From assembly GCA_964473815.1 (NCBI GenBank), contig CAYYQK010000002.1, positions 105,128-169,127 of the forward strand: a stretch of DNA of 64,000 nucleotides. The letters are read 5' to 3'. This stretch comes from an uncultured Candidatus Saccharibacteria bacterium (lineage in GTDB: Bacteria > Patescibacteriota > Doudnabacteria > UBA920). Position 1 is the stretch's first letter. Every line of letters starts with the position of its first letter. The notes beneath the pieces were generated by a model, which saw only the letters and a list, made by a program, of their open reading frames with translations, had not been told where the DNA came from and did no database searches. Of this stretch, positions 1 to 64,000 are shown in pieces. Both the position numbers and the translations under genes were made by a program.

Positions 1-52
1 TTTTGAAGTTTGTGCGCAATCGCAGTTCGAATCTTACGAACATGCCAAAGAT

Positions 53-412
53 ATGCAGGATTCTTTGCCGGACATCACAGTTCGCTGGAGGGATTGCCGG
101 CAAATTTACCGAAACATTCAGACTTTGCGCCATTCCGAGACAAGCTTCAAACAGGGCCTCGCTGAGTTGAGGCAATGTTTCGCTGACTCGTCTGCTGACC
201 GGCAGAAATATACGGAAGTCGCCGCCCTGATCAACTTTTTGAACGACAAAGGTCCTGAAGAGTTGCAAATTGAGGGTTGGAGCAAAGACCAAGCCAACGA
301 GGTTCCGCAGTGGTGGAAGAAAGTTTGCAATTTCTACGAGAAGTTAAGGGTTCAGGAAAAGACGGGACCGAATTATAACCAAATTTCTACTTTTCTCGAG
401 AAGTTCGGCTAG
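53..412 (+). CDS. hypothetical protein
   Basis: 119-aa ORF, moderate GC, no recognisable motif. Confidence 0.35.
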   Translation: MQDSLPDITVRWRDCRQIYRNIQTLRHSETSFKQGLAELRQCFADSSADRQKYTEVAALINFLNDKGPEELQIEGWSKDQANEVPQWWKKVCNFYEKLRVQEKTGPNYNQISTFLEKFG

Positions 413-473
413 CCTACTGCTTGTTCATTTATGAGCTGGGGTCGATGTAGCGTTTGCATCGACCCATTTTTTA

Positions 474-1082
474 TTGCATTATTTATTTATGACTAAATTT
501 TTAAAAGATATAACTTTTGATGAAATGTTTCGAATTTGGATCAATAACGAAATTGGTCAGGTCGAAAATCGTGATGTGTTGCCCGTGGCTAAAGCAAAAG
601 GTTTTAGTTCAGTTGCTGAGTGGCGGTTAACAACTGCGCTGCGTTTAGGGTTAGATAAATTAAATTGGCGTTTGGAAGAAATTGAAAATCCAGGAGAAGT
701 ATTGCCAAATGTGATTGTTGGTCCGTACCGCGGATGGTCGTTTCAAAAAGGAACTGAATTTTTTCAAAATGATTTAACTATCTCTTTTGCTCAAGCTTTG
801 GAAATTCCGGAGTTCTTTGAATTTTGTAATCATCATGATCGCGTTGTGCCATTGTCAGAAAATTTTCCATTACCAACTACAATTATTTTGGCACGCAAAC
901 CAGATGGTAAATTAATTCACATAGAAGGTGGTCATCGTATTTGCGCGGTGGCGTATGCTCAGAAAATTGGTAAACCTATTTTGTTCGAAGATCAACCACC
1001 AATAACCGCAGCAATTGCAGATGTAACAGAGGAAGACATTGCGCGCTTTATCGAAAAAGCCAAATCAGGTACGCAGAAATAA
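474..1082 (+). CDS. hypothetical protein, possible ParB/sulfiredoxin-like nuclease fold (motif IEGGHRICAV)
   Basis: 202-aa ORF; DGxHR-like motif resembles ParB N-terminal/Srx domain; followed by a rho-independent terminator. Confidence 0.4.
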   Translation: MHYLFMTKFLKDITFDEMFRIWINNEIGQVENRDVLPVAKAKGFSSVAEWRLTTALRLGLDKLNWRLEEIENPGEVLPNVIVGPYRGWSFQKGTEFFQNDLTISFAQALEIPEFFEFCNHHDRVVPLSENFPLPTTIILARKPDGKLIHIEGGHRICAVAYAQKIGKPILFEDQPPITAAIADVTEEDIARFIEKAKSGTQK

Positions 1083-1092
1083 TTTGCATAAC

Positions 1093-1122
1093 AAAAAACT
1101 CTCCTTTAGGGAGAGTTTTTTG
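1093..1122 (+). terminator. rho-independent terminator (aactctcc-ttta-gggagagtt + T-run)
   Basis: perfect 8-9 bp GC-containing stem followed by TTTTTT directly after stop of 474..1082. Confidence 0.7.
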
Positions 1123-1127
1123 ATGGA

Positions 1128-1152
1128 GCTCCATAGTACAGGACGTTAGAAC
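1128..1152. repeat. 25-bp direct repeat copy 1 (gctccatagtacaggacgttagaac)
   Basis: identical 25-mer recurs at 4611-4635; lies at the GC-content drop into the AT-rich region. Confidence 0.85.
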
Positions 1153-1175
1153 ATCTATTCTAGGAAGCAACTCAA

Positions 1176-1946
1176 TTACTTCCTTACAATTAGCAAAGAG
1201 TTAAAGTATGTTAATTCGTTATTTGTTGAAAATTTTAAAATTTCAGGCTTACATTGTACGTAAGTCTTAAGATCCATTTCAAACCATAACTTTACTGCTT
1301 CGCATAATTCATTGGGAGTATTAGCCCGAACGGTACATTCGATTTCTATTTCCTTAATATTACTATTGGATTTATCTAGAATATTAATCAGTTTGTCGTA
1401 CGAGTACGCGTAGTTTCTTTTAAAGGCCAAATCTTTAATACGTTTGTAGTCACCTTTGGGTTTATGAGTAACGAATAAAATCACTCCATCCTTATTAAGT
1501 AAAGAAAGCATCTTATCTATTGCATCGGTTTTATTCTGAAAATAGTAAAGTACATGACAAGCTAGGATCACATCATACTTTTGACTAGAGTTCCATTTCT
1601 CAAAGTCTTCGTTTACTATAGCCACATTCTTTTTATTGTAGGTATGTGCGTAATTAGAACTTTTTTCCAAGAGAGTTATATTTTTAACACTTGTTGGAAA
1701 TAGATGTGAACTAGTTAATGTATCTAACCCAGCCCCTATATTAAGAATTGATTTTGGTTGTATCTTATTAAGCAAGTTTAATATTTCACTCTCAACCTTT
1801 ACCTTTTCATTAGAGTGCTTAACAAATTGCTCAAATAATTTTTCAGGGAACTCAAATAGTATATTCATCTTATTTTGTAATAGAGAACTAAAGATAGTGA
1901 TTAAATCTGTCCTTTTTAGTTCTGATATAGTTGTGGTTATATTCAT
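1176..1946 (-). CDS. class I SAM-dependent methyltransferase (start may be internal Met at 1868, avoiding overlap with upstream gene)
   Basis: motif LNIGAGLDTL (SAM-binding motif I-like) and downstream acidic/hydrophobic motif II (YDVILACHVLYY). Confidence 0.55.
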   Translation of the reverse strand: MNITTTISELKRTDLITIFSSLLQNKMNILFEFPEKLFEQFVKHSNEKVKVESEILNLLNKIQPKSILNIGAGLDTLTSSHLFPTSVKNITLLEKSSNYAHTYNKKNVAIVNEDFEKWNSSQKYDVILACHVLYYFQNKTDAIDKMLSLLNKDGVILFVTHKPKGDYKRIKDLAFKRNYAYSYDKLINILDKSNSNIKEIEIECTVRANTPNELCEAVKLWFEMDLKTYVQCKPEILKFSTNNELTYFNSLLIVRK

Positions 1947-2460
1947 TGCTTTCGGTGATTAAATTAATTCTCTCAGTTACATTAATATCTAGGTTTTTTA
2001 TTGCAGTTACTTTGTCTGGATTATTTGTAAGTAGCTTAATGTTACATATTCCTAAGCTATTCAATATTGTCTTTACCTGTGAATACTCTCGAGCGTCTGG
2101 TAAATGCCCTAACATAACATTCGCATCATATGTGTCATACCCATTATCTTGTAATTGATAAGCTTTAACTTTTTCGTACAGGCCAATCCCTCTTCCCTCT
2201 TGTCTTAGATAAATGAATATTCCGTTTTGGGAGTTATTGATTAGTTTAAGAGCGAGTTCTTTTTGAGGACCGCAATCACATCGCAAACTCTTGAAGTTGT
2301 CGCCCGTAATACATTCACTATGAATTCTTACGATTACGGATTGTGTCTTATCTAGATTGGGGGTTTGAAGTACCAATGGTTCTTTACCATCTTTATCTTT
2401 CCAAACACTCATTACGAAATGACCGTATTTGGTCGGCAATATTGTAGATACAGATTCCAT
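1888..2460 (-). CDS. GTP cyclohydrolase II (RibA-like) stand-alone
   Basis: RIHSECITGDNFKSLRCDCGPQ zinc-binding Cys motif and RQEGRGIGL...KVKAYQLQDNGYDTYDAN signature typical of GCH II. Confidence 0.8.
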   Translation of the reverse strand: MESVSTILPTKYGHFVMSVWKDKDGKEPLVLQTPNLDKTQSVIVRIHSECITGDNFKSLRCDCGPQKELALKLINNSQNGIFIYLRQEGRGIGLYEKVKAYQLQDNGYDTYDANVMLGHLPDAREYSQVKTILNSLGICNIKLLTNNPDKVTAIKNLDINVTERINLITESNEYNHNYIRTKKDRFNHYL

Positions 2461-2461
2461 A

Positions 2462-3133
2462 TTATTTTTTCTTCCATTGCAGAATCATGTAGCCAGGATA
2501 GGTGTCTACGATTTTTTCTGCGGCTGGATCAAACTGCTCCTCAAATAACTCAAGGGTGAAGTGAGTCATCATAAAGGTCGAAAAGTATTCTTTAAGAGTA
2601 TGAGTCGGCTCTTTGAATGTAAGTAACCCATCAAAGCATACTGAATCTACTACTTCCTTTTTGAAGTAGTCTTTCCCTATTTTCTTCTTTTCGTACAGTT
2701 GTCTGATTGGATGCGCTACTAGAAAAGTAAAAGTCCCACCAGGTTTAAGTATCCGATAAACTTCCTTAAAAATTGGTTCTAATTCTTCGGCAGTCTGAAG
2801 CGCATATTTAGAGAATACGAAGTCGAAAGTACTGTCTTGATGAGGCAAAGAATCAAACACTCCGTATTTAAATTTAATACCCGAATATTTTTTTGATGCT
2901 ATATCAAGGAGTTCTTTTGAAGCATCTATACCATAAACAAGATCCGCACCTTGATCTTTGAAGAACTTACAGTCACTACCGTCACCACAACCAATATCTA
3001 ATACAACTCCTCCCTTAATAGTAGGAACTAGATTGCGATAAACTCTACGATTGTACTGCGCACCTTTTTCATAAACAGACTCAAAAGTGTCTGCGATCGA
3101 ATCGTATTGATGACTTAATTGATTTGAATTCAT
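2462..3133 (-). CDS. class I SAM-dependent methyltransferase (UbiE/COQ5-like fold)
   Basis: VLDIGCGDG motif I, acidic residue after beta2 (DAS), RILKPGG motif. Confidence 0.75.
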   Translation of the reverse strand: MNSNQLSHQYDSIADTFESVYEKGAQYNRRVYRNLVPTIKGGVVLDIGCGDGSDCKFFKDQGADLVYGIDASKELLDIASKKYSGIKFKYGVFDSLPHQDSTFDFVFSKYALQTAEELEPIFKEVYRILKPGGTFTFLVAHPIRQLYEKKKIGKDYFKKEVVDSVCFDGLLTFKEPTHTLKEYFSTFMMTHFTLELFEEQFDPAAEKIVDTYPGYMILQWKKK

Positions 3134-3144
3134 ATTGTAGCGAG

Positions 3145-3546
3145 TTAAAAATGTTTCTTAAAATCCAAAGAGGTATTCGCAATTTCATATGCCATATAAT
3201 CCATCTCTTTCCCTTCGTCGCAGATGAATTCATGTTTAACACCCTTTGGCACTATAACTACATCCCCTTGTTCTACGGGAATGTTGCCTTCTTCTGTTTG
3301 AAGAAAAGCCTTTCCTTTAATGATTACGCCGACAACGTGGGATATGTGGTGGTGCATTGGTTCGTTGTCATAACCATTAATGTGTACATAGTTAGCTGAT
3401 ACCTCGGTATTATGAGTGGAATCGAATAGGTCATTGATTCGTACAGGTGGAAGGGAAATAAATGCTGAGTTTCCATCTTTTATAAGTGATGATGAACTAG
3501 GTAAAACAGTACATTTATTTAGTTGTAGTAAATTAGCAATATTCAT
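3145..3546 (-). CDS. cupin-domain protein
   Basis: two-His/Glu cupin motifs HHHISHVVGVI...G...E...PKGVKHEF. Confidence 0.55.
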   Translation of the reverse strand: MNIANLLQLNKCTVLPSSSSLIKDGNSAFISLPPVRINDLFDSTHNTEVSANYVHINGYDNEPMHHHISHVVGVIIKGKAFLQTEEGNIPVEQGDVVIVPKGVKHEFICDEGKEMDYMAYEIANTSLDFKKHF

Positions 3547-3652
3547 AAGTTATAGAATTAATATTCTACGGACGCATCATACTATAAATTCTTGACTTAA
3601 TCATATTTTTGTGGTATTATTACAATATAGTGAACTTAAAGTGCAATAATAT

Positions 3653-4480
3653 ATGTTATTTTCTCCCAACGAATCAATAGAAGATGCCACAATTCGCCTT
3701 GTTTCTATGGGAAAAACGTCCCCTACTGATATCTTCGAAAGTCTTCAAAAAGAAGGCAATTCTATATCAAAAAGAGGGGTGTATAAAGCTATTCATTATT
3801 TGTTAGAGCACACAATTCTTGTAAAGAGTGGTAAAAAACTCTCGATCAGCCAAGAATGGGTAGATTCTGTAACTAGGGCATTAAAGAATAACTTTACTAT
3901 GCCTGTTCTAGCCGACGGAGAATCTGCTACATATAAGTACAAATCCTTAGTAAACCTTGATGCGTATTGGAAGCATCTAACTAAATCTCTCAAAGACCAG
4001 TACAGTACCTACCCTGTATTTTTGTACAGTCCTTATAATATTTGGCTACATTTAGCAGATAGAACTGAAAGTCAATTGGAGTATTATAGATCGTTTGAAA
4101 AGGAGCGAAGATATGGGTACCTCGTACTAGGCAATAGATCAGAATTAGATATGGAGTTTAAAAAAACACTGCAAAGTGAATTTTTGCAGATAGATACGTG
4201 GGACAAGCCTCCTTTCAAGGAAACAGAATACTACACTATAATTGATGACATTATCGTAACTACTAAGGTAGGACCGAAATTAACAAAGATTATAGCTAGT
4301 TTTTATAAAACCACTCCTACAATAGAAAGTAAGTCTAAGTTAAATCGTATTCTAGATATTACAGACATATCTAAGATTAAAATTGAAAGAAATAAAAAGA
4401 AAGCGAAATATCTTCGAAAAAGACTCTCTAAGAATTTCTACATACCAAAAGAGATTAAAGAACAGTTTGGTTTGTTCTAA
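3653..4480 (+). CDS. hypothetical protein
   Basis: 275-aa ORF inside AT-rich island, no recognisable motif. Confidence 0.4.
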   Translation: MLFSPNESIEDATIRLVSMGKTSPTDIFESLQKEGNSISKRGVYKAIHYLLEHTILVKSGKKLSISQEWVDSVTRALKNNFTMPVLADGESATYKYKSLVNLDAYWKHLTKSLKDQYSTYPVFLYSPYNIWLHLADRTESQLEYYRSFEKERRYGYLVLGNRSELDMEFKKTLQSEFLQIDTWDKPPFKETEYYTIIDDIIVTTKVGPKLTKIIASFYKTTPTIESKSKLNRILDITDISKIKIERNKKKAKYLRKRLSKNFYIPKEIKEQFGLF

Positions 4481-4610
4481 AATAAATAAAGCACCTGTAT
4501 AAGGTGTTTTATTATTGTTACCCCCTAATGAAATTCAATCGAATCAATTTGGAGTAGATTTTACAGCATCTTTGTGATTTTCCTAAGAAATTTGAAGGGT
4601 TCAAAATAGT

Positions 4611-4635
4611 GCTCCATAGTACAGGACGTTAGAAC
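4611..4635. repeat. 25-bp direct repeat copy 2 (gctccatagtacaggacgttagaac)
   Basis: identical to 1128-1152. Confidence 0.85.
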
Positions 4636-4658
4636 TAGTCTAGTAACTGTTTTATGAG

Positions 4659-5369
4659 TTACGGATTAGTGTCAGATTGAGCTACAAAATGTGGATTTTG
4701 AAACCTAATACTACACTCTGGGCAAATATAAGAAGTAACTGTTGTACTTATGTTTCTCGGGTATTTACAGGAAGGGCAAGGTAAATACTCATTAGAATGA
4801 GGTGTTTGTTTTATATGTTCTTCCCAAGGAAGTATAAAATCTTTTACATAATCTATATCACCTCTTTTGTATCTATGAAACATCGTCTTAAGTACGGCCT
4901 CGCATGCCATCTCTGTAATTCTCTTTTCGTCTTCTGTAAATGCTTCGTATTCGTCTAATGGTTCATATTGCTTAGTATTCTGTATATGTATACGATCTCG
5001 TAACTTTTTAACTCTTTCTAATAAGTCATAAAATCTTTCATCTGGAGCTGAGAAAATATTGTGTTTGCGAGAGTTATCTAAATACTTCTGAAACGCATTT
5101 ATTTCTTTCCCTCTAATCTCGTTAATAATATCTGTGGCTATATTTCTTACTCCTTCAATTGTGAATTTATTTACTCGGTAGTAAAAATCATGAAGCACTG
5201 CTTCAATAATTGAGCTTATAAATATAATTATAGGTTTACATAAATAACGTTTTTCGTTTGTTGAGGCTCTATCGTATTGACGGTAAAGATAGATAAGTAT
5301 TTTAGTATTGTGGTTAATGTTATCACCGACTTTGTATGAACCGATGAAATTAGATTTTACTGTAAACAT
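4659..5369 (-). CDS. hypothetical protein with C-terminal zinc-ribbon (CPSCKY...CPEC)
   Basis: 236-aa ORF; CxxC...CxxC at C-terminus; start abuts stop of upstream SRAP gene (operon). Confidence 0.45.
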   Translation of the reverse strand: MFTVKSNFIGSYKVGDNINHNTKILIYLYRQYDRASTNEKRYLCKPIIIFISSIIEAVLHDFYYRVNKFTIEGVRNIATDIINEIRGKEINAFQKYLDNSRKHNIFSAPDERFYDLLERVKKLRDRIHIQNTKQYEPLDEYEAFTEDEKRITEMACEAVLKTMFHRYKRGDIDYVKDFILPWEEHIKQTPHSNEYLPCPSCKYPRNISTTVTSYICPECSIRFQNPHFVAQSDTNP

Positions 5370-6038
5370 TTATTTGCTATTCTGGGCTGGTAACAATATG
5401 TCAGGGTGATCGTTACTAGGTTTATTTACTAAAGTAGAAATAGGGTAAGAAACCATCTCAGTTGCAGGATAAGGCTGTAATAAATTAATTGCTTCCTCTG
5501 CTTCTATGTCAGGATTCATCCAATCTTTCTCACTAGTAGGTGTTAATATCACGGGCATTCTGTTGTGAACATTCTCAACTACCTCGTTAGGTGTAGTAGT
5601 AATGATAACACTGTGGGGTACTTTGTTTCCTTGAGCGTCTGTTTCGTATTGCCATAAACCTGCAAAGGCAAAAGGTTCCCTATCCTTAAGTTCAAATCTG
5701 TAAGGAACCTTGAGTTTCGAATCTGGTTGTTTTTGCCATTCATAGAATCCATCAGCAAGAATTAGACAACGTTGTTCAGCAATCATCTTTTTCCAAGTTG
5801 GTTTTACCATGCTGTCATTACGGGCATTTATAAAGAACATCTTACCAGTCTTGTCGTAAAATGGATGAATCCCCCATTGCGTATAAACTATCTCGTTCGG
5901 ATCTGTATTCAAGATGGTAGGTATAGGCTGGGAAGGTCGGACATTATATCTGGGATCAACTGGGCTTTCGTTATAGCCTGCGTTGAATCTTTGAGATAAG
6001 TCTCTAAATGGATGAATTACTGAAAATGCTCCGCACAT
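5370..6038 (-). CDS. SOS-response associated peptidase (SRAP/YedK/HMCES family)
   Basis: N-terminal MCGAF (catalytic Cys2), length and conserved W/H pattern typical of SRAP. Confidence 0.7.
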   Translation of the reverse strand: MCGAFSVIHPFRDLSQRFNAGYNESPVDPRYNVRPSQPIPTILNTDPNEIVYTQWGIHPFYDKTGKMFFINARNDSMVKPTWKKMIAEQRCLILADGFYEWQKQPDSKLKVPYRFELKDREPFAFAGLWQYETDAQGNKVPHSVIITTTPNEVVENVHNRMPVILTPTSEKDWMNPDIEAEEAINLLQPYPATEMVSYPISTLVNKPSNDHPDILLPAQNSK

Positions 6039-6402
6039 GATGAATTTGTTAAGTTATGTAAAGTTTTGTGTGGATAACTGATTGATAAAATATAAAATAT
6101 GGCTTATTTGTGAGGAGAGACCATCTTTTATACCTGCCAAATCACTCTGATATACTGAAGTTAGTAGAACTTTACAACCTGTATTCCACTTTTTGACCAT
6201 CTTTTGGAGTACCGGGCTAAGGGCATCCCTTTTAGGGACTTGTTCTACGCCCGACTATCAATTATTTCTGAGTGGAATCGGAAATGGTTGATTGGCCCGG
6301 AACTCTAGCAGGTGGTTTTATTTTACCACTTGTTGGGAAAAACCAATGGGGCGCCCCTGTAGCAGTCGACTGATTGGATTATTAATCCGAAAGGAAGCAA
6401 TA

Positions 6403-6558
6403 ATGCCTATCCCCGTTGGAATGATCTGTCGCCCGTACATTACGGTAGACGGTCAGAAGATTTGGGCTAAGGATTACGGTAAAAAAGCCTTTTGTTTCTT
6501 CCCTTCTCTTAAGAAGGGGAAAAAGAAAAAGCCTGAAGCCGTAAAACTTCAAGCCTAA
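6403..6558 (+). CDS. small basic ORF (51 aa, Lys-rich C-terminus) with SD and downstream terminator
   Basis: AGGAAG 6 nt upstream of ATG at 6403; followed by hairpin+T-run at ~6575-6615; no homology recognised. Confidence 0.2.
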   Translation: MPIPVGMICRPYITVDGQKIWAKDYGKKAFCFFPSLKKGKKKKPEAVKLQA

Positions 6559-6574
6559 CTTCACCTTATAAAAC

Positions 6575-6615
6575 ACTCGTTTGGGTACCCATTCGGGTGT
6601 TTTATGTTTTAGGAG
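6575..6615 (+). terminator. rho-independent terminator (aaacactcg...cgggtgttt + T-run)
   Basis: 9-bp stem with G-U, loop containing gggtaccc palindrome, followed by TTTTATGTTTT. Confidence 0.5.
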
Positions 6616-6765
6616 TATAACCCCCAAATCACAGTCTCTAGATTCTGGGTTTAGGGATTATTGAACAATACTATCTTATATAAGAAATATAGTCAATTCA
6701 TATCATTTGTACATGAAATGTATATCTATTATACCATATTCTTATCCACAACCTTTAACACCCTT

Positions 6766-7857
6766 TTAGGTACCTGATTTAAGACGATTGTCTTCTTTGC
6801 ATAACATTTGGCAATTTTCTGATGTAGTTTTACCACCCTCATGCCATGGTTTGATATGATCTGCTTCCATCTCTTCTATCTCAAAATGTTTCTTGCATTT
6901 TGGACAAACTCCTTTTTGCCTTTCGTATGCTTCACGTTTCATCTTATCGTTGAAAGCTCTAATAGAAAGAAGTCTTTCTTTTCTGGTTAACACATAAGGA
7001 TATATACCAGACTTCTTTGTTACATCTTCATCCTGCATAAGTTTAGATACTTCTTCTTCTAATTCTTTAGGATTCAATGTTGTCTCTTTAAATTCATTGT
7101 ACAATTCACCCCAGTTCACTCCAGCCATTTCTTTACGGTAGTTGGTGAAAGTGCTTCTAGACCAAGATATAACTTTCTGGAAATATTCCCAAAGTTCTTT
7201 AGCATCTTTGTCATGTTGATGGGATGCCATGTATCCAGCTATGTCGCCATTATTAATCCAACTCAATGCTGTTTCTAAATAGTCTTGTCTTATAGGAGAT
7301 CCATGTAACAAAGAACCGCCATCATTAGCTAACAGATATGCTGCACAATTTGATTTACTAAACTTTAATTTTGCATCTGATAACCAAGGTCCTGTATAGA
7401 CAGCATTACGTAATTCTTGTTCAGTTAATCGTTCTCCTGCAATATTGATAGTTCTGAACCAGTTCAATCTTTCTATGTCTGTTCCTTCGCAAAAGTAAAC
7501 CATTAATTCATAGTTCAGAATTTGCTCTTGCTCCTCCTTGGTAAGATTATGGAAATATCGATCATTTAAAGAAAAGTCTCCTGTCACATACTGACCAATA
7601 CTTATAGTTCGCTGTTGTCCGTCCAATACTTCGAAGTTTCCATCTTCTCGAACCATCCAATACATAACATTCAATGGAAAGTCGTGAGTTATAGTGTTGA
7701 TTACTGCATCTCGTTGCTGGTCTTTATACACAAACTCTCTTTGATATTTTGGACGAACATCTAGTTTACCAGCATATGCAACTACACCTTCTTCTGCACT
7801 ATCTTTGTAACCTTCAGTAATTTCTCGTATAGAAATTTTATTTAGTTCAATTTTCAT
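6766..7857 (-). CDS. DUF262 (ParB-like nuclease, DGQQR motif) fused to C-terminal HNH endonuclease; GmrSD-related putative restriction endonuclease
   Basis: VLDGQQRTISI motif of DUF262; C-terminal CPKC...ADHIKPWHEGG...N...LC HNH motif; start overlaps stop of upstream MTase (ATGA). Confidence 0.7.
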   Translation of the reverse strand: MKIELNKISIREITEGYKDSAEEGVVAYAGKLDVRPKYQREFVYKDQQRDAVINTITHDFPLNVMYWMVREDGNFEVLDGQQRTISIGQYVTGDFSLNDRYFHNLTKEEQEQILNYELMVYFCEGTDIERLNWFRTINIAGERLTEQELRNAVYTGPWLSDAKLKFSKSNCAAYLLANDGGSLLHGSPIRQDYLETALSWINNGDIAGYMASHQHDKDAKELWEYFQKVISWSRSTFTNYRKEMAGVNWGELYNEFKETTLNPKELEEEVSKLMQDEDVTKKSGIYPYVLTRKERLLSIRAFNDKMKREAYERQKGVCPKCKKHFEIEEMEADHIKPWHEGGKTTSENCQMLCKEDNRLKSGT

Positions 7858-8963
7858 TAGGATTCCTTATTTCTAATTAAAAGTCTAGCATACACAGCTT
7901 TAAAGCCTTCTGGTGTTTTTAGTACACTCCTTGCGTTCAAATCATTATATTTAGGGTGATCATCTATTGTATATTTTTTCTTACGCATCCCTGATGTATT
8001 TTGTCTATCGGTAATACCAAGTATTTCAAATTGTTCAGGATTGTACTTATCTAAGAAAGTAATAGGTACGCCCATTGTATCTTTGTAATCTTTAGGAATA
8101 TCAGAAGTTTTACTTACTTCAATTGCATCATAGTTGTCATAGTGTGGATACTCTTCCGGAGAATAATTTTTGTATAAGACTAAATCCGTATGACGTTCTG
8201 TGTAATCTAGATTTGTAAACCAACGAACACCTTTCACTCGAATAAATTTATTACCCTCACTATCCACTCTTGTCCCGGCTGCATTGAGAGGGTAATCATC
8301 AGGAACTCTGAACTCTCTATCACCACTATGAATACTTTGCCCTAACCACATTTTGTTATGTTGGACTAGAGGAAATACTTCTTTGTAAGTTATAGCATTG
8401 ATGTTTCCAAGTACTAGGAACTTTTTATTGTGTTCGACTAGCTGTGCTATAAATTCTCGGAATAAAGAGAATGGTGGATTCGTAACAACAATATCTGATT
8501 CCTTTAACAGATTAATACATTCGTCGCTACGAAAATCGCCGCTACCTTTTAATGGTGTTGCTGAGTTTTTGTCATGCTGAAGTAGAAACTTAACATCATC
8601 TAAATTAATAGCACCATCCCCGTCTGTATCAGGTACAGCATTGATCTCTAACTTAAATGGTTCTAATCCTGTTGGCTTCAGTCCCTCCATCTCAAATAAG
8701 GGTAATTGTCTTCCCACAATTGGAGACTTCATGTAGCTAGTGCTGATAAGTTTCTTCAAACCTAAAGCATTAAAGTTTGCAGCAAAGTATTTAAAAAAAT
8801 TACTTTCAAAAGGGTCATCACAGTTACAATACACCACCTTATCCCTAAATTGTTCTTTATAATGTTTAAGCTCTTTTTCAATATCAACTAGTTGAGTATA
8901 AAACTCATCTTTTTTAGCTTGTCCTGCTTGGTTTAAATTTGTGTTTAAGGGAGTATTAGGCAT
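7857..8963 (-). CDS. N6-adenine DNA methyltransferase
   Basis: catalytic motif IV NPPF (IVVTNPPFS), N-terminal DEFYTQ motif; SAM-binding fold. Confidence 0.75.
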   Translation of the reverse strand: MPNTPLNTNLNQAGQAKKDEFYTQLVDIEKELKHYKEQFRDKVVYCNCDDPFESNFFKYFAANFNALGLKKLISTSYMKSPIVGRQLPLFEMEGLKPTGLEPFKLEINAVPDTDGDGAINLDDVKFLLQHDKNSATPLKGSGDFRSDECINLLKESDIVVTNPPFSLFREFIAQLVEHNKKFLVLGNINAITYKEVFPLVQHNKMWLGQSIHSGDREFRVPDDYPLNAAGTRVDSEGNKFIRVKGVRWFTNLDYTERHTDLVLYKNYSPEEYPHYDNYDAIEVSKTSDIPKDYKDTMGVPITFLDKYNPEQFEILGITDRQNTSGMRKKKYTIDDHPKYNDLNARSVLKTPEGFKAVYARLLIRNKES

Positions 8964-9267
8964 TAAAGTTGACTTAACTAAAGTAATTATAGACTTATCC
9001 GAGGAAAAAGAGAATATGAGTGTGTATAATGAAAGGTATACTATCGTACACCTATGAAACTGATAATATTTTTCTTCGTAAAACTACCTCGACATTCCCC
9101 TTGTCCTGACCATTGGCTAATGCTACCCCCCACTGCTCAAAATTACGGAACCATTTGTAAAAAGTGCCTTTGGAAGACACTACCAACAGGAGGAAATATG
9201 AGACCAGTAAAGTTATTTAACAGGTATTGGAATCATTAAAAAATTGGTATAATACCAACACAACACA

Positions 9268-9672
9268 TTGCCTAACCCCTACTTTGTAGGATATGGCATT
9301 AAATCCGATCAAGATATAGAACCTCTCGTCAGGGTCCTTGATCGGTCGTATCTGGAAACGGATATGTTGATCCGAAAGGGTCAAACTTGGCGGGGGGCTT
9401 TTTGTTCCCCAGTCATACAATTAAAACCGATCAAGGAAATGTCTAAATTGAATACTAAAAAAGTAATAGGTTTCCTATTACGACCTTTGTCATTATTTAT
9501 AGTATTGGTGCTACTGTACTGGGGGTTTACTTCTTCTGGAGATGTTAAGGAAATAGCGTTGAACTTCATTATTATTGCTATGTCCATAATGGTTGTCGGA
9601 ATTATATTTAATGATGTTTGGGATAGTGATGAAGTGCCTAATTGGATTCGTAAGTATTTTAGAAAGAGATAA
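9268..9672 (+). CDS. hypothetical small membrane protein
   Basis: 134-aa ORF with TM helices (LLRPLSLFIVLVLLYWGF; IIIAMSIMVVGIIF). Confidence 0.3.
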   Translation: MPNPYFVGYGIKSDQDIEPLVRVLDRSYLETDMLIRKGQTWRGAFCSPVIQLKPIKEMSKLNTKKVIGFLLRPLSLFIVLVLLYWGFTSSGDVKEIALNFIIIAMSIMVVGIIFNDVWDSDEVPNWIRKYFRKR

Positions 9673-10235
9673 TGTCAGCAGAATTAATAACATTTTTCCA
9701 TAACTCCGACGAATTACGTTCGGAGTTTTCTCATAAGGATTCAAATAGACCATGTTTCTATTGGTTTGCTGACAGATTCCATAGTCATACTGGTTATCTA
9801 AAAAAAGATAAGTATTTCTATATGTTTGTAAAAGACCCAATTAAAGAATCAATCACATTAATACCTCGTAATAATGAGGACCATAGTTTTCATGCTTTGT
9901 ACAACGACTTCCTTTTCTTTAAACACAATACAGATTATCAGGAATATTTAGAGCCTCCTATTTTAATGTCGTATGATAGAATCGTTCCTGATTTGATTGC
10001 AGAATACTCAGAAGAAACAAATGAGTATAAGATTGTGAAACCAGATATCTTTAAACATATGCGATTCAAGTTATATGACGATTCATATAAACATCAATGG
10101 GCTAAAGGTCCAAAATTTACAGATATTCAAGTATTGAATAAATCGCTCCCTTTACTAGCAAATTCATTGCCGCTAACTGATCCTAAAATCAGAAATGGAA
10201 AGTATATTTTCAAAAACTGGTTAGGTGCATATTAG
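9672..10235 (+). CDS. hypothetical protein
   Basis: 187-aa ORF in island, start overlaps preceding ORF. Confidence 0.4.
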   Translation: MSAELITFFHNSDELRSEFSHKDSNRPCFYWFADRFHSHTGYLKKDKYFYMFVKDPIKESITLIPRNNEDHSFHALYNDFLFFKHNTDYQEYLEPPILMSYDRIVPDLIAEYSEETNEYKIVKPDIFKHMRFKLYDDSYKHQWAKGPKFTDIQVLNKSLPLLANSLPLTDPKIRNGKYIFKNWLGAY

Positions 10236-10371
10236 TGCATATTTTGAAAAACTAAGATTACGTCACTTTAGGTCGTAATTAAATACCTTTGATAATTAGG
10301 TTAAACGCTATGTATTTCGCGCAAAACTAGCTCAAATTCATGCGTTTATATCGGAAACCAAGAGTTATATA

Positions 10372-10400
10372 TTGACGCACAGAAAACTCTAAAGTACAAT
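10372..10400 (+). promoter_or_regulatory. sigma70-like promoter (TTGACG-17-TACAAT)
   Basis: near-consensus -35/-10 with 17-bp spacer upstream of 10511 ORF. Confidence 0.4.
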
Positions 10401-10510
10401 GCTTTTACTGGATAAAGAAAATTAGAGAAGAAACCTCTCGTTTCGGCAACTAATGCCCCAGATAAAAAACTCGTGCTAACCATGGCACCATAATTAAGTT
10501 TTTTATCGGG

Positions 10511-10882
10511 GTGTTGTTTTTTACCAACACACTCGATGTTGGTTTTATTATGCCTAGAATAAAGTTTGGTTATGATTCAAATTACATTAAAGTGTATGGA
10601 CGAGCTCAATCGCATTTCAATTTAAGACCCATAGAAGGTTTACTTTTGGGTTTGGTAGAAAGTATGTCTTCTCAAAAAGGTTATTGCTATGCAACCAAGG
10701 AAACTTTGGCAGGAATATTGAATGTAAATACAAGCACTGTCTATTACACAATGAACAAGTTAATTAGAAAAGGTTTATTGATTTCCAAACCAGTAGGATT
10801 CAGTAAAGCGCAATTAATGTGTACAGATGAATGGTATGACTTTATAGGAGAACTTAGACAAAGTTTTTCGCCAGATGATTAA
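10511..10882 (+). CDS. winged-helix DNA-binding protein (MarR/PadR-like), possible island regulator; start may be 10550
   Basis: motif ETLAGILNVNTSTVYYTMNKLIRKGLL resembles wHTH recognition helix. Confidence 0.4.
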   Translation: MLFFTNTLDVGFIMPRIKFGYDSNYIKVYGRAQSHFNLRPIEGLLLGLVESMSSQKGYCYATKETLAGILNVNTSTVYYTMNKLIRKGLLISKPVGFSKAQLMCTDEWYDFIGELRQSFSPDD

Positions 10883-11407
10883 TGTCAATTTGTGGTTCTA
10901 GATCCATTTAGCCTCCGAATTTCAGAATGGCCCTATTAAATTCAGAGTCCTAAGACTATGAAATTAAAAGTAAAAATACTCTTAAATTCAGAGCTAATAT
11001 ATATAATCATATTTATAAATCATATTTAAAGATTAATACCCATATTTTGTAAAATATACAAAATATGGGAAACAGCACAAGATAATGAATCAAATAAATG
11101 AAAAACAAATACAAGAATTTATAGATCTATATAAGTTAAAGTATGGAGTAACTATAAGTCGTGAAGAAGCTATCATTCAATCAAGAAAATTATTAGATCT
11201 TGTTAAGCTTGTTTATAAACCAATAAAAAAAGATTCTGATAAAGAGTAGTTGTCCCCCGTGCCAAGAGGAATCGTATCAGTGATAATGTAATTAACAACT
11301 ATCACGTGCCTAGCTAACAATTTGTTTTGATAATTCCTTTATTGGAATAGTCTTTATCTGAAACATTGGGTTCGGATAGTTGTTGAGACTATTCCTTTTT
11401 TGTATTT

Positions 11408-13081
11408 ATGAAAGTATCTAATCCAAAACTTAGATATGTGGTTTATGCACGTAAATCCACTGATTCCGAAGATAGACAGGTTCAATCAGTAGACGACCAA
11501 TTAAGAGAGCTAGAACCAATTATTACCCAAAACAGCCTAAATGTAGTTAGGTATTTTGAGGAATCTAAGTCTGCCAAAAGACGTGGAAGACCAATGTTTA
11601 ATGAAATGATGGATATGATTCAAAATGGTAAAGCTGATGGTATTATTTGTTGGAAACCAAATCGGTTATCCCGTAATGCATATGACGGAGGACTGATACA
11701 AGGAATGCTTACTGATAATATTATTCAATCCATAGTTACTCCATCTAAAGAGCATTTGCCCCAAGATAACGTTATGTTATTAACTGTTGAATTAGGCATG
11801 GCTAATCAGTTTAGTTTGGATTTGGGGCGTGATGTTAGCCGTGGAATGCAGAGTAAAGCAAATAAAGGGTGGTTACCTGAGAAAGCACCACTAGGATACC
11901 TTAACGATCCGCTAGGTTTGAAAGGTGAAAAGAAAATATTTATTGATGAGGAAAGATTCCCATTAGTTAGAAAAATGTGGGACTTGATGTTAACAGGAAA
12001 CTATACTGTTAAGCAATTAAGAGATCTTTCCCATAATGAATGGGGTTTGAAGACAAGGGCTAGTAGGAATCTATCTAGCAAGATGCTAAGTCTGAGCGGA
12101 GCGTATAGAATATTCACAAATACATTTTATTATGGCGAGTATTCATATAAAGGAGAGGTAATTCAAGGTAAACATCAACCCATGGTAACTAAGGAAGAAT
12201 TTGATCGAGTCCAAAAGTTACTTGGTAGAGCTGGTAAACCGAGACCTAAATATAAACGATTGCCATTTAATGGTGTGATTAGATGTGGAGAATGTGGATC
12301 CATGATTACTTGTGATGAGAAAGTGAAACGTTCAAAACAACCAAATGTACAGCCAAAGCATTATTTATATCACAGATGTACAGGTAAGAGTCATGATTCT
12401 TGTTTTCAAGAACCAATCACCTATCAGGATCTAGCTAATCAAATTACTGGTTATCTTGGTAGTATTACTATATCTCAAGAACTATTAGAATGGTCATTAA
12501 AAATATTGCGTCAAAATAATCAAATAGAAGACACTAATCGCTCCATAATAATAAAAAACCTAAAAAAAGATTTGGAGTCCGTTTCAGAAAAGAATAAGAA
12601 TTTGATTGATCTCTTTCTTTCAGGAAGTAATAAAGATCGAAGTATGCTCACTGAAGAAGAATATATCAATCAGAAGAATACTTTTACAGCTGAGAAATCT
12701 AGAATTGAAGGTGAATTAAGAAAAATTGAAACTAATGACGGTGGTTTACTTGAGTTAACTGAGAAGACATTTGAGTTTGCTACTTATGCTAGATCTCATT
12801 TCCAAAATGGCGACTATGAAACACAAACTCGTATATTACTGAATCTTGGGCAGAAAATAGTCTTAAAAGATAAAAAGCTAGTTATAGAATTACAGAAACC
12901 TTACTCAATTATAAAAAATGGACTAGAAAAAATGAGTTCAATTATGATATCGGTCGAACAAGAAGAACGCCTTATACCTAAAAGGAAAAACACTCCTTTA
13001 GAGAGTGTTTATTCCATGTGGAGCGGCCAAGGGGAATCGAACCCCTATCCCTTCCTTGGCAAGGAAGAGTTCTACCATTGA
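11408..13081 (+). CDS. large serine recombinase (resolvase/invertase catalytic domain + recombinase domain + zinc ribbon)
   Basis: N-terminal YVVYARKSTDSEDRQ...SVDDQ catalytic-Ser motif; CGECGS...HRCTG zinc ribbon; coiled-coil C-terminus; last ~63 nt overlap tRNA-Gly on opposite strand. Confidence 0.85.
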   Translation: MKVSNPKLRYVVYARKSTDSEDRQVQSVDDQLRELEPIITQNSLNVVRYFEESKSAKRRGRPMFNEMMDMIQNGKADGIICWKPNRLSRNAYDGGLIQGMLTDNIIQSIVTPSKEHLPQDNVMLLTVELGMANQFSLDLGRDVSRGMQSKANKGWLPEKAPLGYLNDPLGLKGEKKIFIDEERFPLVRKMWDLMLTGNYTVKQLRDLSHNEWGLKTRASRNLSSKMLSLSGAYRIFTNTFYYGEYSYKGEVIQGKHQPMVTKEEFDRVQKLLGRAGKPRPKYKRLPFNGVIRCGECGSMITCDEKVKRSKQPNVQPKHYLYHRCTGKSHDSCFQEPITYQDLANQITGYLGSITISQELLEWSLKILRQNNQIEDTNRSIIIKNLKKDLESVSEKNKNLIDLFLSGSNKDRSMLTEEEYINQKNTFTAEKSRIEGELRKIETNDGGLLELTEKTFEFATYARSHFQNGDYETQTRILLNLGQKIVLKDKKLVIELQKPYSIIKNGLEKMSSIMISVEQEERLIPKRKNTPLESVYSMWSGQGESNPYPFLGKEEFYH

Positions 13082-13092
13082 ACCATGGCCGC
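13019..13092 (-). tRNA. tRNA-Gly (GCC)
   Basis: cloverleaf read by eye: acceptor GCGGCCA/TGGCCGC, anticodon loop TTGCCAA, T-loop GGTTCGATTCC, encoded CCA. Confidence 0.85.
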
Positions 13093-13122
13093 ACGCTATT
13101 ATAAATATAAGTAAATTTTTGC

Positions 13123-13197
13123 TGGTGCCGCGAGTCAGAATTGAACTGACGACACGACGCTCTTCAGGCGTCTGCTCTACCACTGAGCTACCGCGGC
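13123..13197 (-). tRNA. tRNA-Phe (GAA)
   Basis: acceptor GCCGCGG, D-arm GCTCAGTGGTAGAGC, anticodon loop CTGAAGA, T-loop TTCAATT, CCA. Confidence 0.85.
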
Positions 13198-13220
13198 ATA
13201 AATGTGGTTTTAATTTTTGT

Positions 13221-13297
13221 TGGTGGGCGATAAAGGATTCGAACCTTTGACATCTTCGGTGTAAACGAAGCGCTCTGACCAGCTGAGCTAATCGCCC
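13221..13297 (-). tRNA. tRNA-Val (TAC)
   Basis: acceptor GGGCGAT/ATCGCCC, anticodon loop TTTACAC, T-loop GGTTCGAATCC, CCA. Confidence 0.85.
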
Positions 13298-13332
13298 TAA
13301 TGTTCGCTTGTGCGAAAACTTTGTAAAATTTT

Positions 13333-13419
13333 TGGTGCCCGAGAGAGGACTTGAACCTCCACGGGATTAATCCCACTACCACCTCAAGGTAGCGCGTCTG
13401 CCAGTTCCGCCACCCGGGC
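13333..13419 (-). tRNA. tRNA-Leu (GAG), long variable arm
   Basis: acceptor GCCCGGG, anticodon loop TTGAGGT, long extra arm, T-loop GGTTCAAGTCC, CCA. Confidence 0.85.
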
Positions 13420-13497
13420 TTGGGAACAATTTATCCAAAAATCCTTCTAATTATAGTGCAGATTATGGAAATTGTCCAGTCTCTCTTAATTTTGATG

Positions 13498-14448
13498 CTA
13501 GATAACCTTCCAATGCCCGCGATCATCTTTGGCTAAACGACCGTATAAAGAAAATCCGGCTGCGAGTTTGTGTCCCCCGCCACCCAAAGATTGGGCAATA
13601 GCTTGCACATCAACCCCTTTGTACTCTTCACTGCGCAAGCTGCCTTTAATCAGATCTTCTTTTTCTTGTTTTAAAAACATTGCAAATTTGGCCTCCGGAA
13701 CCTTATTTAAGGTTTCGGCGATACCTTCAAAAGCAGACATTGGCGGATTACCCAAAGATGCCAGTTCATCGCTGGTGATAACTGAATAGATCATTTTTTT
13801 GACTGGATCGTAGTGTGCATTTCCCAGCGCATGCGCCCAGGCTTTTAAACTTTCTAAATCTTTAGTTTGGTAAGTGTGTTTTGTGATAGTCGATACCCGC
13901 GCGCCGTGTTCCATTAATTCCGCTGCAGCTGCGAGCGTGCTCGCCTCTGTGTTGCTGTGCATAAAAATTCCTGTATCAGTAATAATTCCTGTCAGCATGC
14001 ATAGCGCAATGTCATGCGTAATTTCCCAACCGCAAAATTTAAAAAAATCATAAGTTAGTTCAGCTACCGCAGATTTAGTAGAATCAACCACATTCACTGT
14101 ACCGTAATTGGTATTGTCTGGATGATGATCTAAATTAATAATTGGAATTTTTAATTCCATAATTTCTGCGTGTCCCACGCGAGCCAAACTACTACAGCCA
14201 GAAATTACTAATACATCAAATTTTTCATTGGGTAATTTTTCTAGAACTTTGTCCGACATTGGTAAATATTTCAAAGCATCGGGAACACCGCCTTCAATTA
14301 CAACGGCAACCTTTTTGCCAATGCCAGAAAGAAAATTGCCCAAAGCTAAAACCGAACCGAGGTCATCACCGTCGGTTCTCATGTGCGTAGTTAATAAAAT
14401 TGTATTGCTTTCTTCAAGCAATTTTTTAGCCTGTGCAAATTCTGTCAT
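13498..14448 (-). CDS. nrnA: DHH/DHHA1 phosphoesterase (NrnA-like oligoribonuclease/pAp phosphatase)
   Basis: DHH motif (LDHHPDN), DGDDLGS, C-terminal GGGGH (DHHA1). Confidence 0.75.
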   Translation of the reverse strand: MTEFAQAKKLLEESNTILLTTHMRTDGDDLGSVLALGNFLSGIGKKVAVVIEGGVPDALKYLPMSDKVLEKLPNEKFDVLVISGCSSLARVGHAEIMELKIPIINLDHHPDNTNYGTVNVVDSTKSAVAELTYDFFKFCGWEITHDIALCMLTGIITDTGIFMHSNTEASTLAAAAELMEHGARVSTITKHTYQTKDLESLKAWAHALGNAHYDPVKKMIYSVITSDELASLGNPPMSAFEGIAETLNKVPEAKFAMFLKQEKEDLIKGSLRSEEYKGVDVQAIAQSLGGGGHKLAAGFSLYGRLAKDDRGHWKVI

Positions 14449-14449
14449 G

Positions 14450-14806
14450 CTACTCTTCCTCTTCTTCGTGAATTTCTTTGATGATCTCGTCGATGTGTTG
14501 TGCGTATCGCGGCGTTGTATCTAAGAAAAATTGTAAGCGAGGTGTCATTTTCATTCCTAAATGCCGATTCAGCTCGCCTTGAATATCGTAAAGATTTGAA
14601 TTAATTTCGGAAAAAATCGCATCATCATCGCCACCGACAATTGAGATATAAACTTTTGCCCAGCGCGAATCGCCACTGGTTTCTACTCGGGAAACCGTAA
14701 CAAGACCGCCATTGGTTTCAATGGTGTCTTTTAAAATTTCACCAACTTGCTGCTGGATTAAAGAGTTTAATTTTTCTTTGCGATTGGTAGGTTTAGGGGT
14801 AGTCAT
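14450..14806 (-). CDS. rbfA: ribosome-binding factor A
   Basis: length, KH-like RbfA pattern, position immediately downstream of infB operon. Confidence 0.8.
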   Translation of the reverse strand: MTTPKPTNRKEKLNSLIQQQVGEILKDTIETNGGLVTVSRVETSGDSRWAKVYISIVGGDDDAIFSEINSNLYDIQGELNRHLGMKMTPRLQFFLDTTPRYAQHIDEIIKEIHEEEEE

Positions 14807-14945
14807 AAATTTATATGAAAAAATACTATAACAAACTAACTCTATTATAGCAAGGCCGCATAAATTTAATAGAAAAAATGCCCGCCGCCGTGATCTGTTT
14901 ATCAGGGCGCCGGGACTTGGTGTGTCATTCGGTAACGCGATCTTC

Positions 14946-15281
14946 TTACCGTTGCGAAGCGATGAACTCGCGGATCTTGGATTTTACCGCGGCCACCCTA
15001 TCTTCGTTGCAGTCTTCAGGGAACTGAAACACAGGGACCTTCACTGTTCTGAAGGCTTCTTCGTTTTCGTTCCAGGTTCGCTCCGACACCACCATCAGTT
15101 TCGTTACCTTGGGTGGATCCAACAACCCGATAAGCGAACTTTCTAAAATTACACACAGATCTTCTTTGAGCTCCTCGAGAGTTAAGTGAATTTTCTCGTT
15201 CACCTTATCTTCCTCAGGAAGCAATGAGAAGTATGTAGTAGTATAAAGTCTTAGTGATTTAGCCTGAGCCACTTCACTCAT
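14946..15281 (-). CDS. hypothetical protein in infB-rbfA operon (possibly DUF503/YlxP-like)
   Basis: 111-aa ORF between infB and rbfA, position typical of ylxP; no firm motif. Confidence 0.4.
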   Translation of the reverse strand: MSEVAQAKSLRLYTTTYFSLLPEEDKVNEKIHLTLEELKEDLCVILESSLIGLLDPPKVTKLMVVSERTWNENEEAFRTVKVPVFQFPEDCNEDRVAAVKSKIREFIASQR

Positions 15282-15310
15282 TATGCTGTCCTCCTTGCGT
15301 TGATTTTTTA

Positions 15311-15350
15311 GTCTAAATAAAAAGACTCTATATTCTAACTTATAGAGTCT
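15311..15350. terminator. bidirectional hairpin terminator downstream of infB (agactctata...tatagagtct flanked by T/A runs)
   Basis: 10-bp perfect inverted repeat with T-runs on both strands. Confidence 0.55.
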
Positions 15351-17328
15351 TTTGTTTCAAGGTTTCTTCGAAACTTTCGATTGTATCGCCTTCGCGGAGT
15401 TTAACATTAGTTTTCAGTTTCATACCGAATTCGTTACCGCGACTAACTTCTTTGGTGTCGACTTTATTTTGTTGTAAGTCAATAATTTCTCCGCGTCCAA
15501 TTTCGACCATGTCTCCTTCAGCAATATTGCCGGCCTCAACTTCCGGATGTCCGGCTTCAGCTTTACGCCAAATCGCAATTGGTTTAGATTTGCGAAGTTC
15601 GCCATCATCAACTCGCCCGCCAATAATCATTTGTGATTTTTCGGTGCGGAAGATTGCCAGTATCGTGCCTTTACCGAATGTTGCTTTTTCCATTTCTGGA
15701 GTGAACATGGCGATCACAGCGCTGGTAATGTTTTCTAATAGTTCGTAAATAACGTCGTAGCTTTCAACAGCAACTTTCTTTTGCTTGGCAAGATTAATTG
15801 CTTTCGGATTTGTCTTAACCCGGAAAGCAATCACAGTCGCTTTGCTGGAGTCAGCTAGTAAAATATCATTTTCATTAACTTCGCCAATGCCTTCACTTAA
15901 AATTTTAATTTGTACTTCATCGTTTTTCAGTTTCGCAAACGATTGTTGAATCGCTTCCAAAGATCCGGCTACATCAGCCTTCAAAATTAAGTTCAATGTT
16001 TTGCTTTCACTATCACCCTGTAGTTTAGAATGATGAGTCAGCTTGCGACTGTGTTTCATCTTTTGTGCTGTGGTTGCAATAGTGCGTGCTTCTTCCAAGC
16101 TAGCTGTAGTTTGCAAAATGTCGCCTGCTTCTGGTAATTCAGAGAAACCAGAAATCAACGCTGGTCTAGATGGACCGGCAAACTTTAACTTCTTACCGTT
16201 TTCATCTTCTAAAGATTTCACGCGACCAAAACCAGTACCAGCGACCATGATGTCACCAACTTTTAAAGAACCGCTTTGAATAATTACGGTTGCAACTGCG
16301 CCTTTCCCCTGCGCCATATGCGATTCTATTACAGTTCCCAAAATTTTTCCGTCTGGGTTAGCTTTGAAGTCTTCGATTTCGGCTTGCAGTAAAACCATTT
16401 CTAAAAGTTTGTCGATGCCAATATTTTGTTTTGCAGAAATTTCGACTGCAATTGTTTTACCACCCCAGTCTTCTAAGAGCACGCCGTGTTCTGCCAACTC
16501 TTGTTTGGTTTTCATGACATTGGCATTGTCTTTGTCGATTTTGTTAATCGCTACTATTAAAGGAGTGTTGGTAAATTTGGCACGATTAATAACCTCAATG
16601 GTTTGAGGTCGTACGCTGTCGTCTGCAGCAACAACTAAAATAATTAAATCAGTTACGTTCGCACCACGAGCACGCATTTCTACGAACGCTTCGTGTCCAG
16701 GAGTATCTAAAAAGGTAATAACTTTGCCTTCGTGCTTCACCTGGTACGCACCAATGTGCTGAGTGATGCCACCGCTTTCGGTTTCAACAACACTGGCTTT
16801 GCGAATTGCATCTAAAAGAGTAGTTTTACCGTGGTCAACGTGTCCCATTACTGCCACGATTGGGGGACGGGGTTGCATTTGACCGGCGTTGTCATCAGCT
16901 TCTTTATTAAGTTCCTCATGCAAAAAACCAATTCCAAATTCTTTTGTGTCACCCGCAGCTTCTGTCTCAACTTCAAAACCGAGATCCTGCGCAATAATTG
17001 TGGCAGTTTCAAAATCAACTTCTTCGTTAATGGTTGCCATTACGCCATTAGTAATCAAAGCTTTGATTACATCTGTTACTGGTAATTCGAGTAGGTCGGC
17101 AAAGTCACGCACTTTAATGAACGCAGGAAGTGAAACTTTTTTTGGTGGTCCCGCTGGTTTCTTTACTTCTTCTTTCGGCTTTTCGCTTAGTGCTTTAATG
17201 ATGTCATTCGCTAAGTGGTTATCAATTTTGTTAGCACGAGGAGAAATGCGAAAACCGGCTGCGTTCGCTTTGCTTCGCAGTTCTTGAATCGACATATTCA
17301 GTTCGCGTGACAAAGATGATAAATTCAT
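15340..17328 (-). CDS. infB: translation initiation factor IF-2
   Basis: GTPase G-domain [24 protein letters not shown]; full-length C-terminal domains. Confidence 0.95.
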
Positions 17329-17433
17329 AAGATTATTTAAGCAAAATTGCTTATAACTGATTAACTATACTGGATTTTTCATAAAAATGCAAGTGTTTTT
17401 ACAAAAAATTAAAACCACCATTGCTTGGTGGTT

Positions 17434-18276
17434 TTAAAACGTTCGGGTCTTCCCTACTATCATTCGCAGTTGTTTGGGTATTATAGAAATTATTTCTGGT
17501 ACTTTGGCAAAGGTTCGTCCAGCGATTGTTAATGGAAATCCACGCGGTTCTAAAAATTCAACTTGCTTACATTTAATAATTGATGTGCCAGGAATGTTTT
17601 CCATAACACCATTAGCAATGTCAGGTTTGTATTTCATGACATCGATTTTGTTCATGCGTTCCAAAACCATTAAGTCGAGCAACCCGTCGGTTGGGTTGGC
17701 AATGGTTGAATTTGCGCTAGAAGTCGCGCGCGAGTTTGTTACTGTTCCACCAAGACAAGTGATATCCATGGTGTAAGAATTATCAACGCGAATTTTTAAA
17801 TTATGTTCCACTGCAGCCATCCCGCGCAAAGAACTAAAAAATCCCATCTCTTTGGCTTTCGTGGATGCAATGCCGAACTCTACTTGCGAAATAAAATAGT
17901 TGTCGCCCAAAGTCGCAAGATCCATTTTTTCAATCCGACGCGCAGCAACAGTTTTAACTGCTGTGAGCAACGAATCAATTCCTAAAATTTTACTTAAATA
18001 TGTATCTTCAGTCATTGGGATAAAGCCCAATGCAAAATCGCGACCGCGCAAATACGCGAGCATTAAATTAAAAGTGTCATCAGTGCCGCAAGCAATTAAA
18101 GTTTTGACGCCACGGTCACTGGCAGTATCAACAAGTTCTTTAATGCCGCGAATAGAAGTCACTCTCGCCATGTCTCCAGATATCTTAAATTCTGCAAGGA
18201 GGCCTTGCAGTGTAACTTGCGCTTTCTCAAATTGCGCTTCTGGTATATTTGTTCCGTCCAGAATGTAGAAGTACAT
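17434..18276 (-). CDS. diacylglycerol-kinase catalytic domain family lipid kinase (YegS/BmrU-like)
   Basis: N-terminal fold pattern and CGTDDTFNLML resembling GGDGT motif of DAGK_cat. Confidence 0.5.
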   Translation of the reverse strand: MYFYILDGTNIPEAQFEKAQVTLQGLLAEFKISGDMARVTSIRGIKELVDTASDRGVKTLIACGTDDTFNLMLAYLRGRDFALGFIPMTEDTYLSKILGIDSLLTAVKTVAARRIEKMDLATLGDNYFISQVEFGIASTKAKEMGFFSSLRGMAAVEHNLKIRVDNSYTMDITCLGGTVTNSRATSSANSTIANPTDGLLDLMVLERMNKIDVMKYKPDIANGVMENIPGTSIIKCKQVEFLEPRGFPLTIAGRTFAKVPEIISIIPKQLRMIVGKTRTF

Positions 18277-18383
18277 ATAAAATGATAAGACGGCGGGTCC
18301 TGCCGCCTGGTATCTTTTTTCTTCGCGGCACAGCCGACTCAGAAAAAAGTTACTCTGGCGTCACCCGCCTTACCTTTTTTATT

Positions 18384-18806
18384 TTATTCGTCTTCTGGTT
18401 CAGGGTCGGAACTATTTCCCTTGCCGCTAGCAGTAGAACTCTTAAAGCCACCGTTTTGCTTATCAACAACAGCGCCTTTCATGCTGCATTTGCCTGTAAA
18501 TTGAGCGCCGTCTTCCACGCGCAACACCGCACAAGAGATGTCCCCCGCAATACGCGCGGTGCCTTGTAAAATCAAATTGCCGGAAACCTTAATATTTCCC
18601 TGCACTTGTCCGGCCACAATGGCATTGCCTGCTTGCACATCTGCAACTAACATTGCCGCTTCGCCAATGTGTACGCTTTGAGTGGTATTTACTTTACCCA
18701 TTACCCCGCCTTCGATGCGGATGTTGCCTTCAGAGTTTAAATCACCCTGAATTTTTACTGATGGGCCGACAACGGTTTCCGCTGCAGCCATATTATCTTG
18801 TGCCAT
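18384..18806 (-). CDS. bactofilin (DUF583) cytoskeletal protein
   Basis: beta-helical repeat pattern G.I.G.V.G with disordered termini. Confidence 0.75.
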   Translation of the reverse strand: MAQDNMAAAETVVGPSVKIQGDLNSEGNIRIEGGVMGKVNTTQSVHIGEAAMLVADVQAGNAIVAGQVQGNIKVSGNLILQGTARIAGDISCAVLRVEDGAQFTGKCSMKGAVVDKQNGGFKSSTASGKGNSSDPEPEDE

Positions 18807-18863
18807 GTATATAAAATTTTTCCGTACGCGCAGTACTTAATAATGAACTTTTCTTTAACGGTT

Positions 18864-19424
18864 TTATTTTGCTTGATTCTGTTTGTTTTTGGTCAAAGCT
18901 TGGATGAGCGCTTCTTGTTCTTCGCTGCTCAACACATGTTCGCTTGTTCCGCTATCGATTGCTTTGGCATAAATTCTGTTACTTGCCCGACCGTGCAAAC
19001 TGGTAATAACAATTCCTGACTGATGCGCGTCAAGCAACGCTGCACTAAAACTTAAGTTGCCACCATCATCGGCCTTGCTGTCATAACGTACCACTGCAAC
19101 ATTTTGCGTAGCAGTGTTGAGTTGTTTAGCAATCGCTTCGAGTGTAGCAATTGTGTTTGCCGCATGATCATCAAAATGATCCAACTTGCCAATAATGTGT
19201 TCTACTACTTCTTCCAAGTTCTCGGGTTGATTTTCATCTTTGAAGAACTTGCGAAGACTTCGCATTTTGCGAGAAGCAATTACTGCGTAAACGCCAAGAA
19301 CCACAGCGATTAACGAGGCAGCTAAGGCGATGTAAGGTAAAATAGTAGCACTCATAGTAGAGCTATTGTAGCATTGAAAATGCGTCGCTTTCAAGCACTG
19401 AAAAACAGCTTGATTTTGCTCCAC
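18864..19424 (-). CDS. membrane-anchored hypothetical protein (N-terminal TM, coiled-coil-like)
   Basis: 186-aa ORF with single N-terminal TM helix. Confidence 0.4.
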   Translation of the reverse strand: MEQNQAVFQCLKATHFQCYNSSTMSATILPYIALAASLIAVVLGVYAVIASRKMRSLRKFFKDENQPENLEEVVEHIIGKLDHFDDHAANTIATLEAIAKQLNTATQNVAVVRYDSKADDGGNLSFSAALLDAHQSGIVITSLHGRASNRIYAKAIDSGTSEHVLSSEEQEALIQALTKNKQNQAK

Positions 19425-19438
19425 TGTGTTGATATACT

Positions 19439-19753
19439 GTGCATATGTCTAAACGTAATCGATACAAATTTCGCAACAAAGAAGCAATGCGAAATTCAAA
19501 TGAAAGTTCGCAACAATCAACAAGTTCTTCTACTGGTTCAGCAAGTACAACCAGCTCAGCTCCTTCTGCAATCGGCAGTAGTCGTAGCAATGGCGCTTTT
19601 GCTCAGCACGCTGCAGAGTACCGCACTATTCGCAATGACATGATCCGTTTAGTAATCTTAAACGGCATTATGTTGGCCGCTGTAGTTGTTCTATATTATG
19701 CTAATCGTTCTTCAGGAATAGTAGAAAAACTTTACACTCAAATTTTCCACTAA
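19439..19753 (+). CDS. hypothetical Ser/Thr-rich protein with C-terminal TM
   Basis: 104-aa ORF followed by terminator at 19779-19806. Confidence 0.35.
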   Translation: MHMSKRNRYKFRNKEAMRNSNESSQQSTSSSTGSASTTSSAPSAIGSSRSNGAFAQHAAEYRTIRNDMIRLVILNGIMLAAVVVLYYANRSSGIVEKLYTQIFH

Positions 19754-19778
19754 TCGTGGTTAATAAATATAATTGATA

Positions 19779-19806
19779 AAACCGCATAATGCGGTTTTTA
19801 TTTTCT
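19779..19806 (+). terminator. rho-independent terminator (aaaccgcat-aa-tgcggttt + T-run)
   Basis: perfect 9-bp stem then TTTATTTT. Confidence 0.7.
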
Positions 19807-19823
19807 TTCTATATAATAGCTGT

Positions 19824-20294
19824 ATGTTAAAGATCAAGATAATTTGTTTGGGAAAATTTAAAGAAAAGGCTTATGTGGAACTTGAGAAAGAATATCTCAA
19901 GCGGCTCAGGCCTTTTGCCAAAGTCACTATGGTTGAGCTGCCAGAAGTTTCATACCGATCTTCAGATATTCCTGACAAAATCAAGGAAAAAGAAGCCGAA
20001 AGTATTGTGAAACAGCTTCCGGATGATGCTTTGGTAATTTTGCTTGAAGAAAAAGGGAATCAGTATGATTCCAAGCAATTTGCTGACTTTTTAGAAAGAA
20101 TTGGTGGTTTGGGGCAAGAATTAGTGTTTGTTCTGGGTAGTGGTTTAGGGCTGCACAGTTCTTTGAAGGCCTATAGCAATTACACAATTTCCCTTAGTCC
20201 CCTAACTTTTCCGCATAATATGGCCAGAGTTTTGTTGGAAGAACAAATTTACCGGGCTTGTACGATTATTTCTCGCAAAGAATATCATAAATAG
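19824..20294 (+). CDS. rlmH: 23S rRNA (pseudouridine1915-N3)-methyltransferase RlmH (SPOUT)
   Basis: MLKIKIICLGKFKEKAY...EYLKRL N-terminus and SPOUT C-terminal knot region; ORF-track start trimmed to conserved Met. Confidence 0.75.
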   Translation: MLKIKIICLGKFKEKAYVELEKEYLKRLRPFAKVTMVELPEVSYRSSDIPDKIKEKEAESIVKQLPDDALVILLEEKGNQYDSKQFADFLERIGGLGQELVFVLGSGLGLHSSLKAYSNYTISLSPLTFPHNMARVLLEEQIYRACTIISRKEYHK

Positions 20295-21649
20295 TCTGGA
20301 TCTGAGTCTGGGTTGGAATGTTTCACGTGGAAACTTAATCCGATCAAAAGCCACAAAAGCAGCTGAGTTGGCCAGATTGTATAGAAATAATGGTCGAATA
20401 GGAACATAACCGCAAAAGCTGCTGCAATGGCAAGTAAAACCATGTTCCATATGTCCTTTTCACGCTTAAATAAGCCAATTACTGGGTATATTAACAAGAT
20501 AAACACAGGGATTGCACCCAATCCCCATTCCGCCCAAGTGATCAGGTAAAAGTTGTGGATTGGCTGTATTTCCCAAGGCTGAAGAATGGTCTGCTTAAAG
20601 TCTTGGGCATATTGTTTCATGTGCAACACACTCGTTCCTGGCCCAAATCCAAAAATAGGCTTATTCTTAACCATTTCTAGCCCGAGCTGGTTGTAAAACA
20701 ACCGTTCTTTAGTGGAATTGTCAGAAATTGTGGAACGAGAAGCTAAATATGGGAATAAAGTCATCCCCCAAATAAGCAGGATTACCCCCAGCGGTAAAAA
20801 TAGCTTAAATATGTGGGAAAACATCTTTTTTACCACAATGTAAACGAGAATTACAAGCAAGCCTGCAGCAAGTCCGAGAATTGCTGCACGTGAAAGCGAA
20901 ATGAATAAACCAAAAGAGTTCAAAGCCAATAATAGCCATAAAACCGCATGTTGAATAGTTTCACGTGAAAACTTACCACGTGGTAGATTCTCACCACGTG
21001 GTTTTTGGTAAGTTATAGCAAGTAAATATAGGTTTAAGAGCACACAGACGACCAGGAAAGCCCCTAAAAGATTAGAATGGGGAAATGTGCCATAGCCGCG
21101 AATCAAGGTCGTTCCATGGGAAACAATCTTTGCTACCCCGAAAGTGCTTGCACTTAAGTGAGATTCCCCAAGTTTATACAAACCAAGAGAGTGTTGTGTG
21201 TAAAATTGGAAAATGGCAATGAGGGATTCCAAAAACCCTAAAAAGCTAAATAACCAAGCCAGCTTTTCACGTGAAACGTTTATTTGCGAAACCGAAGCAG
21301 CAAAAACAATCAAAAATAGGAATCTGAGTGAAAAATAAGCTTGAAGGGGAAGTGTTGCACGTGAAGCGACGAACAACTCGAGAATCAACCACGCGCCGGC
21401 AATTAATCCACTATATTTCCACACTTTGGGAATTTTCCACTTCCGATGAAACAGCAACATCAAAACTACCAAGGCAACTAGAACTAAATCGCTAATATAT
21501 AGAGAGAGGGAAGTGAAGTCAGAGTAAGCGCCGGTTTGAAAGTTCCACGCGGAGTCGAATACGTGCCGGATGGGAAAAGGAATCAAACAAATTAATAGAA
21601 AAAACAAAAATTGTGTTGCACGTGAAATGTTGATTGATGCTTTGTTCAT
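20285..21649 (-). CDS. O-antigen ligase/polymerase-like (Wzy_C) polytopic membrane protein
   Basis: ~12 TM helices with central large periplasmic loop typical of Wzy_C/O-antigen ligase. Confidence 0.5.
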   Translation of the reverse strand: MNKASINISRATQFLFFLLICLIPFPIRHVFDSAWNFQTGAYSDFTSLSLYISDLVLVALVVLMLLFHRKWKIPKVWKYSGLIAGAWLILELFVASRATLPLQAYFSLRFLFLIVFAASVSQINVSREKLAWLFSFLGFLESLIAIFQFYTQHSLGLYKLGESHLSASTFGVAKIVSHGTTLIRGYGTFPHSNLLGAFLVVCVLLNLYLLAITYQKPRGENLPRGKFSRETIQHAVLWLLLALNSFGLFISLSRAAILGLAAGLLVILVYIVVKKMFSHIFKLFLPLGVILLIWGMTLFPYLASRSTISDNSTKERLFYNQLGLEMVKNKPIFGFGPGTSVLHMKQYAQDFKQTILQPWEIQPIHNFYLITWAEWGLGAIPVFILLIYPVIGLFKREKDIWNMVLLAIAAAFAVMFLFDHYFYTIWPTQLLLWLLIGLSFHVKHSNPDSDPDYL

Positions 21650-21681
21650 GGTATAATTGTAGCATCACAATTAAATTTAAA

Positions 21682-21756
21682 CTCCCTGTAGCTCAATGGA
21701 TAGAGCAGCTCCGTCCTAAGGAGAAGATGTAGGTCCGATTCCTACTGGGGAGACCA
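21682..21756 (+). tRNA. tRNA-Arg (CCT)
   Basis: acceptor CTCCCTG (two G-U pairs), D-arm GCTCAATGGATAGAGC, anticodon loop GTCCTAA, T-loop TCCGATT, CCA. Confidence 0.75.
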
Positions 21757-21762
21757 AAAAAC

Positions 21763-22056
21763 ATGCTGGATAATTTAAAAGACAAAAAGATAGAAGAGTT
21801 AAATGCAAACTTAGGAAAACTAACTCGACAAATGGGTAGTTACTGGTTGGCGTTAGGGAAGGGGTTGTTATATGGATTTGGGACTGTGCTAGGCGCGGGA
21901 GTGGCAATTATTTTGATCGGTTGGTTCTTGAATATTATTGGAGTAATCCCAGCTTTAAAAACTTCTGCGGATCAATGGCGCTCAGCTTTCCAGCAAACAC
22001 AAGATAAGGGTTTGTTGCCTACTAACGATAGTTCGCAAACAACAACACCTCAATAA
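21763..22056 (+). CDS. small membrane protein, hypothetical
   Basis: 97-aa ORF with one long TM helix (GFGTVLGAGVAIILIGWFLNIIGVI). Confidence 0.4.
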   Translation: MLDNLKDKKIEELNANLGKLTRQMGSYWLALGKGLLYGFGTVLGAGVAIILIGWFLNIIGVIPALKTSADQWRSAFQQTQDKGLLPTNDSSQTTTPQ

Positions 22057-22067
22057 AAAGTTTTTCC

Positions 22068-22143
22068 GGGCCCTTAGCTCATCTGGTAGAGCGCTTCCAT
22101 GGCATGGAAGAGGTGAGGGGTTCGATTCCCCTAGGGTCCACCA
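22068..22143 (+). tRNA. tRNA-Ala (GGC)
   Basis: G3:U70 pair in acceptor GGGCCCT/AGGGTCC, anticodon loop ATGGCAT, T-loop GGTTCGATTCC, CCA. Confidence 0.85.
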
Positions 22144-22158
22144 GAAAATATTTCTAAG

Positions 22159-22180
22159 CACGCCGCGAGGCGTGTTTTAT
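22159..22180 (+). terminator. rho-independent terminator (cacgcc-gcga-ggcgtg + TTTTAT)
   Basis: GC-rich 6-bp stem, tetraloop, T-run after tRNA-Ala. Confidence 0.65.
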
Positions 22181-22204
22181 GTTCTATTTTGATATAATAC
22201 TGAT

Positions 22205-22657
22205 ATGGAATTAGTTACAGAAACACGGCTAGATTTTGACCAAACCGTAAGTGATGAAGACCGGTTTGTGATCCGCCGCATCTTGGATAAATTTGCTGAT
22301 GCTGCAAATCGCGGTGATGTAGAAACTTTGAATGCAATGATTGCAGATTCAACAGTAATAGAAGGTTTTTCGGATTTGCCATATATGAAACAAGAGTTTG
22401 TGTCGATTGTATCGCGGTGGCAAACTAGAGGACGAAAGCACATTATGCGGTTTCCAAAATTGAAATTAAGTTATAGTCACTATTTGTATCATCTGGTTGG
22501 AACTTATGAAGAATTTATTGATAACATTTTGGCCACCGAAGGCACGATTGAATTAACTATGGTGAAGCACGACGAGGATGCAGCAGTAGAGGGAAGTGAA
22601 CAGTTTCAAATAGTAAAAATTGTGTTTTACCCGCGCATGCGCTTATCCGAAGAATAG
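22205..22657 (+). CDS. hypothetical protein, possibly NTF2/SnoaL-like fold
   Basis: 150-aa ORF; weak resemblance only. Confidence 0.35.
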   Translation: MELVTETRLDFDQTVSDEDRFVIRRILDKFADAANRGDVETLNAMIADSTVIEGFSDLPYMKQEFVSIVSRWQTRGRKHIMRFPKLKLSYSHYLYHLVGTYEEFIDNILATEGTIELTMVKHDEDAAVEGSEQFQIVKIVFYPRMRLSEE

Positions 22658-22683
22658 TTTATAATAGCGTAAACTAACGATTT

Positions 22684-22771
<88 letters not shown>

Positions 22772-22981
22772 GAAAGTTAAAATGTAAAGTTATGCCAATT
22801 GACGAAGGCTTAAATAAAATTTTGAAAGAGATGTGGCGCTTGGATAACAAGCTCATGAAGAAAGAAGATCTCGAATTGAGTGAGAAAAGTTTTTACAATG
22901 AGAATTTAGAAATTATTCAGGGATACTATTGGGAAAATAATATTCACTGGAAAGAGAAAACTAAATTAAGTTAAAACAAAC

Positions 22982-23362
22982 ATGAAAACAAATTGGTCAA
23001 AAATTCACACATTGTTGCTAACCTCATTTGTACTTGCGGGCGCGTTGTTATTTTTTGGAGGACTCAAAGACAAAGAGTCGAGCGATGTAATTAATTTAAT
23101 TTTAACTATGTCAGTGGCCATGGGTGGATTTGGTTTGGTTGCGTTTCAAATTGCGCATGCATCAAATGAATTGCGCAACGACTTTATTGAGTCAACAATT
23201 TTGATGGTGCTGTCGACCGTGGCCGGATTCTTCTATGTAATTTACCCGGAAGTTAGTTTGTTAAATTTTAACTTTGGCGAAGTTTCAATTTTTATTTTTT
23301 TCTGGGCGCTAATTTTGTTTTTGATGATCTTAATAGACAAACGATTTAACTTTTTAAAATAG
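22982..23362 (+). CDS. hypothetical membrane protein
   Basis: 126-aa ORF with 3-4 TM helices. Confidence 0.4.
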   Translation: MKTNWSKIHTLLLTSFVLAGALLFFGGLKDKESSDVINLILTMSVAMGGFGLVAFQIAHASNELRNDFIESTILMVLSTVAGFFYVIYPEVSLLNFNFGEVSIFIFFWALILFLMILIDKRFNFLK

Positions 23363-23368
23363 TAAAAT

Positions 23369-23935
23369 ATGAAGCGAGTTTTTTTAGTACACAGATGGTC
23401 AGGACAACCGTTAGGGGATTGGCGGCAGTGGTTGAAAACTGAATTGGAAAATATGGGATACGAAGTTTTTGCTCCAGAGATGCCAGATCGCGAACACCCA
23501 ACAATTGAAAATTGGGTTTCATTTTTAAATGAACAAGTTGGCGAAGTTGATGAAGATACTTATTTTGTTGGTCACAGCATTGGGGTGCAAACTATCATGC
23601 GATACTTGGCGCAAACTAAAAAGAAATGTGGTGGCGCATTGTTCGTAGCTGGTTGGTTTAATTTAGAAAACTTGGAGTACGCTGATCTTGAAGTCGTTGC
23701 CCAGCCATGGATCGATACCCCAATCGATATCGATCACCTTCAATTGTCTATGCCAAAATCCACTGTGTTTATTTCCGATAACGATTCGTACGGTTGTATT
23801 GATGAAAACAATCAGAAGTTTGGACAGCTTGGTTCGAAGATAGTATTAGTCCATAATGCCGGCCACTTTACCGATGTTGACGGTTTCACTGAATTTCCGC
23901 TATTATTGGAAGAATTTAATATCATCGCAGAATAA
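23369..23935 (+). CDS. alpha/beta-hydrolase, RBBP9/YdeN-like serine hydrolase
   Basis: VFLVHRWSG start, nucleophile elbow GHSIG, C-terminal His region (HNAGHF). Confidence 0.65.
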   Translation: MKRVFLVHRWSGQPLGDWRQWLKTELENMGYEVFAPEMPDREHPTIENWVSFLNEQVGEVDEDTYFVGHSIGVQTIMRYLAQTKKKCGGALFVAGWFNLENLEYADLEVVAQPWIDTPIDIDHLQLSMPKSTVFISDNDSYGCIDENNQKFGQLGSKIVLVHNAGHFTDVDGFTEFPLLLEEFNIIAE

Positions 23936-23942
23936 AAAAAAC

Positions 23943-23972
23943 GAGCCGCTCATGATTGAGCGGCTTTTCTAG
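23943..23972. terminator. bidirectional terminator (gagccgctca-tgat-tgagcggc flanked by A-run/T-run)
   Basis: 9-bp stem between convergent genes with AAAAAAA upstream and TTTT downstream. Confidence 0.7.
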
Positions 23973-24543
23973 TTTCGTATTCGTCAATCGGATAGATTTC
24001 CGTTGGTTTGATTAGCTTCTTTTGGCGTGGGCCATAATAGACTTTGGCGTAAATCTTTTCTCCTTCTAGCAAAGCTTTGGGAAGCCACGTTTTATCGCCG
24101 ACCATCATCCGTTTCCACGGCAGTCTGTTTATTCGGATCCATCGGGCGTTGATCATGGTGTTGGTGTCATGAATGTTGCCGGTAAATTCTGTTAGCGTGT
24201 AGAAGTGGATTGTAGTGATAAACTTAAATCCGTCTTCAGTGATGTTGTGGAAATCGACAATGGCAATTTTCTCTAGAGAGTCGATGTTCCCATCCAGTCC
24301 CCAATTGTCGCTTATTTCGCCACCGGTTTCTTCTTTGGTTTCACGAATCGCACAGTGTTCTAAAGTTGCGTCTTTATCTTCTTCGAATCCGCCGCCCCAG
24401 CCCATCCAGCAATTCTTGCCGATTTTCTTGGTTTTAAAACCTTTCAGTATTTTACCGTCGCGCATGGGATACACTACGGTTCCAAGATAAAGAACTTTTT
24501 CTTTTTCCATAGCATCTCCTTTAGCATGAGTTTGTTTATCCAT
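23950..24543 (-). CDS. Nudix hydrolase
   Basis: Nudix box G...EHCAIRETKEETGGEI. Confidence 0.6.
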   Translation of the reverse strand: MDKQTHAKGDAMEKEKVLYLGTVVYPMRDGKILKGFKTKKIGKNCWMGWGGGFEEDKDATLEHCAIRETKEETGGEISDNWGLDGNIDSLEKIAIVDFHNITEDGFKFITTIHFYTLTEFTGNIHDTNTMINARWIRINRLPWKRMMVGDKTWLPKALLEGEKIYAKVYYGPRQKKLIKPTEIYPIDEYETRKAAQS

Positions 24544-24700
24544 ACAGTAATACTTTATAAAAACTTTATCAATACTTTAGAAATATTTTAGAAAATCTTT
24601 ATATATATGCCACCCTTTTGTTGCTTTGTCCAATATGTGACATAAATATAAAGTTTTTCTGAAGATTTTAGAAAAGTTTTGGTTTTTCTTTATCAAAACT

Positions 24701-25708
24701 TTATATGGACTTTATCATGCTTTGGTAAAGTGAAAGTTGGCCCATGACACGCGCCTTGTTATGGGCCTTGCGGCTATCGTATTTGGTTTCATCCCAACCA
24801 AAATATGAGTCTTCAACATAGTCATTTAAGAATCTGCAGGCTAGGCCAACCATAAGTAGTTGAGAAGCCTGTGGTATTAGAGATTTCTCTCTTTCCGAGA
24901 GAAGGCTTTTAGAAGTGAAATACCCGTGCAACAAAGCATTGTATACTTCTCTATTAAAAGAGTTGTTTGGATCATCTTCCACTTGCCCGCACCAAGAACG
25001 AACCGCATCAGCTATATCTATAATTGGGGGTAATATCTGGATCGTATCGAAGTCGATCATGCAGATAGCTTTGCCATTCGCATCAAAGAGAAAATTGTTA
25101 ATTTTTGGGTCGGCATGAATAATTTGAGTAGGTAGATCCTTTGGCAAAATTAACTTTGGGAGTAGTTCGTGAATCAACTTGGCTGCTTCACGAATTTGAG
25201 AGTCGGGATTTGAAGTTAAAACTGGCATCAGTCGCTCGAGCTTTTCAATTACCGTCTCGAATTTATGTAAGATGCATCCAATTTCTAACTGGTTTGGGTA
25301 CTCTTTTAAAATTTTGTGCAAACTTCCAAGTGTTTCACCGCCTTGCGTTGCTATTTCTGTTCCAGTGCTTTGGTCATAAGAAGTTCCTTCTACTCCTCGA
25401 AGTAATCTCCATCGCCAATCGCTTTGCTCATCGTCCTCAATCCATAGTTCGTCCTTTTGTGTTTTGATTATGGTTTGAGTTGTGTGTCCGTGTTCGTACA
25501 AAAATTGTGTCACGTGAAAATAATTATTCATTGCCCCATCCATCGAAACAGCCGGATGAACCAACTGCAATACAAATAACTCCTCGTTATTTGGACGAAT
25601 CAAAAAAGTTTTATTAAGCAAGCCACTACTAGCCCGCTTTATAATAGAGGGGTCAATATTTTCTAAGCTGGGCAATGCCCAATTGTGCAACGCGATTTCT
25701 GGTTTCAT
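24701..25708 (-). CDS. phosphotransferase (APH/choline-kinase-like kinase fold)
   Basis: catalytic loop IHADPKINNFL and metal-binding IDFDT motifs of the aminoglycoside phosphotransferase family. Confidence 0.55.
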   Translation of the reverse strand: MKPEIALHNWALPSLENIDPSIIKRASSGLLNKTFLIRPNNEELFVLQLVHPAVSMDGAMNNYFHVTQFLYEHGHTTQTIIKTQKDELWIEDDEQSDWRWRLLRGVEGTSYDQSTGTEIATQGGETLGSLHKILKEYPNQLEIGCILHKFETVIEKLERLMPVLTSNPDSQIREAAKLIHELLPKLILPKDLPTQIIHADPKINNFLFDANGKAICMIDFDTIQILPPIIDIADAVRSWCGQVEDDPNNSFNREVYNALLHGYFTSKSLLSEREKSLIPQASQLLMVGLACRFLNDYVEDSYFGWDETKYDSRKAHNKARVMGQLSLYQSMIKSI

Positions 25709-25745
25709 ATTAGTTTCGTATGTGGATTTATAGTATCATAAAACC

Positions 25746-26873
25746 ATGAAGAAAATTTTGATTTTATACACATCAGTTGGTCTAGGCCACAAATATATCG
25801 CTCTCAATATTGGCTATCATTTACAGAAGGCTGGGTATGAAGTAAAATACGCAGACATCCTCCAAGTGCAAAGTGGGGTGATGGTCGACGTAGGCGAATG
25901 GATGCACAGTTTGATCAATCGCCGCTTTCCATTTATTTGGCGTTGGTTGTATTTAAGTAAATTGTTTTCCAAAGTTACTATGCCGCTTCGGGTTCCTCTC
26001 GCAGGTCGAAATTGCGAACATGTGAAACAGATGATCGCCGAGTTTCATCCAGACATGGTCATTGCCACGCAGACTAGTGCGTCTGCTCCTATGGCTTATC
26101 TTAAAAGAACAAATTGGTTTAAGGGTTTGTTTGTCATTGCTTTTAGTGATTTTCATTTTCATCCTTATTGGTGGTACGACGAAGCCGATTACTATCTTGT
26201 TAATATAGAGGAGCAAAAAGAAGAGCTGTTAAGACTAGGAGTGCCGGATAGCAAGATTGCAGTTTGCGGAATTGCACTTAAGCCGCAAGAGCAAGTGGCC
26301 GAAGAAGCAGTGAAACAAAAACTTGGTTTAACTGGCAAACGGGTTGTGCTAATGGCCAGTGGTTCCCTCGGTATTGGTTTTCCAGAAAGCTTACTGATGG
26401 ACTTTGCAAAAGTATTGAAAGAAAAAGAACCTAACGCACAACTAGTGGTGGTCACAGGGAAGAACGAAGCGATGAAGAAACATCTTGAAGCAGAAATCAA
26501 ATCAAAAAAAATTCCGAACATTACTGTCTTAGGATTTTACGAACCGTTTGGTGAACTCTATGCAATCACGGATGTGTTCCTGACAAAACCGGGGGGACTG
26601 ACCACTGCCGAAGCGATTCGCGACAATGTCAAAATGATCACAACTCACTTTTTACCTGGGCAGGAAGAACTGAATTACAAGTACCTGACCGACCGTCGCT
26701 TGATGTTCCCAATCCCGAACCCAAAGACGGCTGAGAATTTAGTCAAAATCGCGCGGGTAGTAATGGATGGAAAACCAGAAGTAGAAAACCCAAATTCTTT
26801 AGCAATTACACAAAAAAATAACGAAGGAACGGTGCTGGTAAAAAGTATTCAAAATCTGTTTCATAATGTTTGA
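25746..26873 (+). CDS. glycosyltransferase, MGDG-synthase/UgtP-like (GT28 family)
   Basis: N-terminal ILILYTSVGLGHKYIAL (MGDG_synth motif) and C-terminal GT-B domain. Confidence 0.6.
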   Translation: MKKILILYTSVGLGHKYIALNIGYHLQKAGYEVKYADILQVQSGVMVDVGEWMHSLINRRFPFIWRWLYLSKLFSKVTMPLRVPLAGRNCEHVKQMIAEFHPDMVIATQTSASAPMAYLKRTNWFKGLFVIAFSDFHFHPYWWYDEADYYLVNIEEQKEELLRLGVPDSKIAVCGIALKPQEQVAEEAVKQKLGLTGKRVVLMASGSLGIGFPESLLMDFAKVLKEKEPNAQLVVVTGKNEAMKKHLEAEIKSKKIPNITVLGFYEPFGELYAITDVFLTKPGGLTTAEAIRDNVKMITTHFLPGQEELNYKYLTDRRLMFPIPNPKTAENLVKIARVVMDGKPEVENPNSLAITQKNNEGTVLVKSIQNLFHNV

Positions 26874-27613
26874 CGAGGCAAAATGTTTGGGTTAGTATGA
26901 GACAAAGACCATTTAACCGCAAAATTATGCCACGGAAAGAAAAATCATTTTTTGGAAAAATCATGGGAGGAGATGTTACAGATGTAGCAGTGGAAGAAGA
27001 GGAAAATACTGCTGAGTTTGAGGACGTAGAAGATGCTGAGGACGAGGAAGAAGATGAAGGACTTGTCGATGAAGAAGAATTAGAAGATGAAGATTTAGAT
27101 GAGTCTGATGACGGGGACTACGAGGATGATGAAGAGGAAGAAGTATCTGCTCCAATTCAAGCTCCTGTTCAGCAGCCAGCTGCAACTGCCCCAGTTGAGT
27201 ACGAAGATACTGAACCTGAGAATGTTGCAGTTGGAAGTTCCTCTGCCCCAAGCTCGCGCGACGAAGAATGGATGAACGATTACGAAGGCGCATTGAATAT
27301 CGACATGTATCAAACTAAAGACAACGTGATAATTAAATCGACCATTGCCGGAGTTCGTCCGGACGACATCGACATCACAGTTGCCAATGACATGGTAACA
27401 ATCAAAGGGGCGCGCACCCGCGAAGAAAAAATTGTGCAAGACGATTACTTCTACCAAGAATGTTACTGGGGAAGTTTCTCCCGTAGTGTGATTGTTCCAG
27501 TCGACATCGACAGTGAACACATCGAAGCAGATTTAAAAGATGGAATTCTGACTGTAATTATTCCAAAAGCCGCGAAAGCGAAAACCAAAAAAGTGAAAGT
27601 TAAAGGATTATAG
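26870..27613 (+). CDS. Hsp20/alpha-crystallin family small heat-shock protein with long poly-acidic N-terminal extension (start uncertain)
   Basis: C-terminal alpha-crystallin domain (DIDITVANDMVTIKG...ADLKDGILTVIIPK); N-terminal ~60-aa D/E run. Confidence 0.7.
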   Translation: MTRQNVWVSMRQRPFNRKIMPRKEKSFFGKIMGGDVTDVAVEEEENTAEFEDVEDAEDEEEDEGLVDEEELEDEDLDESDDGDYEDDEEEEVSAPIQAPVQQPAATAPVEYEDTEPENVAVGSSSAPSSRDEEWMNDYEGALNIDMYQTKDNVIIKSTIAGVRPDDIDITVANDMVTIKGARTREEKIVQDDYFYQECYWGSFSRSVIVPVDIDSEHIEADLKDGILTVIIPKAAKAKTKKVKVKGL

Positions 27614-27620
27614 TTGCTGA

Positions 27621-27656
27621 AAAAAAACGAGCCGGACAATCTGTCCGGCTTTTGTT
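27621..27656 (+). terminator. rho-independent terminator (gccggaca-at-ctgtccggc + TTTTG)
   Basis: 8-9-bp GC-rich stem then T-run after Hsp20 gene. Confidence 0.7.
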
Positions 27657-27675
27657 TGTAAGTATCTATCGTTTG

Positions 27676-28083
27676 CTAGGAAATTAACTTTAGTGAACCC
27701 CAAACTGAGTATGCGTTTGGATCGTCTATCTCACGACCGTATCTGTCGACTGCAACTGGGCAGAGTTCGACTTTATAGCCTTGAAGTTCGTAGTCCTGAA
27801 TTACCTTACCAGGTCTAGGGGTTCGTAACGACCGACTATTCGCCAGTACGTTAGTCAGGGGTTCATACCCTGCATTGTAAAGCAATGTTCGGCTTTTGGT
27901 GACGTGCGTCCTTTCGAAGATTGCGTTGTACTTCTGATCGTCGAAATGCATAAACATTCCGATGACCCCGACGATTTCGAAAAGGATTAACCCAATGCCA
28001 AGTAGGGTACTTACATAAATGGCCGTCGCGATGAAAAAAAGAGTTACGACCACAACAAGTCGAGTGTCGAGTTTATCTTTCAT
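27676..28083 (-). CDS. hypothetical membrane protein
   Basis: 135-aa ORF with two N-terminal TM helices. Confidence 0.4.
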   Translation of the reverse strand: MKDKLDTRLVVVVTLFFIATAIYVSTLLGIGLILFEIVGVIGMFMHFDDQKYNAIFERTHVTKSRTLLYNAGYEPLTNVLANSRSLRTPRPGKVIQDYELQGYKVELCPVAVDRYGREIDDPNAYSVWGSLKLIS

Positions 28084-28223
28084 AGCATTTCTCCTTGTGG
28101 TTTTTTCTTATCCCACATAATACGCCTAAATTAGACTTTTAGTCAATATTTGCTATGTACAAACAGCCCCAAAAATGGTATAATTTATAGGAAATAAGCT
28201 TTTAAACTAGTAAAACTAGATAA

Positions 28224-30452
28224 ATGGGTAGAAACAAAAAACGCACGAAAGACAAAGACGAGGAATCCAGCGGAATCATCAAATCTATTGGTAAACCAAA
28301 ATTAGATTTACACTCAGAAACAAAACGCGGCATTGCGGTCGTGGTGTTTTTGATTTTGGCCGGGATCACAGCACTGGCAATCATTGGTAGCGCTGGTGGT
28401 TTTGGAGCTGCCATTTTCAAAATTTTTGCAATGCTATTTGGTGTGTTGGCATACTTAATGCCAATTTTGTTTTTGTTGATTGCGTATTTGTTGTTCAAAG
28501 CAAAATCAGAAGAAGAAAATACTCACCCATACACTCGCACTTACTTGGGAATGTTTTTAACTGCAGGCAGCTTAGCGGGTTTAATCTCCTCTATGTATAT
28601 GACACCTGAGATGGGTGCAACTGCTTTGGCAAATGCCGGTCGCGCGGGTGGATACTTGGGCGCGTTGTTTGCCGGACCTGCTCTTAGTGCTTTTGGACTT
28701 TGGGCTGGTGACTTATTGTTAATTGGTTTGTTAGTCATTGGTGTTGTAATTGTTTTGAATTTATCACCATTGCTTTGGTTCAAAAAGAAAACCACAGAAG
28801 AAACTGTTGAAGGTGAAAGCAATGTAAAAATCAATTCGCTTACTGATGCAGTTATGAAAGCCGCGCAAGCTGATGAAGATAATGCAGATGACGATGTAGA
28901 GGAAGAAGTGCGCGCGCCGCTACAGCCAACAATCAACTTAACGCCATCTGGTCCAAGCAAAGCTGATGAAGCCATTGCAAAAATGGATTCTATTATTTTG
29001 GAAGATCGTCGCGACTGGAAGTTGCCCCCGTTTGATTTGTTAGATGACAACAAAACCGAAGTCGATTCTGGAAACATTGAAAGCAATGTGGCAATCATTC
29101 AAAAAACTTTGTCAGATTTCGGAATAGAAGTAGAAATGGGAGAAGTGAATGTGGGTCCTACTGTTACGCAATATACTTTGCGTCCAGCTACTGGAGTGAA
29201 GTTGTCACAAATCGCAGCTTTGCAAAATGACCTCGCACTCGCACTTGCAGCGCATGCGATTCGTATGGAATTGCCAATTCCAGGCAAGTCGCTTGTTGGT
29301 ATTGAAGTGCCGAACAAATCTACTGCTATTGTTCGTATCCGCGAAGTTATGCAAACCTCTGATTTCGTTAACTTTAAGAGCAAATTGGCTTTGGCTTTGG
29401 GTCGTGATGTAGCTGGTCGTCCTCAAATTGCTGACCTGGCTAAAATGCCACACATGTTAATTGCTGGTGCGACCGGAACTGGAAAATCTGTGGCCATCAA
29501 CAGTTTATTCGTTTCTCTATTATATAGAAACACTCCTCAGGACATTAAGTTCATTGTGGTTGACCCGAAGCGCGTGGAATTATCTATGTATAATGGCATC
29601 CCGCATCTTTTGACACCGGCGATTACCGAATCTGACAAGGCCGTAAATGCTTTAAAATGGGCTGTTGCCGAAATGGAACGTCGCTATCGTTTGCTGGCCG
29701 AAGCTGGTAACCGCAATATTGCTGACTACAACGCTGCAACCGAATTAAAGCTTCCTTACATTGTAATTATTGTTGATGAGTTAGCCGACCTTATGGCAGT
29801 TGCGCAGGCAGATGTGGAAGCCGCAATTGTGCGTCTCGCTCAAATGGCGCGCGCGGTTGGTATTCACTTAATTTTGGCTACGCAACGTCCAAGCGTAGAA
29901 GTTATTACCGGATTGATTAAAGCGAACATTACATCGCGTGCTGCCTTTGCTGTTGCATCACAAGTTGACTCGCGTACTATTTTAGATTCAAGTGGCGCAG
30001 AAAAGTTACTTGGAAATGGTGACATGTTGTTTGTGTCTGCTGAGTTTAATCGACCACGCCGCGTGCAAGGTGCGTATGTGGGTGAAGCCGAAGTTCGGAA
30101 AGTTGTTGACTTCTTCAAGAATCAGGCTGGCGCTGTAATCTACAACGAAGAGATTACGGAAAAACCAAAACGCGGTTTGGGAATTCCAGGTATGGGTGGT
30201 GGCAGTGATGACGGTAATGATGAGGATGATTTGTATGATGCAGCAAAAGAAGAAGTGATGCGCGCTGGTAAGGCCAGTGCAAGTTTGTTGCAACGTCGCC
30301 TACGCATTGGTTATGCGCGCGCTGCACGTTTGCTCGATATTCTAGAAGACAAGGGAATTATCGGTCCGGGTGATGGTGCCAAGCCTCGGGAAGTGTACGG
30401 AATATCGAATGCGGAAAAAGAAGAATACGGTAGCGAAGAAAACGAGCTTTAA
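28224..30452 (+). CDS. ftsK: DNA translocase FtsK/SpoIIIE
   Basis: N-terminal TM segments, Walker A GATGTGKS, Walker B VVDELAD, C-terminal gamma wHTH domain. Confidence 0.95.
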   Translation: MGRNKKRTKDKDEESSGIIKSIGKPKLDLHSETKRGIAVVVFLILAGITALAIIGSAGGFGAAIFKIFAMLFGVLAYLMPILFLLIAYLLFKAKSEEENTHPYTRTYLGMFLTAGSLAGLISSMYMTPEMGATALANAGRAGGYLGALFAGPALSAFGLWAGDLLLIGLLVIGVVIVLNLSPLLWFKKKTTEETVEGESNVKINSLTDAVMKAAQADEDNADDDVEEEVRAPLQPTINLTPSGPSKADEAIAKMDSIILEDRRDWKLPPFDLLDDNKTEVDSGNIESNVAIIQKTLSDFGIEVEMGEVNVGPTVTQYTLRPATGVKLSQIAALQNDLALALAAHAIRMELPIPGKSLVGIEVPNKSTAIVRIREVMQTSDFVNFKSKLALALGRDVAGRPQIADLAKMPHMLIAGATGTGKSVAINSLFVSLLYRNTPQDIKFIVVDPKRVELSMYNGIPHLLTPAITESDKAVNALKWAVAEMERRYRLLAEAGNRNIADYNAATELKLPYIVIIVDELADLMAVAQADVEAAIVRLAQMARAVGIHLILATQRPSVEVITGLIKANITSRAAFAVASQVDSRTILDSSGAEKLLGNGDMLFVSAEFNRPRRVQGAYVGEAEVRKVVDFFKNQAGAVIYNEEITEKPKRGLGIPGMGGGSDDGNDEDDLYDAAKEEVMRAGKASASLLQRRLRIGYARAARLLDILEDKGIIGPGDGAKPREVYGISNAEKEEYGSEENEL

Positions 30453-30477
30453 ATCTAAATAAAATTCCGGAAAATCT

Positions 30478-30500
30478 AAAGCGCCGCAAGGCGCTTTTTG
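30478..30500 (+). terminator. rho-independent terminator (agcgcc-gcaa-ggcgct + TTTTTG)
   Basis: after ftsK stop. Confidence 0.65.
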
Positions 30501-30513
30501 CTATCATATAAAT

Positions 30514-31173
30514 ATGGAAAATATAAAGTGGATATTCTTTGATATGGGAGGTGTGCTTTTGGACGACACCGTGCCTGAAAGCAAAAGACAAAATTTTGCA
30601 TTGGAAGTCGCAAAGAAATACATGCCCGAAACTACTATGGCAGAGGTAAAACAGGCTTGGTTGGATGCATCAGGTATACCAGGAAGTATGCGCATGGTTG
30701 CGATGCGAGAACTTTGTAAAAATCTACCCAACATCGAAGAAGTTGTTCACGAGTATGACAAAATTTGTCAGGTAGATTATTACGGACTTTCTAAGATTAG
30801 ACCAGAAGCAAAAAAAGTTTTAGCAGAACTTAGTAAAAAATATAATATTGGCTTGATGGCAAATCAGGGACCGCAAGCTATTGACCATTTAGTAGATGCT
30901 GGTATATTAGAATATTTTTCTCACCAGAAAATGTCTCATCATGTTGGCTTGGCAAAACCTGACCCAGAATTTTACAGAGCTATCTTTGCAGACACCGGAT
31001 CGAAACCCGAAGAGAGTGTTAATATAGATGACAATTGGTTTCGTGGGTGTGTTCCAGGCAAGAAACTTGGTATGAAAACAATTTTGTTTAAAGGACCAAC
31101 TGTGCCTTTTCCTGAAGACGCAAACCCAGACTTTGCTATCAGTCGCCTCGATGAATTACTCGAGATATTTTAA
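30514..31173 (+). CDS. HAD-superfamily hydrolase
   Basis: motif I FFDMGGVLLDD (DxG), C-terminal NIDD motif. Confidence 0.7.
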   Translation: MENIKWIFFDMGGVLLDDTVPESKRQNFALEVAKKYMPETTMAEVKQAWLDASGIPGSMRMVAMRELCKNLPNIEEVVHEYDKICQVDYYGLSKIRPEAKKVLAELSKKYNIGLMANQGPQAIDHLVDAGILEYFSHQKMSHHVGLAKPDPEFYRAIFADTGSKPEESVNIDDNWFRGCVPGKKLGMKTILFKGPTVPFPEDANPDFAISRLDELLEIF

Positions 31174-31254
31174 AAGCGCTATCACGCGCTTTTAAATTTT
31201 CTTTCACATTTTTTATGCTTTTTTAGCATCCCGAAATGTGGTAAAATACACAGT

Positions 31255-32436
31255 ATGCCGATTGAATTTGAAACAAAAAAACTTGAAATGGAAACTCTGG
31301 GGGAGTACTTGTTGGCTGTCCGCAATGAACTTGGCTTAACTCTCGAAGAAGTATCACAAAAAACAGGGGTTTACGAGAAATTCATCCATTATATAGAGTC
31401 GGGCAAATACCATCTATTACCGCCGGGCGTCTATGTTTTGGGTTTTTTAAAGAAATTAGCCGAAGTTTACCATATCTCTGCTGATCAGCTGTTGGCGCAA
31501 TACCGTAAAGAGCTTGGAATTGTTGAACATGCGGCTTCTGAACGCTTGGCTGAACGGAAAACCTGGAAGGCTCGCTGGAGCCGGGTTACTATCACCCCGA
31601 AACTTATTACCATTACTGCCAGCTCAGTTGTTGGCGTGTTTGCTTTCTTCTATATAGTGTTCCAGGTGTTTGCGATCAACAAAACTCCCGCACTGACAAT
31701 TACTGAACCAAAAAATGATGCCGTAATTTCTGGAAGCTCTATTAATGTAGCTGGGAAAACCGAACCAGGAATTGTTGTGAGTATTAACGGACAAAATGTT
31801 TTTGTAGATCAGAATGGTGATTTTCATGCCACCATTGGTGTAGCTCCAGGACAAAAAGAATTACGCATTGATGCGGCAAACAAATTTGGTAAACATGCTG
31901 AACAAGTTCTCGCTCTTCGAGTTGATGATGATCCTAACGCTGCTAAAGTTGCTGGTGCAGAAACTAACATTCCTTCAGAATTAGATTTGCAACTCACCTT
32001 CACTAAAGAAACGAAAATTGAATTAGAACGTGATGGTCAACAAATGTCAGCAGAAATAATTCCTGCTGGAGCAGTAAAAGATATCAATGCTCAAGATAAA
32101 ATTACTGTCACCACCTATGATGCTGGAAACACCAAAGCAACTTTGAATGGGAAAGTAATTGGTTTCCTTGGTAAGCCTGGTGAAAAAATTTCTGTACCGT
32201 TTACAAAAGATGCTGCTAGTTTGTTGAGTCAGCAACCAGTTATTCCTGAACCAACTCCTGCTCCGGCGCCAAAGCCTACCGCAAAAACTACAACGAAGAA
32301 AACCAGTACCACCACAAAGACGACAAATACTAATACAAACAGCAACACCAATACTGCGACCCCTGCTCCTGCACAGACCGACTACCAACAGCCTTCGACT
32401 CCGGCCTCAGAAGCTGATAAACAAAACGGATTATAA
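31255..32436 (+). CDS. XRE-HTH + TM + Ig-like domain protein (RodZ-like architecture), Pro/Thr-rich C-terminus
   Basis: N-terminal HTH (LGEYLLAVRNELGLTLEEVSQKTGV), single TM, extracytoplasmic beta-rich domain. Confidence 0.5.
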   Translation: MPIEFETKKLEMETLGEYLLAVRNELGLTLEEVSQKTGVYEKFIHYIESGKYHLLPPGVYVLGFLKKLAEVYHISADQLLAQYRKELGIVEHAASERLAERKTWKARWSRVTITPKLITITASSVVGVFAFFYIVFQVFAINKTPALTITEPKNDAVISGSSINVAGKTEPGIVVSINGQNVFVDQNGDFHATIGVAPGQKELRIDAANKFGKHAEQVLALRVDDDPNAAKVAGAETNIPSELDLQLTFTKETKIELERDGQQMSAEIIPAGAVKDINAQDKITVTTYDAGNTKATLNGKVIGFLGKPGEKISVPFTKDAASLLSQQPVIPEPTPAPAPKPTAKTTTKKTSTTTKTTNTNTNSNTNTATPAPAQTDYQQPSTPASEADKQNGL

Positions 32437-32538
32437 ATTCAGTAAATCTTTAAAAAAAGTTTATCAAAACTTTACAATAACTTTACGTGGAATTGAACTG
32501 CCCTCTGTTATGATGGCAATGTAATTAAGAACATACAT

Positions 32539-33636
32539 ATGGCAAAAGCAAAAAAGACATCAGCAGCAAAGGCTGCAACAAGCACTGACTCTAAAGCTGG
32601 CAAGTGGGGAGCAGTTGAAAACGCGATGGATCAAATCCGCGACAAGTTTGGTGATGGCAGTATCATGAAAATTTCTGATACTCAGAAGCTAAACGTCGAA
32701 GCAATTCCAACTGGTAGTATTAGCTTGGATATGGCTTTGGGAGTAGGCGGTGTGCCAAAGGGCCGCATTGTTGAAGTTTACGGTCCGGAAAGTTCTGGTA
32801 AAACAACTTTAACTTTGCACATGATTGCTGAAGTACAAAAGCGCGGTGGTTTAGCTGCGTTCATCGATGCCGAACACGCGCTCGACCCGGAATATGCAAA
32901 ACGCATTGGTGTAAATCTGGAAGACTTACTAATTTCGCAGCCAGACAGTGGTGAACAGGCCTTAGATATTACCGAAACTTTAGTTCGAAGTAATGCGTTA
33001 GATTTAATTGTTGTTGACTCTGTTGCCGCCCTAACACCACGCGCGGAAATCGAAGGTGAGATGGGACAATCGCACATGGGATTGCAAGCAAGACTTATGT
33101 CGCAAGCCTTGCGTAAGTTAACTGGAATTATTGCGAAGTCGAATACAACTGTTGTGTTCATCAACCAGATTCGCATGAAGATTGGTGTGATGTTTGGTAA
33201 CCCAGAAACCACTACTGGCGGAAACGCGTTGAAGTTTTATGCAAGTGTTCGTGTTGAGATTCGCCGTACCGCGCAAATTAAAAATGGCGATAAAATTATT
33301 GGTAACCGAACGAAGGCTAAAGTTGTAAAGAATAAAGTGGCACCGCCGTTTAAAGTTGCTGAATTTGATATTATGTACAACGAAGGAATTTCTGCTGCGG
33401 GTGATGTGCTCGACACTGGAATTCTAACCGGCGTTATAAATAAAAGTGGTAACTCATATTCATTTGAAGATATTAAACTTGGTGTCGGCCGCGAAACTGC
33501 CAAAACATTCCTAAAAGAAAATAAAGATATTTTTGCTAAAGTGGATAAAGCATTGCGTGAAAAACTGAGTTCTGGTGAACCACTAATGAATAAAGAAATG
33601 GAAGATCTTGGTTCAGACGAAGAAGACGAAGATTAA
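32539..33636 (+). CDS. recA: recombinase RecA
   Basis: GPESSGKTT Walker [11 protein letters not shown]1/L2 loop motifs; full-length. Confidence 0.97.
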
Positions 33637-33649
33637 TCTATATATAGTA

Positions 33650-33690
33650 GAGCCCGTGGTTGCGATCGCGCCACGGGCTTTTTCTTTTGT
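33650..33690 (+). terminator. rho-independent terminator (agcccgtgg-ttgcgatcgcg-ccacgggct + T-run)
   Basis: 9-bp perfect stem then TTTTCTTTTG immediately after recA. Confidence 0.75.
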
Positions 33691-33709
33691 AATCATTTAT
33701 ACTATATAT

Positions 33710-35911
33710 ATGGTTGATAATAGAAGATATTGTAGTGTTGACCTGGAATTTACGGGTTTTGACCCGGCAATCGACCAAATCTTGGAAATAGGATTTGCGT
33801 TTTTTGAATTGGGGCCAGATGGTTTTGTTGTGACAGAGGAATGGTCGCAAGTTTTTAAGCCAAGCATAGAAGTGCACCCAAAGATTTTGGGTTTAACTGG
33901 TATCACACAAGAAGAGTTAGATAACGCGCCAGAGTTTAACGAGCACCGTGAAGTGTTGCAAGAGAAATTAGGTGATGCAATTATCGTGGGTCATAACCCA
34001 ACCATGGACGTGAAGTTTTTAGAAAGTTACGGAATTAAGTTGTCTGGTCAGATTGTAGACACGCTTGAATTAGTGCAATTTATTTTACCAACCCATCATA
34101 GTTACAACTTGGAAAACTTGGTGCATTACTTTGGCGTGAAGCATCATAAAGCGCATCGTGCGTTGGGCGATGCTCTTTCTACGATTCAGGTTTTGGAAAA
34201 TCTAATTCGTGTTTATCAAAAGTTTCCAGAAAAGTTGCAAAGTGAATTGCAAGAAGTAATTAATCGTAGTGAGTTTTTGTGGCAGAAATTAGTAGATGCA
34301 AAACTACCGGAGAAACAATTAGAACAAAACGATTCCTTAGCTCATAACAATGCACGTCAAAAATTACAGCCATTTAATATTAATAACGAGTTAATTATTA
34401 TTGATGACGATGGCAATGATCATGAAGCACGAGTTGCACTAGGTTTGAAGAAAAGCAATACACCAAGTGTGTTAGCAGTAAGCGATAGCATAACTGCAAT
34501 GCGTTTATGGCGTGCTGGTTTTGCTCACGGAATATTTTTAAGCGAAGATACTTTTTCGGAAGTAGCGTTTAAAAAGTTTTTAGAACGAGCACAAACTCAA
34601 GAAGAGTTACGATTCTGTTTAAAGATAATTGTTTGGCTTCATACCAATTGGCAAACAGAAGTTGTGTTTGATTTAAACATTTCTTTCTTTGGCGGACAGT
34701 TTAGACAATTTATTGTTGGCGGGAAAGCACGAACTACAAATGAGAATGTAATCGTTTTAGATTATGTTACTTTGCAATCACTTGCACTCACCGGAAAGTT
34801 TAAAGATCGCAAACTAGTCATCTGCGACATTTTAAATTTTGAAAAATATATAAGTTCGGGTTTTGGAACAAGACTGGCATGGGGCCAAGTGTTGTATGCT
34901 TTGCGTTTAGTTTACAATCCTGAAACAGAATTTGGTATTTTAGAATTAAAAGATAAAGTCATCGATGCATTGGTTGCAACAGATTTATTTTTTGGTTTAG
35001 TGTTCATGCTAACGCATCAATCTTTACCTAACAATCAATATGCTAATTTACATGACTTAGCTAATAATCATTCCCAGGTTTATTCTCGATTGTCACAGGC
35101 TGCTACAAACCTTAAAGATAAGCTTGTCGACATAGCTGATCATACCAAGTCGGGTGAGCTAGGGCGAGTGGTGAATTTCTTAACGGATTTCTTCGAGGAG
35201 AACCCCGGACATGTAAAGTGGATTACTATCGATGAATATAACTCAACCTTTCATGACCAGCCTATAGATATATCAGAAAGCGTGACAGATATAACCTCTC
35301 ACTTCGCTCAACTACAATTTACTGAGAGCATCACTGACAAGGCTTTACTTTCTTATCTTGTTGATCGTCTCGGGTTACATAATGAAGAATCCGAGATTAC
35401 CAATAAAACATTACCAAAGAACCTGCATATTGAGGTTGTTAATTCAGAGCCATCAGATGAAGAGTTGTTTAATTTAAGTGCAAACTCCGCGCTGCCATTA
35501 GTAATGGTGATGCAGCAACCATCAAATGTAAAAGAATTTTATAACGCGCATTACTCTGAAATAAAGAAAACCGCTAGTCTTTTTGCACAAGGATATTCCG
35601 GAGGCGGTAATAAGATGTTCCGCAACTTCTCTATTAGAGAAAATAGTATTCTTTTAGTCACTGCAGACTTCATGGCAAAGCAAAACTATTTAATTACCGC
35701 AAAAAATTTGGTATTTATAGGTTTGCCCAACATAGAAACTCAACATCCTTACACTGCAGCATTGCTTCAGCACTGGAAAAAACAACACCCACACTTAGAA
35801 GAAGTTATGCAGTTACAAAAAATGGTTGGTGCACTAAAAAAATTAAAATTAGATGGCCAAACTAACGTACAAATTTATACAAACGACAAAAATTTTTCCT
35901 TTTGGGGATAA
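33710..35911 (+). CDS. DEDDh 3'-5' exonuclease (DnaQ-like) domain protein with ~550-aa uncharacterised C-terminal region
   Basis: Exo I SVDLEFTG, Exo II IIVGHNPTMDVKFL, Exo III HKAHRALGDA; no Walker A seen in C-terminal part; start set after recA terminator. Confidence 0.65.
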   Translation: MVDNRRYCSVDLEFTGFDPAIDQILEIGFAFFELGPDGFVVTEEWSQVFKPSIEVHPKILGLTGITQEELDNAPEFNEHREVLQEKLGDAIIVGHNPTMDVKFLESYGIKLSGQIVDTLELVQFILPTHHSYNLENLVHYFGVKHHKAHRALGDALSTIQVLENLIRVYQKFPEKLQSELQEVINRSEFLWQKLVDAKLPEKQLEQNDSLAHNNARQKLQPFNINNELIIIDDDGNDHEARVALGLKKSNTPSVLAVSDSITAMRLWRAGFAHGIFLSEDTFSEVAFKKFLERAQTQEELRFCLKIIVWLHTNWQTEVVFDLNISFFGGQFRQFIVGGKARTTNENVIVLDYVTLQSLALTGKFKDRKLVICDILNFEKYISSGFGTRLAWGQVLYALRLVYNPETEFGILELKDKVIDALVATDLFFGLVFMLTHQSLPNNQYANLHDLANNHSQVYSRLSQAATNLKDKLVDIADHTKSGELGRVVNFLTDFFEENPGHVKWITIDEYNSTFHDQPIDISESVTDITSHFAQLQFTESITDKALLSYLVDRLGLHNEESEITNKTLPKNLHIEVVNSEPSDEELFNLSANSALPLVMVMQQPSNVKEFYNAHYSEIKKTASLFAQGYSGGGNKMFRNFSIRENSILLVTADFMAKQNYLITAKNLVFIGLPNIETQHPYTAALLQHWKKQHPHLEEVMQLQKMVGALKKLKLDGQTNVQIYTNDKNFSFWG

Positions 35912-35917
35912 CACCCG

Positions 35918-35946
35918 TTGACAAAGTGAAAAAATTATGATAAGAT
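35918..35946 (+). promoter_or_regulatory. sigma70-like promoter TTGACA-17-TAAGAT
   Basis: consensus -35 and good -10 with 17-bp spacer at the start of an ORF-free 560-bp region. Confidence 0.55.
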
Positions 35947-35952
35947 ACTTTT

Positions 35953-36425
35953 GTAACGTAAATTGCTCCTTGAAATAAAAATATAAAAAGCAAACTGAAC
36001 TAAGGAAATCTGCGCTTGAGGATCTAGAGCTTCATTTGAGCGTAGGCTTCCTTCTTACTCTTCGTCATAGTCTGTCCTAATTCAGACTGTTTGAAAAACA
36101 AAAATAAAATGTAGGTTCTCCTCTCCTTATAAGAGGCAAAAATTTTTCTAAAACAAAAACAAAACTAAAAGAACAAAAAGTTTAGGTCTAGCGACCACAA
36201 GAGGAGTTTGAAGTGCAGTTTGCAATTAATTAGGGTGTAGACATTCTTCTACCATCGTGGGTGGAAGTAAGGCTTAATCGCATAAGTATTGTCTAGTGCA
36301 GTAGGTCTAGGTTCTCAAAGGTTGGGAACCTGCAGCTACTGCGCTGAGCAGTCAAGCAATTGAGCTCAGCGCCACAACCGGCTCGTTCATTTATAATTTA
36401 GGGGCCCGTGTTGGGGCGCTTTTTA
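35953..36425 (+). ncRNA. candidate non-coding RNA of unknown class (ORF-free, promoter-driven, multiple hairpins, ends at ggggcgcTTTTT)
   Basis: no ORF of 60 aa or more on either strand across ~560 bp in an otherwise gene-dense region; strong promoter; 9-bp perfect hairpin gcgctgagc...gctcagcgc; terminator-like 3' end. Confidence 0.3.
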
Positions 36426-36477
36426 ATTTGTAAATTTTTCTCTATAATATAGACAAGATAAAATAAAGTTTAAAAAT

Positions 36478-36783
36478 ATGCCGTCACAAGAATTTATTGA
36501 TGAAATGCGCGAGAAGCTTCTTTCTGAAAAAGAACGTTTAAGTGCAGAACTTTCCGAATCACCGGAACATACTGAATTGGGAAGTGATTATGATGATCAA
36601 GCGCAAGAAGTTGAACTCGATGATGTAAGCGCAGGTTTGCATAAGCGCGTTGAATCAGATTTAGAAAAAATTGAGAAAGCTTTAGCGAAGATTGAAGCGG
36701 GCACTTATGGCACAGATGATGATGGAAATGAAATTTCCGAAGAACGTTTGCGCGCAATCCCTTGGGCAGATCAAGCAATTTAA
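36478..36783 (+). CDS. DksA/TraR-like protein lacking the C4 zinc finger
   Basis: coiled-coil N-terminus and C-terminal region resembling DksA family, no Cys residues. Confidence 0.45.
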   Translation: MPSQEFIDEMREKLLSEKERLSAELSESPEHTELGSDYDDQAQEVELDDVSAGLHKRVESDLEKIEKALAKIEAGTYGTDDDGNEISEERLRAIPWADQAI

Positions 36784-36801
36784 TTTTAGCAACTGAATTG
36801 C

Positions 36802-37197
36802 ATGCGCTGGTTTTTCTATACGGCAACTTTAATTTTAATTGACCAACTTTCTAAACTGGCAGCAGGTCATTTGGGTTGGTTGATTTTTTTGAATGATCAA
36901 TTTGCCTTTAGCTTGCCAGTTCCTGTTGCATTGATGTACGTAATTTATTTGGTTGTCTTAATCGCAATTTCTATTTACGTTTACAAAACCTGGATTCGAT
37001 TTGATGATTTACAAAAAACCGCTTGGGTGTTTGTATACGCCGGGGGATTGTCCAATGTGGTTGAAAGAATTTTCTTGGGTCACGTTCGAGATTTTATCCC
37101 GATCTTAAATGGCACGTTAAACCTTGCTGACTTTTTTATAATCTTTGGTTTACTTTTATTGCTGTACTCGCAACGCAAATCTTTATCAAAACTTTAG
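36802..37197 (+). CDS. lspA: lipoprotein signal peptidase (signal peptidase II)
   Basis: four TM helices, conserved GGLSNVVER and VRDFI motifs. Confidence 0.75.
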   Translation: MRWFFYTATLILIDQLSKLAAGHLGWLIFLNDQFAFSLPVPVALMYVIYLVVLIAISIYVYKTWIRFDDLQKTAWVFVYAGGLSNVVERIFLGHVRDFIPILNGTLNLADFFIIFGLLLLLYSQRKSLSKL

Positions 37198-37242
37198 AAA
37201 ATCTTTACGTGGAATTGAACTGCGCTTTGCTATGGTAACAGC

Positions 37243-38778
37243 ATGTCAGTTCAGCTAGGTGTGCAGAAAATATTTACCGCCACACTCGTTGGCATTAATG
37301 CTTCACTTGTTCAAGTCGAAGCGGATGTTAGTAATGGTTTACCAACAACAATTATCGTTGGTCTGCCTGATGCCGCAGTGCAGGAAAGTCGTGAGCGTGT
37401 ACGCTCGGCAATAAAACATTCCGGGTTTGGTTACCCGCAAACTAGAGTCTCTTTAAATTTGGCACCAGGCTCTTTGCCGAAAATTGGAACAGGGTTCGAC
37501 GTGCCCATCGCCGTGGCAATTTTGTTGGCCAGCGGTTTGGTATCACGGAAGTCTCTAGTGTTCGATTTAAACAAGCTATTGTTGGTTGGGGAGCTTTCTT
37601 TGGATGGAATAATCAAGCCTGTTAATGGGGTTTTGGCAATGGTTGAAGCGGCCCGCAATGCTGGTTTTGCTGCGGCAATTGTGCCGACCGAAAATATTCA
37701 TACCGCAAAATTGGTTCAGGGAATTCCAGTTTTCACAGCAAAAAATTTAATTGAATTAGTGCAGTTGTTAGTGACTGGTAATGAACATGGCGAGAAACCT
37801 GCTGCACCAGTTATTAATATCTCCAAAACAGTTTTTGATTTTGCCGAAATAGCCGGACAACAACACGCCAAGCGTGCGCTAGAAATTGCTGCAGCAGGTG
37901 GGCACAATATTCTAATGACCGGCCCACCAGGGAGCGGTAAGACGTTACTGGCCAGATCTCTCCCTGGAATATTGCCAGCTCTCGAGGCTGAGGAAATTTT
38001 AGAACTGACAAAAATTTATGACTCAGCAGGCAAACTCGAAATTAATTCAGGACAAAATTTACATCGTCCATTTCGTAATCCCCACCACACCACTTCAACG
38101 ATTGCGTTAATTGGTGGTGGAGCTATCCCAAGACCCGGTGAAATTACATTGGCTCATAGAGGCGTGTTGTTTTTAGACGAACTACCAGAATTTTCTCGCG
38201 CCGTGTTAGAAGTACTCCGCCAGCCACTGGAAGACAACTATGTAACAATTACCAGAGCAAGATACGTATATACTTTTCCGGCAAGCTTTATTTTGGTTGC
38301 AGCGCAAAATCCTTGTCCTTGTGGAAACTTTGGTCAGACATTGTTGCAATGTGATTGTCATCCCACGAGCATACAAAGGTACAAAAAGAAAATTTCCGGA
38401 CCATTGCTCGACCGAATCGATTTGCATATAACAGTGCCACGTCTTTCTTATGAAGAAATATCAGCAATAAGAAATTCCAAAACAGAGAACTCAAAACAAA
38501 TTCAAGTTCGTGTTACAAAAGCTCGCAGTGTGCAAACCAAACGGTTTAACGGAGCGAAAACTAATAACGAAATGTCACCTCAGCAATTAAAACAATTTTG
38601 CCAACTCGACTCAGTAAGCGAAGATTTGTTAAAACAAGCAGCTGACAAATATCAGTTGTCGGGCAGAACAATCCATCGAATAATAAAAGTAGCACGCACG
38701 ATTGCTGATTTATCAAATTGCAAAAACATAGAAATACAACATTTGACAGAAAGCCTGCAATATCGTGTAAGGGAGTAA
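37243..38778 (+). CDS. comM: YifB/ComM family Mg-chelatase-like AAA+ ATPase
   Basis: N-terminal Lon-like domain, Walker A GPPGSGKT, Walker B LFLDELPEF, C-terminal Mg_chelatase_C. Confidence 0.9.
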   Translation: MSVQLGVQKIFTATLVGINASLVQVEADVSNGLPTTIIVGLPDAAVQESRERVRSAIKHSGFGYPQTRVSLNLAPGSLPKIGTGFDVPIAVAILLASGLVSRKSLVFDLNKLLLVGELSLDGIIKPVNGVLAMVEAARNAGFAAAIVPTENIHTAKLVQGIPVFTAKNLIELVQLLVTGNEHGEKPAAPVINISKTVFDFAEIAGQQHAKRALEIAAAGGHNILMTGPPGSGKTLLARSLPGILPALEAEEILELTKIYDSAGKLEINSGQNLHRPFRNPHHTTSTIALIGGGAIPRPGEITLAHRGVLFLDELPEFSRAVLEVLRQPLEDNYVTITRARYVYTFPASFILVAAQNPCPCGNFGQTLLQCDCHPTSIQRYKKKISGPLLDRIDLHITVPRLSYEEISAIRNSKTENSKQIQVRVTKARSVQTKRFNGAKTNNEMSPQQLKQFCQLDSVSEDLLKQAADKYQLSGRTIHRIIKVARTIADLSNCKNIEIQHLTESLQYRVRE

Positions 38779-38821
38779 AAATTCCATTGCGATAGTGGAT
38801 TTTGCGTAGTATAATAGATTC

Positions 38822-39736
38822 ATGACAAAATCTCAGACAGGAGCCAAACCAAGAGTAAGAAAAGCAGTTATCCCGGTGGCTGGATTTGGTACTCGTTTCC
38901 TCCCCGCAACAAAAGCGCAGCCTAAGGAAATGTTGCCTTTGGTAGACAAACCGATCATCCAATATGTAGTAGAAGATGCCGTATCTGCAGGAATTGAAGA
39001 CATTATTCTCGTGACTGGTTGGCACAAGCGTAATATCGAAGACCACTTTGATTACCCGTTTGAACTTGAAAAACGTTTAGAAGAGGCCGGCAAACACTCC
39101 CAACTCGAAGAAATACGCAAAATTGCCAACATGGCGAATTTTTACTATGTTCGCCAAAAAGGCCCTTTGGGTAATGCCACTCCAATTTTGAACGCACGCC
39201 ACATGGTGGGCGATGAGCCATTTATCGTGCTCTGGGGAGATGATTTTATCGAAGCAACCCCTTCACGCTGCCAGCAATTAGTTGATGCTTACAATAATCT
39301 TGGCGGCAGCGCTATTTTAGGTTCGATCCGCTCAGACAAACCCGAAGATTACTCTCGTTACGCCTATGCGACTGGCAGCGAAGTTGAAGGCGGAATTAAA
39401 ATAGAAAATATTATCGAAAAGCCTGGCGCTGGAAAAATTGATTCTGACTATGCAATAGTTTCCGGTTCGCTTTATGGCCCAGAAATGTTTGACGCGTTGG
39501 AAGAGGCAACTAAGCGTCATGAGCAGCAGAACACCCCTGGTGAGTTGGTGTATGTAGACGCAGTAAAAATATTACTCGAACAAAACAAAGATTGTTATGC
39601 AGTAGAAATTAAGAATGGAAAATATTACGACTGCGGTAACAAACTGGAATACTTAAAAGCTGTAGTGGAATTTGGTTTGAAGCATGAAGAGTTAAAAACA
39701 GATTTTGCAACCTTCCTGAAAGAAATTTCGAAATAA
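38822..39736 (+). CDS. galU: UTP--glucose-1-phosphate uridylyltransferase
   Basis: AVIPVAGFGTRFLPATKAQPKEMLP N-terminal signature. Confidence 0.9.
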   Translation: MTKSQTGAKPRVRKAVIPVAGFGTRFLPATKAQPKEMLPLVDKPIIQYVVEDAVSAGIEDIILVTGWHKRNIEDHFDYPFELEKRLEEAGKHSQLEEIRKIANMANFYYVRQKGPLGNATPILNARHMVGDEPFIVLWGDDFIEATPSRCQQLVDAYNNLGGSAILGSIRSDKPEDYSRYAYATGSEVEGGIKIENIIEKPGAGKIDSDYAIVSGSLYGPEMFDALEEATKRHEQQNTPGELVYVDAVKILLEQNKDCYAVEIKNGKYYDCGNKLEYLKAVVEFGLKHEELKTDFATFLKEISK

Positions 39737-39774
39737 AATCGATACAAGAAAAATATAATTTTCAAAAAATAAAA

Positions 39775-41085
39775 ATGAAAATCAAAAACTTTTTTAACAA
39801 AATTAGTAAAGCGTTTGTACTAACTGCAATCGCTGCTTTGCCATTGTTGTCTTTGGGTTGTAATAGCTCTGGTCCCCAAACCGGCCCGGTTGTAATTAAC
39901 ATTTGGAAACCATTTGTGGATACTGACAAAATGGAAAGCATTATCAGCGCGTATCAGTCGAAGCATCCGACGGTAACAATCATGTACACCAAGAAAAACA
40001 TTGATAACTATCAAACTGATTTGTTAAATGCTTTGGCCGCCGGAAATGGACCAGATATTTTTTCCATCAACAATACTTGGGTTCCCCAGTACTTAGACAA
40101 AATTGTTCCTGCGCCGGAAAAAGTTTTTACTGTTAAAGATTATCATGACACCTTTGTTGACCCAATGTCATCCGACTTAATTCGTGACGGAAAAATTTAC
40201 GGCACTGCAATGTGGGTGGACTCACTCGGCCTCTACTATAATAAAGATTTGATGGGCACAGCCGGCATAGCAACTCCGCCAAAAACCTGGGATGAACTCG
40301 CTACAGACACACGCCGTATAGTTCGCCAGGATAGCAACGGTTACTTTGACCGCAGTGGCCCGGCTATGGGTACAAACAAAAATGTAAATCGTGGCACTGA
40401 TATTATTTATTTATTGATGCTTCAGGCTGGCGCGTTGCCTTGGTCTAGCGATGGTAGTACTCCGCAGTTCGGAAATGAAATTACTAAAAACGGTAATTCG
40501 TTTAACCCTGGTGAAAAAGCCGTAGAATTTTACACTTCGTTCTCTGACCCAAAGAGTGCTAACTACAGCTGGAATCAAGATAGCGACTATTCAATAGATG
40601 CTTTTGCCAATGGCCGCGCCGCATTCTTATATGGATATTCTTACACTCGTTCGCAAATCAATTCCAAAGCACCAAACTTAAATTATGATGTGGCGCCAGT
40701 GCCGCAATACAATTTAACTGATCCGACTGTAAATTACTCTAATTATTTCGCAGAAGTTGTTAGTAAGCAAAGTAAGAATCAGGCCGTGGCTTGGGACTTC
40801 TTAAAGTTTGCTACTAGCAAAGACGCTTTGGCTGGATACTATAAAGCAGACAAAGAACCATCTTCTCGCCGCGATTTGATAGAACTGCAAAGTAATGATC
40901 CGGAAATGGGCGTGTTTGCTCATGCCAATTTAACCGGTAAAACTTTTTACAAAGTAGATGAAGCGAAGTTTGATGCAATCATCGGCGATATGATCGATAA
41001 TATTGTACTTCGTGGTCAAACAATTGACCAGGCTGTTCAACGAGCACAGTCGCAGGCGAGTACGTTGTCATTAATTAGAACTTAA
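39775..41085 (+). CDS. extracellular solute-binding protein (ABC transporter, family 1, sugar-type) with lipoprotein-like signal (LGC)
   Basis: signal peptide + LSLGCNSS lipobox; SBP_bac_1-like pattern; no permease/ATPase genes adjacent. Confidence 0.7.
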   Translation: MKIKNFFNKISKAFVLTAIAALPLLSLGCNSSGPQTGPVVINIWKPFVDTDKMESIISAYQSKHPTVTIMYTKKNIDNYQTDLLNALAAGNGPDIFSINNTWVPQYLDKIVPAPEKVFTVKDYHDTFVDPMSSDLIRDGKIYGTAMWVDSLGLYYNKDLMGTAGIATPPKTWDELATDTRRIVRQDSNGYFDRSGPAMGTNKNVNRGTDIIYLLMLQAGALPWSSDGSTPQFGNEITKNGNSFNPGEKAVEFYTSFSDPKSANYSWNQDSDYSIDAFANGRAAFLYGYSYTRSQINSKAPNLNYDVAPVPQYNLTDPTVNYSNYFAEVVSKQSKNQAVAWDFLKFATSKDALAGYYKADKEPSSRRDLIELQSNDPEMGVFAHANLTGKTFYKVDEAKFDAIIGDMIDNIVLRGQTIDQAVQRAQSQASTLSLIRT

Positions 41086-41099
41086 GTTAATTCATTTTT

Positions 41100-41600
41100 A
41101 TGAACCGATTGTTTGCAAAAATTATTCTTGCTTCCGCATTAACTTTAGTTAGCGTTTTAGGTGTATCGATAGTCTCTTCTGCCCCACAAGTTTTTGCGCA
41201 AAACACGCAGCCTACTGACAAGCCAACCAATGGCGAAAAAGGTGGTTTTGTTCCTTGCGGTAATACTGCTGATAATCCTTGCACGGTCGGACATTTGTTT
41301 GCCGCGTTCGTTGTGATTGTGAATTACTTAATTAGTATGGCAGGTTTTGTAGCAGTATTCTTTATAGTGTTCGCGGGGTTGCAAATGGTTTCCTCGCAAG
41401 GACAAGAAAAACTTGCCGCATCAAAAAAAAGATTAACCGGCGCGATTACTGGTTTGGTTATAGTGGCGCTTGCTTTTGTATTAGCTAACGCATTATTCGC
41501 TGGAAGTCTAAGCGTGGGAGTAAAAGATGGCCCAAGCATTTTAGCAAATCCGCTCGACTATATTAGTAAAGCCGAGTTAAGTAATACAAATTCTAAGTAA
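41100..41600 (+). CDS. pilin-like small secreted protein, paralog 1 of 7 (signal peptide, Cys-containing N-domain, 2 TM, conserved Q/S-G-N/Q...K-K/G-R motif)
   Basis: architecture shared with six downstream genes; motif MVSSQGQEKLAASKKRLTGAITGLVIVALAF; resembles CPR T4SS-pilin/TrbC-like family. Confidence 0.6.
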   Translation: MNRLFAKIILASALTLVSVLGVSIVSSAPQVFAQNTQPTDKPTNGEKGGFVPCGNTADNPCTVGHLFAAFVVIVNYLISMAGFVAVFFIVFAGLQMVSSQGQEKLAASKKRLTGAITGLVIVALAFVLANALFAGSLSVGVKDGPSILANPLDYISKAELSNTNSK

Positions 41601-42044
41601 ATGAAATTCTTCTCAAAACTAAAATCCGTCATAACCATTCTAGGCTTTGCCGTTTTGTTGATGGTCTTTCTGAATCAGTTGGTCATATCTACACCACAGA
41701 CTTATGCTGCTAATAGCAACAGTAATACTGTAAAGGCCATTTTAGGAGCGAACGCCAATATCCCCGATGCAAAGGTCGTCACACCGGCAAAAATATCTAA
41801 CCCTGTTGGAACTGACTCATTGCTTGGAGTCGGGACTAAACTAATAAAATTCTTGCTGGGATTAATTGTTATCGTAGCGGTTATCGCTATTGTAATTGCT
41901 GGTTTTAGAATGATCACCGGCGGTGCGAACCCATCACAAATTGCCCAAGCTAAACGCGCAATTATTTGGGCGATTGTTGGGTTAGCAGTCGCATTATTCT
42001 CTTTTGCGATAATCGAAATGGTTAATACCTTTATAGCTAAATAG
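41601..42044 (+). CDS. pilin-like small secreted protein, paralog 2 of 7
   Basis: signal peptide; ITGGANPSQIAQAKRAIIWAIVGLAVALFSF C-terminal module. Confidence 0.6.
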   Translation: MKFFSKLKSVITILGFAVLLMVFLNQLVISTPQTYAANSNSNTVKAILGANANIPDAKVVTPAKISNPVGTDSLLGVGTKLIKFLLGLIVIVAVIAIVIAGFRMITGGANPSQIAQAKRAIIWAIVGLAVALFSFAIIEMVNTFIAK

Positions 42045-42045
42045 T

Positions 42046-42927
42046 ATGAAATTTTACAGGTTTACAAAATGGTTAGCTGTGGCTGAAATTATTATTTCGG
42101 TACTTTTTGTTGTAAATATAAACACTACTTTCGCTCAAACTACAAGTACAGCCCAGAATTCTTGTACAACCGCAACTTTAACTTTAATTAATAGCGCCAC
42201 AGGCCAAAAAGCAACAAGTCAAACGATTAAATCTTCTCAAGCAAGCAAGTACGGCCTTAGGGTAAATATTCATACGAACCCAGTTTGCACACCTACAAAC
42301 TTTAGTTTACTCGGAGCAACATATGAAGATGTAAATGGCTCGCACAGTACACCAGTTCAAACAGTTACATTTTGTAATGAGTGTAGTTATGGTGCCGGTG
42401 ATTTTCAGCAAGATACTCAAGCATTTGGCACGCCGAGTAACACGACTTATTCTTATAATTTACTAGTTAATACTAGTGTAAGCTCAGTAACTACTCATAT
42501 AAATGTAACTTTTACAGACGACAAAGGAAATATTAACAAAAATGGTATTGGTGGTAATTTGAATACTAATTCCCGTGGTGGTAGTAATGCCAACAACAGC
42601 AACACTCCACTTCCCGACGTAAACACTGGTGTGAGCGCGAACTTTAATACGAACTTTGATTCAACAATAAGTTTGTTTCCTAATCTTCTAAATATAGATT
42701 CTGTTCCGGCTTTAATTGCCGCGTTGGTAAAAATATTATTTACGCTCACGGGTTTAGTAGCTGTTGTGGTAATTATTATTGCCGGCTTCCGAATGGTGAT
42801 GTCGCAGGGTAATGAATCCGAAATTACCAAAGGAAAGAAAGCAATCACATGGGCCATTGCCGGATTAATAGTTTCGATTTTAGCATTTAGTATTGTCGCC
42901 ATCATACAAAGCATTATTAGAGGTTAA
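42046..42927 (+). CDS. pilin-like protein, paralog 3 of 7, with expanded Asn/Gly/Thr-rich variable domain
   Basis: signal peptide; long low-complexity middle; C-terminal MSQGNESEITKGKKAITWAIAGLIVSILAF module. Confidence 0.6.
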   Translation: MKFYRFTKWLAVAEIIISVLFVVNINTTFAQTTSTAQNSCTTATLTLINSATGQKATSQTIKSSQASKYGLRVNIHTNPVCTPTNFSLLGATYEDVNGSHSTPVQTVTFCNECSYGAGDFQQDTQAFGTPSNTTYSYNLLVNTSVSSVTTHINVTFTDDKGNINKNGIGGNLNTNSRGGSNANNSNTPLPDVNTGVSANFNTNFDSTISLFPNLLNIDSVPALIAALVKILFTLTGLVAVVVIIIAGFRMVMSQGNESEITKGKKAITWAIAGLIVSILAFSIVAIIQSIIRG

Positions 42928-42935
42928 ATAAAATA

Positions 42936-43346
42936 ATGAAAACCATTCAAAAATATTTTTTAGTAGTTCTGTCATCCGCTACTTTACTTCTGCCACACTT
43001 GGCATTAGCGCAAACTGCAAATAATCAAGGCACTTGCGCGGAATTGAAACAGCAATTTGATAACGCTGGCGGTACAAACGTAGTTGCTAGTGTGCCGTGG
43101 TACTGTTCCGTACCAGACGTTTATACTAAATTCATCAACGTGGCCATGTTCGCAGTTGGAATTGTAGCAGTGTTGGCTATTATTTATGGCGGTTATCTAT
43201 ATATGACAGCGCAAAGCAATGAAGCGCAAAGAAAAAAGGGACGCGACGTATTAACCTGGGCAGTAATCGGATTGGTTGTTGTCATTGCAGCCGCAGTAAT
43301 CGTTGATGTCGTTGTTAAGGGACTTGTTGAAAAATCGTTTGTATAA
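42936..43346 (+). CDS. pilin-like protein, paralog 4 of 7
   Basis: signal peptide; Cys pair; MTAQSNEAQRKKGRDVLTWAVIGLVVVIAA module. Confidence 0.6.
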   Translation: MKTIQKYFLVVLSSATLLLPHLALAQTANNQGTCAELKQQFDNAGGTNVVASVPWYCSVPDVYTKFINVAMFAVGIVAVLAIIYGGYLYMTAQSNEAQRKKGRDVLTWAVIGLVVVIAAAVIVDVVVKGLVEKSFV

Positions 43347-43408
43347 TCTGTGAGATATAGTAAAATAAAGCTAGGTTATTTAAAGCTTAAAACTTTTCCC
43401 GAAAGGCG

Positions 43409-43837
43409 GTGAAAACATTGAAACAAACCCTAAAAAAATTAAATTGGTTAGGAGTGGCTCAGGTAATTATGGTTGGTGCATTTATGTTGCTACCAGTAGT
43501 TCCTAGCGTTGCTCACGGTGCATTGGTTGATACTTTCGTAAACCAGTGTCCGGCTGATACCGGCGTTCGCTGTAGCGAAGGCAGTATCGCTTCCATCTTT
43601 AAATTGATCATCAGCTGGGCTTTGGCTATTGCTTTCATCGCTGCTGTAATCATGCTTATCGTTGGTGGTTTCCGTTACATCACTTCTGCTGGAAACACTG
43701 ATTCTGCTACCAAAGGTAAGACTGCGATCATCAACGCTTTGATTGGTATTGTAATTATCGTTTTGTCTTACATTATCGTTCAGATCGTTTACCGCTTCGT
43801 AGCTGGTACAGGCGGCGGCGGTGCACTTGGTCAATAA
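43409..43837 (+). CDS. pilin-like protein, paralog 5 of 7 (GTG start)
   Basis: GTG start with GAAAGG SD; ITSAGNTDSATKGKTAIINALIGIVIIVLSYIIVQIVYRF module nearly identical to paralog 6. Confidence 0.6.
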   Translation: MKTLKQTLKKLNWLGVAQVIMVGAFMLLPVVPSVAHGALVDTFVNQCPADTGVRCSEGSIASIFKLIISWALAIAFIAAVIMLIVGGFRYITSAGNTDSATKGKTAIINALIGIVIIVLSYIIVQIVYRFVAGTGGGGALGQ

Positions 43838-43949
43838 ACTTACTACAATTTCTTTTCCCGCATTGTTTTTATACTTGCGGGATAGTTCTGGGAACGAAAG
43901 TTAAGACTACTACTTTTGTTTCCAGAACTATTAAAAACATAAAAATCGA

Positions 43950-44369
43950 ATGACAAATAAAATTTTATCCCTAACAGTTTTGCTTAGCAGCGTAATGGTT
44001 GTTGTGATGGCTTTATTTGCACAGCCAGTTGGAGCTCAAGTAACCGGAGGCCCTGGCACCAGTACTGGTGGCGATCAGGTACAAAATGGTTTAGGAGTCG
44101 TTGGGCAGGCGTTCCCTTCAGGTGCTAAAGAACCTATTAGTGTTCCTGATTTTGTACACAAAATTATCAACTGGGCTTTATACATTGCCGCTATTGCAGC
44201 AGTGATCATGTTAATTGTCGGTGGATACTTTTACATTTTCTCTGCAGGTAACTCCGCAAATGCGACCAAAGGCCGAACCACTCTAGTAAATGCTCTTATC
44301 GGATTATCTGTTATCGTGTTGTCTTACATTATTGTTCAAGTAGTTTACAGATTCTTAGTAAGTCGTTAA
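43950..44369 (+). CDS. pilin-like protein, paralog 6 of 7
   Basis: FSAGNSANATKGRTTLVNALIGLSVIVLSYIIVQVVYRF module. Confidence 0.6.
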   Translation: MTNKILSLTVLLSSVMVVVMALFAQPVGAQVTGGPGTSTGGDQVQNGLGVVGQAFPSGAKEPISVPDFVHKIINWALYIAAIAAVIMLIVGGYFYIFSAGNSANATKGRTTLVNALIGLSVIVLSYIIVQVVYRFLVSR

Positions 44370-44382
44370 TTAATTTCGTTTT

Positions 44383-45207
44383 GTGAAATTACTTCAATCT
44401 ATAATTTCTAAAATTTCTATAACCATGCTGGCGACGTTCAGCATGGTTTTACTAGTACCAACCCCTGCTCAGGCACTGAACACTCCTTTCGTGGGGTGTA
44501 TTAATCATTCAACAGGTGATTTGTTTTTATACGATTCAGTGAAAGGTTGTCCAAATGGATTCGAGAGAAGTGAATACATGCGCTCTGATGCTGATGGTCA
44601 TGTGTTTACCGGCGTTTGTATTGTAAAAACTGGTAGCAGTTATGGCGGAATCGAAATTGGCCCGGATGGATTTGATGACTATATGCTTAATACAACAGGA
44701 GATAAATGTGAATCAGCCACCGGCCCTGCATGGCCATACCGGTCTTACGCTTCAATCAAAGCGTATGACGGCGGAGACGATAATGGCAATGGAAATGTAA
44801 ATATCAACACCAATACGAATAACAACACTGGTAGAGGCGGCGGGACTAATTCAAACAACAACGGTTCTTCAGCCCAAGTCCCTTGTGAAAATGAACCCGG
44901 GTTCCATAAAGTTGGACCTTTGTGTGTACCAAATAGTCCGGTATCAGATCCTAACGCAGTAGTAAACAAACATGATTTCCCAAGTTTGGCAGCGATGGTC
45001 ATTAAAATTCTTTTGTACTTTGCAGGAATTGTAGCCGTGATCTTTGCGATCATTGGTGGCTACCAAATTATGACCGCACAAGGAAATGCGGCACAGGCAA
45101 CTAATGGCCGTAAGACTTTAACGAATGCTTTGATTGGTTTGGGTATTGTAATTTTGGCCTATATCATTGTTCAGGCAGTAGTATCATTTTTAACAAAACC
45201 ATTGTAA
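44383..45207 (+). CDS. pilin-like protein, paralog 7 of 7, with Cys-rich and Asn/Gly-rich variable domain
   Basis: signal peptide; MTAQGNAAQATNGRKTLTNALIGLGIVILAYIIVQAV module. Confidence 0.6.
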   Translation: MKLLQSIISKISITMLATFSMVLLVPTPAQALNTPFVGCINHSTGDLFLYDSVKGCPNGFERSEYMRSDADGHVFTGVCIVKTGSSYGGIEIGPDGFDDYMLNTTGDKCESATGPAWPYRSYASIKAYDGGDDNGNGNVNINTNTNNNTGRGGGTNSNNNGSSAQVPCENEPGFHKVGPLCVPNSPVSDPNAVVNKHDFPSLAAMVIKILLYFAGIVAVIFAIIGGYQIMTAQGNAAQATNGRKTLTNALIGLGIVILAYIIVQAVVSFLTKPL

Positions 45208-45246
45208 AAGCTCTTCCCAAACAGGTTTTTATATCGTATAATTAAT

Positions 45247-45285
45247 AACCAGATGGCCCTTTTGGGTAAAATCTGGTTATTTTTG
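45247..45285 (+). terminator. rho-independent terminator after pilin-like array (accagat...atctggt + TTTTTG)
   Basis: 7-bp stem with structured loop then T-run. Confidence 0.5.
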
Positions 45286-45317
45286 AAATATTTTTGAGAT
45301 AACTAGCATATTATTAT

Positions 45318-45404
45318 GCCGGGGTGGCGAAATTGGCAGACGCACCAGCCTTAGGAGCTGGCGGGAGCAATCCTGTGGAGGTTCAAGTCCTCTCCCCGGC
45401 ACCA
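45318..45404 (+). tRNA. tRNA-Leu (TAG), long variable arm
   Basis: acceptor GCCGGGG/CCCCGGC, anticodon loop CTTAGGA, extra arm, T-loop GGTTCAAGTCC, CCA. Confidence 0.85.
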
Positions 45405-45449
45405 AATTGAAAACCGAACAAAGGAAAAGTTTGATAATTAAATTTTTGT

Positions 45450-47333
45450 ATGAGTAAAGTTATAAAAAATATTATTTTAATCCTTATTGGATTCTTGATT
45501 GTCTCAGTAGTTGTGGCTGCATTTACAACTCACAAAGAAACAAAGACTGTCCCATTGTCCGAAGTGGGTAATTTAGTCCGCGATGGAAAAGTCGATAGCT
45601 TGCAGGTTGGATCATCTTCTATTGAAGCGCAACTAAAAGACAGCAGCACAAAAGTGCAAGCTAACTTAGGTGTTAACACTGATATTCCAAAATATTTTGT
45701 AGACAGCGGTGTACCAGCTGACAAAGTTAATGCAGTAAAAATTGAATTTAAAAATCCGAGCACAGCATCGCAAGTTGCTGGTGCGATTTTGCCATTCCTA
45801 ATTCCGTTTATTTTAATCGCGTTATTTATTTACTTCCTGATGCGCCAAGTGCAAGGTTCCAACAATCGTGCCTTAACTTTTGGACAATCTACAGTACGTT
45901 TGTCTGATGAACAAAAAAATAAAGTTCGTTTTGATGATGTTGCTGGTGCAAAAGAAGCAAAGGAAGAGTTGTCCGAAATTGTTCAGTTCCTTCGTTACCC
46001 ACAAAAGTTTTTGTCGCTAGGTGCAAAGATTCCTAAAGGTGTTTTATTGTTAGGAAGTCCTGGTGTTGGTAAAACTATGCTTGCTCGCGCAGTTGCTGGG
46101 GAAGCGAATGTACCTTTCTTCCATATCTCAGGTTCTGAATTCGTGGAAATGTTTGTGGGTGTTGGTGCGTCACGTGTGCGTGACTTGTTTAAAAAAGCAA
46201 AACGCAATGCGCCTTGTATTGTATTCATAGATGAAATTGATGCAGTTGGTCGTCAGCGCGGAGCAGGGCTCGGCGGCGGCCACGACGAGCGCGAACAAAC
46301 TTTAAACCAAATCCTAGTCGAAATGGACGGCTTCGAAACAGACACAAACGTCATTGTCGTGGCCGCAACTAACCGCCCAGATGTTTTGGACCCAGCACTT
46401 CTTCGCCCTGGCCGTTTTGACCGTCAGGTTTACTTAAGTCTTCCAGACTTGAATGACCGCGAAGCAATTCTAAAAGTTCATGCTAAAGGCAAACCTTTTG
46501 CTGACCAGGTTAACTTTAAAAAAGTAGCCCAACGCACTCCTGGTTTTTCCGGAGCAGATTTGGCTAATCTTCTGAACGAAGGAGCCATCCTTGCTGCCCG
46601 TGAAGATAAAAAGACCATCGACAATAATGACTTAAAGGAAGCAATTGAAAAAGTTATCATGGGTCCTGCTCGCAAGAGTCACTTAATGTCTGAACAAGAA
46701 AAGAAGATCACCGCTTTCCACGAAGGTGGTCATGCATTGGTTGGTACTGTTATGCCTGATGCAGATCCAGTGCACAAAGTAACCATTCTTCCTCGTGGTC
46801 GTGCTGGCGGTTACACTTTGAATTTGCCGAACGAAGACCGTAACTATCACACCAAGTCTAGTTTCTTAGACCAAATTGCAATGGCAATGGGTGGATACGT
46901 TGCAGAAAAAGTTGTATTCAACGAATTAACAACCGGCGCTAGCAGCGACCTGGAAAAAGCTACTAAGATGGCACGCATGCTTGTAACTCAGTACGGTATG
47001 AGTGATGCGATCGGCCCAATCGTTTTAGGTGAAATCCATCAGAACGTTTTCTTGGGTCGCGACCTAGGCGAGCAAAAGAATTACAGTGAAGCCAGTGCTC
47101 AAAAAATTGATGACGAAGTGCGTCGTATTTTAGTTGAGGCAGAAACTCGCGCAACTAATGTAATCAATACTCATCGTTCACACTTAGACAAGATTGCAGA
47201 AGCTTTGCTTGAAAAAGAAAGTTTGGAACGCGAAGAATTTGCTGCAATCGTCGACGACATCATTCCTGAACATAAAAAAGAAACTCCTGAATTCACAGAT
47301 GTAACCGGAGAAATGGGCGCCGCCGCTGTATAG
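45450..47333 (+). CDS. ftsH: ATP-dependent zinc metalloprotease FtsH
   Basis: two N-terminal TM, AAA Walker [17 protein letters not shown] zinc motif. Confidence 0.95.
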
Positions 47334-47362
47334 TTGAACGCTTAACTATTAAGTTCAGCGCA

Positions 47363-48259
47363 GTGAATTTTACAAAAATATTCCGCCAAGCTTATCTCTT
47401 AACAATTCACAACCCATTGTTGTGGTTGTTTGGAATAGTATTGCTTGGCGGATTTAATTTATCTTTGGTAAATTTTGCAGCACTGATGCATAACCAAACC
47501 TGGAAAACGTGGCCTCTGCCACTGCACTTGTTTTCTTTTGATGAACCGCGCCAAATTGTGGCAGTGATAATTGTCGTTGTTATTACTTTTGCAATTTTAC
47601 ATTTTTTAAAACTTGCTTTCATCATTTTTTCTCACAGCTTAATTCATAAAGTTGATGAAAGTGAGAACAAAGAAAATATTCATTGCCGACTTTGTGTGCA
47701 CGTAAAAAATAACACCACCCCATTGCTAATTTGGTGGATGAGAATAATGTCCGCGAGTTTAATTACAATCGCCATAACCGCAGGCTTAAGTTTTATTGTT
47801 AATTCTTTACTTAGCCAGACAGGTGGAAATTTTGAAATTGCGCTGGTCATCAATTTACTGTTTTTGATTGTGGTGACTTGTGTCGTTGGAACATGGAATA
47901 CTTTCACGGCATATTTTATTACATTACATGACTTAAATTTTCATGCCGCAATTGCAGCTGCCTTTGACTTGTTGGTGATGCGCTTTCGACGCATTTTTGA
48001 ATTCATAGTGTGCTTGTCTGCGTTTTATACCTTGGCGGTATTAATTGGCAATGCCTTCATTAATGGGTGGCAGCATGGTTTTGATCGGGGCGAGATTATG
48101 GAAGTTCGGGTAGTGTTTTTGGTATTTTTTGCCATTTGGTTTGCGGTTAATAACACTTTCTTTAACCTTGCCTTCTTGTTATTTTTCGACAGCCTTGTAA
48201 AATCAAGTCAAAATAAAGAACCTCTACACAGTACTGAACCATTGGCAGAACCGATTTAA
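47363..48259 (+). CDS. hypothetical polytopic membrane protein
   Basis: 298-aa ORF with ~7 TM helices. Confidence 0.4.
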   Translation: MNFTKIFRQAYLLTIHNPLLWLFGIVLLGGFNLSLVNFAALMHNQTWKTWPLPLHLFSFDEPRQIVAVIIVVVITFAILHFLKLAFIIFSHSLIHKVDESENKENIHCRLCVHVKNNTTPLLIWWMRIMSASLITIAITAGLSFIVNSLLSQTGGNFEIALVINLLFLIVVTCVVGTWNTFTAYFITLHDLNFHAAIAAAFDLLVMRFRRIFEFIVCLSAFYTLAVLIGNAFINGWQHGFDRGEIMEVRVVFLVFFAIWFAVNNTFFNLAFLLFFDSLVKSSQNKEPLHSTEPLAEPI

Positions 48260-48292
48260 ATCGGTATAATGGGTGAGTCTTACCCCTTTTAG

Positions 48293-48368
48293 GGGCGGTT
48301 AGCTCAGTTGGTAGAGCGTCACATTGACGTTGTGAATGTCAGAGGTTCGAATCCTCTACCGCCCACCA
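48293..48368 (+). tRNA. tRNA-Val (GAC)
   Basis: acceptor GGGCGGT/ACCGCCC, anticodon loop TTGACGT, T-loop GGTTCGAATCC, CCA; TATAAT box 25 nt upstream. Confidence 0.85.
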
Positions 48369-48474
48369 TAAGCAATTAATTCAAGAATTGGGAATTTAGA
48401 ATCAAGTTTAGCAGCGTATTTATCTAGCGCAAACTTCATTCGTGATTCGTGATTCTTGGCAAAGCAAGCAGCAT

Positions 48475-49167
48475 ATGCCAAACATAACATCAGAGCAATT
48501 ACAAAAATTAATCGACACTAAGCCGAAAGATTTAGATTTGTATATTTCGGCGTTCACTCACCGGTCGTACTTAAATGAGAATCGCGGTTTTCATTTGCCG
48601 CACAACGAGCGTCTCGAATTTTTGGGAGACGCGGTTTTGGAATTGGTATCGACCGAGCACTTATATAAAAATTATGATCACCCGGAAGGTGAACTTACTA
48701 ACTTCCGCAGCGCGTTGGTTAATTATAAAATGTTATCTGAGATCGCCGCGCGGTTGGGATTCGAACAGTTTCTGTTGATGTCGCGCGGGGAAGCAAAAGA
48801 CACAGGTCGCGCGCGTCAGGTAATTTTAGCGAATTGTATTGAAGCATTCATTGGCGCGTTGTTTTTGGATTTAGGATACGAAGCGACCCAAAAATTTATC
48901 GAAAAAGAAATTTTAGTTGAACTACCAAACATAATTTCCGGCGGAACTTATATGGACCCAAAAAGTAAGCTACAAGAGTTAGTCCAAGAAAAGCATGGCA
49001 TTACTCCAACTTATGGAGTTGTTAGTGAAAGCGGGCCAGACCATGACAAAGTTTTTGTGGTTGCAGCGTACATGGGGAAGAAAGAAATTGGTCGCGGTCA
49101 AGGGCCAAGCAAACAAGAAGGTGAAATTTCTGCTGCTGAGCATGCTTTGAAGGAAATCGAAAAATAG
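48475..49167 (+). CDS. rnc: ribonuclease III
   Basis: RNase III signature ERLEFLGDAVLE, C-terminal dsRBD; start trimmed to MPNITSEQL. Confidence 0.9.
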   Translation: MPNITSEQLQKLIDTKPKDLDLYISAFTHRSYLNENRGFHLPHNERLEFLGDAVLELVSTEHLYKNYDHPEGELTNFRSALVNYKMLSEIAARLGFEQFLLMSRGEAKDTGRARQVILANCIEAFIGALFLDLGYEATQKFIEKEILVELPNIISGGTYMDPKSKLQELVQEKHGITPTYGVVSESGPDHDKVFVVAAYMGKKEIGRGQGPSKQEGEISAAEHALKEIEK

Positions 49168-49237
49168 TTGTTTGTTATTTTGTAAATAGTCAACTCCTGT
49201 CCTTGACAGCAAGTTTATCTTAAGATAAACTTGAAAT

Positions 49238-49489
49238 ATGGATAAAATAATTGGTTTAAAAGAATTTCGTGAAAATGTAGAAGCATATACCAAGCAAGTG
49301 AATGCTGGGCAAACTTTTGTGGTGCTAAAAAAATCTAAACCTATCTTCAAAATTGTTCCTGCGACAGAAGAAAATTGGGAGACAGTTATAGACTTTACCG
49401 AAGTTAACCCGAAAGGCGTTTTAATTGAAGATGTCGTAAATGCTCTTGGGTATGGAAAAACTACAGAAAGCTCTCGCAAAACTTCCTAA
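49238..49489 (+). CDS. Phd/YefM-family antitoxin
   Basis: 83-aa; MDKIIGLKEFRENVEAY...FVVLKKSKPIF typical Phd/YefM N-terminus; overlaps downstream toxin gene. Confidence 0.65.
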   Translation: MDKIIGLKEFRENVEAYTKQVNAGQTFVVLKKSKPIFKIVPATEENWETVIDFTEVNPKGVLIEDVVNALGYGKTTESSRKTS

Positions 49490-49694
49490 AAAACATCAGG
49501 CAAATTTTAAGTTCCTGGCTATCCGTTTGTTAGCAAGGGACTTTTTAGGTTTAGATGTTAAAAAACTAAAGGGGCACAAAGATATTTACAGGGTAAGGCA
49601 TGGTAATTTACGAATTATTTACAAAATGACAAACAAAGAATTACGTATTTTAGAAGTCGGATTGCGCTCAGAGAAAACTTATCGGAACTTCTAA
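49452..49694 (+). CDS. RelE/ParE-family toxin
   Basis: ~80 aa; YRVRHGNLRIIYKMTNKELRILEVGLRSE motif characteristic of RelE/ParE. Confidence 0.7.
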   Translation: MEKLQKALAKLPKKHQANFKFLAIRLLARDFLGLDVKKLKGHKDIYRVRHGNLRIIYKMTNKELRILEVGLRSEKTYRNF

Positions 49695-49846
49695 AAAATA
49701 TATGAAAATGGGGATAACTCGCGTTGACCCTTAATACAGCGATTGATACACTTTAGTTACGAGTTTAAACTCCGAGTAACCAAACAAACACAAATCACAA
49801 AGACGACTTCCTCAGAAAGGGGAAGCCGTTTTTGTTTTGGGTAAAG

Positions 49847-49875
49847 TTGACAATGAGACAGTTTTTGGCCATAAT
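49847..49875 (+). promoter_or_regulatory. sigma70-like promoter TTGACA-17-CATAAT
   Basis: upstream of repeat-protein gene at 49932. Confidence 0.45.
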
Positions 49876-49931
49876 GGAATGCTCAAACTACAAAAGTTTG
49901 GACATAGTTCTATTAAGATAAATAAGGAGGG

Positions 49932-51023
49932 GTGAATATGTGCCCAGTAAAATCTTGGGACCGTGATAAGGTCATCGAAGTAATACTTGAAAGGCATGCC
50001 AATGGATTGCCTCTCAATTCAAATTTTCAGCAGTTGCATAATGCTTCGTTATACTGTGCCGCAACTAATTATTGTGGTAGTTGGCGTAAAGCTATTGAGG
50101 ACGCAGGGTTAAAATATGATGATGTAAAGATTAAGAAACGCGCAACTCCAAAGTGGGGCAAAGAGAAAGTCGTAAAAACTATTCTTAATCGAAAAATTGA
50201 AGACTTGCCACTGAACTCAAACTTCGTTCAGTTAAATGAGCAGTTGCTTTATGCAGCGGCTTGCAAGTATTTCAAAGGATGGCGACAAGCAATCGAGGCC
50301 TCTGGTTTGGATTACAACCAGATTCGCAAAGTTTTTTTGAGAACCTGGAGCAAGAAGGCAATCGTTGCTGAAATTAAACGCCGCAAACGCAAAGGATTAT
50401 CAGTAAACGGCGAAACTGTCAGTTCAGAAGACAGGGGTTTGTATAATGCGGCTCGTCGGCACTTTGGCATTGGTGGTTGGAAAAAAGCATTGCTTTTTGC
50501 CGGCATTAATCCGAAGGATATTGATCCAAACCGTAAATGGACCAAGCGCAGAATACTTTCAAGAATTAGAAAGCTCCATAGAGCAGGTTTACCGGTCTAT
50601 GGCTATGCCCTAATCAAATCCGGACAACAGAATCTAGTTGCTGGAGCGGAAAAATATTTTGGAAGCTGGCGTAAAGCCATTGAGGCCGCGGGTTTACAAT
50701 GGAAAAAAGTCCGAGGGGTGAAGAAGTTTTATTGGTGGACCCCTGACCGTGTAAAATCTCAGATTCGATATTGGGCAAATCGTGGCGAGTCTTTAAGCCT
50801 AAATTCGTTTCGCAAAGATCACGGTGATCTCGTCGGTGCTGCGATTTTACATTTCGAATCTTGGAGCCAAGCGGTATATGCTAGTGGTATTGACTATTTA
50901 GCTCACACTAAGGTATGGTCAACTAAAGCTTGGTTAAGGAATTTATCAGATACGGACGTACAAAATCTTGAACAGCACGTTCGCAAGGCATCACATTTGA
51001 GGAGGAAAAATGCCAGAACTTGA
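49932..51023 (+). CDS. tandem-repeat protein (~7 x 45-50 aa repeats with signature ...LY.AA..YFGSWRKAIEAAGL...), probably nucleic-acid-binding
   Basis: internal periodicity visible in protein: GSWRKAIEDAGL / KGWRQAIEASGL / GGWKKALLFAGI / GSWRKAIEAAGL / ESWSQAVYASGI. Confidence 0.5.
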   Translation: MNMCPVKSWDRDKVIEVILERHANGLPLNSNFQQLHNASLYCAATNYCGSWRKAIEDAGLKYDDVKIKKRATPKWGKEKVVKTILNRKIEDLPLNSNFVQLNEQLLYAAACKYFKGWRQAIEASGLDYNQIRKVFLRTWSKKAIVAEIKRRKRKGLSVNGETVSSEDRGLYNAARRHFGIGGWKKALLFAGINPKDIDPNRKWTKRRILSRIRKLHRAGLPVYGYALIKSGQQNLVAGAEKYFGSWRKAIEAAGLQWKKVRGVKKFYWWTPDRVKSQIRYWANRGESLSLNSFRKDHGDLVGAAILHFESWSQAVYASGIDYLAHTKVWSTKAWLRNLSDTDVQNLEQHVRKASHLRRKNART

Positions 51024-51948
51024 AAGGTCAAAATTTGTGTTCGACATTCCCGTGAATAAGATCGATATGCCTTTCGGAATTCGTCATTTTTACGATGACG
51101 AGAGTATGAAGGATATATCAAGATCAATCGCGGGCGGTGGGTTACTACAGCCGATATTGGTAACAAAATCGGACAAGCCAGGCCGATACAATCTTATTGT
51201 CGGCTCGCGGCGGCTTAAAGGGACCATGGCTAATGGTACTACTGAGATTCCTGGGATTTTGAAAGATAATCTTTCATCCAGAGAGATTAAAATCCTCGCA
51301 CTTTCAGAAAATGTTCAGAGAGAGGATCTGACACCTTTCGAAGAAGCCTGGGTTGTCTTTGATCTCGTTAAAAACGAGAAGATGGGTATCGCTGCAGTAG
51401 CCAAATCCTTAGGAAAGCACGAGACGTGGGTCAGAAGAAGAATGAAGTATTTAAGCGTTCCAGATGAGGTTAAAAACCTTGTTTTGGAGGGCAAGCTTTC
51501 ATTCCATAACGTCGAATGTTTGGTCAGCTCTGTGACGGATCCAGCTTTGCAAATCAAATTTGCTACGGAAGCTGTCTTCCATCGTTTCGGTCCGTGTGAA
51601 TTACGTGAGTATATCGCGGATTACGAGGCGGCAGCGGTTAAATCGAAATTGCAAAAGCCTCAAGATGAAGCTAGTGTTCCTGCCCAGCCGGAGAGATTCC
51701 GGCAAACGCTGGGGGACAGTGAGTCGCGAATGCTGCGCATCATAAAAACCATGACCACTAAAAAGTTGGTCATGAAGCTGACTTTGATTAGGAAAACAAT
51801 GAGAGTTGTATTCCGATCATTCAAACAGCGCAAAGCTGAGGATATCTATAATCTAATCGTGGAAATGAAAAAAGTCCGCGCACAACTTGATAAAGATATC
51901 CAAAAAGCTGAGGAGGAATATGGATATCTCTTGCTATCTTTAGAATGA
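51010..51948 (+). CDS. ParB/Spo0J-like protein (ParB N-terminal domain + HTH), orphan (no parA adjacent)
   Basis: GGLLQPILVTK...YNLIVGSRRLKG (ParB box I/II) and HTH MGIAAVAKSLGKHETWVRRRMKYLSVPDEV. Confidence 0.75.
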   Translation: MPELERSKFVFDIPVNKIDMPFGIRHFYDDESMKDISRSIAGGGLLQPILVTKSDKPGRYNLIVGSRRLKGTMANGTTEIPGILKDNLSSREIKILALSENVQREDLTPFEEAWVVFDLVKNEKMGIAAVAKSLGKHETWVRRRMKYLSVPDEVKNLVLEGKLSFHNVECLVSSVTDPALQIKFATEAVFHRFGPCELREYIADYEAAAVKSKLQKPQDEASVPAQPERFRQTLGDSESRMLRIIKTMTTKKLVMKLTLIRKTMRVVFRSFKQRKAEDIYNLIVEMKKVRAQLDKDIQKAEEEYGYLLLSLE

Positions 51949-52043
51949 TGTAGTAGAACAACACTCAAACTTATAGGTTGCCGAAAGGTGGCCTTTTTTA
52001 TTTGTTAAACTAACAAATCAATGTGGTATAATTAATAGGCAAT

Positions 52044-54671
52044 ATGTACCTGAAACGCTTAGAAATACAAGGCTTTAAATCGTTCGCAAAAAAGACAGTT
52101 TTAGAGTTTGAAACCGGGATCACAGCGATCGTCGGGCCGAACGGCAGTGGTAAATCCAACACTGCTGATTGTTTACGTTGGGTGCTAGGCGAGCAAAGCG
52201 CTAAGCTGATGCGCGGTAAAAAAAGTGAAGACGTAATTTTTGCAGGCTCTGATAAACGATCGCGCGGTGGTTTTGCCGAAGTCATTGCTACATTCGACAA
52301 CCGTGACCACAAAATTCCTGTCGACGCAGCTGAAGTCAGTATTGGCCGCCGCATTTCGCGCAGTGGTGAAAGTGAATATTTAATTAACAATGCCAAAGTG
52401 CGTTTACTCGACATTGTTGATTTGGTATTAAAGTCTAATATTGGAACTTCGCGTTACACTGTTATTGGCCAGGGTACAATTGACTCCATGATTTTGGCCG
52501 GACCGAATGAAATTAAAAATTTACTTGATGAAGCTAGTGGTGTAAAAACTTATTACATCAAACGCGACCGCACACTTCGCCGCTTGGAACAAACTGCACA
52601 AAATTTAATGCGTGCAGAAGACCTGCTTCGCGAACTTGAACCGCGCGTTAAGTCATTGCGTCGCCAAGCCAAACGAATGGAAGCTCGTGAAGTTATTGAA
52701 GTTGACTTGAAAGCCTACCAAAAAGAACATTTGGGCTCACAATGGTGGAGCCTGAAAAATTCTATCGATATTCTAAACAAAGAACTGGACACGCACGCCC
52801 AGAGTCGCGCGCAAATTGATGCAGTTATGAATGCGCACTTACAAAAGATAGAGCTTCATGAAACTGAAAACGCTGCTGCGCTTACAGATTACAAACAGGT
52901 TCAGGAAAAACTGCAACAACTACAAACCGAAAAAAATTCTCTGCTCGAACAAGTCAGCTTGATTCGCGGTAAAATGCAATCGCAAAAAACTGGCAGTGGC
53001 GACAGTGCGTCTTTGGAAATCGACAGCCATACCTTGGAGCAAAAAATTATCGAAACCGAGAATCAGATCAAGGCTGCAGAAGCGCGAATGGTAAATGCGA
53101 CCAAGCAAATTACTGCACAAGAAGAAGCTGTTGCAGTTGTGAATGCACAACTCACCGAACTTTACACAGCACTCAGCAACCCAGCAGGCAGCGACTGGAA
53201 ACAAGTAGAAGACCAGATGTCAGAACTTGATAATACTTTCGTGCAATTCGAAAGAATTATCGATGAAACTAGCGATTTAGGCCAGATTCGTAATGCGACC
53301 GCCGCCGTTGTCCATGCCTGGAACAGTTTTAAAAAAGCAGCGACAGAAGCAGCTAAGCACCCAGACTTCAGTCGCAAATTACAGGAGCAATTACAAGAAC
53401 TAAACACTCAAAAAGACAAACTTATTACTGAGCAAAACTCATTAACTTCGGCTGCTTCTAAAGCTCAAATGAGTAAAGATTTTTTATCAGGCCAATTAAC
53501 TAGCTTGCAAAATGAAAAGTTGCAGGTAGACTTGGAATTAAAAAAAGCGGCCAGTGGTAGCAGTGATTCCTTTGTGCAAGAGCTTGTTGCAGAAGAAAAT
53601 AAAGTTCAGGAAAAGATTAAAGCAGTCACACAAAAAATTACAGAACTCGAAGAAAAGATGCAAAATTTTTATGCGTCAGAAAACAGTTGGAAAGCTTCAA
53701 TTGCCGAAGAAGATAAGCGTTTCCGTCAACAGCAAGACGAGCTAAGTCGGGTGCGTGATCAAGAAAGCAAAGTACAAATTGAAAAAGCTAAGTTGGAAAC
53801 TCAGAGCGACAACATTGTTTCGGAAATCGTTGCCCAACTTGGCAGTGATATGCTGGAAAAAATACAAGCTGTAGAAATCAAAAAAGAAACCGAAGGCTTA
53901 ACTGAAAAAATTCAAAAACTACAACATCAGTTAAGTTTGATTGGCGGAGTCGATGAGTTAACAATTCAGGAATATCATGAGACTGAAAGTCGTTACACCA
54001 ATTTGGAAACACAGATTACTGACTTGCAAAAGAGTATGCAAGACTTGCGTCACGTGATGGATGAACTCGACGAACACATTAAAACTAAATTCAACGAGGC
54101 ATTCCACAAAGTTAATGCTCAGTTCGAACAATACTTCCGTGTGTTGTTTAATGGTGGCCGTGCGTATCTGTCACTTGTAAAACCGAATGATACTAAAACA
54201 GAAGGTGAACTTGCAGAGCAAGAAGCTGAAGATGCCAAAGAAGAAGCTGATGAAAAAGACGCAATGCGCCCTGAAGAAAAAATTGTGGCTAAGTATGAGA
54301 AGGGAAGTTTGGCAGTTGCCGGCGTCGAAATTCGCGCCACACCTCCAAACAAAAAGCTTTCTGCAATTCAGTCACTATCTGGAGGCGAGCGCTCGTTAAC
54401 TTCAATTGCTTTGCTTTGTAGTTTACTAACTTGCTTCCCATCTCCTTTCGTGGTGCTCGATGAAGTTGATGCTGCTCTCGATGAAGCCAATACAATTCGT
54501 TTTGGACAAATTTTAGGAAAGCTGGCTCACCAAACCCAGTTCATTACAATCACTCACAACCGCGAAACCATGTCCCAAGCCAACACGATTTATGGTGTAA
54601 CCATGGGCGACGACGGCGTTTCGCAGCTACTATCTATTAAAATCGCCCAAGCAAAGGCCTACGCTAAGTAG
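52044..54671 (+). CDS. smc: chromosome segregation protein SMC (short, 875 aa)
   Basis: N-terminal Walker A GPNGSGKSN, coiled coils, C-terminal LSGGERSLTSIALL signature and Walker B VLDEVDAALD. Confidence 0.85.
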   Translation: MYLKRLEIQGFKSFAKKTVLEFETGITAIVGPNGSGKSNTADCLRWVLGEQSAKLMRGKKSEDVIFAGSDKRSRGGFAEVIATFDNRDHKIPVDAAEVSIGRRISRSGESEYLINNAKVRLLDIVDLVLKSNIGTSRYTVIGQGTIDSMILAGPNEIKNLLDEASGVKTYYIKRDRTLRRLEQTAQNLMRAEDLLRELEPRVKSLRRQAKRMEAREVIEVDLKAYQKEHLGSQWWSLKNSIDILNKELDTHAQSRAQIDAVMNAHLQKIELHETENAAALTDYKQVQEKLQQLQTEKNSLLEQVSLIRGKMQSQKTGSGDSASLEIDSHTLEQKIIETENQIKAAEARMVNATKQITAQEEAVAVVNAQLTELYTALSNPAGSDWKQVEDQMSELDNTFVQFERIIDETSDLGQIRNATAAVVHAWNSFKKAATEAAKHPDFSRKLQEQLQELNTQKDKLITEQNSLTSAASKAQMSKDFLSGQLTSLQNEKLQVDLELKKAASGSSDSFVQELVAEENKVQEKIKAVTQKITELEEKMQNFYASENSWKASIAEEDKRFRQQQDELSRVRDQESKVQIEKAKLETQSDNIVSEIVAQLGSDMLEKIQAVEIKKETEGLTEKIQKLQHQLSLIGGVDELTIQEYHETESRYTNLETQITDLQKSMQDLRHVMDELDEHIKTKFNEAFHKVNAQFEQYFRVLFNGGRAYLSLVKPNDTKTEGELAEQEAEDAKEEADEKDAMRPEEKIVAKYEKGSLAVAGVEIRATPPNKKLSAIQSLSGGERSLTSIALLCSLLTCFPSPFVVLDEVDAALDEANTIRFGQILGKLAHQTQFITITHNRETMSQANTIYGVTMGDDGVSQLLSIKIAQAKAYAK

Positions 54672-54702
54672 AAATTCATCAAAAATCGGCCAAATCTTGA
54701 CT

Positions 54703-54742
54703 AAAAGGACTTTCAATGGTAAACTTTGGAAGTCCTTTTTGT
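54703..54742 (+). terminator. rho-independent terminator (aaaggactt...aagtccttt + TTTG)
   Basis: 9-bp stem with long loop then T-run after smc. Confidence 0.45.
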
Positions 54743-54828
54743 CGCAGAGACCGTCAAACTCCGCAGATAAATACAGATAAACGGCTTATAAAAGCCAGAT
54801 TTAATCAATCTAAATAATATTTCTCCGA

Positions 54829-55338
54829 ATGTTAATTATTCGTTTACAACGTGCTGGTAAAAAGAATAAAGCTGATTTCCGGCTTGTTCTTGCGCAAAAG
54901 ACCGCTGCTAGCCAAAAGAAATTCACTGAAGTAATGGGTTCTTACAATCCACATACTAAGAATTTGCAAATCCGTGATCAGGAACGTTTGAACTATTGGG
55001 TTAATGACCAACATGTAGAAGTCTCTCCTACTGCTTACAACCTTCTTGTTGCTAAAGAAATCATCAAAGGTGATAAGAAAAAAGCATTCACAATTCCTAA
55101 AAAGGAAGTAGTGGCTGAAGAGCCAGCTGCCGAAGCTCCAGTTTCAGCAGAGGGTGCAGCAGTAGAAGAGCCGGCAACTGAAGCAGTTCCAGCAGAAGAA
55201 ACTGCTGCATCTGAACCAGCAGCAGAAACACCGGCAGAAGCTGAAGCTCCAACCGTAGAACCTGTGGCTGAAGAGCCAGCAGCTGAGCCAACTCCAGAAT
55301 CAACCGAACCTGCTGAAACAACTGAATCACAAGAATAA
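54829..55338 (+). CDS. rpsP: 30S ribosomal protein S16 with C-terminal Pro/Ala/Glu-rich repeat extension
   Basis: MLIIRLQRAGKKNKADFRLVL N-terminus; C-terminal EPAAE/PAEE repeats. Confidence 0.9.
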   Translation: MLIIRLQRAGKKNKADFRLVLAQKTAASQKKFTEVMGSYNPHTKNLQIRDQERLNYWVNDQHVEVSPTAYNLLVAKEIIKGDKKKAFTIPKKEVVAEEPAAEAPVSAEGAAVEEPATEAVPAEETAASEPAAETPAEAEAPTVEPVAEEPAAEPTPESTEPAETTESQE

Positions 55339-55343
55339 ATTTT

Positions 55344-55368
55344 AAACCCGCCGAGAGCGGGTTTTAAA
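55344..55368 (+). terminator. rho-independent terminator (aacccgc-cgaga-gcgggtt + T-run)
   Basis: 7-bp GC stem then TTTAAAAT after rpsP. Confidence 0.7.
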
Positions 55369-55456
55369 ATGTGAGTTATCAACTGTTCAGTTGCTTTTTT
55401 CTCTTATTCGTGCTATACTTAACCCAAAGTTAGTCACAAAACAAGAAATAAAAAAT

Positions 55457-55951
55457 ATGAACAACAATAAGAAATGGTTGGCAATTGCAATATTAGTTGT
55501 AGTCGCTGCCGCAGCCTGGTTTTTGCTAGTGAAAATCGATAAAAAGAATTCGAGCAAGAATGTTAAGACTGCACCAATTGTAAAGACCACAAAGACAGAT
55601 GTGGACTTTTCGCGTGCCCCAGAAAAATTCCCAGCAGAAATTCCGATCGAAAAGGACGCAAACATTACCCAAAACTATAACGCAACAACAACTAACGGAA
55701 TCTTCCAAGCAACTAGAGTTTTTGAAAGCTCAAAAGCATCAGCAGACAACTTTAGTATTTACAAAGATTTCATGACTAAGAATGGCTGGCAGATCACTTC
55801 AACTATTGATAAGCCAAATCTAAAGTCATTGGTTGGAACAAAGGGCGCAGAAACTCTCTTGGTGAATATTACTGAAAATACTGTTAACCATAAGAAAACA
55901 GTCAGTATTAACTATAGTACTGATACTCGCGTAAAGGCAACAACAAAGTAA
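55457..55951 (+). CDS. small N-terminally anchored secreted protein, paralog A (shares FPAEIPIE motif with 59665..60144)
   Basis: N-terminal TM/signal anchor; central conserved motif; start trimmed to MNNNKKWLAIAILVVV. Confidence 0.45.
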   Translation: MNNNKKWLAIAILVVVAAAAWFLLVKIDKKNSSKNVKTAPIVKTTKTDVDFSRAPEKFPAEIPIEKDANITQNYNATTTNGIFQATRVFESSKASADNFSIYKDFMTKNGWQITSTIDKPNLKSLVGTKGAETLLVNITENTVNHKKTVSINYSTDTRVKATTK

Positions 55952-55969
55952 TATTTGCTTTAAAATATC

Positions 55970-57166
55970 ATGCACAAAAATATCCAAAATGTAGTTGTAA
56001 GAGTTCTTATTGTACTAACTGCATTACTAAGTTTGCCCGCGACACTAGTAACCACGAAAACAGTTCAGGCTAGCACTTGTGTTGGTTTATGTGAGCCGGA
56101 TGTTAACTATGTTAACAATGGTAACAACAATTTTACCGTTAAAGCCAATGAATCGCTCATGTATAACGCATGCAGCTATGATAATAATAATGGCTTGGAT
56201 GAGGCATATGTATCTGAGAATATTTCTTCGAGCTTTGGTATTTACTTCTTCGGAACTCAAGATCCAGGCAATACTCACACAGCTTACGAGCCGGATATTT
56301 CTATGCCTTACGCGCCAGGCCATACCGATGGTTGGACTTATTGCGGTTTCCCAGCCACTCCAACGGTTCCTACGTGGGCTGGTACATCAGAAAGAACCTT
56401 TAATATACCATCTGGTGAGTCTGGGTTCTTTGTGGGGTTTTTCACTCACGTAACTAGGTGGGAACGCCACCAAGGCGAATACGTTCCACAACAGGATGAA
56501 GATCAATTTGTCATAGTCTTGCAGTACACAGGACCAACCCCAAATTTGAGTTGCACCTTCTTACAGGCCACCCAAAGAATTTATCAAGGTGACTCCGTTG
56601 CTTATTCATTTAAAGTTGATACAGATAAACCTGGGTTTAGTTCTCCGGTAGCACTCTCGGCAAGTATCAGACCAGCATCGAGTGGTAACCAGGTTTCCCC
56701 ATCAGTAAGTATTGATCCGTCATACAACAACAAAGTACCCCCAACAACAGGAGTACTGCTAGTGAATGCGCCGGATAATACAACGCCGAATGATAAATAC
56801 GTTATTACAATGACAGCGACTGGAGGAGGTCAAACAAAAACTTGTATCACCAATTTGGATGTCAAAGAATGGAATCCAGATTTTCAATTACGCATAGAAC
56901 CGGATCAAAAAATGGTAAACGCTGGCCAAATAGAAGAGTACGAAGTATTCGCTGACTGCACAGGAAGTTTTGATGGCGATATAACAGGCTTAAAAGTACA
57001 GTCAACCTTTGTAAACCCTATTATAGAGTTGGGCGCAACTACTTTGCATTGCGGAAGAACAACAACAGTGAGTATAGATACATCTTCAATACCTGAGGAT
57101 CAAAGATCTAATTTAGCTACCCCTACATATCAAAACCTGACAGTAACAGGATCCGCTAATTTATAG
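55970..57166 (+). CDS. secreted hypothetical protein (signal peptide)
   Basis: 398-aa ORF with N-terminal signal peptide ending ...KTVQA. Confidence 0.5.
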   Translation: MHKNIQNVVVRVLIVLTALLSLPATLVTTKTVQASTCVGLCEPDVNYVNNGNNNFTVKANESLMYNACSYDNNNGLDEAYVSENISSSFGIYFFGTQDPGNTHTAYEPDISMPYAPGHTDGWTYCGFPATPTVPTWAGTSERTFNIPSGESGFFVGFFTHVTRWERHQGEYVPQQDEDQFVIVLQYTGPTPNLSCTFLQATQRIYQGDSVAYSFKVDTDKPGFSSPVALSASIRPASSGNQVSPSVSIDPSYNNKVPPTTGVLLVNAPDNTTPNDKYVITMTATGGGQTKTCITNLDVKEWNPDFQLRIEPDQKMVNAGQIEEYEVFADCTGSFDGDITGLKVQSTFVNPIIELGATTLHCGRTTTVSIDTSSIPEDQRSNLATPTYQNLTVTGSANL

Positions 57167-57172
57167 ACACTT

Positions 57173-59644
57173 ATGAAAATAAACACAAAAAAACAAATTT
57201 CAATTTTCAAATACGCTGTCAATAGTTTTGTAGCGGCTTCCATTTTATTTGCTCCAATAGTCTCAAATGTCGCTCCTGTAATTAACACTGCGAAAGCAGA
57301 GGTTAGCTGTACTGACGACGCTTTGCCTATCCCAACTGCGGACATGACTGTCCGTAAGGATAATGCACAGGGCGAGGTTTTAGGTACTTACCATGCACGT
57401 GGGGCAATTGATAGCCCTGATGATCCTGGCAATGGCGAAACAGGCGTTGCTACTTTCCAACTTCAAGTCCCAAAAGGTACCAAATTATATTTTACTGCCC
57501 GCACTGACGGATTTAATGGTCCAAACAGAAGTGTTGGCGGCATGCCTAACTATAGTGGCGGTGGAGTGACAGTAACATCTCCAGACGTAAAAGCTGGCTA
57601 TTACCCAAACGGCTTTTCATTTAGTCGTCTCGATGCAGTTACCGGATTAAGTGATCGGGTTATCAACGGTCCGGTGAGTTTAGGCATGGGTGGTGATTGG
57701 AGTTGTTGGGGTGGAGATCGTGACTCACACGTGCAATTAATAGTAAATGTTGTCACTAAACCATCCACTAATTTAGTTACTCGTACAGCTACAACAAATT
57801 TAGCCGTAATTAATGATCCTGCAGTGTCCTCTCATTGCTCTTCTGCGAATGACCCTGGGAATAATTCAACTTGTCGAGTTGATCTTAATGACGGTGCTAC
57901 TATAAGCTGGAATGCCGAATCAACCACTAATGGAAATTCTTGTATCGCTACGAATGATAATACCTCGAGTAACCCAGACTCAAATTGGAATGGAGCAAAG
58001 GATGGAACAAGTGGAACTCAGGCAGTTGGGCCATTTCCTTCATTGGGAACCTTTACATATCAAATTAAATGCACCGGATTAAACGGTGTAACTTCAACTC
58101 CTTCTACAACAACATTTATTGTTGGAAACACCCCTTCGTACACTTGTCAGGTCGTTCCTTCAGGTATACAACAGGTAGACCAGGGTGGTTACGGCGCAGC
58201 TAGTTTGCATGTAACATCTTTGAGTGGTTACAATAAACCAGTAACCTTCTCGCCTGCGATTGTTTCTCCTTCCGGTGCTGGCTCGCCACAGGTGACAATT
58301 GAAGGTAATAATCCTCAGAACTCCCCATATGCTACAAACAGTCCTGTCTCAATTTTCGCCCCTGCAAACTCGGCTGTGGGTACATACACAATCACCTTTA
58401 AAACTGAAGATGGTATTGTATGTGATGGTAATGTAACTTTGCAAATAAACTCTGCAGCAGACCCAGACGGTTACATTTACTGTGGCGCTTCCGGAGCACA
58501 AACAACTTGTAAAATTAATGGCGGCGATAGTATCCCTATTCGCTGGCATGCTGAAAATGTAAATAATGATTGTGTGGTCATTGCAACTGCTAATGATGAT
58601 ACTCAGTTTGATTTTGCCACAGGCAAAGATGGTAATAAGAGTTCGGGGCCACTGAGCAAGCCAACTCAGTTCTCCTTGGGCTGTAGCGCATCAAATGGAC
58701 ACCAGGATCTTGTCCGGACTGCCTTTGTCGATATTACTTCTATTTGTACCGTAAACTGTGGAACCGGCATGTCGTTGACGGCAAGTAATTCTACTTGTGA
58801 ACAAGTTAACTTGAGCTGGTCTTCAACAGTGAATCCAGCACCAAAGAGCTACAAGCTATTTCGTAGTTTAGACGGCAATACTTATGCGGAATTTGCTACT
58901 GTGAACGATCCAACTAACACATACGTCGATAGACCTCCACAACAACTAGGGGTGTCGAATTATTATAAAATTCAAGCTTACAATGACTATAACGGAAATG
59001 GTTCTGTTGTAGCCAATGGCTCTTCCCAGGTAGTGCCCGTTCCTTGTGCTACCCCGAGTTTGGAAGGTTCTGATAAAGATGTAACAAACAGCAAGGGTAA
59101 AATTACAAAAGCGTTTAACCCACCACCTTGTAATGGTGTGTCAGATTTTGCAGTATTGCCAAACAATGCAATCTTCACTGCTGGCGATGAAGTGACCTTT
59201 AAGATTAATATTTGTAATCCTGCTGATCCTAACACTCCACCTCAGCGCGCAGACCTTACAAATATCACCGTTGAAGATACAATGCATAATCTTTCTGCGC
59301 CTACTTCTATAAAGAGCATGAGTTCAAATGGGGGTGGGACCCGTGGAGCTCCTTGTTTGCTGAGCAGTCAAGCACAGGACAATACTGACGGTGACTTTAC
59401 TGGTTTTATTACGTTTACTGTGAAGGATATACCTCGGGCAAACTTAGGGCAGTATTGTTCAATTATAATCACTGCTAAAATTCAAGCACCTCTTAACCCA
59501 ACTGCATCGATTTACCGCTTCTGGAATGAAGCAAAAATTACTGCCACTGGAAATGGTCAAACGATTACAAAGACCGTGAAAACACCTTTGTATCCATTTG
59601 GTTTAACAAATGTACCAAATCGTAACGAAACCTCTCCTCATTAA
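57173..59644 (+). CDS. large secreted Cys-containing repeat protein (Ig-like 4-Cys repeats, FN3-like domain, DUF11-like domain) with conserved C-terminal tail ...VPNRNETSPH
   Basis: signal peptide; repeated C...C..W...C modules; C-terminal 60 aa paralogous to 60146..63073. Confidence 0.6.
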   Translation: MKINTKKQISIFKYAVNSFVAASILFAPIVSNVAPVINTAKAEVSCTDDALPIPTADMTVRKDNAQGEVLGTYHARGAIDSPDDPGNGETGVATFQLQVPKGTKLYFTARTDGFNGPNRSVGGMPNYSGGGVTVTSPDVKAGYYPNGFSFSRLDAVTGLSDRVINGPVSLGMGGDWSCWGGDRDSHVQLIVNVVTKPSTNLVTRTATTNLAVINDPAVSSHCSSANDPGNNSTCRVDLNDGATISWNAESTTNGNSCIATNDNTSSNPDSNWNGAKDGTSGTQAVGPFPSLGTFTYQIKCTGLNGVTSTPSTTTFIVGNTPSYTCQVVPSGIQQVDQGGYGAASLHVTSLSGYNKPVTFSPAIVSPSGAGSPQVTIEGNNPQNSPYATNSPVSIFAPANSAVGTYTITFKTEDGIVCDGNVTLQINSAADPDGYIYCGASGAQTTCKINGGDSIPIRWHAENVNNDCVVIATANDDTQFDFATGKDGNKSSGPLSKPTQFSLGCSASNGHQDLVRTAFVDITSICTVNCGTGMSLTASNSTCEQVNLSWSSTVNPAPKSYKLFRSLDGNTYAEFATVNDPTNTYVDRPPQQLGVSNYYKIQAYNDYNGNGSVVANGSSQVVPVPCATPSLEGSDKDVTNSKGKITKAFNPPPCNGVSDFAVLPNNAIFTAGDEVTFKINICNPADPNTPPQRADLTNITVEDTMHNLSAPTSIKSMSSNGGGTRGAPCLLSSQAQDNTDGDFTGFITFTVKDIPRANLGQYCSIIITAKIQAPLNPTASIYRFWNEAKITATGNGQTITKTVKTPLYPFGLTNVPNRNETSPH

Positions 59645-59664
59645 TAGTTTTTAATTAAAACACA

Positions 59665-60144
59665 ATGAACAAAAGACTCTTAGTTCTTGGTGGTGTACTT
59701 ATCGTACTCATAGTTGCGGTTGGTGCTTATTGGCATTCACCCCACAAAAACGCAAGCATGCCTGACAATGTTATTACAAAGCAAAGTCAAACTACGGGCG
59801 CAAAGAAAGATGTAGATGCAGAGCAGCTGCCAAAAAACTTCCCTGCTGATATTCCAATCGAAGAAGGTGCTTCTGTTGTCCAAAACTTTAATGTTGATGA
59901 TAAAGGTTACCAGCAAGCAACCCGGTCTTTTGAAACACAAGTAAGTCTTGATAAAAACTTAGCGCTGTACAAAAAATATTTAACCGCAAACGGTTATAAA
60001 ATTACTGTTACTATAGACCAGCCGACCTACAAAATGGTCTCTGGTACTAAAGACAAAGATAATTTACGCATTGAAATGACTGATAATTCAGTGTCTAAGC
60101 AAAAGACAGTGAGTATCACATTCATTCAAACGGGATCAAACTAA
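59665..60144 (+). CDS. small N-terminally anchored secreted protein, paralog B
   Basis: MNKRLLVLGGVLIVLIVAVGAYW anchor; FPADIPIEEGASVVQNFN motif matching 55457..55951. Confidence 0.5.
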   Translation: MNKRLLVLGGVLIVLIVAVGAYWHSPHKNASMPDNVITKQSQTTGAKKDVDAEQLPKNFPADIPIEEGASVVQNFNVDDKGYQQATRSFETQVSLDKNLALYKKYLTANGYKITVTIDQPTYKMVSGTKDKDNLRIEMTDNSVSKQKTVSITFIQTGSN

Positions 60145-60145
60145 A

Positions 60146-63073
60146 ATGTTAAATATCAATTACTTATTCAATAGTAAGTTTCTAAAAACAGTCATTTTTA
60201 GTGCGGCTTTTCTATTTGCGTTTATTGCCTTTGCCATGGTTTCTAAGCCACACGCAGCCCATGCGGCAGTGCAGGATTTTACCATTAGTTGTAACAGCTA
60301 CCAACAATCAGGAATAACTGTTATGGCCGGGATCTCTACGGGTATGATAATTAGAATTTCAGGACCAAATAATTCTACATACACCGGTCCGGCAATTACA
60401 GTTACTCCATCGATTTCTCCAACTCCAGCAAGCGGCGCACCTACATACACATATGAAAACAACCCCACTACTGACTCCTGGCTATATACAGTAGTAAAGA
60501 TAAAGACATATAATTCGCCTCAAACAACACCGGGTACTTATGTAATGACCTTTACTGGATCTAACGGAACCTATTCACATTCTTGCAGTTGGAACTTTTA
60601 TGTTACTGCCTATAACGCATCTGTTAGTGGTGCAACTATGAAATGCAATGGCAGTACCAATCCTTGTAATGTAGGTTACAATGACCGTCCAGTGGTTTCA
60701 TGGACAAGTTCGGGAACTACTAATTGTTTTGTCTATGGCCCACCTGATACAAATTATTCAAGCAACCATACAGGGTCATCAGGTAGTTATACCGCGTATA
60801 ATTTTCAAGATGAATCAGAATTTATCGAATTAAATTGCTGGAAGAGTGATTGGTCTGCTAATTTTGGAACTATAGCCTCGAACTCCATTAACACCTTGCC
60901 GTATGCGGATATACACTGTGGGAGCTATCAAACTGCTTGTACCATTAATGCCGGAGATTCAATAAATATTTCTTGGTTTAGCATGCATGCTTTTAGCTGC
61001 ACAGTATCTCCTCCAGGTTGGACCGGTACCGGTACAAATTCATACACCAGATCAAGTGGTCCACTGGTGGCAACCACAACCTTCACCTCAACCTGTACCG
61101 GGTATAACGGTGGAACTTCCTCGGCCAGTGTAACAGTTACAGTCATCCCAGGTCCGTACGGGATCATCACATGTAATGGCTCAGATACTTGCACGATTCC
61201 ATACAATACTGCAGCGACAATTGCGTGGAGCTCTAACCAAGCTACATCATGTTCGATAACACCGTCAGGATGGACTGGTACTTCGGGCTCTAGGTCTACT
61301 GGTAATTTAACCTCGGATCAAACTTACACAATTAATTGTAGTGGTGCTGGTGGTGCGATGACGCCTCATACTGCTACGGTGACAGTTTCTCCTCCGCCTT
61401 TGCCTACCGGTACTATTACTTGTAATGGCGCATCTAGTTGTACAATAGCTTATAATTCTGCGGCTACAATTGCCTGGACTACCTCTGCTGCAACTTCGTG
61501 TACGGTAACTCCTTCGAATTGGAGTGGGACTTCTGGCTCAGTATCTACTGGCAACTTAATTTCAACAACTACTTATACAGCTAATTGTTCAGGCCCGGGT
61601 GGCAATGCTACTATTGGTTCTGTTGTGGTAACGGTTTCACCTCCACCACCGGTAACTGGAAATATTCTGTGTAATGGCGGCGGCAACTGTTCTATTAACT
61701 ACAATACGAGCGCTACTATCTCATGGTCATCTGCAAATGCAACTTCTTGTTCAGTTGCTCCAAACAGTTGGACCGGTCTCAGCGGTTCTCAGTCAACCGG
61801 AAACTTAACATACACAACAGTTTACACTTTAAGTTGTACAGGACCAGCTGGACCACTAAGTCCGCAGCCTTCTGTAACAGTAACAGTGCTTACAGACTTT
61901 ACTTTGAACTGTACGCCAATGACTACAGCTATTGCTTTGGGTGACACAACTTCGTTCCAACTGGCTGTTACCAGACAGGGAATTGGTACTGTCACTTTTG
62001 CAGCTCCTACATTTAGTCCAAATAATGCCAATAATCCGTCTAATTCGTATGTGAATAATCCGAATGCTAGTGGTAGTGGTGTTACCTCTTCAGTAATTTC
62101 TACCACCATGGGTACAACTTTGGCGGCTCCTTATGTAATTACTTTTTCAGCCAGTGCTGCTGGCGCCACCGGCACCGTAACTCATACTTGTACAGTAAAT
62201 CTATACATTTCTGCAACACCTCCAGTTCAGCCAACTAATATTGTTGCTTCCAACCAAGTTTGTGAAACCGTAGATCTTACTTGGGATAAGGGCGCAGGCA
62301 CAACTCCTGCTGGTTACCGTGTTTACCGCCGTACCCAAGGTACTGGCACAGCAACTGATTCCTGGAATCGCGTTGGTTCAGATATCCCTACCACAGGGGC
62401 AACTAGTTATAGCTACCATGACGGAGGTCCATTGTTGGTTCATGGCTCTAACTATTACGCCGTATCTTCTTATGATGTTAATAATTTGGAATCTGCCAAA
62501 GCTAATGCAAGCCCATCATCAATTGTTCCAAGATATTGTGGACCAAGCTTAACAGCTTCTGACATCGATTTGACTCAGGTTGCCGGGCATATAACCAAAT
62601 CATTTACCGGACAGGCATGTAGTGGTACTTCCGAAGTTGCATCATTGCCAGCAAACAGTTTGTTCTCACCAAATGACACCGTTACCTTTACATTGAACAT
62701 TTGTAATTCCGGTACACAAGATATGACAGGTATTGTAGCGCACATCACTGCGGCGAATTTGACCAACTATTCAATGCTGGTGCAACCAAGCCCAGCAGGT
62801 TGCGCGACCATTACAAACCTTTCTTCTACCGCAATGGACTTCACTGTAAATACTTTAACCGCTCCACCACTTGGAGTAATTGCTACTTCTTGTACAATTA
62901 CTTACCGCGCAACTGTAACCTTACCTCCTGGAGTAAGTAACCAGTATCAGCGCTTCCAAAGCGTGGCTGACGTAACAGCTGATGGTGGCTTGAGTGACCA
63001 CATTGTTACTCCAACCTATTTGTTTGGCACGGGACAAAACCAGCCGAACCGTAACGAAACCTCTGCTCATTAA
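60146..63073 (+). CDS. giant secreted Cys-containing repeat protein (at least 5 tandem ~75-aa 4-Cys Ig-like repeats, FN3-like, DUF11-like) with conserved C-terminal tail ...QPNRNETSAH
   Basis: signal peptide/TM at N-terminus; near-identical internal repeats ITCNG..C.I.YN..ATI.W....ATSC...P..W.G..GS.STGNL....YT..C.G; shared C-terminal domain with 57173..59644. Confidence 0.6.
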   Translation: MLNINYLFNSKFLKTVIFSAAFLFAFIAFAMVSKPHAAHAAVQDFTISCNSYQQSGITVMAGISTGMIIRISGPNNSTYTGPAITVTPSISPTPASGAPTYTYENNPTTDSWLYTVVKIKTYNSPQTTPGTYVMTFTGSNGTYSHSCSWNFYVTAYNASVSGATMKCNGSTNPCNVGYNDRPVVSWTSSGTTNCFVYGPPDTNYSSNHTGSSGSYTAYNFQDESEFIELNCWKSDWSANFGTIASNSINTLPYADIHCGSYQTACTINAGDSINISWFSMHAFSCTVSPPGWTGTGTNSYTRSSGPLVATTTFTSTCTGYNGGTSSASVTVTVIPGPYGIITCNGSDTCTIPYNTAATIAWSSNQATSCSITPSGWTGTSGSRSTGNLTSDQTYTINCSGAGGAMTPHTATVTVSPPPLPTGTITCNGASSCTIAYNSAATIAWTTSAATSCTVTPSNWSGTSGSVSTGNLISTTTYTANCSGPGGNATIGSVVVTVSPPPPVTGNILCNGGGNCSINYNTSATISWSSANATSCSVAPNSWTGLSGSQSTGNLTYTTVYTLSCTGPAGPLSPQPSVTVTVLTDFTLNCTPMTTAIALGDTTSFQLAVTRQGIGTVTFAAPTFSPNNANNPSNSYVNNPNASGSGVTSSVISTTMGTTLAAPYVITFSASAAGATGTVTHTCTVNLYISATPPVQPTNIVASNQVCETVDLTWDKGAGTTPAGYRVYRRTQGTGTATDSWNRVGSDIPTTGATSYSYHDGGPLLVHGSNYYAVSSYDVNNLESAKANASPSSIVPRYCGPSLTASDIDLTQVAGHITKSFTGQACSGTSEVASLPANSLFSPNDTVTFTLNICNSGTQDMTGIVAHITAANLTNYSMLVQPSPAGCATITNLSSTAMDFTVNTLTAPPLGVIATSCTITYRATVTLPPGVSNQYQRFQSVADVTADGGLSDHIVTPTYLFGTGQNQPNRNETSAH

Positions 63074-63224
63074 TTTCTACAAAATAGATTTATCTAAAAG
63101 TCACACCTGTAGGGTGTGACTTTTGACATCAGAAAATAAAAATGGTATGATGTTGGGGCAATAGAGGCTTACATGCAAGGTCGAAGCCGCTCTCCTATAG
63201 CAGAAATACTTAACTGAAAGACAC

Positions 63225-63599
63225 ATGGAGAAAGATCAAGAATTTGTTGAATTTATCATCAAGGCGTTAGTAGATAATCCACAAGATGTTCGCACTGATC
63301 GCACTGTTGATGAAATGGGTGTGTTAATCACTCTTCACATCAATCCTGCTGACATGGGCCAAGTAATTGGTCGCATGGGTCAGACTGCAAAAGCAGTTCG
63401 AACATTGTTGCGCGTAGTTGGTGCGAAGCACAAAGCTCGTGTGAACTTGAAGATTGATGAACCAGAAGGTTCTCACCGTGGACCTCGCCGCGATCGTTCT
63501 GAACAACGCGATGATATGGGTGCATCTGATGCCGGCGACGCTGGCAACAACGATGCCGAAATGGCCGGTGCTCCGGACATGGACGACTTCAAGCTTTAA
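63225..63599 (+). CDS. KH-domain RNA-binding protein (KhpA/YlqC-like) with disordered acidic/basic C-terminal extension
   Basis: KH motif MGQVIGRMGQTAKAVRTLL; normally encoded next to rpsP. Confidence 0.75.
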   Translation: MEKDQEFVEFIIKALVDNPQDVRTDRTVDEMGVLITLHINPADMGQVIGRMGQTAKAVRTLLRVVGAKHKARVNLKIDEPEGSHRGPRRDRSEQRDDMGASDAGDAGNNDAEMAGAPDMDDFKL

Positions 63600-63611
63600 T
63601 TTGAAGATAAA

Positions 63612-63646
63612 AACAAAATCCGCACCCTTTGCGGATTTTGTTTTTG
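63612..63646 (+). terminator. rho-independent terminator (aaatccgca-ccctt-tgcggattt + T-run)
   Basis: 9-bp perfect stem then TGTTTTTG. Confidence 0.75.
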
Positions 63647-63694
63647 CTAGAGCTTGCGCTATTAGTGATAGCGATTTTTTGATAACATTAGTTT

Positions 63695-64000
63695 ATGATA
63701 TCTAAAGATAGACATAAGATAGTTCCAGCTAGTTACCTATTGTTAGAAAAAGATGGTAAGTTTTTAATGTTGAGACGATTTAATACTGGTTACCGAGATG
63801 GAGAATATAGTTTAATTTCAGGACATGTGGATCCAAATGAAAGCCCTCGCCATACCATGGTCCGTGAAGCGCAAGAAGAAGCGGGAATAGAAATACTTCC
63901 TGAGGATTTAACTTTATTCCATGTTTGTAGTCGTAAAGCTGCCGATTTTGAGCGTATCGATTTTTTTTGGAGTTGCTCAAAATGGACTGGAGAACCTACA
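63695..64000 (+). CDS. Nudix hydrolase (partial, runs off window end)
   Basis: Nudix box GHVDPNESPRHTMVREAQEEAGIEI; no stop before window end. Confidence 0.6.
   Translation, partial: MISKDRHKIVPASYLLLEKDGKFLMLRRFNTGYRDGEYSLISGHVDPNESPRHTMVREAQEEAGIEILPEDLTLFHVCSRKAADFERIDFFWSCSKWTGEPT

Follow-up and report, generated by a model that had tools for sequence, protein, structure and literature searches.

A probable composite genomic island at the 3′ end of a tRNA-Gly gene in a Patescibacteria genome and the large serine recombinase clade associated with it

Analysis of a 64-kb stretch of DNA (hereafter the window) indicated, with a probability that we put at roughly 85%, that positions 1130-13024 are a composite genomic island that arose by site-specific insertion at the 3′ end of a tRNA-Gly(GCC) gene in the genome of an uncultured ultra-small bacterium of the Patescibacteria (CPR), via a large serine recombinase (LSR). 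The island is of an already known kind, and the LSR clade driving it is unusual. It spans 11,895 bp and is inserted at the last six bases of the tRNA-Gly gene (Table 1). The source is a low-coverage metagenome contig; the same arrangement was found on three contigs, and the left junction recurred in a different sample on an independent contig (L138). No circular or empty-site contigs of the same species were found.

Table 1. Coordinates of the island, its attachment sites and its genes in the window.
Feature	Position	Strand	Description and evidence
attL, host half	1090-1129		Displaced native tRNA-Gly operon terminator (B arm) and TGGAGC
attL, element half	1130-1152	+	P′ arm copy 1, TCCATAGTACAGGACGTTAGAAC; with GC at 1128-1129, a 25-bp repeat
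Module A	1130-4612		3,483 bp; no recombinase; RibA, two SAM methyltransferases, cupin, 275-aa protein
Class-I methyltransferase	1176-1946	-	Pfam/NCBIfam
GTP cyclohydrolase II/RibA	1888-2460	-	Above NCBIfam cut-off
Class-I methyltransferase	2462-3133	-	Pfam/NCBIfam
Cupin	3145-3546	-	Pfam/NCBIfam
275-aa protein	3653-4480	+	Unknown family; module A
Internal junction	4519-4635	+	Conserved 93-bp 'X' stretch, AGTGC, then P′ arm copy 2 (4613-4635)
Module B	4613-13024		LSR integrative element; 8,412 bp; tRNA-proximal
236-aa protein	4659-5369	-	C-terminal zinc-ribbon-like CxxC pair
SRAP/YedK-type protein	5370-6038	-	Pfam SRAP, E = 7e-59
DUF262(GmrSD_N)-HNH endonuclease	6766-7857	-	PADLOC REase_II PDLC03418, E = 1e-142, full length
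EcoRI-family N6-adenine methylase	7857-8963	-	PADLOC MTase_II, E = 3e-124
LOOT RNA (Rfam RF03000)	9269-9383	+	76.1 bits, gathering score 46.4, E = 4e-13
77-aa membrane-like ORF	9439-9672	+	Backbone
187-aa ORF	9672-10235	+	Backbone
HTH_36 protein	10550-10882	+	Pfam HTH_36
Conserved 54-aa protein	11085-11249	+	24 tblastn matches
LSR, 557 aa	11408-13081	+	Resolvase PF00239, Recombinase PF07508, zinc ribbon PF13408
attR	12986-13045		P arm, core TGGAGC (13019-13024), B′ arm (tRNA acceptor and T arm)
Target operon Leu(gag)-Val(tac)-Phe(gaa)-Gly(gcc)	13019-13419	-	ARAGORN, Rfam

Composition of the island

The first-pass annotation had described positions ~1128-13000 as AT-rich and had proposed profiles of GC and codon usage as a check; both differed significantly from the rest of the window and bore the description out. 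The GC content was 34.3% in 1128-13018 and 41.2% elsewhere (24 vs 102 windows of 500 bp, Mann-Whitney p = 1.9e-11), and the lowest-GC segment of 11.9 kb in the window starts at position 1101. GC3 was likewise lower in the island (0.295 vs 0.369, p = 1.2e-5). The RSCU distance between the island and the rest was 4.85, compared to a maximum of 3.04 for any contiguous block of 13 genes elsewhere in the window and of 3.52 in 2000 label permutations.

The native site in related genomes

The results of aligning 28 related loci, the empty-site comparison that the first pass had called for, showed that a hairpin (A-run, stem, loop, stem, T-run) follows immediately after the 3′ end of tRNA-Gly(gcc) (...GCTCCA). 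In the window this hairpin and TGGAGC, the final six bases of the tRNA (which reads GCTCCA on its own strand), are located 11.9 kb away from tRNA-Gly at 1090-1129. This stretch shares 90-97% identity with the sequence next to the tRNA in three relatives (L031, L023 and L009; that abutting tRNA-Gly in L031, aacaaaaaactctcctttagggagagttttttgtTGGAGC, is nearly identical) and folds at -19.5 kcal/mol (z = -4.5). The search for an attL/attR pair that the first pass had suggested yielded two copies of TGGAGC (1124-1129 and 13019-13024); the left copy is accompanied by the displaced native terminator and the right one by a look-alike encoded in the LSR gene. As had been noted, tRNA-Gly is the first of four consecutive tRNA genes, being followed by those for Phe, Val and Leu; the operon has an 11/12 promoter match at 13478-13450, and its tRNA-Gly sequence is identical between the window and the relatives. 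The order conserved in the relatives is IF2-RbfA-DHH-tLeu-tVal-tPhe-tGly-[1-3 kb]-tCys-tLeu(taa), and the source contig keeps it from IF2 to tLeu(taa) apart from the extra 11.9 kb, so that tRNA-Cys and tRNA-Gly lie 14.9 kb apart here vs 3.1 kb in the closest relative (L049). LSR or restriction-modification cargo was present at this locus in none of 48 related loci, and the sole part of the LSR matched in them was residues 523-557, which correspond to translated terminator plus tRNA.

We weighed the possibility that the region is ancestral, fast-evolving DNA lost by the relatives, with the LSR being a domesticated or unrelated gene that abuts the tRNA by chance. The leftmost genes of the island diverge from their counterparts in one relative (L015; 68-91% protein identity) about as much as core proteins do (70-82%), and a neighbouring gene at 474-1082 also has a low GC3 (0.266), as such a history would predict. 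It is nevertheless extremely improbable given the intact displacement of the native terminator and tRNA end to 1090-1129, the outlying composition and codon usage, the absence of both parts of the island from the closer relatives L049, L009 and L010, and the occurrence of the LSR clade at tRNA ends in unrelated contexts and on a free circle, as described below.

A recombinase clade that ends in tRNA genes

The LSR matches the PHROG integrase family phrog_95, its S17 and four cysteines are invariant across 40 homologues, and among solved structures it comes closest to SPbeta SprA (only at E = 1e-11) and the A118 integrase. As the first pass had reported, this 557-aa protein ends antisense in tRNA-Gly(GCC) (13019-13092, minus strand), with an overlap of 63 nt that amounts to 20 codons plus stop, and the coding sequence for its 35 C-terminal residues consists of P arm, core and antisense tRNA-Gly. 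Among 8,000 candidates scored there were 3,549 homologues at E ≤ 1e-20, and the named ones were all from Patescibacteria. In 45 of the best 120 homologues WSG was the exact C-terminus, encoded by TGG AGC GGn, the antisense of a tRNA-Gly 3′ end. Antisense integration into a tRNA-Gly was seen for the closest homologue (L140, 61% identity) and for two others (L141 and L008). Where metagenomic loci carried a complete LSR 3′ end, 50 of 67 had a tRNA or tmRNA antisense at the end of the ORF (Asn 14, Gly 12, His 10, Ser 6, Gln 3, tmRNA 2, and Arg, Leu and Val 1 each). The overlap of ORF and tRNA is therefore a hallmark of the whole clade and no accident of one locus; no description of an LSR clade ending in tRNA or tmRNA genes was found in the literature searched.

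A free form was found in this family, since an LSR of 53% identity (P0021) is carried on a free circle of 6,930 bp (L004). A 6,960-bp contig with P0021 occurs in six samples, and the four retrieved are the same sequence in different rotations (0 mismatches), with ends that overlap by 30 nt. On the circle the P0021 ORF reads through attP, and this attP aligns without gaps to the attP rebuilt from 12961-13024 and 4613-4657 of the window (67 of 109 positions match, most densely in the P hairpin and P′ arm). Its P′ side matches 1130-1152, and its P arm has the same sequence and spacing as that of attR.

A small prophage or phage satellite with a serine integrase might be suggested by the phrog_95 match and by the SRAP, HNH and replication-initiator-like matches, which are common in phages. 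We regard this as very unlikely, given that capsid, terminase, portal and tail matches were absent from the ten island proteins compared with PHROGs (the set without the module A enzymes), that the LSR family was represented by 2 loci (35% identity) in 2.9 million viral contigs vs more than 536 metagenome loci, and that the best LSR of the phage database is only 28% identical; identity was at most 28% to any LSR in phage or plasmid collections.

Attachment sites and proposed integration

In the scheme that we propose, the attP of a circular element would span the 3′ end of the LSR ORF and consist of the P arm with its terminator-like hairpin, TGGAGC and the P′ arm (TCCATAGTACAGGACGTTAGAAC), while attB would consist of the native terminator of the tRNA operon, TGGAGC and the tRNA acceptor and T arm. 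The LSR would pair attP with attB as in the canonical LSR scheme, with exchange within TGGAGC; we infer this catalysis, and the element may still be mobile. Integration would rebuild the tRNA exactly, with the 3′ end of tRNA-Gly supplied by the element, and would move the native terminator 11.9 kb off, its place being taken by the terminator-like hairpin of the P arm. That hairpin (12988-13010; fold z = -2.1) lies within the LSR ORF and, on the tRNA strand, was predicted to be a terminator. Because the 3′ end of the ORF contains attP, the C-terminal tail would differ between the free and the integrated LSR, changing from ...WS-SIVQDVRT... to ...WS-GQGESNP... (the tRNA read antisense); this exchanged tail looks dispensable.

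The crossover most likely falls at GC inside TGGAGC, as deduced from sequence identity. This putative central dinucleotide is palindromic, and characterised LSR sites are not known to have a self-complementary centre. A T(C/A)GAAC motif is shared by the right-hand half-sites, TCGAAC ending at +18 in B′ and TAGAAC at +23 in P′. The T-loop motif of the tRNA is thus 5 bp nearer to the core than the attP copy, as the published LSR rule predicts, in agreement with the shift of the zinc-ribbon motif between attP and attB described earlier (PMC3783163). The same 5-bp offset was seen in two other subfamilies, and the shift is clean on the right-hand half-sites, the left-hand offset being ambiguous (3 or 5 bp). 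In the B′ half-site the T-loop of the tRNA (TCGAAC antisense) apparently serves as the motif for the zinc-ribbon domain.

Two modules and their cargo

The first-pass proposal of an integrative element at the 3′ end of a tRNA was upheld as to the site, but the data pointed to two modules in place of one element. An exact 25-bp repeat (1128-1152 and 4611-4635) opens both. In L015 the same five genes of module A lie directly beside tRNA-Gly without module B, with 78% DNA identity over 3366 nt. The first pass had held that relatives with the same genes in the same place would speak against an island; such a relative was found for the left 3.5 kb only, because this part alone adjoins tRNA-Gly in L015. 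The stretch at the internal junction has two counterparts in L015 (77-79% identity), and its left arm (4519-4612) resembles neither the B arm nor the P arm and has no terminator-like fold. Module A may be an older or separately acquired module that begins with the same element-side arm as module B.

Alternatively, the whole 11.9 kb could have entered once as a single integrative element, the internal P′ copy being an internal repeat or a co-integrate scar. The outer ends, with a true B arm in attL and a P arm in attR, make up the cleanest pair of attachment sites, GC and GC3 are similarly low in both halves (GC3 of 0.308 and 0.287), and a co-integrate of two circles joined at attP and then integrated would give exactly the observed order. 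Against this, module A stands without module B at the tRNA-Gly of L015, related LSR elements measure 6.9-10.6 kb and carry module A genes in no case, and the exact P′ copy is placed right at the border of A and B. Single entry is therefore unlikely, and we favour the composite reading.

The cargo named in the first pass (methyltransferase and DUF262-HNH nuclease, SRAP, GTP cyclohydrolase II with two methyltransferases, winged HTH) was all present. In module B, the gene pair at 4659-6038 has a PHROG match (phrog_1599), and the proteins encoded at 6766-8963, both with Pfam matches, are a predicted Type II restriction-modification pair. The small membrane ORFs that had been reported do occur, but the reading of 9268-9672 as wholly such an ORF was ruled out, since its first 115 nt are LOOT RNA. 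This RNA heads the rightward gene set of module B and was found inside 17 other LSR-homologue loci (18 with L058, a duplicate of L057) and in no other sequence searched. Besides the HTH_36 match, backbone genes at 9439-11249 gave weak PHROG matches to replication initiators. For the 54-aa protein, 14 of the 24 matches are listed; they come from one circle in four rotations (L004-L007) and from 10 further LSR loci, with identities of 35-46% among those listed; it is a candidate directionality factor or regulator. A primase/helicase module was absent from this copy, and the relative L141 has a Toprim protein.

Comparison with known systems

The LSR shares its Resolvase-Recombinase-zinc-ribbon architecture with A118/LI, TP901-1 Int, SPbeta SprA, phiC31 and Bxb1. 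These phage and element systems likewise have short att sites with little attP/attB identity, an integrase gene adjoining att, and an outer recognition motif that stands 5 bp farther out in attP than in attB. In contrast to them, insertion here is into tRNA or tmRNA genes at the 3′ end, and attP lies within the 3′ end of the integrase ORF, with the P arm doubling as a replacement terminator; to our knowledge, well-studied LSRs target protein-coding genes or other non-tRNA sites. The filamentous phiRSM phages of Ralstonia use a serine recombinase with the 3′ end of a tRNA-Ser gene as attB, but that enzyme is small and resolvase-like, without Recombinase and zinc-ribbon domains, and belongs to another host and element type. 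SSV1-type archaeal integrases are tyrosine recombinases with attP inside the ORF, which is split and inactivated on integration; the island resembles them in having a recombination site within integrase coding sequence and a tRNA gene target, but only the C-terminal tail is exchanged here.

Tycheposons of Prochlorococcus are defined by a specific tyrosine recombinase clade and partial-tRNA direct repeats, and an LSR occurs in a minority of them (27/937) (bioRxiv 10.1101/2020.12.28.424599). As in tycheposons, small cargo elements would integrate tRNA-proximally, displacing older material away from the tRNA and leaving degenerate modules behind (bioRxiv 10.1101/2020.12.28.424599), but the present island has an LSR as its recombinase and a shared core of only 6 nt, and this copy carries no primase/helicase module. 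Classical tRNA islands with tyrosine integrases (P4-like, ICE, prophage) likewise insert in the 3′ end of a tRNA gene and restore it, and they too have deviant GC, defence cargo and an integrase beside the tRNA. Unlike them, the present island has a recombinase of a different superfamily and lacks a tRNA-derived direct repeat of 15-50 nt, and its integrase gene is convergent with the tRNA and overlaps it.

Ends of the Island and the Displaced Terminator

At both ends of the 11,895-bp island the hexamer TGGAGC is found, the reverse complement of the tRNA 3′ end GCTCCA, and a terminator-like hairpin of 28 nt lies to the left of each copy, the two hairpins being 86% alike. The sequence to the right of the left hexamer is TCCATAGTACAGGACGTTAGAAC, which together with the preceding GC forms a 25-mer that has an exact second copy inside the island. 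The tRNA part of the shared repeat is 6 nt only, and the tRNA-Gly gene is intact and has the same sequence as in relatives. The first-pass annotation had proposed an integrative element at the 3′ end of this gene and a search for an attL/attR pair, and the terminal hexamers are such a pair. The four consecutive tRNA genes that it had counted were called by ARAGORN on the minus strand, Gly(gcc) first and then Phe, Val and Leu(gag), and the 557-aa large serine recombinase (LSR) at the right edge does overlap tRNA-Gly in antisense, over the final 63 nt of its ORF. The source is a metagenome contig of 205 kb; the same arrangement is present on two more contigs, and the left junction also on an independent contig from another sample.

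To describe the locus in relatives, species-representative genomes were scanned with the neighboring IF-2, which gave 48 loci; IF-2 identity is 64–88% in those that are syntenic, and the record titles are those of Patescibacteria, Doudnabacteria and ‘Saccharibacteria’ MAGs. The gene order common to these relatives is IF2-RbfA-DHH-tLeu-tVal-tPhe-tGly(gcc), then 1–3 kb, then tCys-tLeu(taa). Alignment of 28 related loci showed tRNA-Gly directly abutted on its 3′ side by a hairpin of the form aacaaaaaac-stem-loop-stem-ttttttga, which is the unoccupied arrangement that the insertion claim had called for, and in several relatives this hairpin is almost identical to window positions 1090–1129. The left end of the island is therefore the native terminator plus the last six tRNA nucleotides, displaced by 11.9 kb. 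On the source contig, tRNA-Cys and tRNA-Leu(taa) lie 2.4 kb to the left of the gene flanking the island, and the distance from tRNA-Cys to tRNA-Gly is 14.9 kb vs. 3.1 kb in L049, the closest relative and one that has a homolog of that gene too. None of the 48 related loci carries an LSR or restriction-modification genes at this place, and in an unfiltered tblastn against the relatives the sole match to the LSR was residues 523–557, i.e., the translated hairpin and tRNA. Exact-protein look-ups for an excised or empty-site form in the same species turned up only contigs that have this arrangement or are of insufficient length to decide.

The flanking gene, grouped with an ORF at 53–412, has a very low GC3 of 0.266 and a patchy distribution, with homologs only in L049 and a second relative (L024), in the same place. 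Nearly every relative has its own content between tRNA-Gly and tRNA-Cys, a pattern suggestive of earlier accretions at this hotspot. Group I intron matches adjoin or sit within the tRNA cluster at loci L015, L020, L023, L030 and L043. In addition, the tRNA-Phe call is missing in several relatives and a gap of ~1.1 kb separates tRNA-Val from tRNA-Gly in L015, L020 and L023; both are consistent with an intron-containing tRNA-Phe gene.

Coordinates of the features described (window unless a locus is named; L-handles denote loci of relatives or of LSR homologs)
Feature	Coordinates	Strand	Remarks
Gene left of island	474-1082		just outside island
Left hairpin	1094-1121		28 nt
Left TGGAGC	1124-1129
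Module A	1130-4612		without recombinase
RibA cluster	1176-4480		five genes
Internal junction	4519-4635
Conserved ~93-bp stretch	4519-4611		copies in L015: 18802-18891, 19448-19538
Second copy of 25-mer	4611-4635
Module B	4613-13024		LSR element, 8,412 bp
LOOT RNA (Rfam RF03000)	9269-9383	+	76.1 bits vs. gathering 46.4, model positions 1-121
54-aa ORF	11085-11249
Direct repeats	11322-11344/11380-11402
Inverted repeats	11326-11353/11386-11413
LSR ORF	11408-13081	+	557 aa
Right hairpin	12986-13013		28 nt
Right TGGAGC	13019-13024
tRNA-Gly(gcc)	13019-13092	-
Acceptor-stem hexamer	13025-13030		GGCCAA
tRNA operon promoter match	13478-13450
Type II restriction-modification pair			DUF262-HNH endonuclease, PADLOC REase_II E = 1e-142; EcoRI-family methylase, MTase_II E = 3e-124; both full length
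Predicted attB junction			GAGAGTTTTTTGATGGAGC / GGCCAAGGGGAATCG
Predicted attP junction, 8.4-kb circle			TTATTCCATGTGGAGC / TCCATAGTACAGGACGTTAGAACTAGTC
Predicted attP junction, 11.9-kb circle			left side as 8.4-kb circle; right ...GTTAGAACATCTATT
Recombinase-less modules at tRNA-Gly(gcc), one to three per locus	L012 10219-11203; L015 15415-20524; L022 14421-18451; L031 14216-14849
LOOT RNA in LSR loci	L008 7055-7173; L057 5171-5291		also L076, L081, L082, L097, L098, L105, L110, L112, L113, L125, others
Group I intron matches	L015 14265-14489; L008 18922-19150
tmRNA with antisense LSR end	L098 9321-9707		LSR stop at 9386
LSR element with tyrosine integrase gene	L141 7670-10578		at tRNA-Gly
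Other low-GC or low-GC3 spots	34001-36000; 42046-42927; 54829-55338		GC 0.356-0.362; GC3 0.289 and 0.235

Attachment Sites and a Free Circle

A homolog of the recombinase with 53% identity (P0021) is encoded on a 6,960-bp contig found in six samples. The four contigs retrieved are the same sequence without a mismatch, each rotated differently and overlapping at its ends by 30 nt, and thus represent a circle of 6,930 bp. The P0021 ORF reads through an attP of the form ...AAAAACACCCCTTTAGAGAGTGTCTTTTCAAGA TGGAGC TCATTGGTTATGGATGTTAGAAC..., and an attP rebuilt from window positions 12961–13024 and 4613–4657 could be aligned to it without gaps, with agreement at 67 of 109 positions. On closure of an 8,412-bp circle the tail of the LSR is predicted to read ...WS-SIVQDVRTSLVTVL, and on closure of an 11,895-bp circle ...SIVQDVRTSILGS...; in the real circle the tail of P0021 is ...WS-SLVMDVRTVVAQLV, and the D-V/I-R-T tail also occurs in other homologs.

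LSRs recombine attP with attB through a 2-bp staggered cut, and excision requires a directionality factor. Judged by the core common to attL and attR, crossover at this locus would fall within TGGAGC, and since the internal junction keeps only the GC of this hexamer, that dinucleotide is the likely crossover point. A GC center would be self-complementary and is unproven; characterized LSR sites are not known to have such a center.

The half-sites bear on the type of reaction (B and B′ denote the left and right host half-sites, i.e., the native terminator and the tRNA acceptor/T arm; P and P′ those of the element). The right half-sites contain a T(C/A)GAAC motif that ends at +18 in B′ (window and the tRNA-Gly elements L140 and L008) and at +23 in P′ (window, the free circle and L008), and in two other subfamilies for which both forms were available it ends at +15/+20 and +18/+23; in the left half-sites the motif offset is ambiguous. 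In Listeria A118-type integrases the zinc-ribbon motif occupies half-site positions 16–24 in attP and lies 5 bp nearer the center in attB (PMC3783163). The 5-bp shift in the right half-sites supports, at the level of sequence, what would be a canonical LSR reaction. Read in antisense, the B′ motif TCGAAC is the universal T-loop GTTCGA, which suggests why tRNAs are targets. The P-arm hairpin folds significantly and is called as a terminator on the tRNA strand, and a promoter match for the tRNA operon was found; the integrated element would supply this operon with a new terminator.

Two Modules and Recombinase-Less Arrays

The insertion at tRNA-Gly stood up to comparison with relatives; one single element fits that comparison less well. 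In the relative L015, the five genes of the RibA cluster lie directly beside tRNA-Gly, with 68–91% protein identity and 78% DNA identity over 3.4 kb, and their distal boundary is the same 25-mer with one mismatch. No sequence from 4613–13024 was found in L015. The island is therefore best read as a module A without recombinase followed by an LSR element, module B, and each of the two begins with the element-side (P′) arm. At the internal junction a conserved stretch of ~93 bp stands immediately to the left of the internal P′ copy. It is unlike both the native terminator and the LSR-encoded hairpin, had no Rfam match, and was found elsewhere only as two copies in L015, each just upstream of a cassette gene start; the window copy faces the terminator of the gene for a 275-aa protein. 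Sequential insertion, a co-integrate and recombination between repeats all fit the joining of A and B.

Short modules without a recombinase, one to three per locus, lie at tRNA-Gly(gcc) in L012, L015, L022 and L031, and their cargo is a SAM methyltransferase, a P-loop/zeta-like kinase, a 156-aa ORF, a 341-aa ORF or the RibA set; the 156- and 341-aa ORFs look glyoxalase-like and APH-like by eye, without a family search. Distally, each array module is bounded by the P′ arm, before which stands a native-type terminator arm, and in all four array loci, L015 included, an intact attB-like site stands beside tRNA-Gly. This pattern is not obviously the product of canonical LSR integration followed by decay. 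Serial insertion might have been caused by an attR that regenerates a usable attB, with the P arm mimicking the B arm, and this explanation is weakened by the P-type motifs, which lie 3–5 bp further out. A profile search with the P′ arm gave no copies beyond the seeds, and the attL of more distant elements was thus not located.

The Recombinase Clade and Its LOOT RNA

The LSR matched the catalytic domain PF00239 with 63.8 bits (cut-off 23.3) over residues 11–154 and the Recombinase domain PF07508 with 36.0 bits (cut-off 21.1) over residues 182–272, while its zinc ribbon (PF13408) scored 23.0 bits, just under the cut-off of 25.3. Residues Y13, R15, K16 and S17 and the cysteines C293, C296, C324 and C332 are invariant in 40 homologs, and most homologs have a precomputed PF13408 match. 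Among solved structures, SPbeta SprA and the A118 integrase come nearest to it, and identity to cataloged phage and plasmid LSRs is 28% at most. At least 3,549 homologs (E ≤ 1e-20) were counted among 8,000 candidates scored, the best being 61% identical and the named ones Patescibacteria. No description of LSR elements at tRNA genes or of LSRs in Patescibacteria/CPR bacteria was found in the literature searched, and absence there is no proof.

The homologs are typically ~535 aa long, and among the best 120 the C-terminus is exactly WSG in 45 and LSG in 32; others run on with ...ESNP..., the tRNA T arm read in antisense. WSG is encoded by TGG AGC GGn, the antisense of the tRNA-Gly 3′ end, and antisense integration into tRNA-Gly was seen in L140 (the closest homolog), L141 and L008. 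The acceptor-stem hexamer is GGCTAA in L140 and many relatives, giving an immediate stop (...WSG), vs. GGCCAA in the window, by which the ORF becomes 18 codons longer and reaches its 557 aa. A metagenome scan with a 40-sequence LSR profile gave at least 80 loci with 32–55% identity, and in 67 of these the 3′ end of the LSR is complete. The ORF end meets a tRNA or tmRNA encoded on the other strand in 50 of the 67 (Asn 14, Gly 12, His 10, Ser 6, Gln 3, tmRNA 2, and Arg, Leu and Val one each), and six more have T-arm-like tails; the overlap is thus a signature of the whole clade. One subgroup of the clade runs into the 3′ end of the tmRNA gene instead of a tRNA (L098), and its tail ...WRWGESNPRA... 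is shared by L099, L104, L106 and L115.

LOOT RNA is an orphan Rfam family, for which no motif description was found in the literature searched. With a model built from three copies, 89 sources were searched and 19 contained it; all matches besides the window’s single copy were in loci of LSR homologs, 17 in number (18 counting L058, a duplicate of L057), and none was in host-only loci. Ten weaker matches were confirmed by Rfam at 69–90 bits. In 14 of 18 cases a same-strand ORF starts 4–63 nt downstream of the RNA, and no conserved regulated gene emerged, because the downstream ORFs are non-homologous between elements.

Besides LOOT RNA, the backbone common to other members includes the 54-aa protein encoded upstream of the LSR (24 tblastn matches), a candidate directionality factor; in some relatives DUF5659 and a Toprim protein are present as well. 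Judged by its domains and site geometry, the element is an LSR element. A prophage and a plasmid were also considered and rejected, as structural genes were not found and the matches in curated collections are distant. No virion structural or packaging gene was found by PHROG among ten island proteins scanned, and 2.9 million viral contigs contain almost no members of the LSR family; together with the shared backbone, this argues against a prophage and for an integrative element of small size that is possibly plasmid-like. Direct and inverted repeats directly precede the LSR start codon and are possible operator sites. In L141, whose LSR is 55% identical, a tyrosine integrase gene is found directly upstream of the LSR; the L141 and L142 element also encodes a Toprim-domain protein, DUF5659 and an N6_N4 methylase, beside which L142 has a helicase (ResIII).

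Comparison with Known Systems

That tRNA genes harbor genomic islands is textbook knowledge, and such islands are almost always credited to tyrosine integrases. The island is of this ordinary type, alike in function to classical tRNA islands but without their tyrosine recombinase; a whole LSR clade appears to have taken over the tyrosine-integrase niche at tRNAs in ultra-small CPR bacteria. The clade has thousands of homologs, and its apparent targets are at least nine tRNA species and tmRNA. Because its att sites can be read from the ORF ends, it provides many natural LSR/att pairs at conserved tRNA sequences, of practical interest for integrase-based genome engineering and Patescibacteria genetics. 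The orphan LOOT RNA gains a genomic home, and the locus is a gene-flux hotspot that brings restriction-modification and small-molecule-modifying enzymes into genomes regarded as poor in mobile elements. Integrons consist of an IntI tyrosine integrase, attI and attC-bounded cassettes; the arrays in relatives have a similar array-of-cassettes look, but the repeats here are attL-like LSR half-sites and the island is without a tyrosine recombinase, on which ground an integron was rejected. Tycheposon islands likewise show insertion beside a tRNA with outward accretion (10.1101/2020.12.28.424599). Their hallmarks are partial-tRNA repeats and a tRNA-specific tyrosine recombinase from a clade of their own, whereas here the sole recombinase is an LSR and the repeat includes only six tRNA nucleotides; the island resembles a tycheposon in its working but is none itself.

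The most far-reaching reading of these data, to which we give a probability of only about 0.35, is that a large LSR clade, apparently Patescibacteria-specific and absent from the literature searched, has specialized on tRNA/tmRNA genes, with the universally conserved T-loop as attB zinc-ribbon motif, attP inside its own 3′ coding end and LOOT RNA shared by its elements, and that in at least one lineage these elements supply the tRNA-Gly locus with arrays of single-gene modules that lack a recombinase and all have the same element-side arm as their boundary. If true, this would be a gene-capture hotspot based on a serine recombinase, on a par with the islands of tycheposons or the arrays of integrons.

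Base Composition and Cargo

The AT-rich segment and deviant codon usage noticed in the first pass were both borne out. GC is 34.3% at 1128–13018 vs. 41.2% elsewhere (500-bp windows, Mann-Whitney p = 1.9e-11), with a sharp fall between ~1.1 and 13.0 kb, and the lowest-GC segment of 11.9 kb in the whole window starts at 1101. Mean GC3 is 0.295 in 13 island ORFs vs. 0.369 in 45 ORFs outside (p = 1.2e-5), and the synonymous codon distance between island and rest is 4.85, the maxima being 3.04 for contiguous 13-gene blocks and 3.52 in 2000 label permutations.

Domain matches of the ORFs accounted for all of the cargo previously named. The DUF262-HNH endonuclease and the EcoRI-family methylase, whose genes overlap by 1 nt, form a predicted Type II restriction-modification system. 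The gene cluster of module A encodes a stand-alone GTP cyclohydrolase II of the RibA type along with two class-I SAM methyltransferases, a cupin and the 275-aa protein. RibA scores above its cut-off, the methyltransferases and cupin have only generic matches, and family searches gave no specific pathway or family assignment for this cargo; a MADS ‘mad2’ identity was rejected, as the matches cover the methyltransferase fold only. The product of the cluster may be a small modified pyrimidine or pterin-like compound. Spots of low GC or GC3 occur elsewhere in the window as well, at three places.

Follow-up and report, generated by a model that had tools for sequence, protein, structure and literature searches.

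The question raised by this locus is which pathway a GTP cyclohydrolase II (GCH II) serves when its gene lies between two SAM methyltransferase (MTase) genes in a member of Candidatus Saccharibacteria (CPR). The window, that is, the whole stretch of 64 kb analysed here, carries on its minus strand four ORFs in the order cupin, MTase-A, GCH II and MTase-B, which abut or overlap one another (from the cupin to MTase-B, a gap of 11 nt, a gap of 1 nt and an overlap of 59 nt). The sequence-only reading had described four co-directional and tightly packed genes, a description that is borne out by the ORF coordinates and by the Pfam and NCBIfam matches, and three further species-level variants have their genes in the same order. 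A fifth gene belongs to the unit, a divergent ORF of 275 aa on the plus strand (3653–4480), kept beside the operon in every related locus. The 106 bp between the two transcription directions (3547–3652) presumably hold the promoters of both the operon and this ORF; promoter-like sites are found on the plus strand (TTGACT-17-TATTAT with TG, 3592–3620) and on the minus strand (TTGATT-18-TATATT, 3677–3648), in a number not above shuffled expectation, and are thus indicative only. At the other end, a hairpin with T-runs on both strands (1099–1113), a terminator-like site, separates the convergent MTase-B gene and a 202-aa ORF, and is probably a bidirectional terminator closing the operon. In the literature searched, GCH II is tied neither to Saccharibacteria or Patescibacteria nor to any cupin/MTase cluster, and a search on DVU_1556 found nothing; the unit is a real accessory operon, hitherto undescribed.

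The GCH II itself (190 aa, 1888–2460, minus strand) is of the canonical RibA type. It scores 181 bits with PF00925 (cut-off 23.3), 232 with TIGR00505 ribA (205.85) and 236 with PRK00393 (148), and it matches E. coli RibA (2bz0) at 1e-43 with 43% identity. In three species it keeps 45 of the 45 family-invariant columns, defined as those at least 95% conserved among 117 RibA-like proteins, including C54, C65, C67, Y105, R128 and K154 (E. coli numbering), which we take to be the Zn-binding Cys triad and the catalytic Tyr105, Arg128 and Lys154. Since the RibA active site is completely conserved, we infer that the enzyme is intact and catalytically canonical, opening the ring of GTP; its dN/dS is 0.05–0.10. 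In these residues and in its above-cut-off TIGR00505 score the protein is like the RibA of E. coli and of H. pylori (4rl4). What sets it apart from the RibA of riboflavin biosynthesis is its setting: the gene is enclosed by two MTase genes, the unit is rare and mobile, the remainder of the pathway is reported to be missing from the host lineage, and there is no FMN riboswitch.

One explanation would be ordinary riboflavin metabolism, in which the gene is the organism's ribA, its companion rib genes lie at other sites of the genome and the MTases are unrelated. It is favoured by the protein itself, which scores above the cut-off of the RibA equivalog-domain model and cannot be told from RibA at the invariant sites. 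Moreover, some bacteria, E. coli among them, have ribA apart from the other rib genes, so that a stand-alone ribA is a weak argument against a riboflavin role, and control of rib genes by FMN riboswitches is common, not universal. The sequence-only reading had argued against riboflavin from the lack of adjacent ribD, ribH, ribE or ribB, and the wider evidence agrees with it. No RibD, RibB, RibH, RibE or RibF domain is found among the ~49 window ORFs scanned, and a permissive Rfam scan of positions 1–14000 detects no FMN riboswitch, nor any other riboswitch or RNA control of the module, returning only tRNAs, a LOOT RNA and chance-level matches. Saccharibacteria are reported to be unable to synthesise nucleotides, those of guanine included, as well as vitamins and cofactors, and TM7 reconstructions to be without FAD-dependent reactions (PMC11659515, PMC6609349); Parcubacteria are likewise reported to be deficient in such synthesis (PMC4508563). 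Furthermore, the gene belongs to a rare, A+T-rich and laterally exchanged unit (see below), not to the core genome. Given a window without rib genes or FMN riboswitch and a lineage reported without cofactor synthesis, a riboflavin role for this GCH II is very unlikely, and the explanation by ordinary riboflavin metabolism as a whole retains a very small probability.

GCH II is known to feed other products. In the vicine/convicine pathway of faba bean, VC1 is a GCH II of the RibA type that supplies a non-riboflavin aminopyrimidine metabolite without an azapteridine ring; the likeness to the present unit is through GCH II alone, as that pathway belongs to a plant and proceeds by glucosylation instead of methylation. 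Closer in layout are the bacterial clusters for toxoflavin (toxABCDE) and pseudoiodinine (psdA-G), which belong to the azapteridine/pyrazolotriazine family and comprise a GCH II (ToxB/PsdD), a RibD-like protein (ToxE/PsdG), a WD40 protein (ToxC/PsdE) and a SUMF protein (ToxD/PsdC), the last two of which are proposed to form the N–N bond (PMC9911603). The psdA-G cluster is a precedent for the route from a GCH II, two MTases and a small metalloenzyme to a specialised metabolite (PMC9911603). The unit shares with both clusters the combination of GCH II and SAM methyltransferases in one operon, and with psd the two MTases and a small protein of a metalloenzyme superfamily; in tox and psd, GTP that would enter the riboflavin route goes to a specialised metabolite instead, and the same logic is proposed here.

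To this extent the analogy with toxoflavin drawn in the sequence-only reading stands, but it does not extend to the remaining components. Neither the module, nor any of the related loci, nor the scanned ORFs of the window contain a RibD/ToxE-like deaminase-reductase, and no ToxC-like WD40 or ToxD-like SUMF domain is found in the module, its neighbours or the window. The small metalloenzyme of the unit is a cupin and not of the VOC/glyoxalase type seen in psd, and its host is a CPR episymbiont, unlike the pseudomonad, Burkholderia and streptomycete hosts of the known clusters. The suggested kinship of the MTases with ToxA-like N-methyltransferases gained little from comparison with the PDB, where MTase-A matches 3bkw at 6e-16 and ToxA, over residues 8–147, at 3e-10 (8rdl, at rank 10 behind nine unrelated MTases) and 6e-8 (5jdz), and where MTase-B does not match ToxA. 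The likeness of MTase-A to ToxA is thus of the generic class-I kind, no greater than its likeness to other class-I MTases. The unit is not a toxoflavin cluster and the analogy is a loose one; with no RibD-, ToxC- or ToxD-like gene in the module, it would be unsafe to take the azapteridine chemistry of those clusters for granted.

MTase-A (223 aa, 2462–3133, minus strand) is a class-I SAM methyltransferase, with 76 bits for Methyltransf_11 and 71 bits for Methyltransf_25, and reaches none of the NCBIfam equivalogs. Its family of ~100 clusters, almost all from Patescibacteria or DPANN, is annotated merely as "class I SAM MTase", and MTase-A is the hub gene of this CPR/DPANN-restricted family. 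Its dN/dS is 0.015–0.04. Among its neighbours are several genes acting on nucleotides or bases, namely GCH II in the present unit, a phosphoribosyltransferase (L017) and LOG-like genes (L013, L024). MTase-B (256 aa, 1176–1946, minus strand; Methyltransf_23, 47 bits; dN/dS 0.16–0.25) is very rare, with 5 clusters among 5.8e9 proteins and just 6 representatives below 1e-30 among 1.84e9. Its best sequence matches in the PDB are BpumL and BioC. An AF2 model (pLDDT 78), compared with the PDB by Foldseek, has as its top neighbours histamine N-MT (TM 0.70), BioC, HvrF, the trans-aconitate MT Tam, the plantazolicin N-MT BpumL, pavine N-MT and NodS; the predicted fold is closest to small-molecule N-/O-methyltransferases. 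The model superposes best on histamine N-MT, BioC, the plantazolicin enzymes BamL/BpumL and NodS, with which MTase-B is just 14–19% identical, and unlike these MTase-B forms its own very small family, always paired with MTase-A.

The MTases might instead act on RNA or DNA, for example in resistance-giving methylation of rRNA or tRNA bases, the cupin and GCH II being accessory. Weak matches to RlmA (PRK11088, 45.5 bits; 1p91, E 1.8e-8), Erm and KsgA point in this direction, as do the fusion of distant MTase-B relatives to MTS/PrmA-like MTase domains and a generic PADLOC match of the MTase domain to mad2. The scores of these matches fall far under the equivalog cut-offs, however (45.5 against 303 for RlmA, 17.9 against 212 for Erm and 16 against 171 for KsgA), so that the clear homology to rRNA or tRNA MTases named in the sequence-only reading as evidence against it was not encountered. 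There is moreover no RNA- or DNA-binding domain, and the 50 best structural neighbours of the MTase-B model are all small-molecule MTases. A nucleic acid substrate is accordingly improbable, and both MTases look like small-molecule N-/O-methyltransferases.

The operon begins with the cupin gene (133 aa, 3145–3546, minus strand), whose product scores above the cut-offs for Cupin_2 (36.8 bits; cut-off 27.2) and AraC_binding (35.3 bits), and has its best PDB match in plu4264 (4mv2, E 4.5e-4). The motif H-x-H-x-x-H (HHHISH) and the His of KHEF are kept in four species, including the 65%-identical ortholog in L024, and the dN/dS is 0.08. As the canonical cupin Glu is absent, the putative metal site is probably of the 3-His type. 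A cupin found near MTase-A in L019 was considered as a member of the same family and rejected, the match covering 40 residues alone at E 0.003. The divergent 275-aa ORF is conserved beside the operon in L001–L010, has a 59%-identical ortholog in L024 and is always linked to the cupin/MTase-A genes, with a dN/dS of 0.014–0.046; a weak homolog (25%, E 2.5e-7) is found near MTase-A in a Nanoarchaeota locus. Residues 15–62 of two orthologs give sub-threshold matches to the MCM_C winged helix-turn-helix (E 0.04 and 0.0012) and to FUR (0.08 and 0.12), a weak indication that the protein may be a winged-helix regulator. A PDB sequence search with it returned no match, its single-sequence AF2 model (pLDDT 37) is unusable, and comparisons with TrmB by BLASTP and hhalign were negative.

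How the unit came to its present place bears both on its coherence and on a possible role in defence. A 25-bp repeat occurs in exact copies at 1128–1152 and 4611–4635, bracketing all five genes, where the chance expectation is 0 matches, and the sequence-only reading had seen in it the flanks of the module. Exact copies do stand on both sides, but the right-hand one lies within a separately inserted island of 8.5 kb, and the repeats therefore do not delimit a four-gene mobile element. Each copy is contained in a motif of ~27 nt on the minus strand, the first (1126–1152) 24 nt past the MTase-B stop and before the hairpin, the second (4609–4635) 24 nt past the stop of a 236-aa ORF of the island. 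The core of this motif is nearly invariant across species and its flanks are ~78% identical. The second copy belongs to a 117-bp element (4519–4635) on the left edge of the island, a segment that has no counterpart at the same position in L010 and matches two intergenic copies in L008 with 77–79% identity. The repeats were accordingly rejected as mobile-element ends, the second copy lying in a later insertion and the motif recurring just 3' of genes in related genomes.

The island itself (4518–13018) carries a serine recombinase, a restriction-modification (R-M) pair and SRAP, and is missing from the related loci L008 and L010, where the unit stands alone; on this comparison it is a separate, later insertion beside the unit. 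The earlier placement of the module on the island is hence wrong in detail: the module is resident beside tRNA-Gly, which it adjoins in three related species, and it was the recombinase island that was inserted next to it. No recombinase is found in the five-gene unit, and the same site beside tRNA-Gly is occupied in L008 and L010. The unit is nevertheless mobile by other measures. Between L008 and L010 its dS is 0.16–0.30, far below the ~1.7 of the flanking IF-2 and DHH genes, which argues that the unit moves as a block and, on these substitution rates, that it has recently been exchanged between lineages. In four of four genomes the unit is A+T-rich relative to its own genome (33% against 39–42%), and all five genes are under purifying selection, with dN/dS values of 0.01–0.25, comparable to IF-2.

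Nucleotide-depletion defences exist, and the module adjoins an island with SRAP and an R-M pair; a system directed against phages, or an abortive one, might accordingly be envisaged, in which GCH II depletes GTP upon infection. The island being a later insertion, this proximity says little of a module that stands alone in L008 and L010, and the proposal would leave the two MTases without a role. PADLOC gave generic MTase-domain matches alone, its models matching neither GCH II, the cupin nor the 275-aa ORF, and a defence system was rejected; the viral contigs searched hold no relative, so that carriage by phages was rejected too. Defence is the least probable of the explanations considered here.

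The distribution of the parts in other CPR and DPANN genomes shows how far they depend on each other. The two MTases invariably adjoin each other or are fused; the pair occurs without GCH II in L011, L013, L016, L026 and L027, the trio of regulator, cupin and MTase-A does so in L024, and a lone GCH II, 57% identical, is present in the related genome L005. A 33-aa stub after MTase-A in L024 was considered as a GCH II remnant and has no similarity to it. The parts can thus work independently, and the occurrence of the MTase pair and of the cupin/MTase-A pair without GCH II weakens the assumption that the four genes form one pathway. The linkage between GCH II and the MTases traces to a single clade and therefore to one evolutionary event, and the functional coupling that rests on this event is plausible.

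The same distribution is an argument for two functions on one transcript, in which the regulator, cupin, MTase-A and MTase-B would modify, detoxify or confer resistance to a host-derived or environmental small molecule unrelated to GTP, with GCH II as a passenger having a role of its own. In other CPR and DPANN genomes MTase-A is found by itself, beside the cupin or beside MTase-B, in each case with no GCH II, and such loci are often accompanied by a divergent regulator and placed on variable islands; a lone GCH II, in turn, is present in L005. For GCH II, sanitising of the guanine-nucleotide pool is suggested, because E. coli RibA hydrolyses 8-oxo-dGTP, a documented activity (Kobayashi 1998, cited in PMC6092379). 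Against this explanation, the GCH II gene is placed precisely between MTase genes that elsewhere adjoin each other, and it runs into MTase-B by 59 nt; purifying selection maintains this layout, which has been passed on as a single block, and the enzyme retains all the residues for ring opening, beyond those that pyrophosphate release alone would require. Two separate functions are thus a possible but rather unlikely explanation.

Most likely, then, the unit makes or modifies a methylated pyrimidine-type compound. In its specific form, our preferred reading is that of an accessory, laterally exchanged five-gene unit of a small Saccharibacteria clade in which the product of GCH II is methylated into an aminopyrimidine-type metabolite; we advance it tentatively, at somewhat less than an even chance. 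The putative winged-helix regulator would be transcribed divergently from cupin, MTase-A, GCH II and MTase-B. As suggested by its conserved RibA active site, GCH II would turn salvaged GTP into 2,5-diamino-6-(5-phospho-D-ribosylamino)pyrimidin-4(3H)-one, formate and pyrophosphate. This reactive ring-opened nucleotide would not be made into riboflavin, because the lineage, judging from the window and the literature, lacks the downstream riboflavin enzymes. MTase-A and MTase-B, an invariant pair across CPR genomes, may methylate the pyrimidine made by GCH II, or a base or riboside derived therefrom, and the His-rich cupin might, more speculatively, carry out a metal-dependent tailoring step such as an oxidation, a rearrangement or a hydrolysis. 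The outcome would be a methylated metabolite of the aminopyrimidine type, with a possible role as antimetabolite, as redox-active compound or as signal between symbiont and host. A bolder version of this proposal, a mobile and regulated Saccharibacteria pathway that spends GTP through GCH II on a new methylated aminopyrimidine or heterocycle, without RibD, ToxC or ToxD chemistry, and aims it at the bacterial host, whether as a toxin, an antimetabolite or a signal, must be regarded as doubtful.

If this is true, CPR bacteria would have a first specialised-metabolite pathway, and the chemistry derived from GCH II a new branch. The CPR/Patescibacteria count as symbionts of minimal metabolism, about whose chemical dealings with their hosts little is known, and Saccharibacteria are thought to be nearly devoid of biosynthetic and secondary metabolism and to depend on the host for GTP, with which a pathway that spends GTP would contrast. 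By coupling a GTP-consuming ring-opening enzyme, two small-molecule methyltransferases and a metalloenzyme in ~3.4 kb, the unit offers a clonable candidate for a CPR metabolite. Should the coupling not be real, the unit would still define a CPR/DPANN-specific methyltransferase pair, and a stand-alone RibA would persist in a lineage reported to be without cofactor synthesis; should it be real, GCH II-derived chemistry would reach beyond riboflavin and the toxoflavin family.

The unit is formed by four minus-strand genes which, in order of transcription, encode a cupin (3145-3546, 133 aa), a SAM methyltransferase, MTase-A (2462-3133, 223 aa), a RibA-type GTP cyclohydrolase II, GCH II (1888-2460, 190 aa), and a second SAM methyltransferase, MTase-B (1176-1946, 256 aa), with an 11-nt gap between cupin and MTase-A, a 1-nt gap between MTase-A and GCH II, and a 59-nt overlap between GCH II and MTase-B. 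All four gene calls are backed by Pfam and NCBIfam profiles, and the coordinates, strand and families assigned in the sequence-only reading proved exact. A divergent plus-strand ORF of 275 aa (3653-4480), without family assignment, is present beside the operon at every related locus and is counted as the fifth gene of the unit. It probably regulates the operon, albeit on weak evidence; its winged-helix matches (residues 15-62, in two orthologs) are sub-threshold only. By dN/dS, the 275-aa ORF lies at 0.014-0.046, MTase-A at 0.015-0.04, GCH II at 0.05-0.10, the cupin at 0.08 and MTase-B at 0.16-0.25, with IF-2 at 0.05 for comparison. In the cupin the H-x-H-x-x-H motif and the motif-2 His are conserved and the Glu is absent, and the putative metal site resembles the 3-His type. 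This is a real, conserved accessory operon, without a description in the searchable literature.

Window segments 1126-4517 and 13019-14707 are contiguous in the related genome L010 (BLASTN synteny), so that the module normally abuts the 3' end of the tRNA-Gly gene (13019-13092, minus strand). The 8.5-kb segment 4518-13018 is an insertion relative to L010, sits exactly at this 3' end and is missing from both L008 and L010; thus the module, which had been placed on the island, is not island cargo. The island carries a 236-aa ORF, a SRAP protein (5370-6038), a GmrSD_N+HNH nuclease (6766-7857; PADLOC REase_II, 473 bits), an EcoRI-like adenine methylase (7857-8963), an HTH_36 protein and a large serine recombinase (11408-13081, 557 aa), whose last ~21 codons run antisense into the tRNA-Gly gene. 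A LOOT RNA motif (RF03000; 9269-9383, plus strand; 76 bits vs a gathering score of 46.4) overlaps the start of a mechanically called ORF (9268-9672), also within the island.

Although it lies outside the island, the module is accessory DNA. All four genomes carrying it show a G+C content of 33% within the module and 39-42% elsewhere in the locus. Between L008 and L010, its dS is 0.16-0.30 vs ~1.7 for the adjacent IF-2 and DHH genes, which indicates that the whole unit was recently exchanged laterally, the module having apparently been replaced, at an unchanged chromosomal position, between two lineages of Saccharibacteria. Only one small clade, made up of the window's species, an 87% variant and the species of L008 and L010, has all five genes in this arrangement. 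When species-representative genomes were scanned with the MTase-B alignment, every hit was a Candidatus Saccharibacteria MAG, apart from one Paceibacterota MAG and one labelled just "uncultured bacterium". Other window genes (IF-2, bactofilin, RecA, RNase III and a T4SS-pilin paralog array) are consistent with Saccharibacteria; the array comprises six PF18895/TrbC paralogs in a row (41100-45207, plus strand).

The 25-bp repeat GCTCCATAGTACAGGACGTTAGAAC, reported earlier as flanking the module, does occur in exact copies on both sides (1128-1152 and 4611-4635; 0 expected by chance), but this does not make the four genes a single transposable element. It is the core of a ~27-nt motif (1126-1152 and 4609-4635), which reads GTTCTAAC[GA][TC]CCTGTACTATGGAGC on the gene strand and is almost invariant across species, where the flanking DNA is about 78% identical. 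The motif always lies 11-27 nt past the stop codon of a same-strand gene, such genes being successive small accessory genes: in the window its copies trail MTase-B and the island's 236-aa ORF, in L008 (10797-10821, 11443-11467 and 12520-12544) MTase-B, an AAA_33 kinase-like gene and a 320-aa gene. No Rfam family matches it; candidate identities are a cassette boundary or attC-like site, and an RNA 3'-end element. In the stretch downstream of the L008 module (10938-13944), successive genes are set apart by the motif. They are a gene for an AAA_33/zeta-toxin-like kinase, two unknown ORFs with a common 5' segment (both start ...FCYTGFMNN) and a gene whose archaeal-type IMP-cyclohydrolase-like product (PF07826, 112 bits) is surprising for a lineage in which purine synthesis is reported absent. 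The two ORFs of unknown function to the left of the left window copy (53-412, 152 aa as called in L006; 474-1082, 202 aa) are not conserved beside the module in L008 and are therefore placed outside it.

GCH II matches TIGR00505 with 232 bits (cut-off 205.85) and PRK00393 with 236 (cut-off 148), and aligns end to end with the RibA of E. coli (2bz0, E 1e-43) and H. pylori. Canonical chemistry is expected, because GCH II keeps all 45 positions whose conservation across 117 RibA-like proteins reaches 95% or more, including the Zn-binding Cys triad and the equivalents of Tyr105, Arg128 and Lys154. Such an enzyme could serve ordinary riboflavin synthesis, but, as anticipated from the sequence, this is very improbable: no RibD, RibB, RibH, RibE or RibF domain is found in the ~49 window ORFs scanned, nor an FMN riboswitch in a permissive Rfam scan of 1-14000. 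Saccharibacteria are reported to lack guanine-nucleotide, vitamin and cofactor modules at any genome size (PMC11659515), FAD producibility is zero in TM7 reconstructions, in which no FAD-using reaction is annotated (PMC6609349), and both rib genes and ribF are absent from Parcubacteria (PMC4508563). From the 64-kb window and this literature, we draw the strong inference that GCH II is not for riboflavin synthesis. A defence acting through GTP depletion is the least probable role.

MTase-B is extraordinarily rare: a word-indexed search of 5.8 billion proteins gave five clusters at 90% identity, and a full HMMER profile search of 1.84 billion gave six representatives below 1e-30. The closest structure to its AlphaFold model (pLDDT 78, pTM 0.76) is human histamine N-methyltransferase (TM 0.70-0.72), followed by BioC, HvrF, trans-aconitate MT, plantazolicin N-MTs, pavine N-MT and NodS, all small-molecule enzymes. 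The MTase-A family comprises ~100 clusters, almost only from Patescibacteria and DPANN archaea, none functionally named. That the pair methylates RNA or DNA is improbable, since no RNA or DNA methyltransferase is among the 50 best structural matches of the MTase-B model, and both proteins, checked for the rRNA or tRNA identity that the sequence-only reading had considered, stay far from the NCBIfam equivalog cut-offs.

The proposed toxoflavin-type analogy is a loose one. Of the comparators found, the best documented is psdA-G, the cluster for pseudoiodinine. It encodes GCH II and RibD together with two MTases, a VOC-superfamily protein, a WD40 protein and a SUMF-type protein, and its early steps are common to toxoflavin synthesis (PMC9911603). 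What the module has in common with it stops at GCH II, a pair of MTases and a small metalloenzyme. The module falls outside the toxoflavin family: unlike those clusters, it has no equivalents of RibD/ToxE, ToxC or ToxD. MTase-A does match ToxA (8rdl at 3e-10, 5jdz at 6e-8), with nine unrelated class-I MTases ranking higher, and MTase-B has no ToxA match in a PDB sequence search. At most, the module would share the general logic of diverting GTP via GCH II, followed by methylation.

The main caveat to a one-pathway reading is that MTase-A is the hub of a variable partner set. At five related loci (L011, L013, L016, L026, L027) it precedes a fusion of MTase-B with a ~140-aa domain that resembles, at E about 1e-6, the ligand-binding C-terminal domain of TrmB regulators, and at L028 and P0226 a single protein joins a class-I MTase domain of generic type (26% identity to MTase-A), a TrmB-C-like domain and MTase-B; GCH II and cupin are absent from all seven. 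L024 combines a 274-aa ORF (59% identical) with cupin (65%) and MTase-A (76%) and has neither GCH II nor MTase-B; at L017 a phosphoribosyltransferase and a further MTase come after MTase-A; and in Nanoarchaeota MTase-A accompanies a divergent TrmB regulator, with a weak 275-aa ORF homolog nearby. L005, with a lone GCH II (57% identical), represents a related genome, since its flanking genes are homologous to those of L024. In both, the flanks are an RsgA-like GTPase (62% identical) and a 167/172-aa ORF. Between them lies the lone GCH II in L005 (6877-9149), and in L024 (3194-11239) UvrD, the 274-aa ORF, the cupin, MTase-A, a LOG-like gene and an RRM protein; the site looks like a variable hot-spot. 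In L013 (1321-5781), MTase-A and the TrmB-C-like/MTase-B fusion share a segment with a third MTase, a HAD hydrolase, a LOG-like protein and a free-standing 153-aa ORF, which by eye is like the TrmB-C-like domain and whose sole detected similarity (E 1e-5) is to the L029 fusion. Two ORFs resembling tyrosine recombinases by eye flank the segment, which may be a larger nucleotide- or base-modification cassette.

In the five-gene clade, GCH II takes the place held elsewhere by the TrmB-C-like domain. The transcript might combine two unrelated functions, with the MTases and cupin acting on an unrelated small molecule and GCH II having a separate role, for which 8-oxo-dGTP hydrolysis, documented for RibA, is a candidate; this is possible, if doubtful. 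The MTase-A/MTase-B pairing is invariant and recurrent MTase-A partners act on nucleotides or bases (GCH II, PRTase, LOG-like genes in L013 and L024), so that a nucleobase- or nucleotide-type substrate is favoured, on circumstantial grounds. The most likely mechanism, held tentatively, is a coupled pathway from GCH II through the MTase pair to cupin tailoring. GCH II would open the imidazole ring of salvaged GTP and, without RibD, the diaminopyrimidinone nucleotide would become the substrate of the MTase pair, directly or minus phosphate or ribose; the cupin would perform a metal-dependent tailoring step, under the 275-aa ORF as putative regulator. The operon is best viewed as a variant form of specialised metabolism initiated by GCH II, the functional link between GCH II and the MTases being putative.

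Follow-up and report, generated by a model that had tools for sequence, protein, structure and literature searches.

At positions 6766-8963 of the window (the whole 64,000-nucleotide stretch of DNA analysed here) a gene for an N6-adenine DNA methyltransferase runs into a gene for a DUF262-HNH protein. The question raised by this locus is how the nuclease of such a pair would find its target, i.e., whether it reads a fixed site of its own, as expected in an orthodox Type II restriction-modification (R-M) system, attacks modified DNA in the manner of GmrSD, or is directed by the methyltransferase encoded next to it.

The cassette and its island

The operon consists of two ORFs, both on the minus strand, that will be called M and R. 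The elements recognized in it and around it are:

7857..8963, minus strand: M, an EcoRI-family (gamma-class) N6-adenine DNA methyltransferase of 368 aa (Pfam, PADLOC, identity to M.EcoRI)
6766..7857, minus strand: R, 363 aa, composed of a DUF262 domain (ParB/Srx-like NTPase fold), a helical middle domain and an HNH nuclease (Pfam, PADLOC, AlphaFold)
7855..7859, minus strand: TAATG stop/start overlap, which couples M to R (from the sequence)
9034..9053, minus strand: inverted repeat with an 8-bp stem in the divergent intergenic region, preceding the start of M by ca. 70 nt
6529..6556, minus strand: terminator-like hairpin followed by a T-run, ca. 210 nt past the stop codon of R

The order and the overlap of the two genes are seen directly. 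On the coding strand the junction reads TCC TAATG AAA, and base 7857 belongs both to the stop codon TAA of M and to the start codon ATG of R, exactly where the preliminary description of this DNA had placed the overlap. M-R overlaps of 1-4 nt or a close abutment are also found in Aeromonas, Macrococcoides, Leuconostoc, a Flavobacterium phage and streptococci. The inverted repeat is a possible operator or terminator, and inspection of the neighbouring genes revealed no controller (C) protein gene beside the operon. From about 1,000 to 13,000 of the window the GC content is 0.32-0.38, and beyond it is 0.39-0.46; a large serine recombinase gene (11408-13081) overlaps with its 3' end a tRNA-Gly (13019-13092). 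In other words, the cassette sits on an integrated low-GC island beside a serine recombinase, in agreement with the accessory location originally proposed.

The methyltransferase

M matches the Pfam profile PF13651 (EcoRI_methylase) over its full length, with E=2e-148 and 494.8 bits for a gathering cutoff of 26.4 (M residues 9-366 on profile positions 1-345), and the PADLOC model MTase_II PDLC03297 with E=2.8e-124. Overall it is 52% identical to M.EcoRI; that the reference is the true M.EcoRI is indicated by the gene adjoining it, annotated as 'type-2 restriction enzyme EcoRI'. The motifs TNPPFSLF (M residues 161-168), DEFYTQ, CNCDDP and GDFRS are kept across 69 partner methyltransferases, and the NPPF motif already noted in M stands. 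Within this conserved framework there are three blocks of low conservation:

8469..8480, minus strand: catalytic motif IV NPPF, M residues 162-165 (from the translation), invariant in the 69 partner methyltransferases
8544..8732, minus strand: variable insertion V1, M residues 78-140, containing the DTDGDGAINLDD loop; conservation 0.44-0.51, length variable
8214..8342, minus strand: variable module V2, M residues 208-250; mean column conservation 0.42-0.57 as against 0.8-0.88 in its flanks
7890..8012, minus strand: variable module V3, M residues 318-358; conservation 0.16-0.33

We consider V2 and V3 as putative setters of the specificity of M, with V2 as its putative main specificity element. 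Tyr204, known in M.EcoRI for its photo-crosslinking to DNA, falls inside V2, and His235 lies just past it (positions by alignment). The V2 of the window M is 32% identical to that of M.EcoRI and the remainder of the protein 54%, and judged by these values it is not of the EcoRI type.

The nuclease

R is covered almost entirely by the PADLOC model REase_II PDLC03418 (E=1.2e-142, residues 1-361 on model positions 1-370 of 372). Pfam recognizes PF03235 (GmrSD_N, i.e., DUF262) at its N-terminus with E=4e-16 and PF01844 (HNH) at its C-terminus with E=2.4e-12, and the AlphaFold model (pLDDT 82) has three domains. The parts referred to below are:

7396..7758, minus strand: DUF262/GmrSD_N domain of R (residues 34-154), which contains the nucleotide-pocket motifs YQRE and DGQQR
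7609-7623, minus strand: DGQQR motif, R residues 79-83
6775..6906, minus strand: HNH (beta-beta-alpha-metal) nuclease domain of R, residues 318-361 (PF01844)

The N-terminal DUF262/ParB-like domain with its DGQQR motif is thus as first described. An alignment of 45 homologues, with identities as low as 41%, leaves P36, Y38, Q39, R40 and D79-R83 invariant in the DUF262 domain and C318, C321, D333, H334, N348, C353 and N357 in the HNH domain. The C-terminal HNH nuclease holds therefore with its catalytic His and Asn in place; what had to be amended is the second zinc knuckle, which is CxxxC (C349...C353) and not CxxC, and of which C349 is not kept in the Firmicutes subfamily. Comparisons of fold relate the HNH domain to the Gme HNH nickase 4h9d and the DUF262 domain, weakly, to ParB, Noc and sulfiredoxin. 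A profile match of the DUF262 domain to BrxU (7p9k), weak as well, falls exactly at the YQRE and DGQQR motifs. In BrxU the DUF262 domain is the nucleotide-binding fold, and NTP or dNTP enhances cleavage (PMC12707154). The invariant pocket motif of R suggests a need for NTP in cleavage also here. The helical middle domain (residues ~160-300) is highly conserved as well and might read a fixed sequence, a counterpoint to any guidance of R by M.

A DUF262 domain plus a His-Me nuclease is the parts list of GmrSD, and a methylation-sensing defence of that type was one of the two readings first offered for the locus. R would then be a Type IV enzyme, similar to GmrSD or BrxU, that attacks modified foreign DNA, and M would have a separate role in protection from other systems or in epigenetic regulation. 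We find this quite improbable. The nuclease belongs to PF01844 and not to DUF1524 (PF07510 gave no match to R in the Pfam profile search), R is half the size of the GmrSD enzymes, and the PADLOC mREase_IV match is marginal (E=0.003) next to the 1e-142 of REase_II. Besides, Type IV enzymes are normally solitary, and here there is an obligate methyltransferase partner, with linkage, gene order and translational coupling maintained across the loci described in the next section. Nor is R a DndB- or SspE-like component, since Dnd or Ssp did not appear among the PADLOC matches and the neighbouring genes include neither dnd nor ssp.

Distribution and linkage of M and R

Close homologues number more than 8000 and form 517 clusters at 50% identity, which places the cassette among the most widespread R-M modules sampled. 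NCBI labels the R family 'DUF262 domain-containing protein' or 'HNH endonuclease'. The hosts belong to many phyla (e.g., Patescibacteria, Bacteroidota, Planctomycetota, Omnitrophota) and to archaea, and the cassette is found on plasmids and phages too; Lactococcus lactis, Streptococcus suis, Enterococcus faecium, E. faecalis and Lactiplantibacillus plantarum are among the carriers, as are the cultured Macrococcoides canis Epi0082 and Prevotella disiens JCM 6334. It is a mobile cassette that moves among plasmids, phages and islands. In each of the 77 loci with flanking DNA (77/77) M adjoins R on the same strand, upstream in 76 and downstream in one. This obligate linkage is a direct observation, and it supports the idea that the operonic methyltransferase and DUF262-HNH protein behave, at the genomic level, as one R-M module.

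The island beside a serine recombinase and the hopping of the cassette among replicons would also suit an element that is mainly selfish, serving addiction or mobility, or a system in decay, which at present would not take part in the defence of this host. A precedent might be seen in the P. intermedia pair of like layout, which was reported inactive. We hold this to be highly improbable: the M and R ORFs are intact, with all the invariant residues present, and purifying selection has been strong over the 517 clusters. In addition, addiction and defence are compatible in R-M systems.

One natural M-R fusion (P0268, 688 aa) was found, a single metagenomic sequence and the sole case, in which TFPSF replaces TNPPF and both DGQQR and HNH are intact. 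It is consistent with an M-like domain acting as a targeting module for R. A broken M next to an intact R occurs in three loci (L035, L039, L090), a frequency no higher than expected from sequencing errors, and the reverse, a broken R with an intact M, in L059. Counts of M and R pseudogenes, a way to tell Type II from Type III logic, comprise too few cases for this purpose and are confounded by frameshift errors in MAGs.

Catalogues and literature

The preliminary description had asked whether the architecture is catalogued, and the idea that it is not finds no support. The cassette is already catalogued as Type II in defence databases: its separate R and M genes match full-length, curated Type II models in PADLOC (REase_II and MTase_II), and REBASE names for DUF262 proteins listed as Type II restriction enzymes appear in papers. 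These are labels of catalogues. A 'DUF262 domain-containing protein' of B. animalis is the Type II restriction enzyme Ban8145ORF124P in REBASE, and Pin25611FORF1345P of P. intermedia agrees with the cassette in layout and gene sizes; both are candidate homologues of R. The quoted REBASE entries end in 'P', and the B. animalis paper terms its entries putative. A literature search of limited reach turned up no biochemical study of the pair and no description of cutting by a DUF262-HNH protein with an EcoRI-family methyltransferase as its partner. The Type II label, in PADLOC and in the quoted REBASE names, implies independent recognition by the nuclease, another counterpoint to guidance by M.

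A constant nuclease beside exchangeable methyltransferase modules

We compared ca. 75 related copies of the cassette. Mean pairwise identity reached 0.66 in R as against 0.58 in M, R being the better conserved of the two in 89% of 2346 pairs, which is unusual among Type II systems. The conservation of R is even, staying at 0.66-0.85 from end to end, and a hypervariable block is absent. In M it is interrupted by the three blocks described above, and V2 sorts into 19 discrete types that differ in length. The clearest cases are cassettes in which R is 96-98% identical (L066, L072, L075 and L079, and likewise the pair L070/L076). Their M partners are 68-94% identical in the core and 10-39% in V2, and DNA identity of 97-100% falls to 53-72% solely across V2 and/or V3. 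The two modules reassort independently, L075 sharing its V2 with L079 and its V3 with L072. Over a larger distance, the L. lactis M has a V2 that is 70% identical to that of M.EcoRI and a remainder that is 47% identical, from which it follows that V2 is under its own selection; on these alignments, V2 evolves apart from the core of M.

What is new here, as read from the cassettes compared, is this exchange of modules in M by recombination while R stays constant. The term 'unconventional' first applied to the pair is justified, for a different reason than the one then given. Variable methylase modules with a constant restriction subunit are the pattern of Type I and Type III systems and not of orthodox Type II, and the combination seen in these sequences would fit poorly an orthodox Type II enzyme, which recognizes its site by itself. 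It would come naturally to a Type IV nuclease, provided that R ignores the sites of M.

The orthodox explanation would be a Type IIP system, in which the R proteins are a family of isoschizomers whose helical domain reads one fixed site and M methylates it independently. The site could be GAATTC-like or one with an AATT core, and the variation in V1-V3 could be neutral, widen the flanking specificity or evade anti-restriction proteins. Several lines of evidence go in this direction. The PADLOC model for R is REase_II, M and M.EcoRI share about 50% identity, a strongly conserved R suits a fixed specificity, and for the P. intermedia pair, of like layout and gene sizes (its R being a candidate homologue), the REBASE-derived prediction is GAATTC. 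GAATTC is also the 6-bp palindrome with the strongest depletion, both in the window (14 observed vs 23.9 expected, O/E 0.59) and in 16 hosts with the V2 type of the window (85 observed vs 121.9 expected, O/E 0.70, z=-3.3), values that are marginal after multiple testing. In 83 pooled loci (1.25 Mb, with no control set) it is one of the most strongly depleted 6-mers, with other palindromes depleted to the same degree. Against the Type IIP explanation, no GAATTC methylation was detected in the P. intermedia strain harbouring the pair to which this site is ascribed.

The exchange of modules is also hard to accommodate in this explanation. With two independent readers, replacing a methyltransferase module beside a 96-98% identical R would be lethal, unless the modules share a site, and that 19 V2 types of varied length should all cover one site is unparsimonious. 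An EcoRI-like V2 held at 70% on a 47% core, and an R better conserved than M, also speak against it. Overall we regard the Type IIP explanation as a serious, if rather unlikely, one. It can be observed that all M variants might methylate supersets of a single fixed R site, which is a further counterpoint to the guidance of R by M.

A proposed methyltransferase-directed nuclease

We would give an even chance to the explanation that the pair is an R-M cassette in which M directs an NTP-gated HNH nuclease that does no sequence reading of its own. The exchangeable V2 and V3 would determine where M marks the DNA of the host, and this methylation would be protective. R, translated by coupling from the mRNA of M, would be the restriction subunit, formed by a nucleotide-binding switch of ParB/Srx fold (DUF262) and a Zn-stabilised HNH nuclease, and would cut unmodified DNA. 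There is no variable, specificity-like segment in R, and for this reason we propose that it does not read sequence itself and relies on M for targeting. M sitting on an unmethylated site would recruit or license R, as Mod does with Res in Type III and M2S with HsdR in Type I, and the DUF262 domain would gate the cutting through NTP binding or hydrolysis.

A broader proposal, to which we would give somewhat less than an even chance, is that these cassettes are a distinct and so far unrecognised class of R-M system filed as Type II, with a specificity-free ParB/Srx-HNH nuclease guided by a gamma-class methyltransferase that shuffles V2 and V3. Such a class would be a helicase-free functional analogue of Type III restriction, and a nucleotide-gated sliding or clamping, comparable to that of the ParB CTPases, might be involved.

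The specificity of these systems is currently predicted by analogy with M.EcoRI. If R is directed by the methylase, predictions of GAATTC-type motifs for them would be unreliable, and calls of 'inactive', such as that for P. intermedia, would need another look. We would also be dealing with a compact two-protein system (about 730 aa) of reprogrammable specificity, in which the ParB/Srx NTPase fold provides the motor or switch for R-M of the classical kind, where modification blocks the system instead of being needed by it. If true, this would tie the GmrSD-type Type IV enzymes to the evolution of R-M systems.

Comparison with known systems

The EcoRI system resembles the cassette in its methyltransferase, M belonging to the Pfam family of M.EcoRI (PF13651) with NPPF and other core motifs in common, and both are mobile cassettes of two genes. 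However, R.EcoRI (277 aa, annotated as plain Type II) is unrelated to the 363-aa DUF262-HNH R, and on the EcoRI plasmid the order is R and then M, whereas here M comes first and overlaps R.

With GmrSD, BrxU and SspE, R shares the N-terminal DUF262 domain with QRE and DGQQR, the C-terminal His-Me-finger nuclease and, probably, regulation by NTP. These enzymes, however, have a DUF1524 nuclease where R has a classical Zn-knuckle HNH (PF01844), measure about 590-770 aa compared to about 360 aa, and stand alone, unlike R, which is always found with a cognate methyltransferase. Their target is modified DNA, and that predicted for R is unmodified.

The HNH Type II restriction enzymes KpnI, Hpy99I, PacI, NlaIII and SphI have in common with R a catalytic HNH domain of the beta-beta-alpha-metal type, which they use for restriction. 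They are small and recognize their sites themselves, and to our knowledge none of them has an N-terminal ParB/DUF262 domain. CviAII, encoded in PBCV-1 presumably also as M and then R with a TAATG overlap, was considered as a characterised prototype. It was rejected, because an HNH motif as canonical as that of R should have been detected, and Orlowski and Bujnicki, who list the five enzymes above as HNH, have CviAII under 'unknown superfamily' (PMC2441816).

There is also a parallel in organization with Type III systems, in which the methyltransferase gene is also first and the restriction gene second, often overlapping. There too the methyltransferase has variable TRDs or swappable specificity modules, and the restriction subunit, which pairs an NTPase with a nuclease, is conserved and has no specificity element of its own. 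The proteins themselves are different. M is a gamma-class enzyme of the EcoRI family and not a beta-class Mod. Neither an SF2 helicase-like ATPase nor a PD-(D/E)XK nuclease was found in R, where Pfam gives GmrSD_N and HNH alone and the fold matches are to ParB/Srx and HNH. Where Type III Res combines an SF2 helicase-like ATPase with PD-(D/E)XK, R combines a ParB/Srx-fold domain with HNH.

A coupled methyltransferase and nuclease on a genomic island

The two genes considered here, M (an EcoRI-family N6-adenine methyltransferase) and R (its partner DUF262-HNH nuclease), are coupled at base 7857, which is common to the TAA stop of M and the ATG of R.

Features of the pair and its surroundings (window positions)
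5370-6038, SRAP (SOS-response peptidase) gene, on the island
6766-7857, minus strand, R, 363 aa, downstream of M; GmrSD_N/DUF262 domain at residues 34-154 (E=4e-16), classical HNH domain at residues 318-361 (E=2.4e-12)
7857-8963, minus strand, M, 368 aa, full-length EcoRI-family N6-adenine methyltransferase (PF13651, E=2e-148); catalytic motif NPPF at residues 162-165 of the translation
10511-10882, HTH_36 gene, on the island
11408-13081, large serine recombinase, right bound of the island, 3' end overlapping tRNA-Gly
13019-13092, tRNA-Gly, first gene of a four-tRNA cluster

The preliminary description had reported two ORFs with overlapping stop and start codons, a methyltransferase followed by a DUF262-HNH protein, and this arrangement is real, with both domain sets intact. 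M is 52% identical to true M.EcoRI, for which we used the E. coli plasmid gene adjoining one annotated “type-2 restriction enzyme EcoRI.” Across 45 aligned homologues of R, with identities as low as 41%, the DUF262 motifs (P36, Y38, Q39, R40 and D79-G-Q-Q-R83) and the HNH set (C318, C321, D333, H334, N348, C353, N357) were all invariant, and judging from sequence neither M nor R looks decayed.

The window is part of a 205,568-bp metagenome contig, and the pair lies within a low-GC segment spanning ca. 1 kb to 13 kb (~1000-13092; GC 0.32-0.38 vs. 0.39-0.46). This low GC, together with the serine recombinase whose 3' end lies over tRNA-Gly, confirms the accessory island proposed from the sequence. 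A 30-nt direct repeat (93% identical, at 1123-1152 and 4606-4635) flanks a 3.4-kb block that encodes one SAM-methyltransferase-like protein according to Pfam and, by eye, a second methyltransferase-like ORF, a GTP cyclohydrolase II-like protein and a cupin-like protein. The two repeats may delimit a mobile unit nested within the island.

Distribution and linkage

A word-indexed search gave at least 8000 matches to R, the best 120 of these at 78-84% identity, and an exhaustive search of 50%-identity cluster representatives gave 517 clusters with E<=1e-30, mostly of 360-410 aa. Among the matches listed, the nearest relatives come from Patescibacteria MAGs. The genomes carrying R belong to Patescibacteria and Saccharibacteria, Bacteroidales, Prevotella disiens, Planctomycetota and Omnitrophota, and to the archaea Methanobacterium and Pacearchaeota, with a Firmicutes subfamily in Lactococcus lactis, Streptococcus suis, S. 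parasanguinis, Enterococcus faecium and E. faecalis. It is also found on plasmids (Aeromonas, Macrococcoides, Variovorax, Gordonia, lactobacilli), in one Flavobacterium phage and in gut phage contigs.

We examined linkage in 82 loci (80 genome, 2 plasmid), of which 77 had flanking DNA and the other five end at a contig edge. An EcoRI-family methyltransferase gene was beside R in all 77. In 76 of them it precedes R on the same strand, and in L080 it lies downstream; five more loci from plasmids, phages and Firmicutes had the same M-then-R order. Such obligate linkage, fixed order and stop/start overlap are what one sees in a classical restriction-modification (R-M) module, not in a solitary Type IV enzyme. 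Very probably the two genes function as an R-M system. That R is a GmrSD-like Type IV enzyme is quite improbable, given the obligate linkage to a methyltransferase and the different type of nuclease domain. A purely selfish or inactive module is likewise quite improbable for this host, and would conflict with the strong purifying selection.

Several loci depart from the simple cassette. In ca. 12 of the 77 (L010, L013, L015, L019, L033, L035, L037, L039, L042, L043, L057, L059) an extra gene sits exactly at the M-R junction, encoding T5orf172/MUG113 (GIY-YIG-like), DUF2130 or RhuM proteins, or several small proteins, unrelated to one another, whose N-terminal segments are hydrophobic and for which Pfam gives no match. 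The junction looks like a hotspot at which accessory or selfish genes insert. Locus L058 (7977-10004) has two tandem EcoRI-family methyltransferase genes (325 aa each) upstream of a single R, and may either have two specificities or be a snapshot of a module exchange in progress. In two E. faecium contigs (L097 and L098, 3930-6170), genes for an OLD-family ATPase-TOPRIM and a UvrD-like helicase, a Gabija-like pair, directly follow the cassette, which thus lies in a defence island.

Catalogue status

The suggestion that this architecture is uncatalogued does not hold. R matches the PADLOC model REase_II PDLC03418 end to end (residues 1-361 on model positions 1-370 of 372, E=1.2e-142) and M matches MTase_II PDLC03297 (E=2.8e-124). 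REBASE entries quoted by two papers also class genes of this kind under Type II (PMC13091528, PMC5608340). One is the Bifidobacterium animalis “DUF262 domain-containing protein,” Type II REase Ban8145ORF124P with motif RTCAGG, a candidate relative of our R by its annotation (PMC13091528). The other, a candidate by its matching layout and gene sizes, is from Prevotella intermedia ATCC 25611F, where an R gene of 1104 bp (Pin25611FORF1345P) comes after that of a methyltransferase 51% identical to M.EcoRI (M.Pin25611FORF1345P); GAATTC was predicted, no GAATTC methylation was detected, and the authors considered the system inactive (PMC5608340). It may be active on another motif if the V2 block of its methyltransferase (see below) is not of EcoRI type. 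NCBI labels the family “DUF262 domain-containing protein” or “HNH endonuclease family protein,” full-text searches of the literature gave no report of cleavage activity for it, and a structural survey of Type II enzymes from 2008 lists no obvious prototype in its HNH class (PMC2441816). The first interpretation is partly supported, in that the pair is an R-M module and an unconventional one, but it is already filed as Type II.

Conservation and module exchange

Among 69 complete M-R pairs, mean pairwise identity was 0.66 for R vs. 0.58 for M, with R higher in 89% of pairs. A restriction protein better conserved than its methyltransferase is unusual for Type II systems. Conservation of R is even along its length (0.66-0.85 per 20-residue block), and M has three blocks of low conservation, V1 (residues 78-140), V2 (208-250) and V3 (318-358). 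In the methyltransferase of the window, V1 (8544-8732) includes DTDGDGAINLDDV, a stretch similar to the calcium-binding loops of EF-hand or dockerin type, and loops of this kind are also present in L070, L076 and the Firmicutes methyltransferases (DEDGSGTVNIEDV).

The V2 sequences group into 19 discrete types, of which nine have several members, and V2 identity is 0.78 within types vs. 0.24 between them, while that of R barely follows V2 type (0.70 vs. 0.66). R proteins that are 96-98% identical (L066, L072, L075 and L079, from different Bacteroidales; L070 with L076) adjoin methyltransferases with cores 68-94% identical but V2 blocks just 10-39% identical. The DNA of these cassettes is 97-100% identical, with sharp falls to 53-72% across V2 and/or V3, and the two blocks reassort independently, L075 combining the V2 of L079 with the V3 of L072. 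V2 also has a phylogeny of its own. Compared with M.EcoRI, the lactococcal protein shares 70% identity in V2 but only 47% in the remainder. In the window, V2 is 32% identical to that of M.EcoRI and the core 54%. Two residues of M.EcoRI are of interest here, Tyr204, which photo-crosslinks to DNA, and His235, which influences bending and base flipping; the former maps inside V2 and the latter just past it. GAATTC should not be presumed to be the recognition site of the window system.

An orthodox Type IIP system, in which R has one fixed site covered by all M variants, would agree with the catalogue labels and the weak GAATTC depletion, and R has a conserved helical domain that could be the reader. 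However, with two independent readers, module swaps beside a near-identical R would lay the chromosome open to it, and we regard this explanation as possible but rather unlikely.

A putative M-directed restriction mechanism

The alternative is that M would direct R, which would act as an NTP-gated HNH nuclease with DUF262 as its switch; for this mechanism as a whole we see about an even chance. The AlphaFold model of R (pLDDT 82) has three domains, DUF262, an all-helical middle and HNH, with weak, per-domain fold matches only (HNH nickase, McrA, ParB, Noc, sulfiredoxin, DndI, SspE). In alignment, the invariant pocket in the DUF262 domain of R corresponds to the two motifs with which BrxU binds nucleotides. 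BrxU belongs to the GmrSD family, and NTP or dNTP stimulates its cleavage (PMC12707154), which suggests that R may be nucleotide-gated.

A single metagenomic protein of 688 aa (P0268) is a natural fusion of an M-like domain with an intact R. Its M-like half is degenerate (TFPSF for TNPPF, CNAGDG for CNCDDP), and the DUF262-HNH half retains DGQQR and the HNH residues, as one would expect, from this one sequence, if the M fold were a targeting module for R.

In a plasmid of Chryseobacterium taklimakanense H4753 (L090, 1568-2382) a frameshift at residue 266/267 interrupts the methyltransferase gene, which is absent from the PLSDB gene table, with an intact and annotated R downstream, and two MAG loci (L035, L039) likewise have a broken M and an intact R. 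These could be sequencing errors or tolerated losses of M, the latter not being expected in an orthodox Type II system.

If M-guided, NTP-gated restriction were true, this family would merit an R-M class of its own. Exchange of methyltransferase modules beside an unchanged restriction gene is known from Type I (HsdS) and Type III (Mod TRD alleles) systems, whose restriction subunits do not themselves confer specificity. In the M-R cassettes, too, specificity-like modules swap beside a constant restriction gene, and since a system with two readers would suffer from this, R is most likely directed by M, as in Types I and III.
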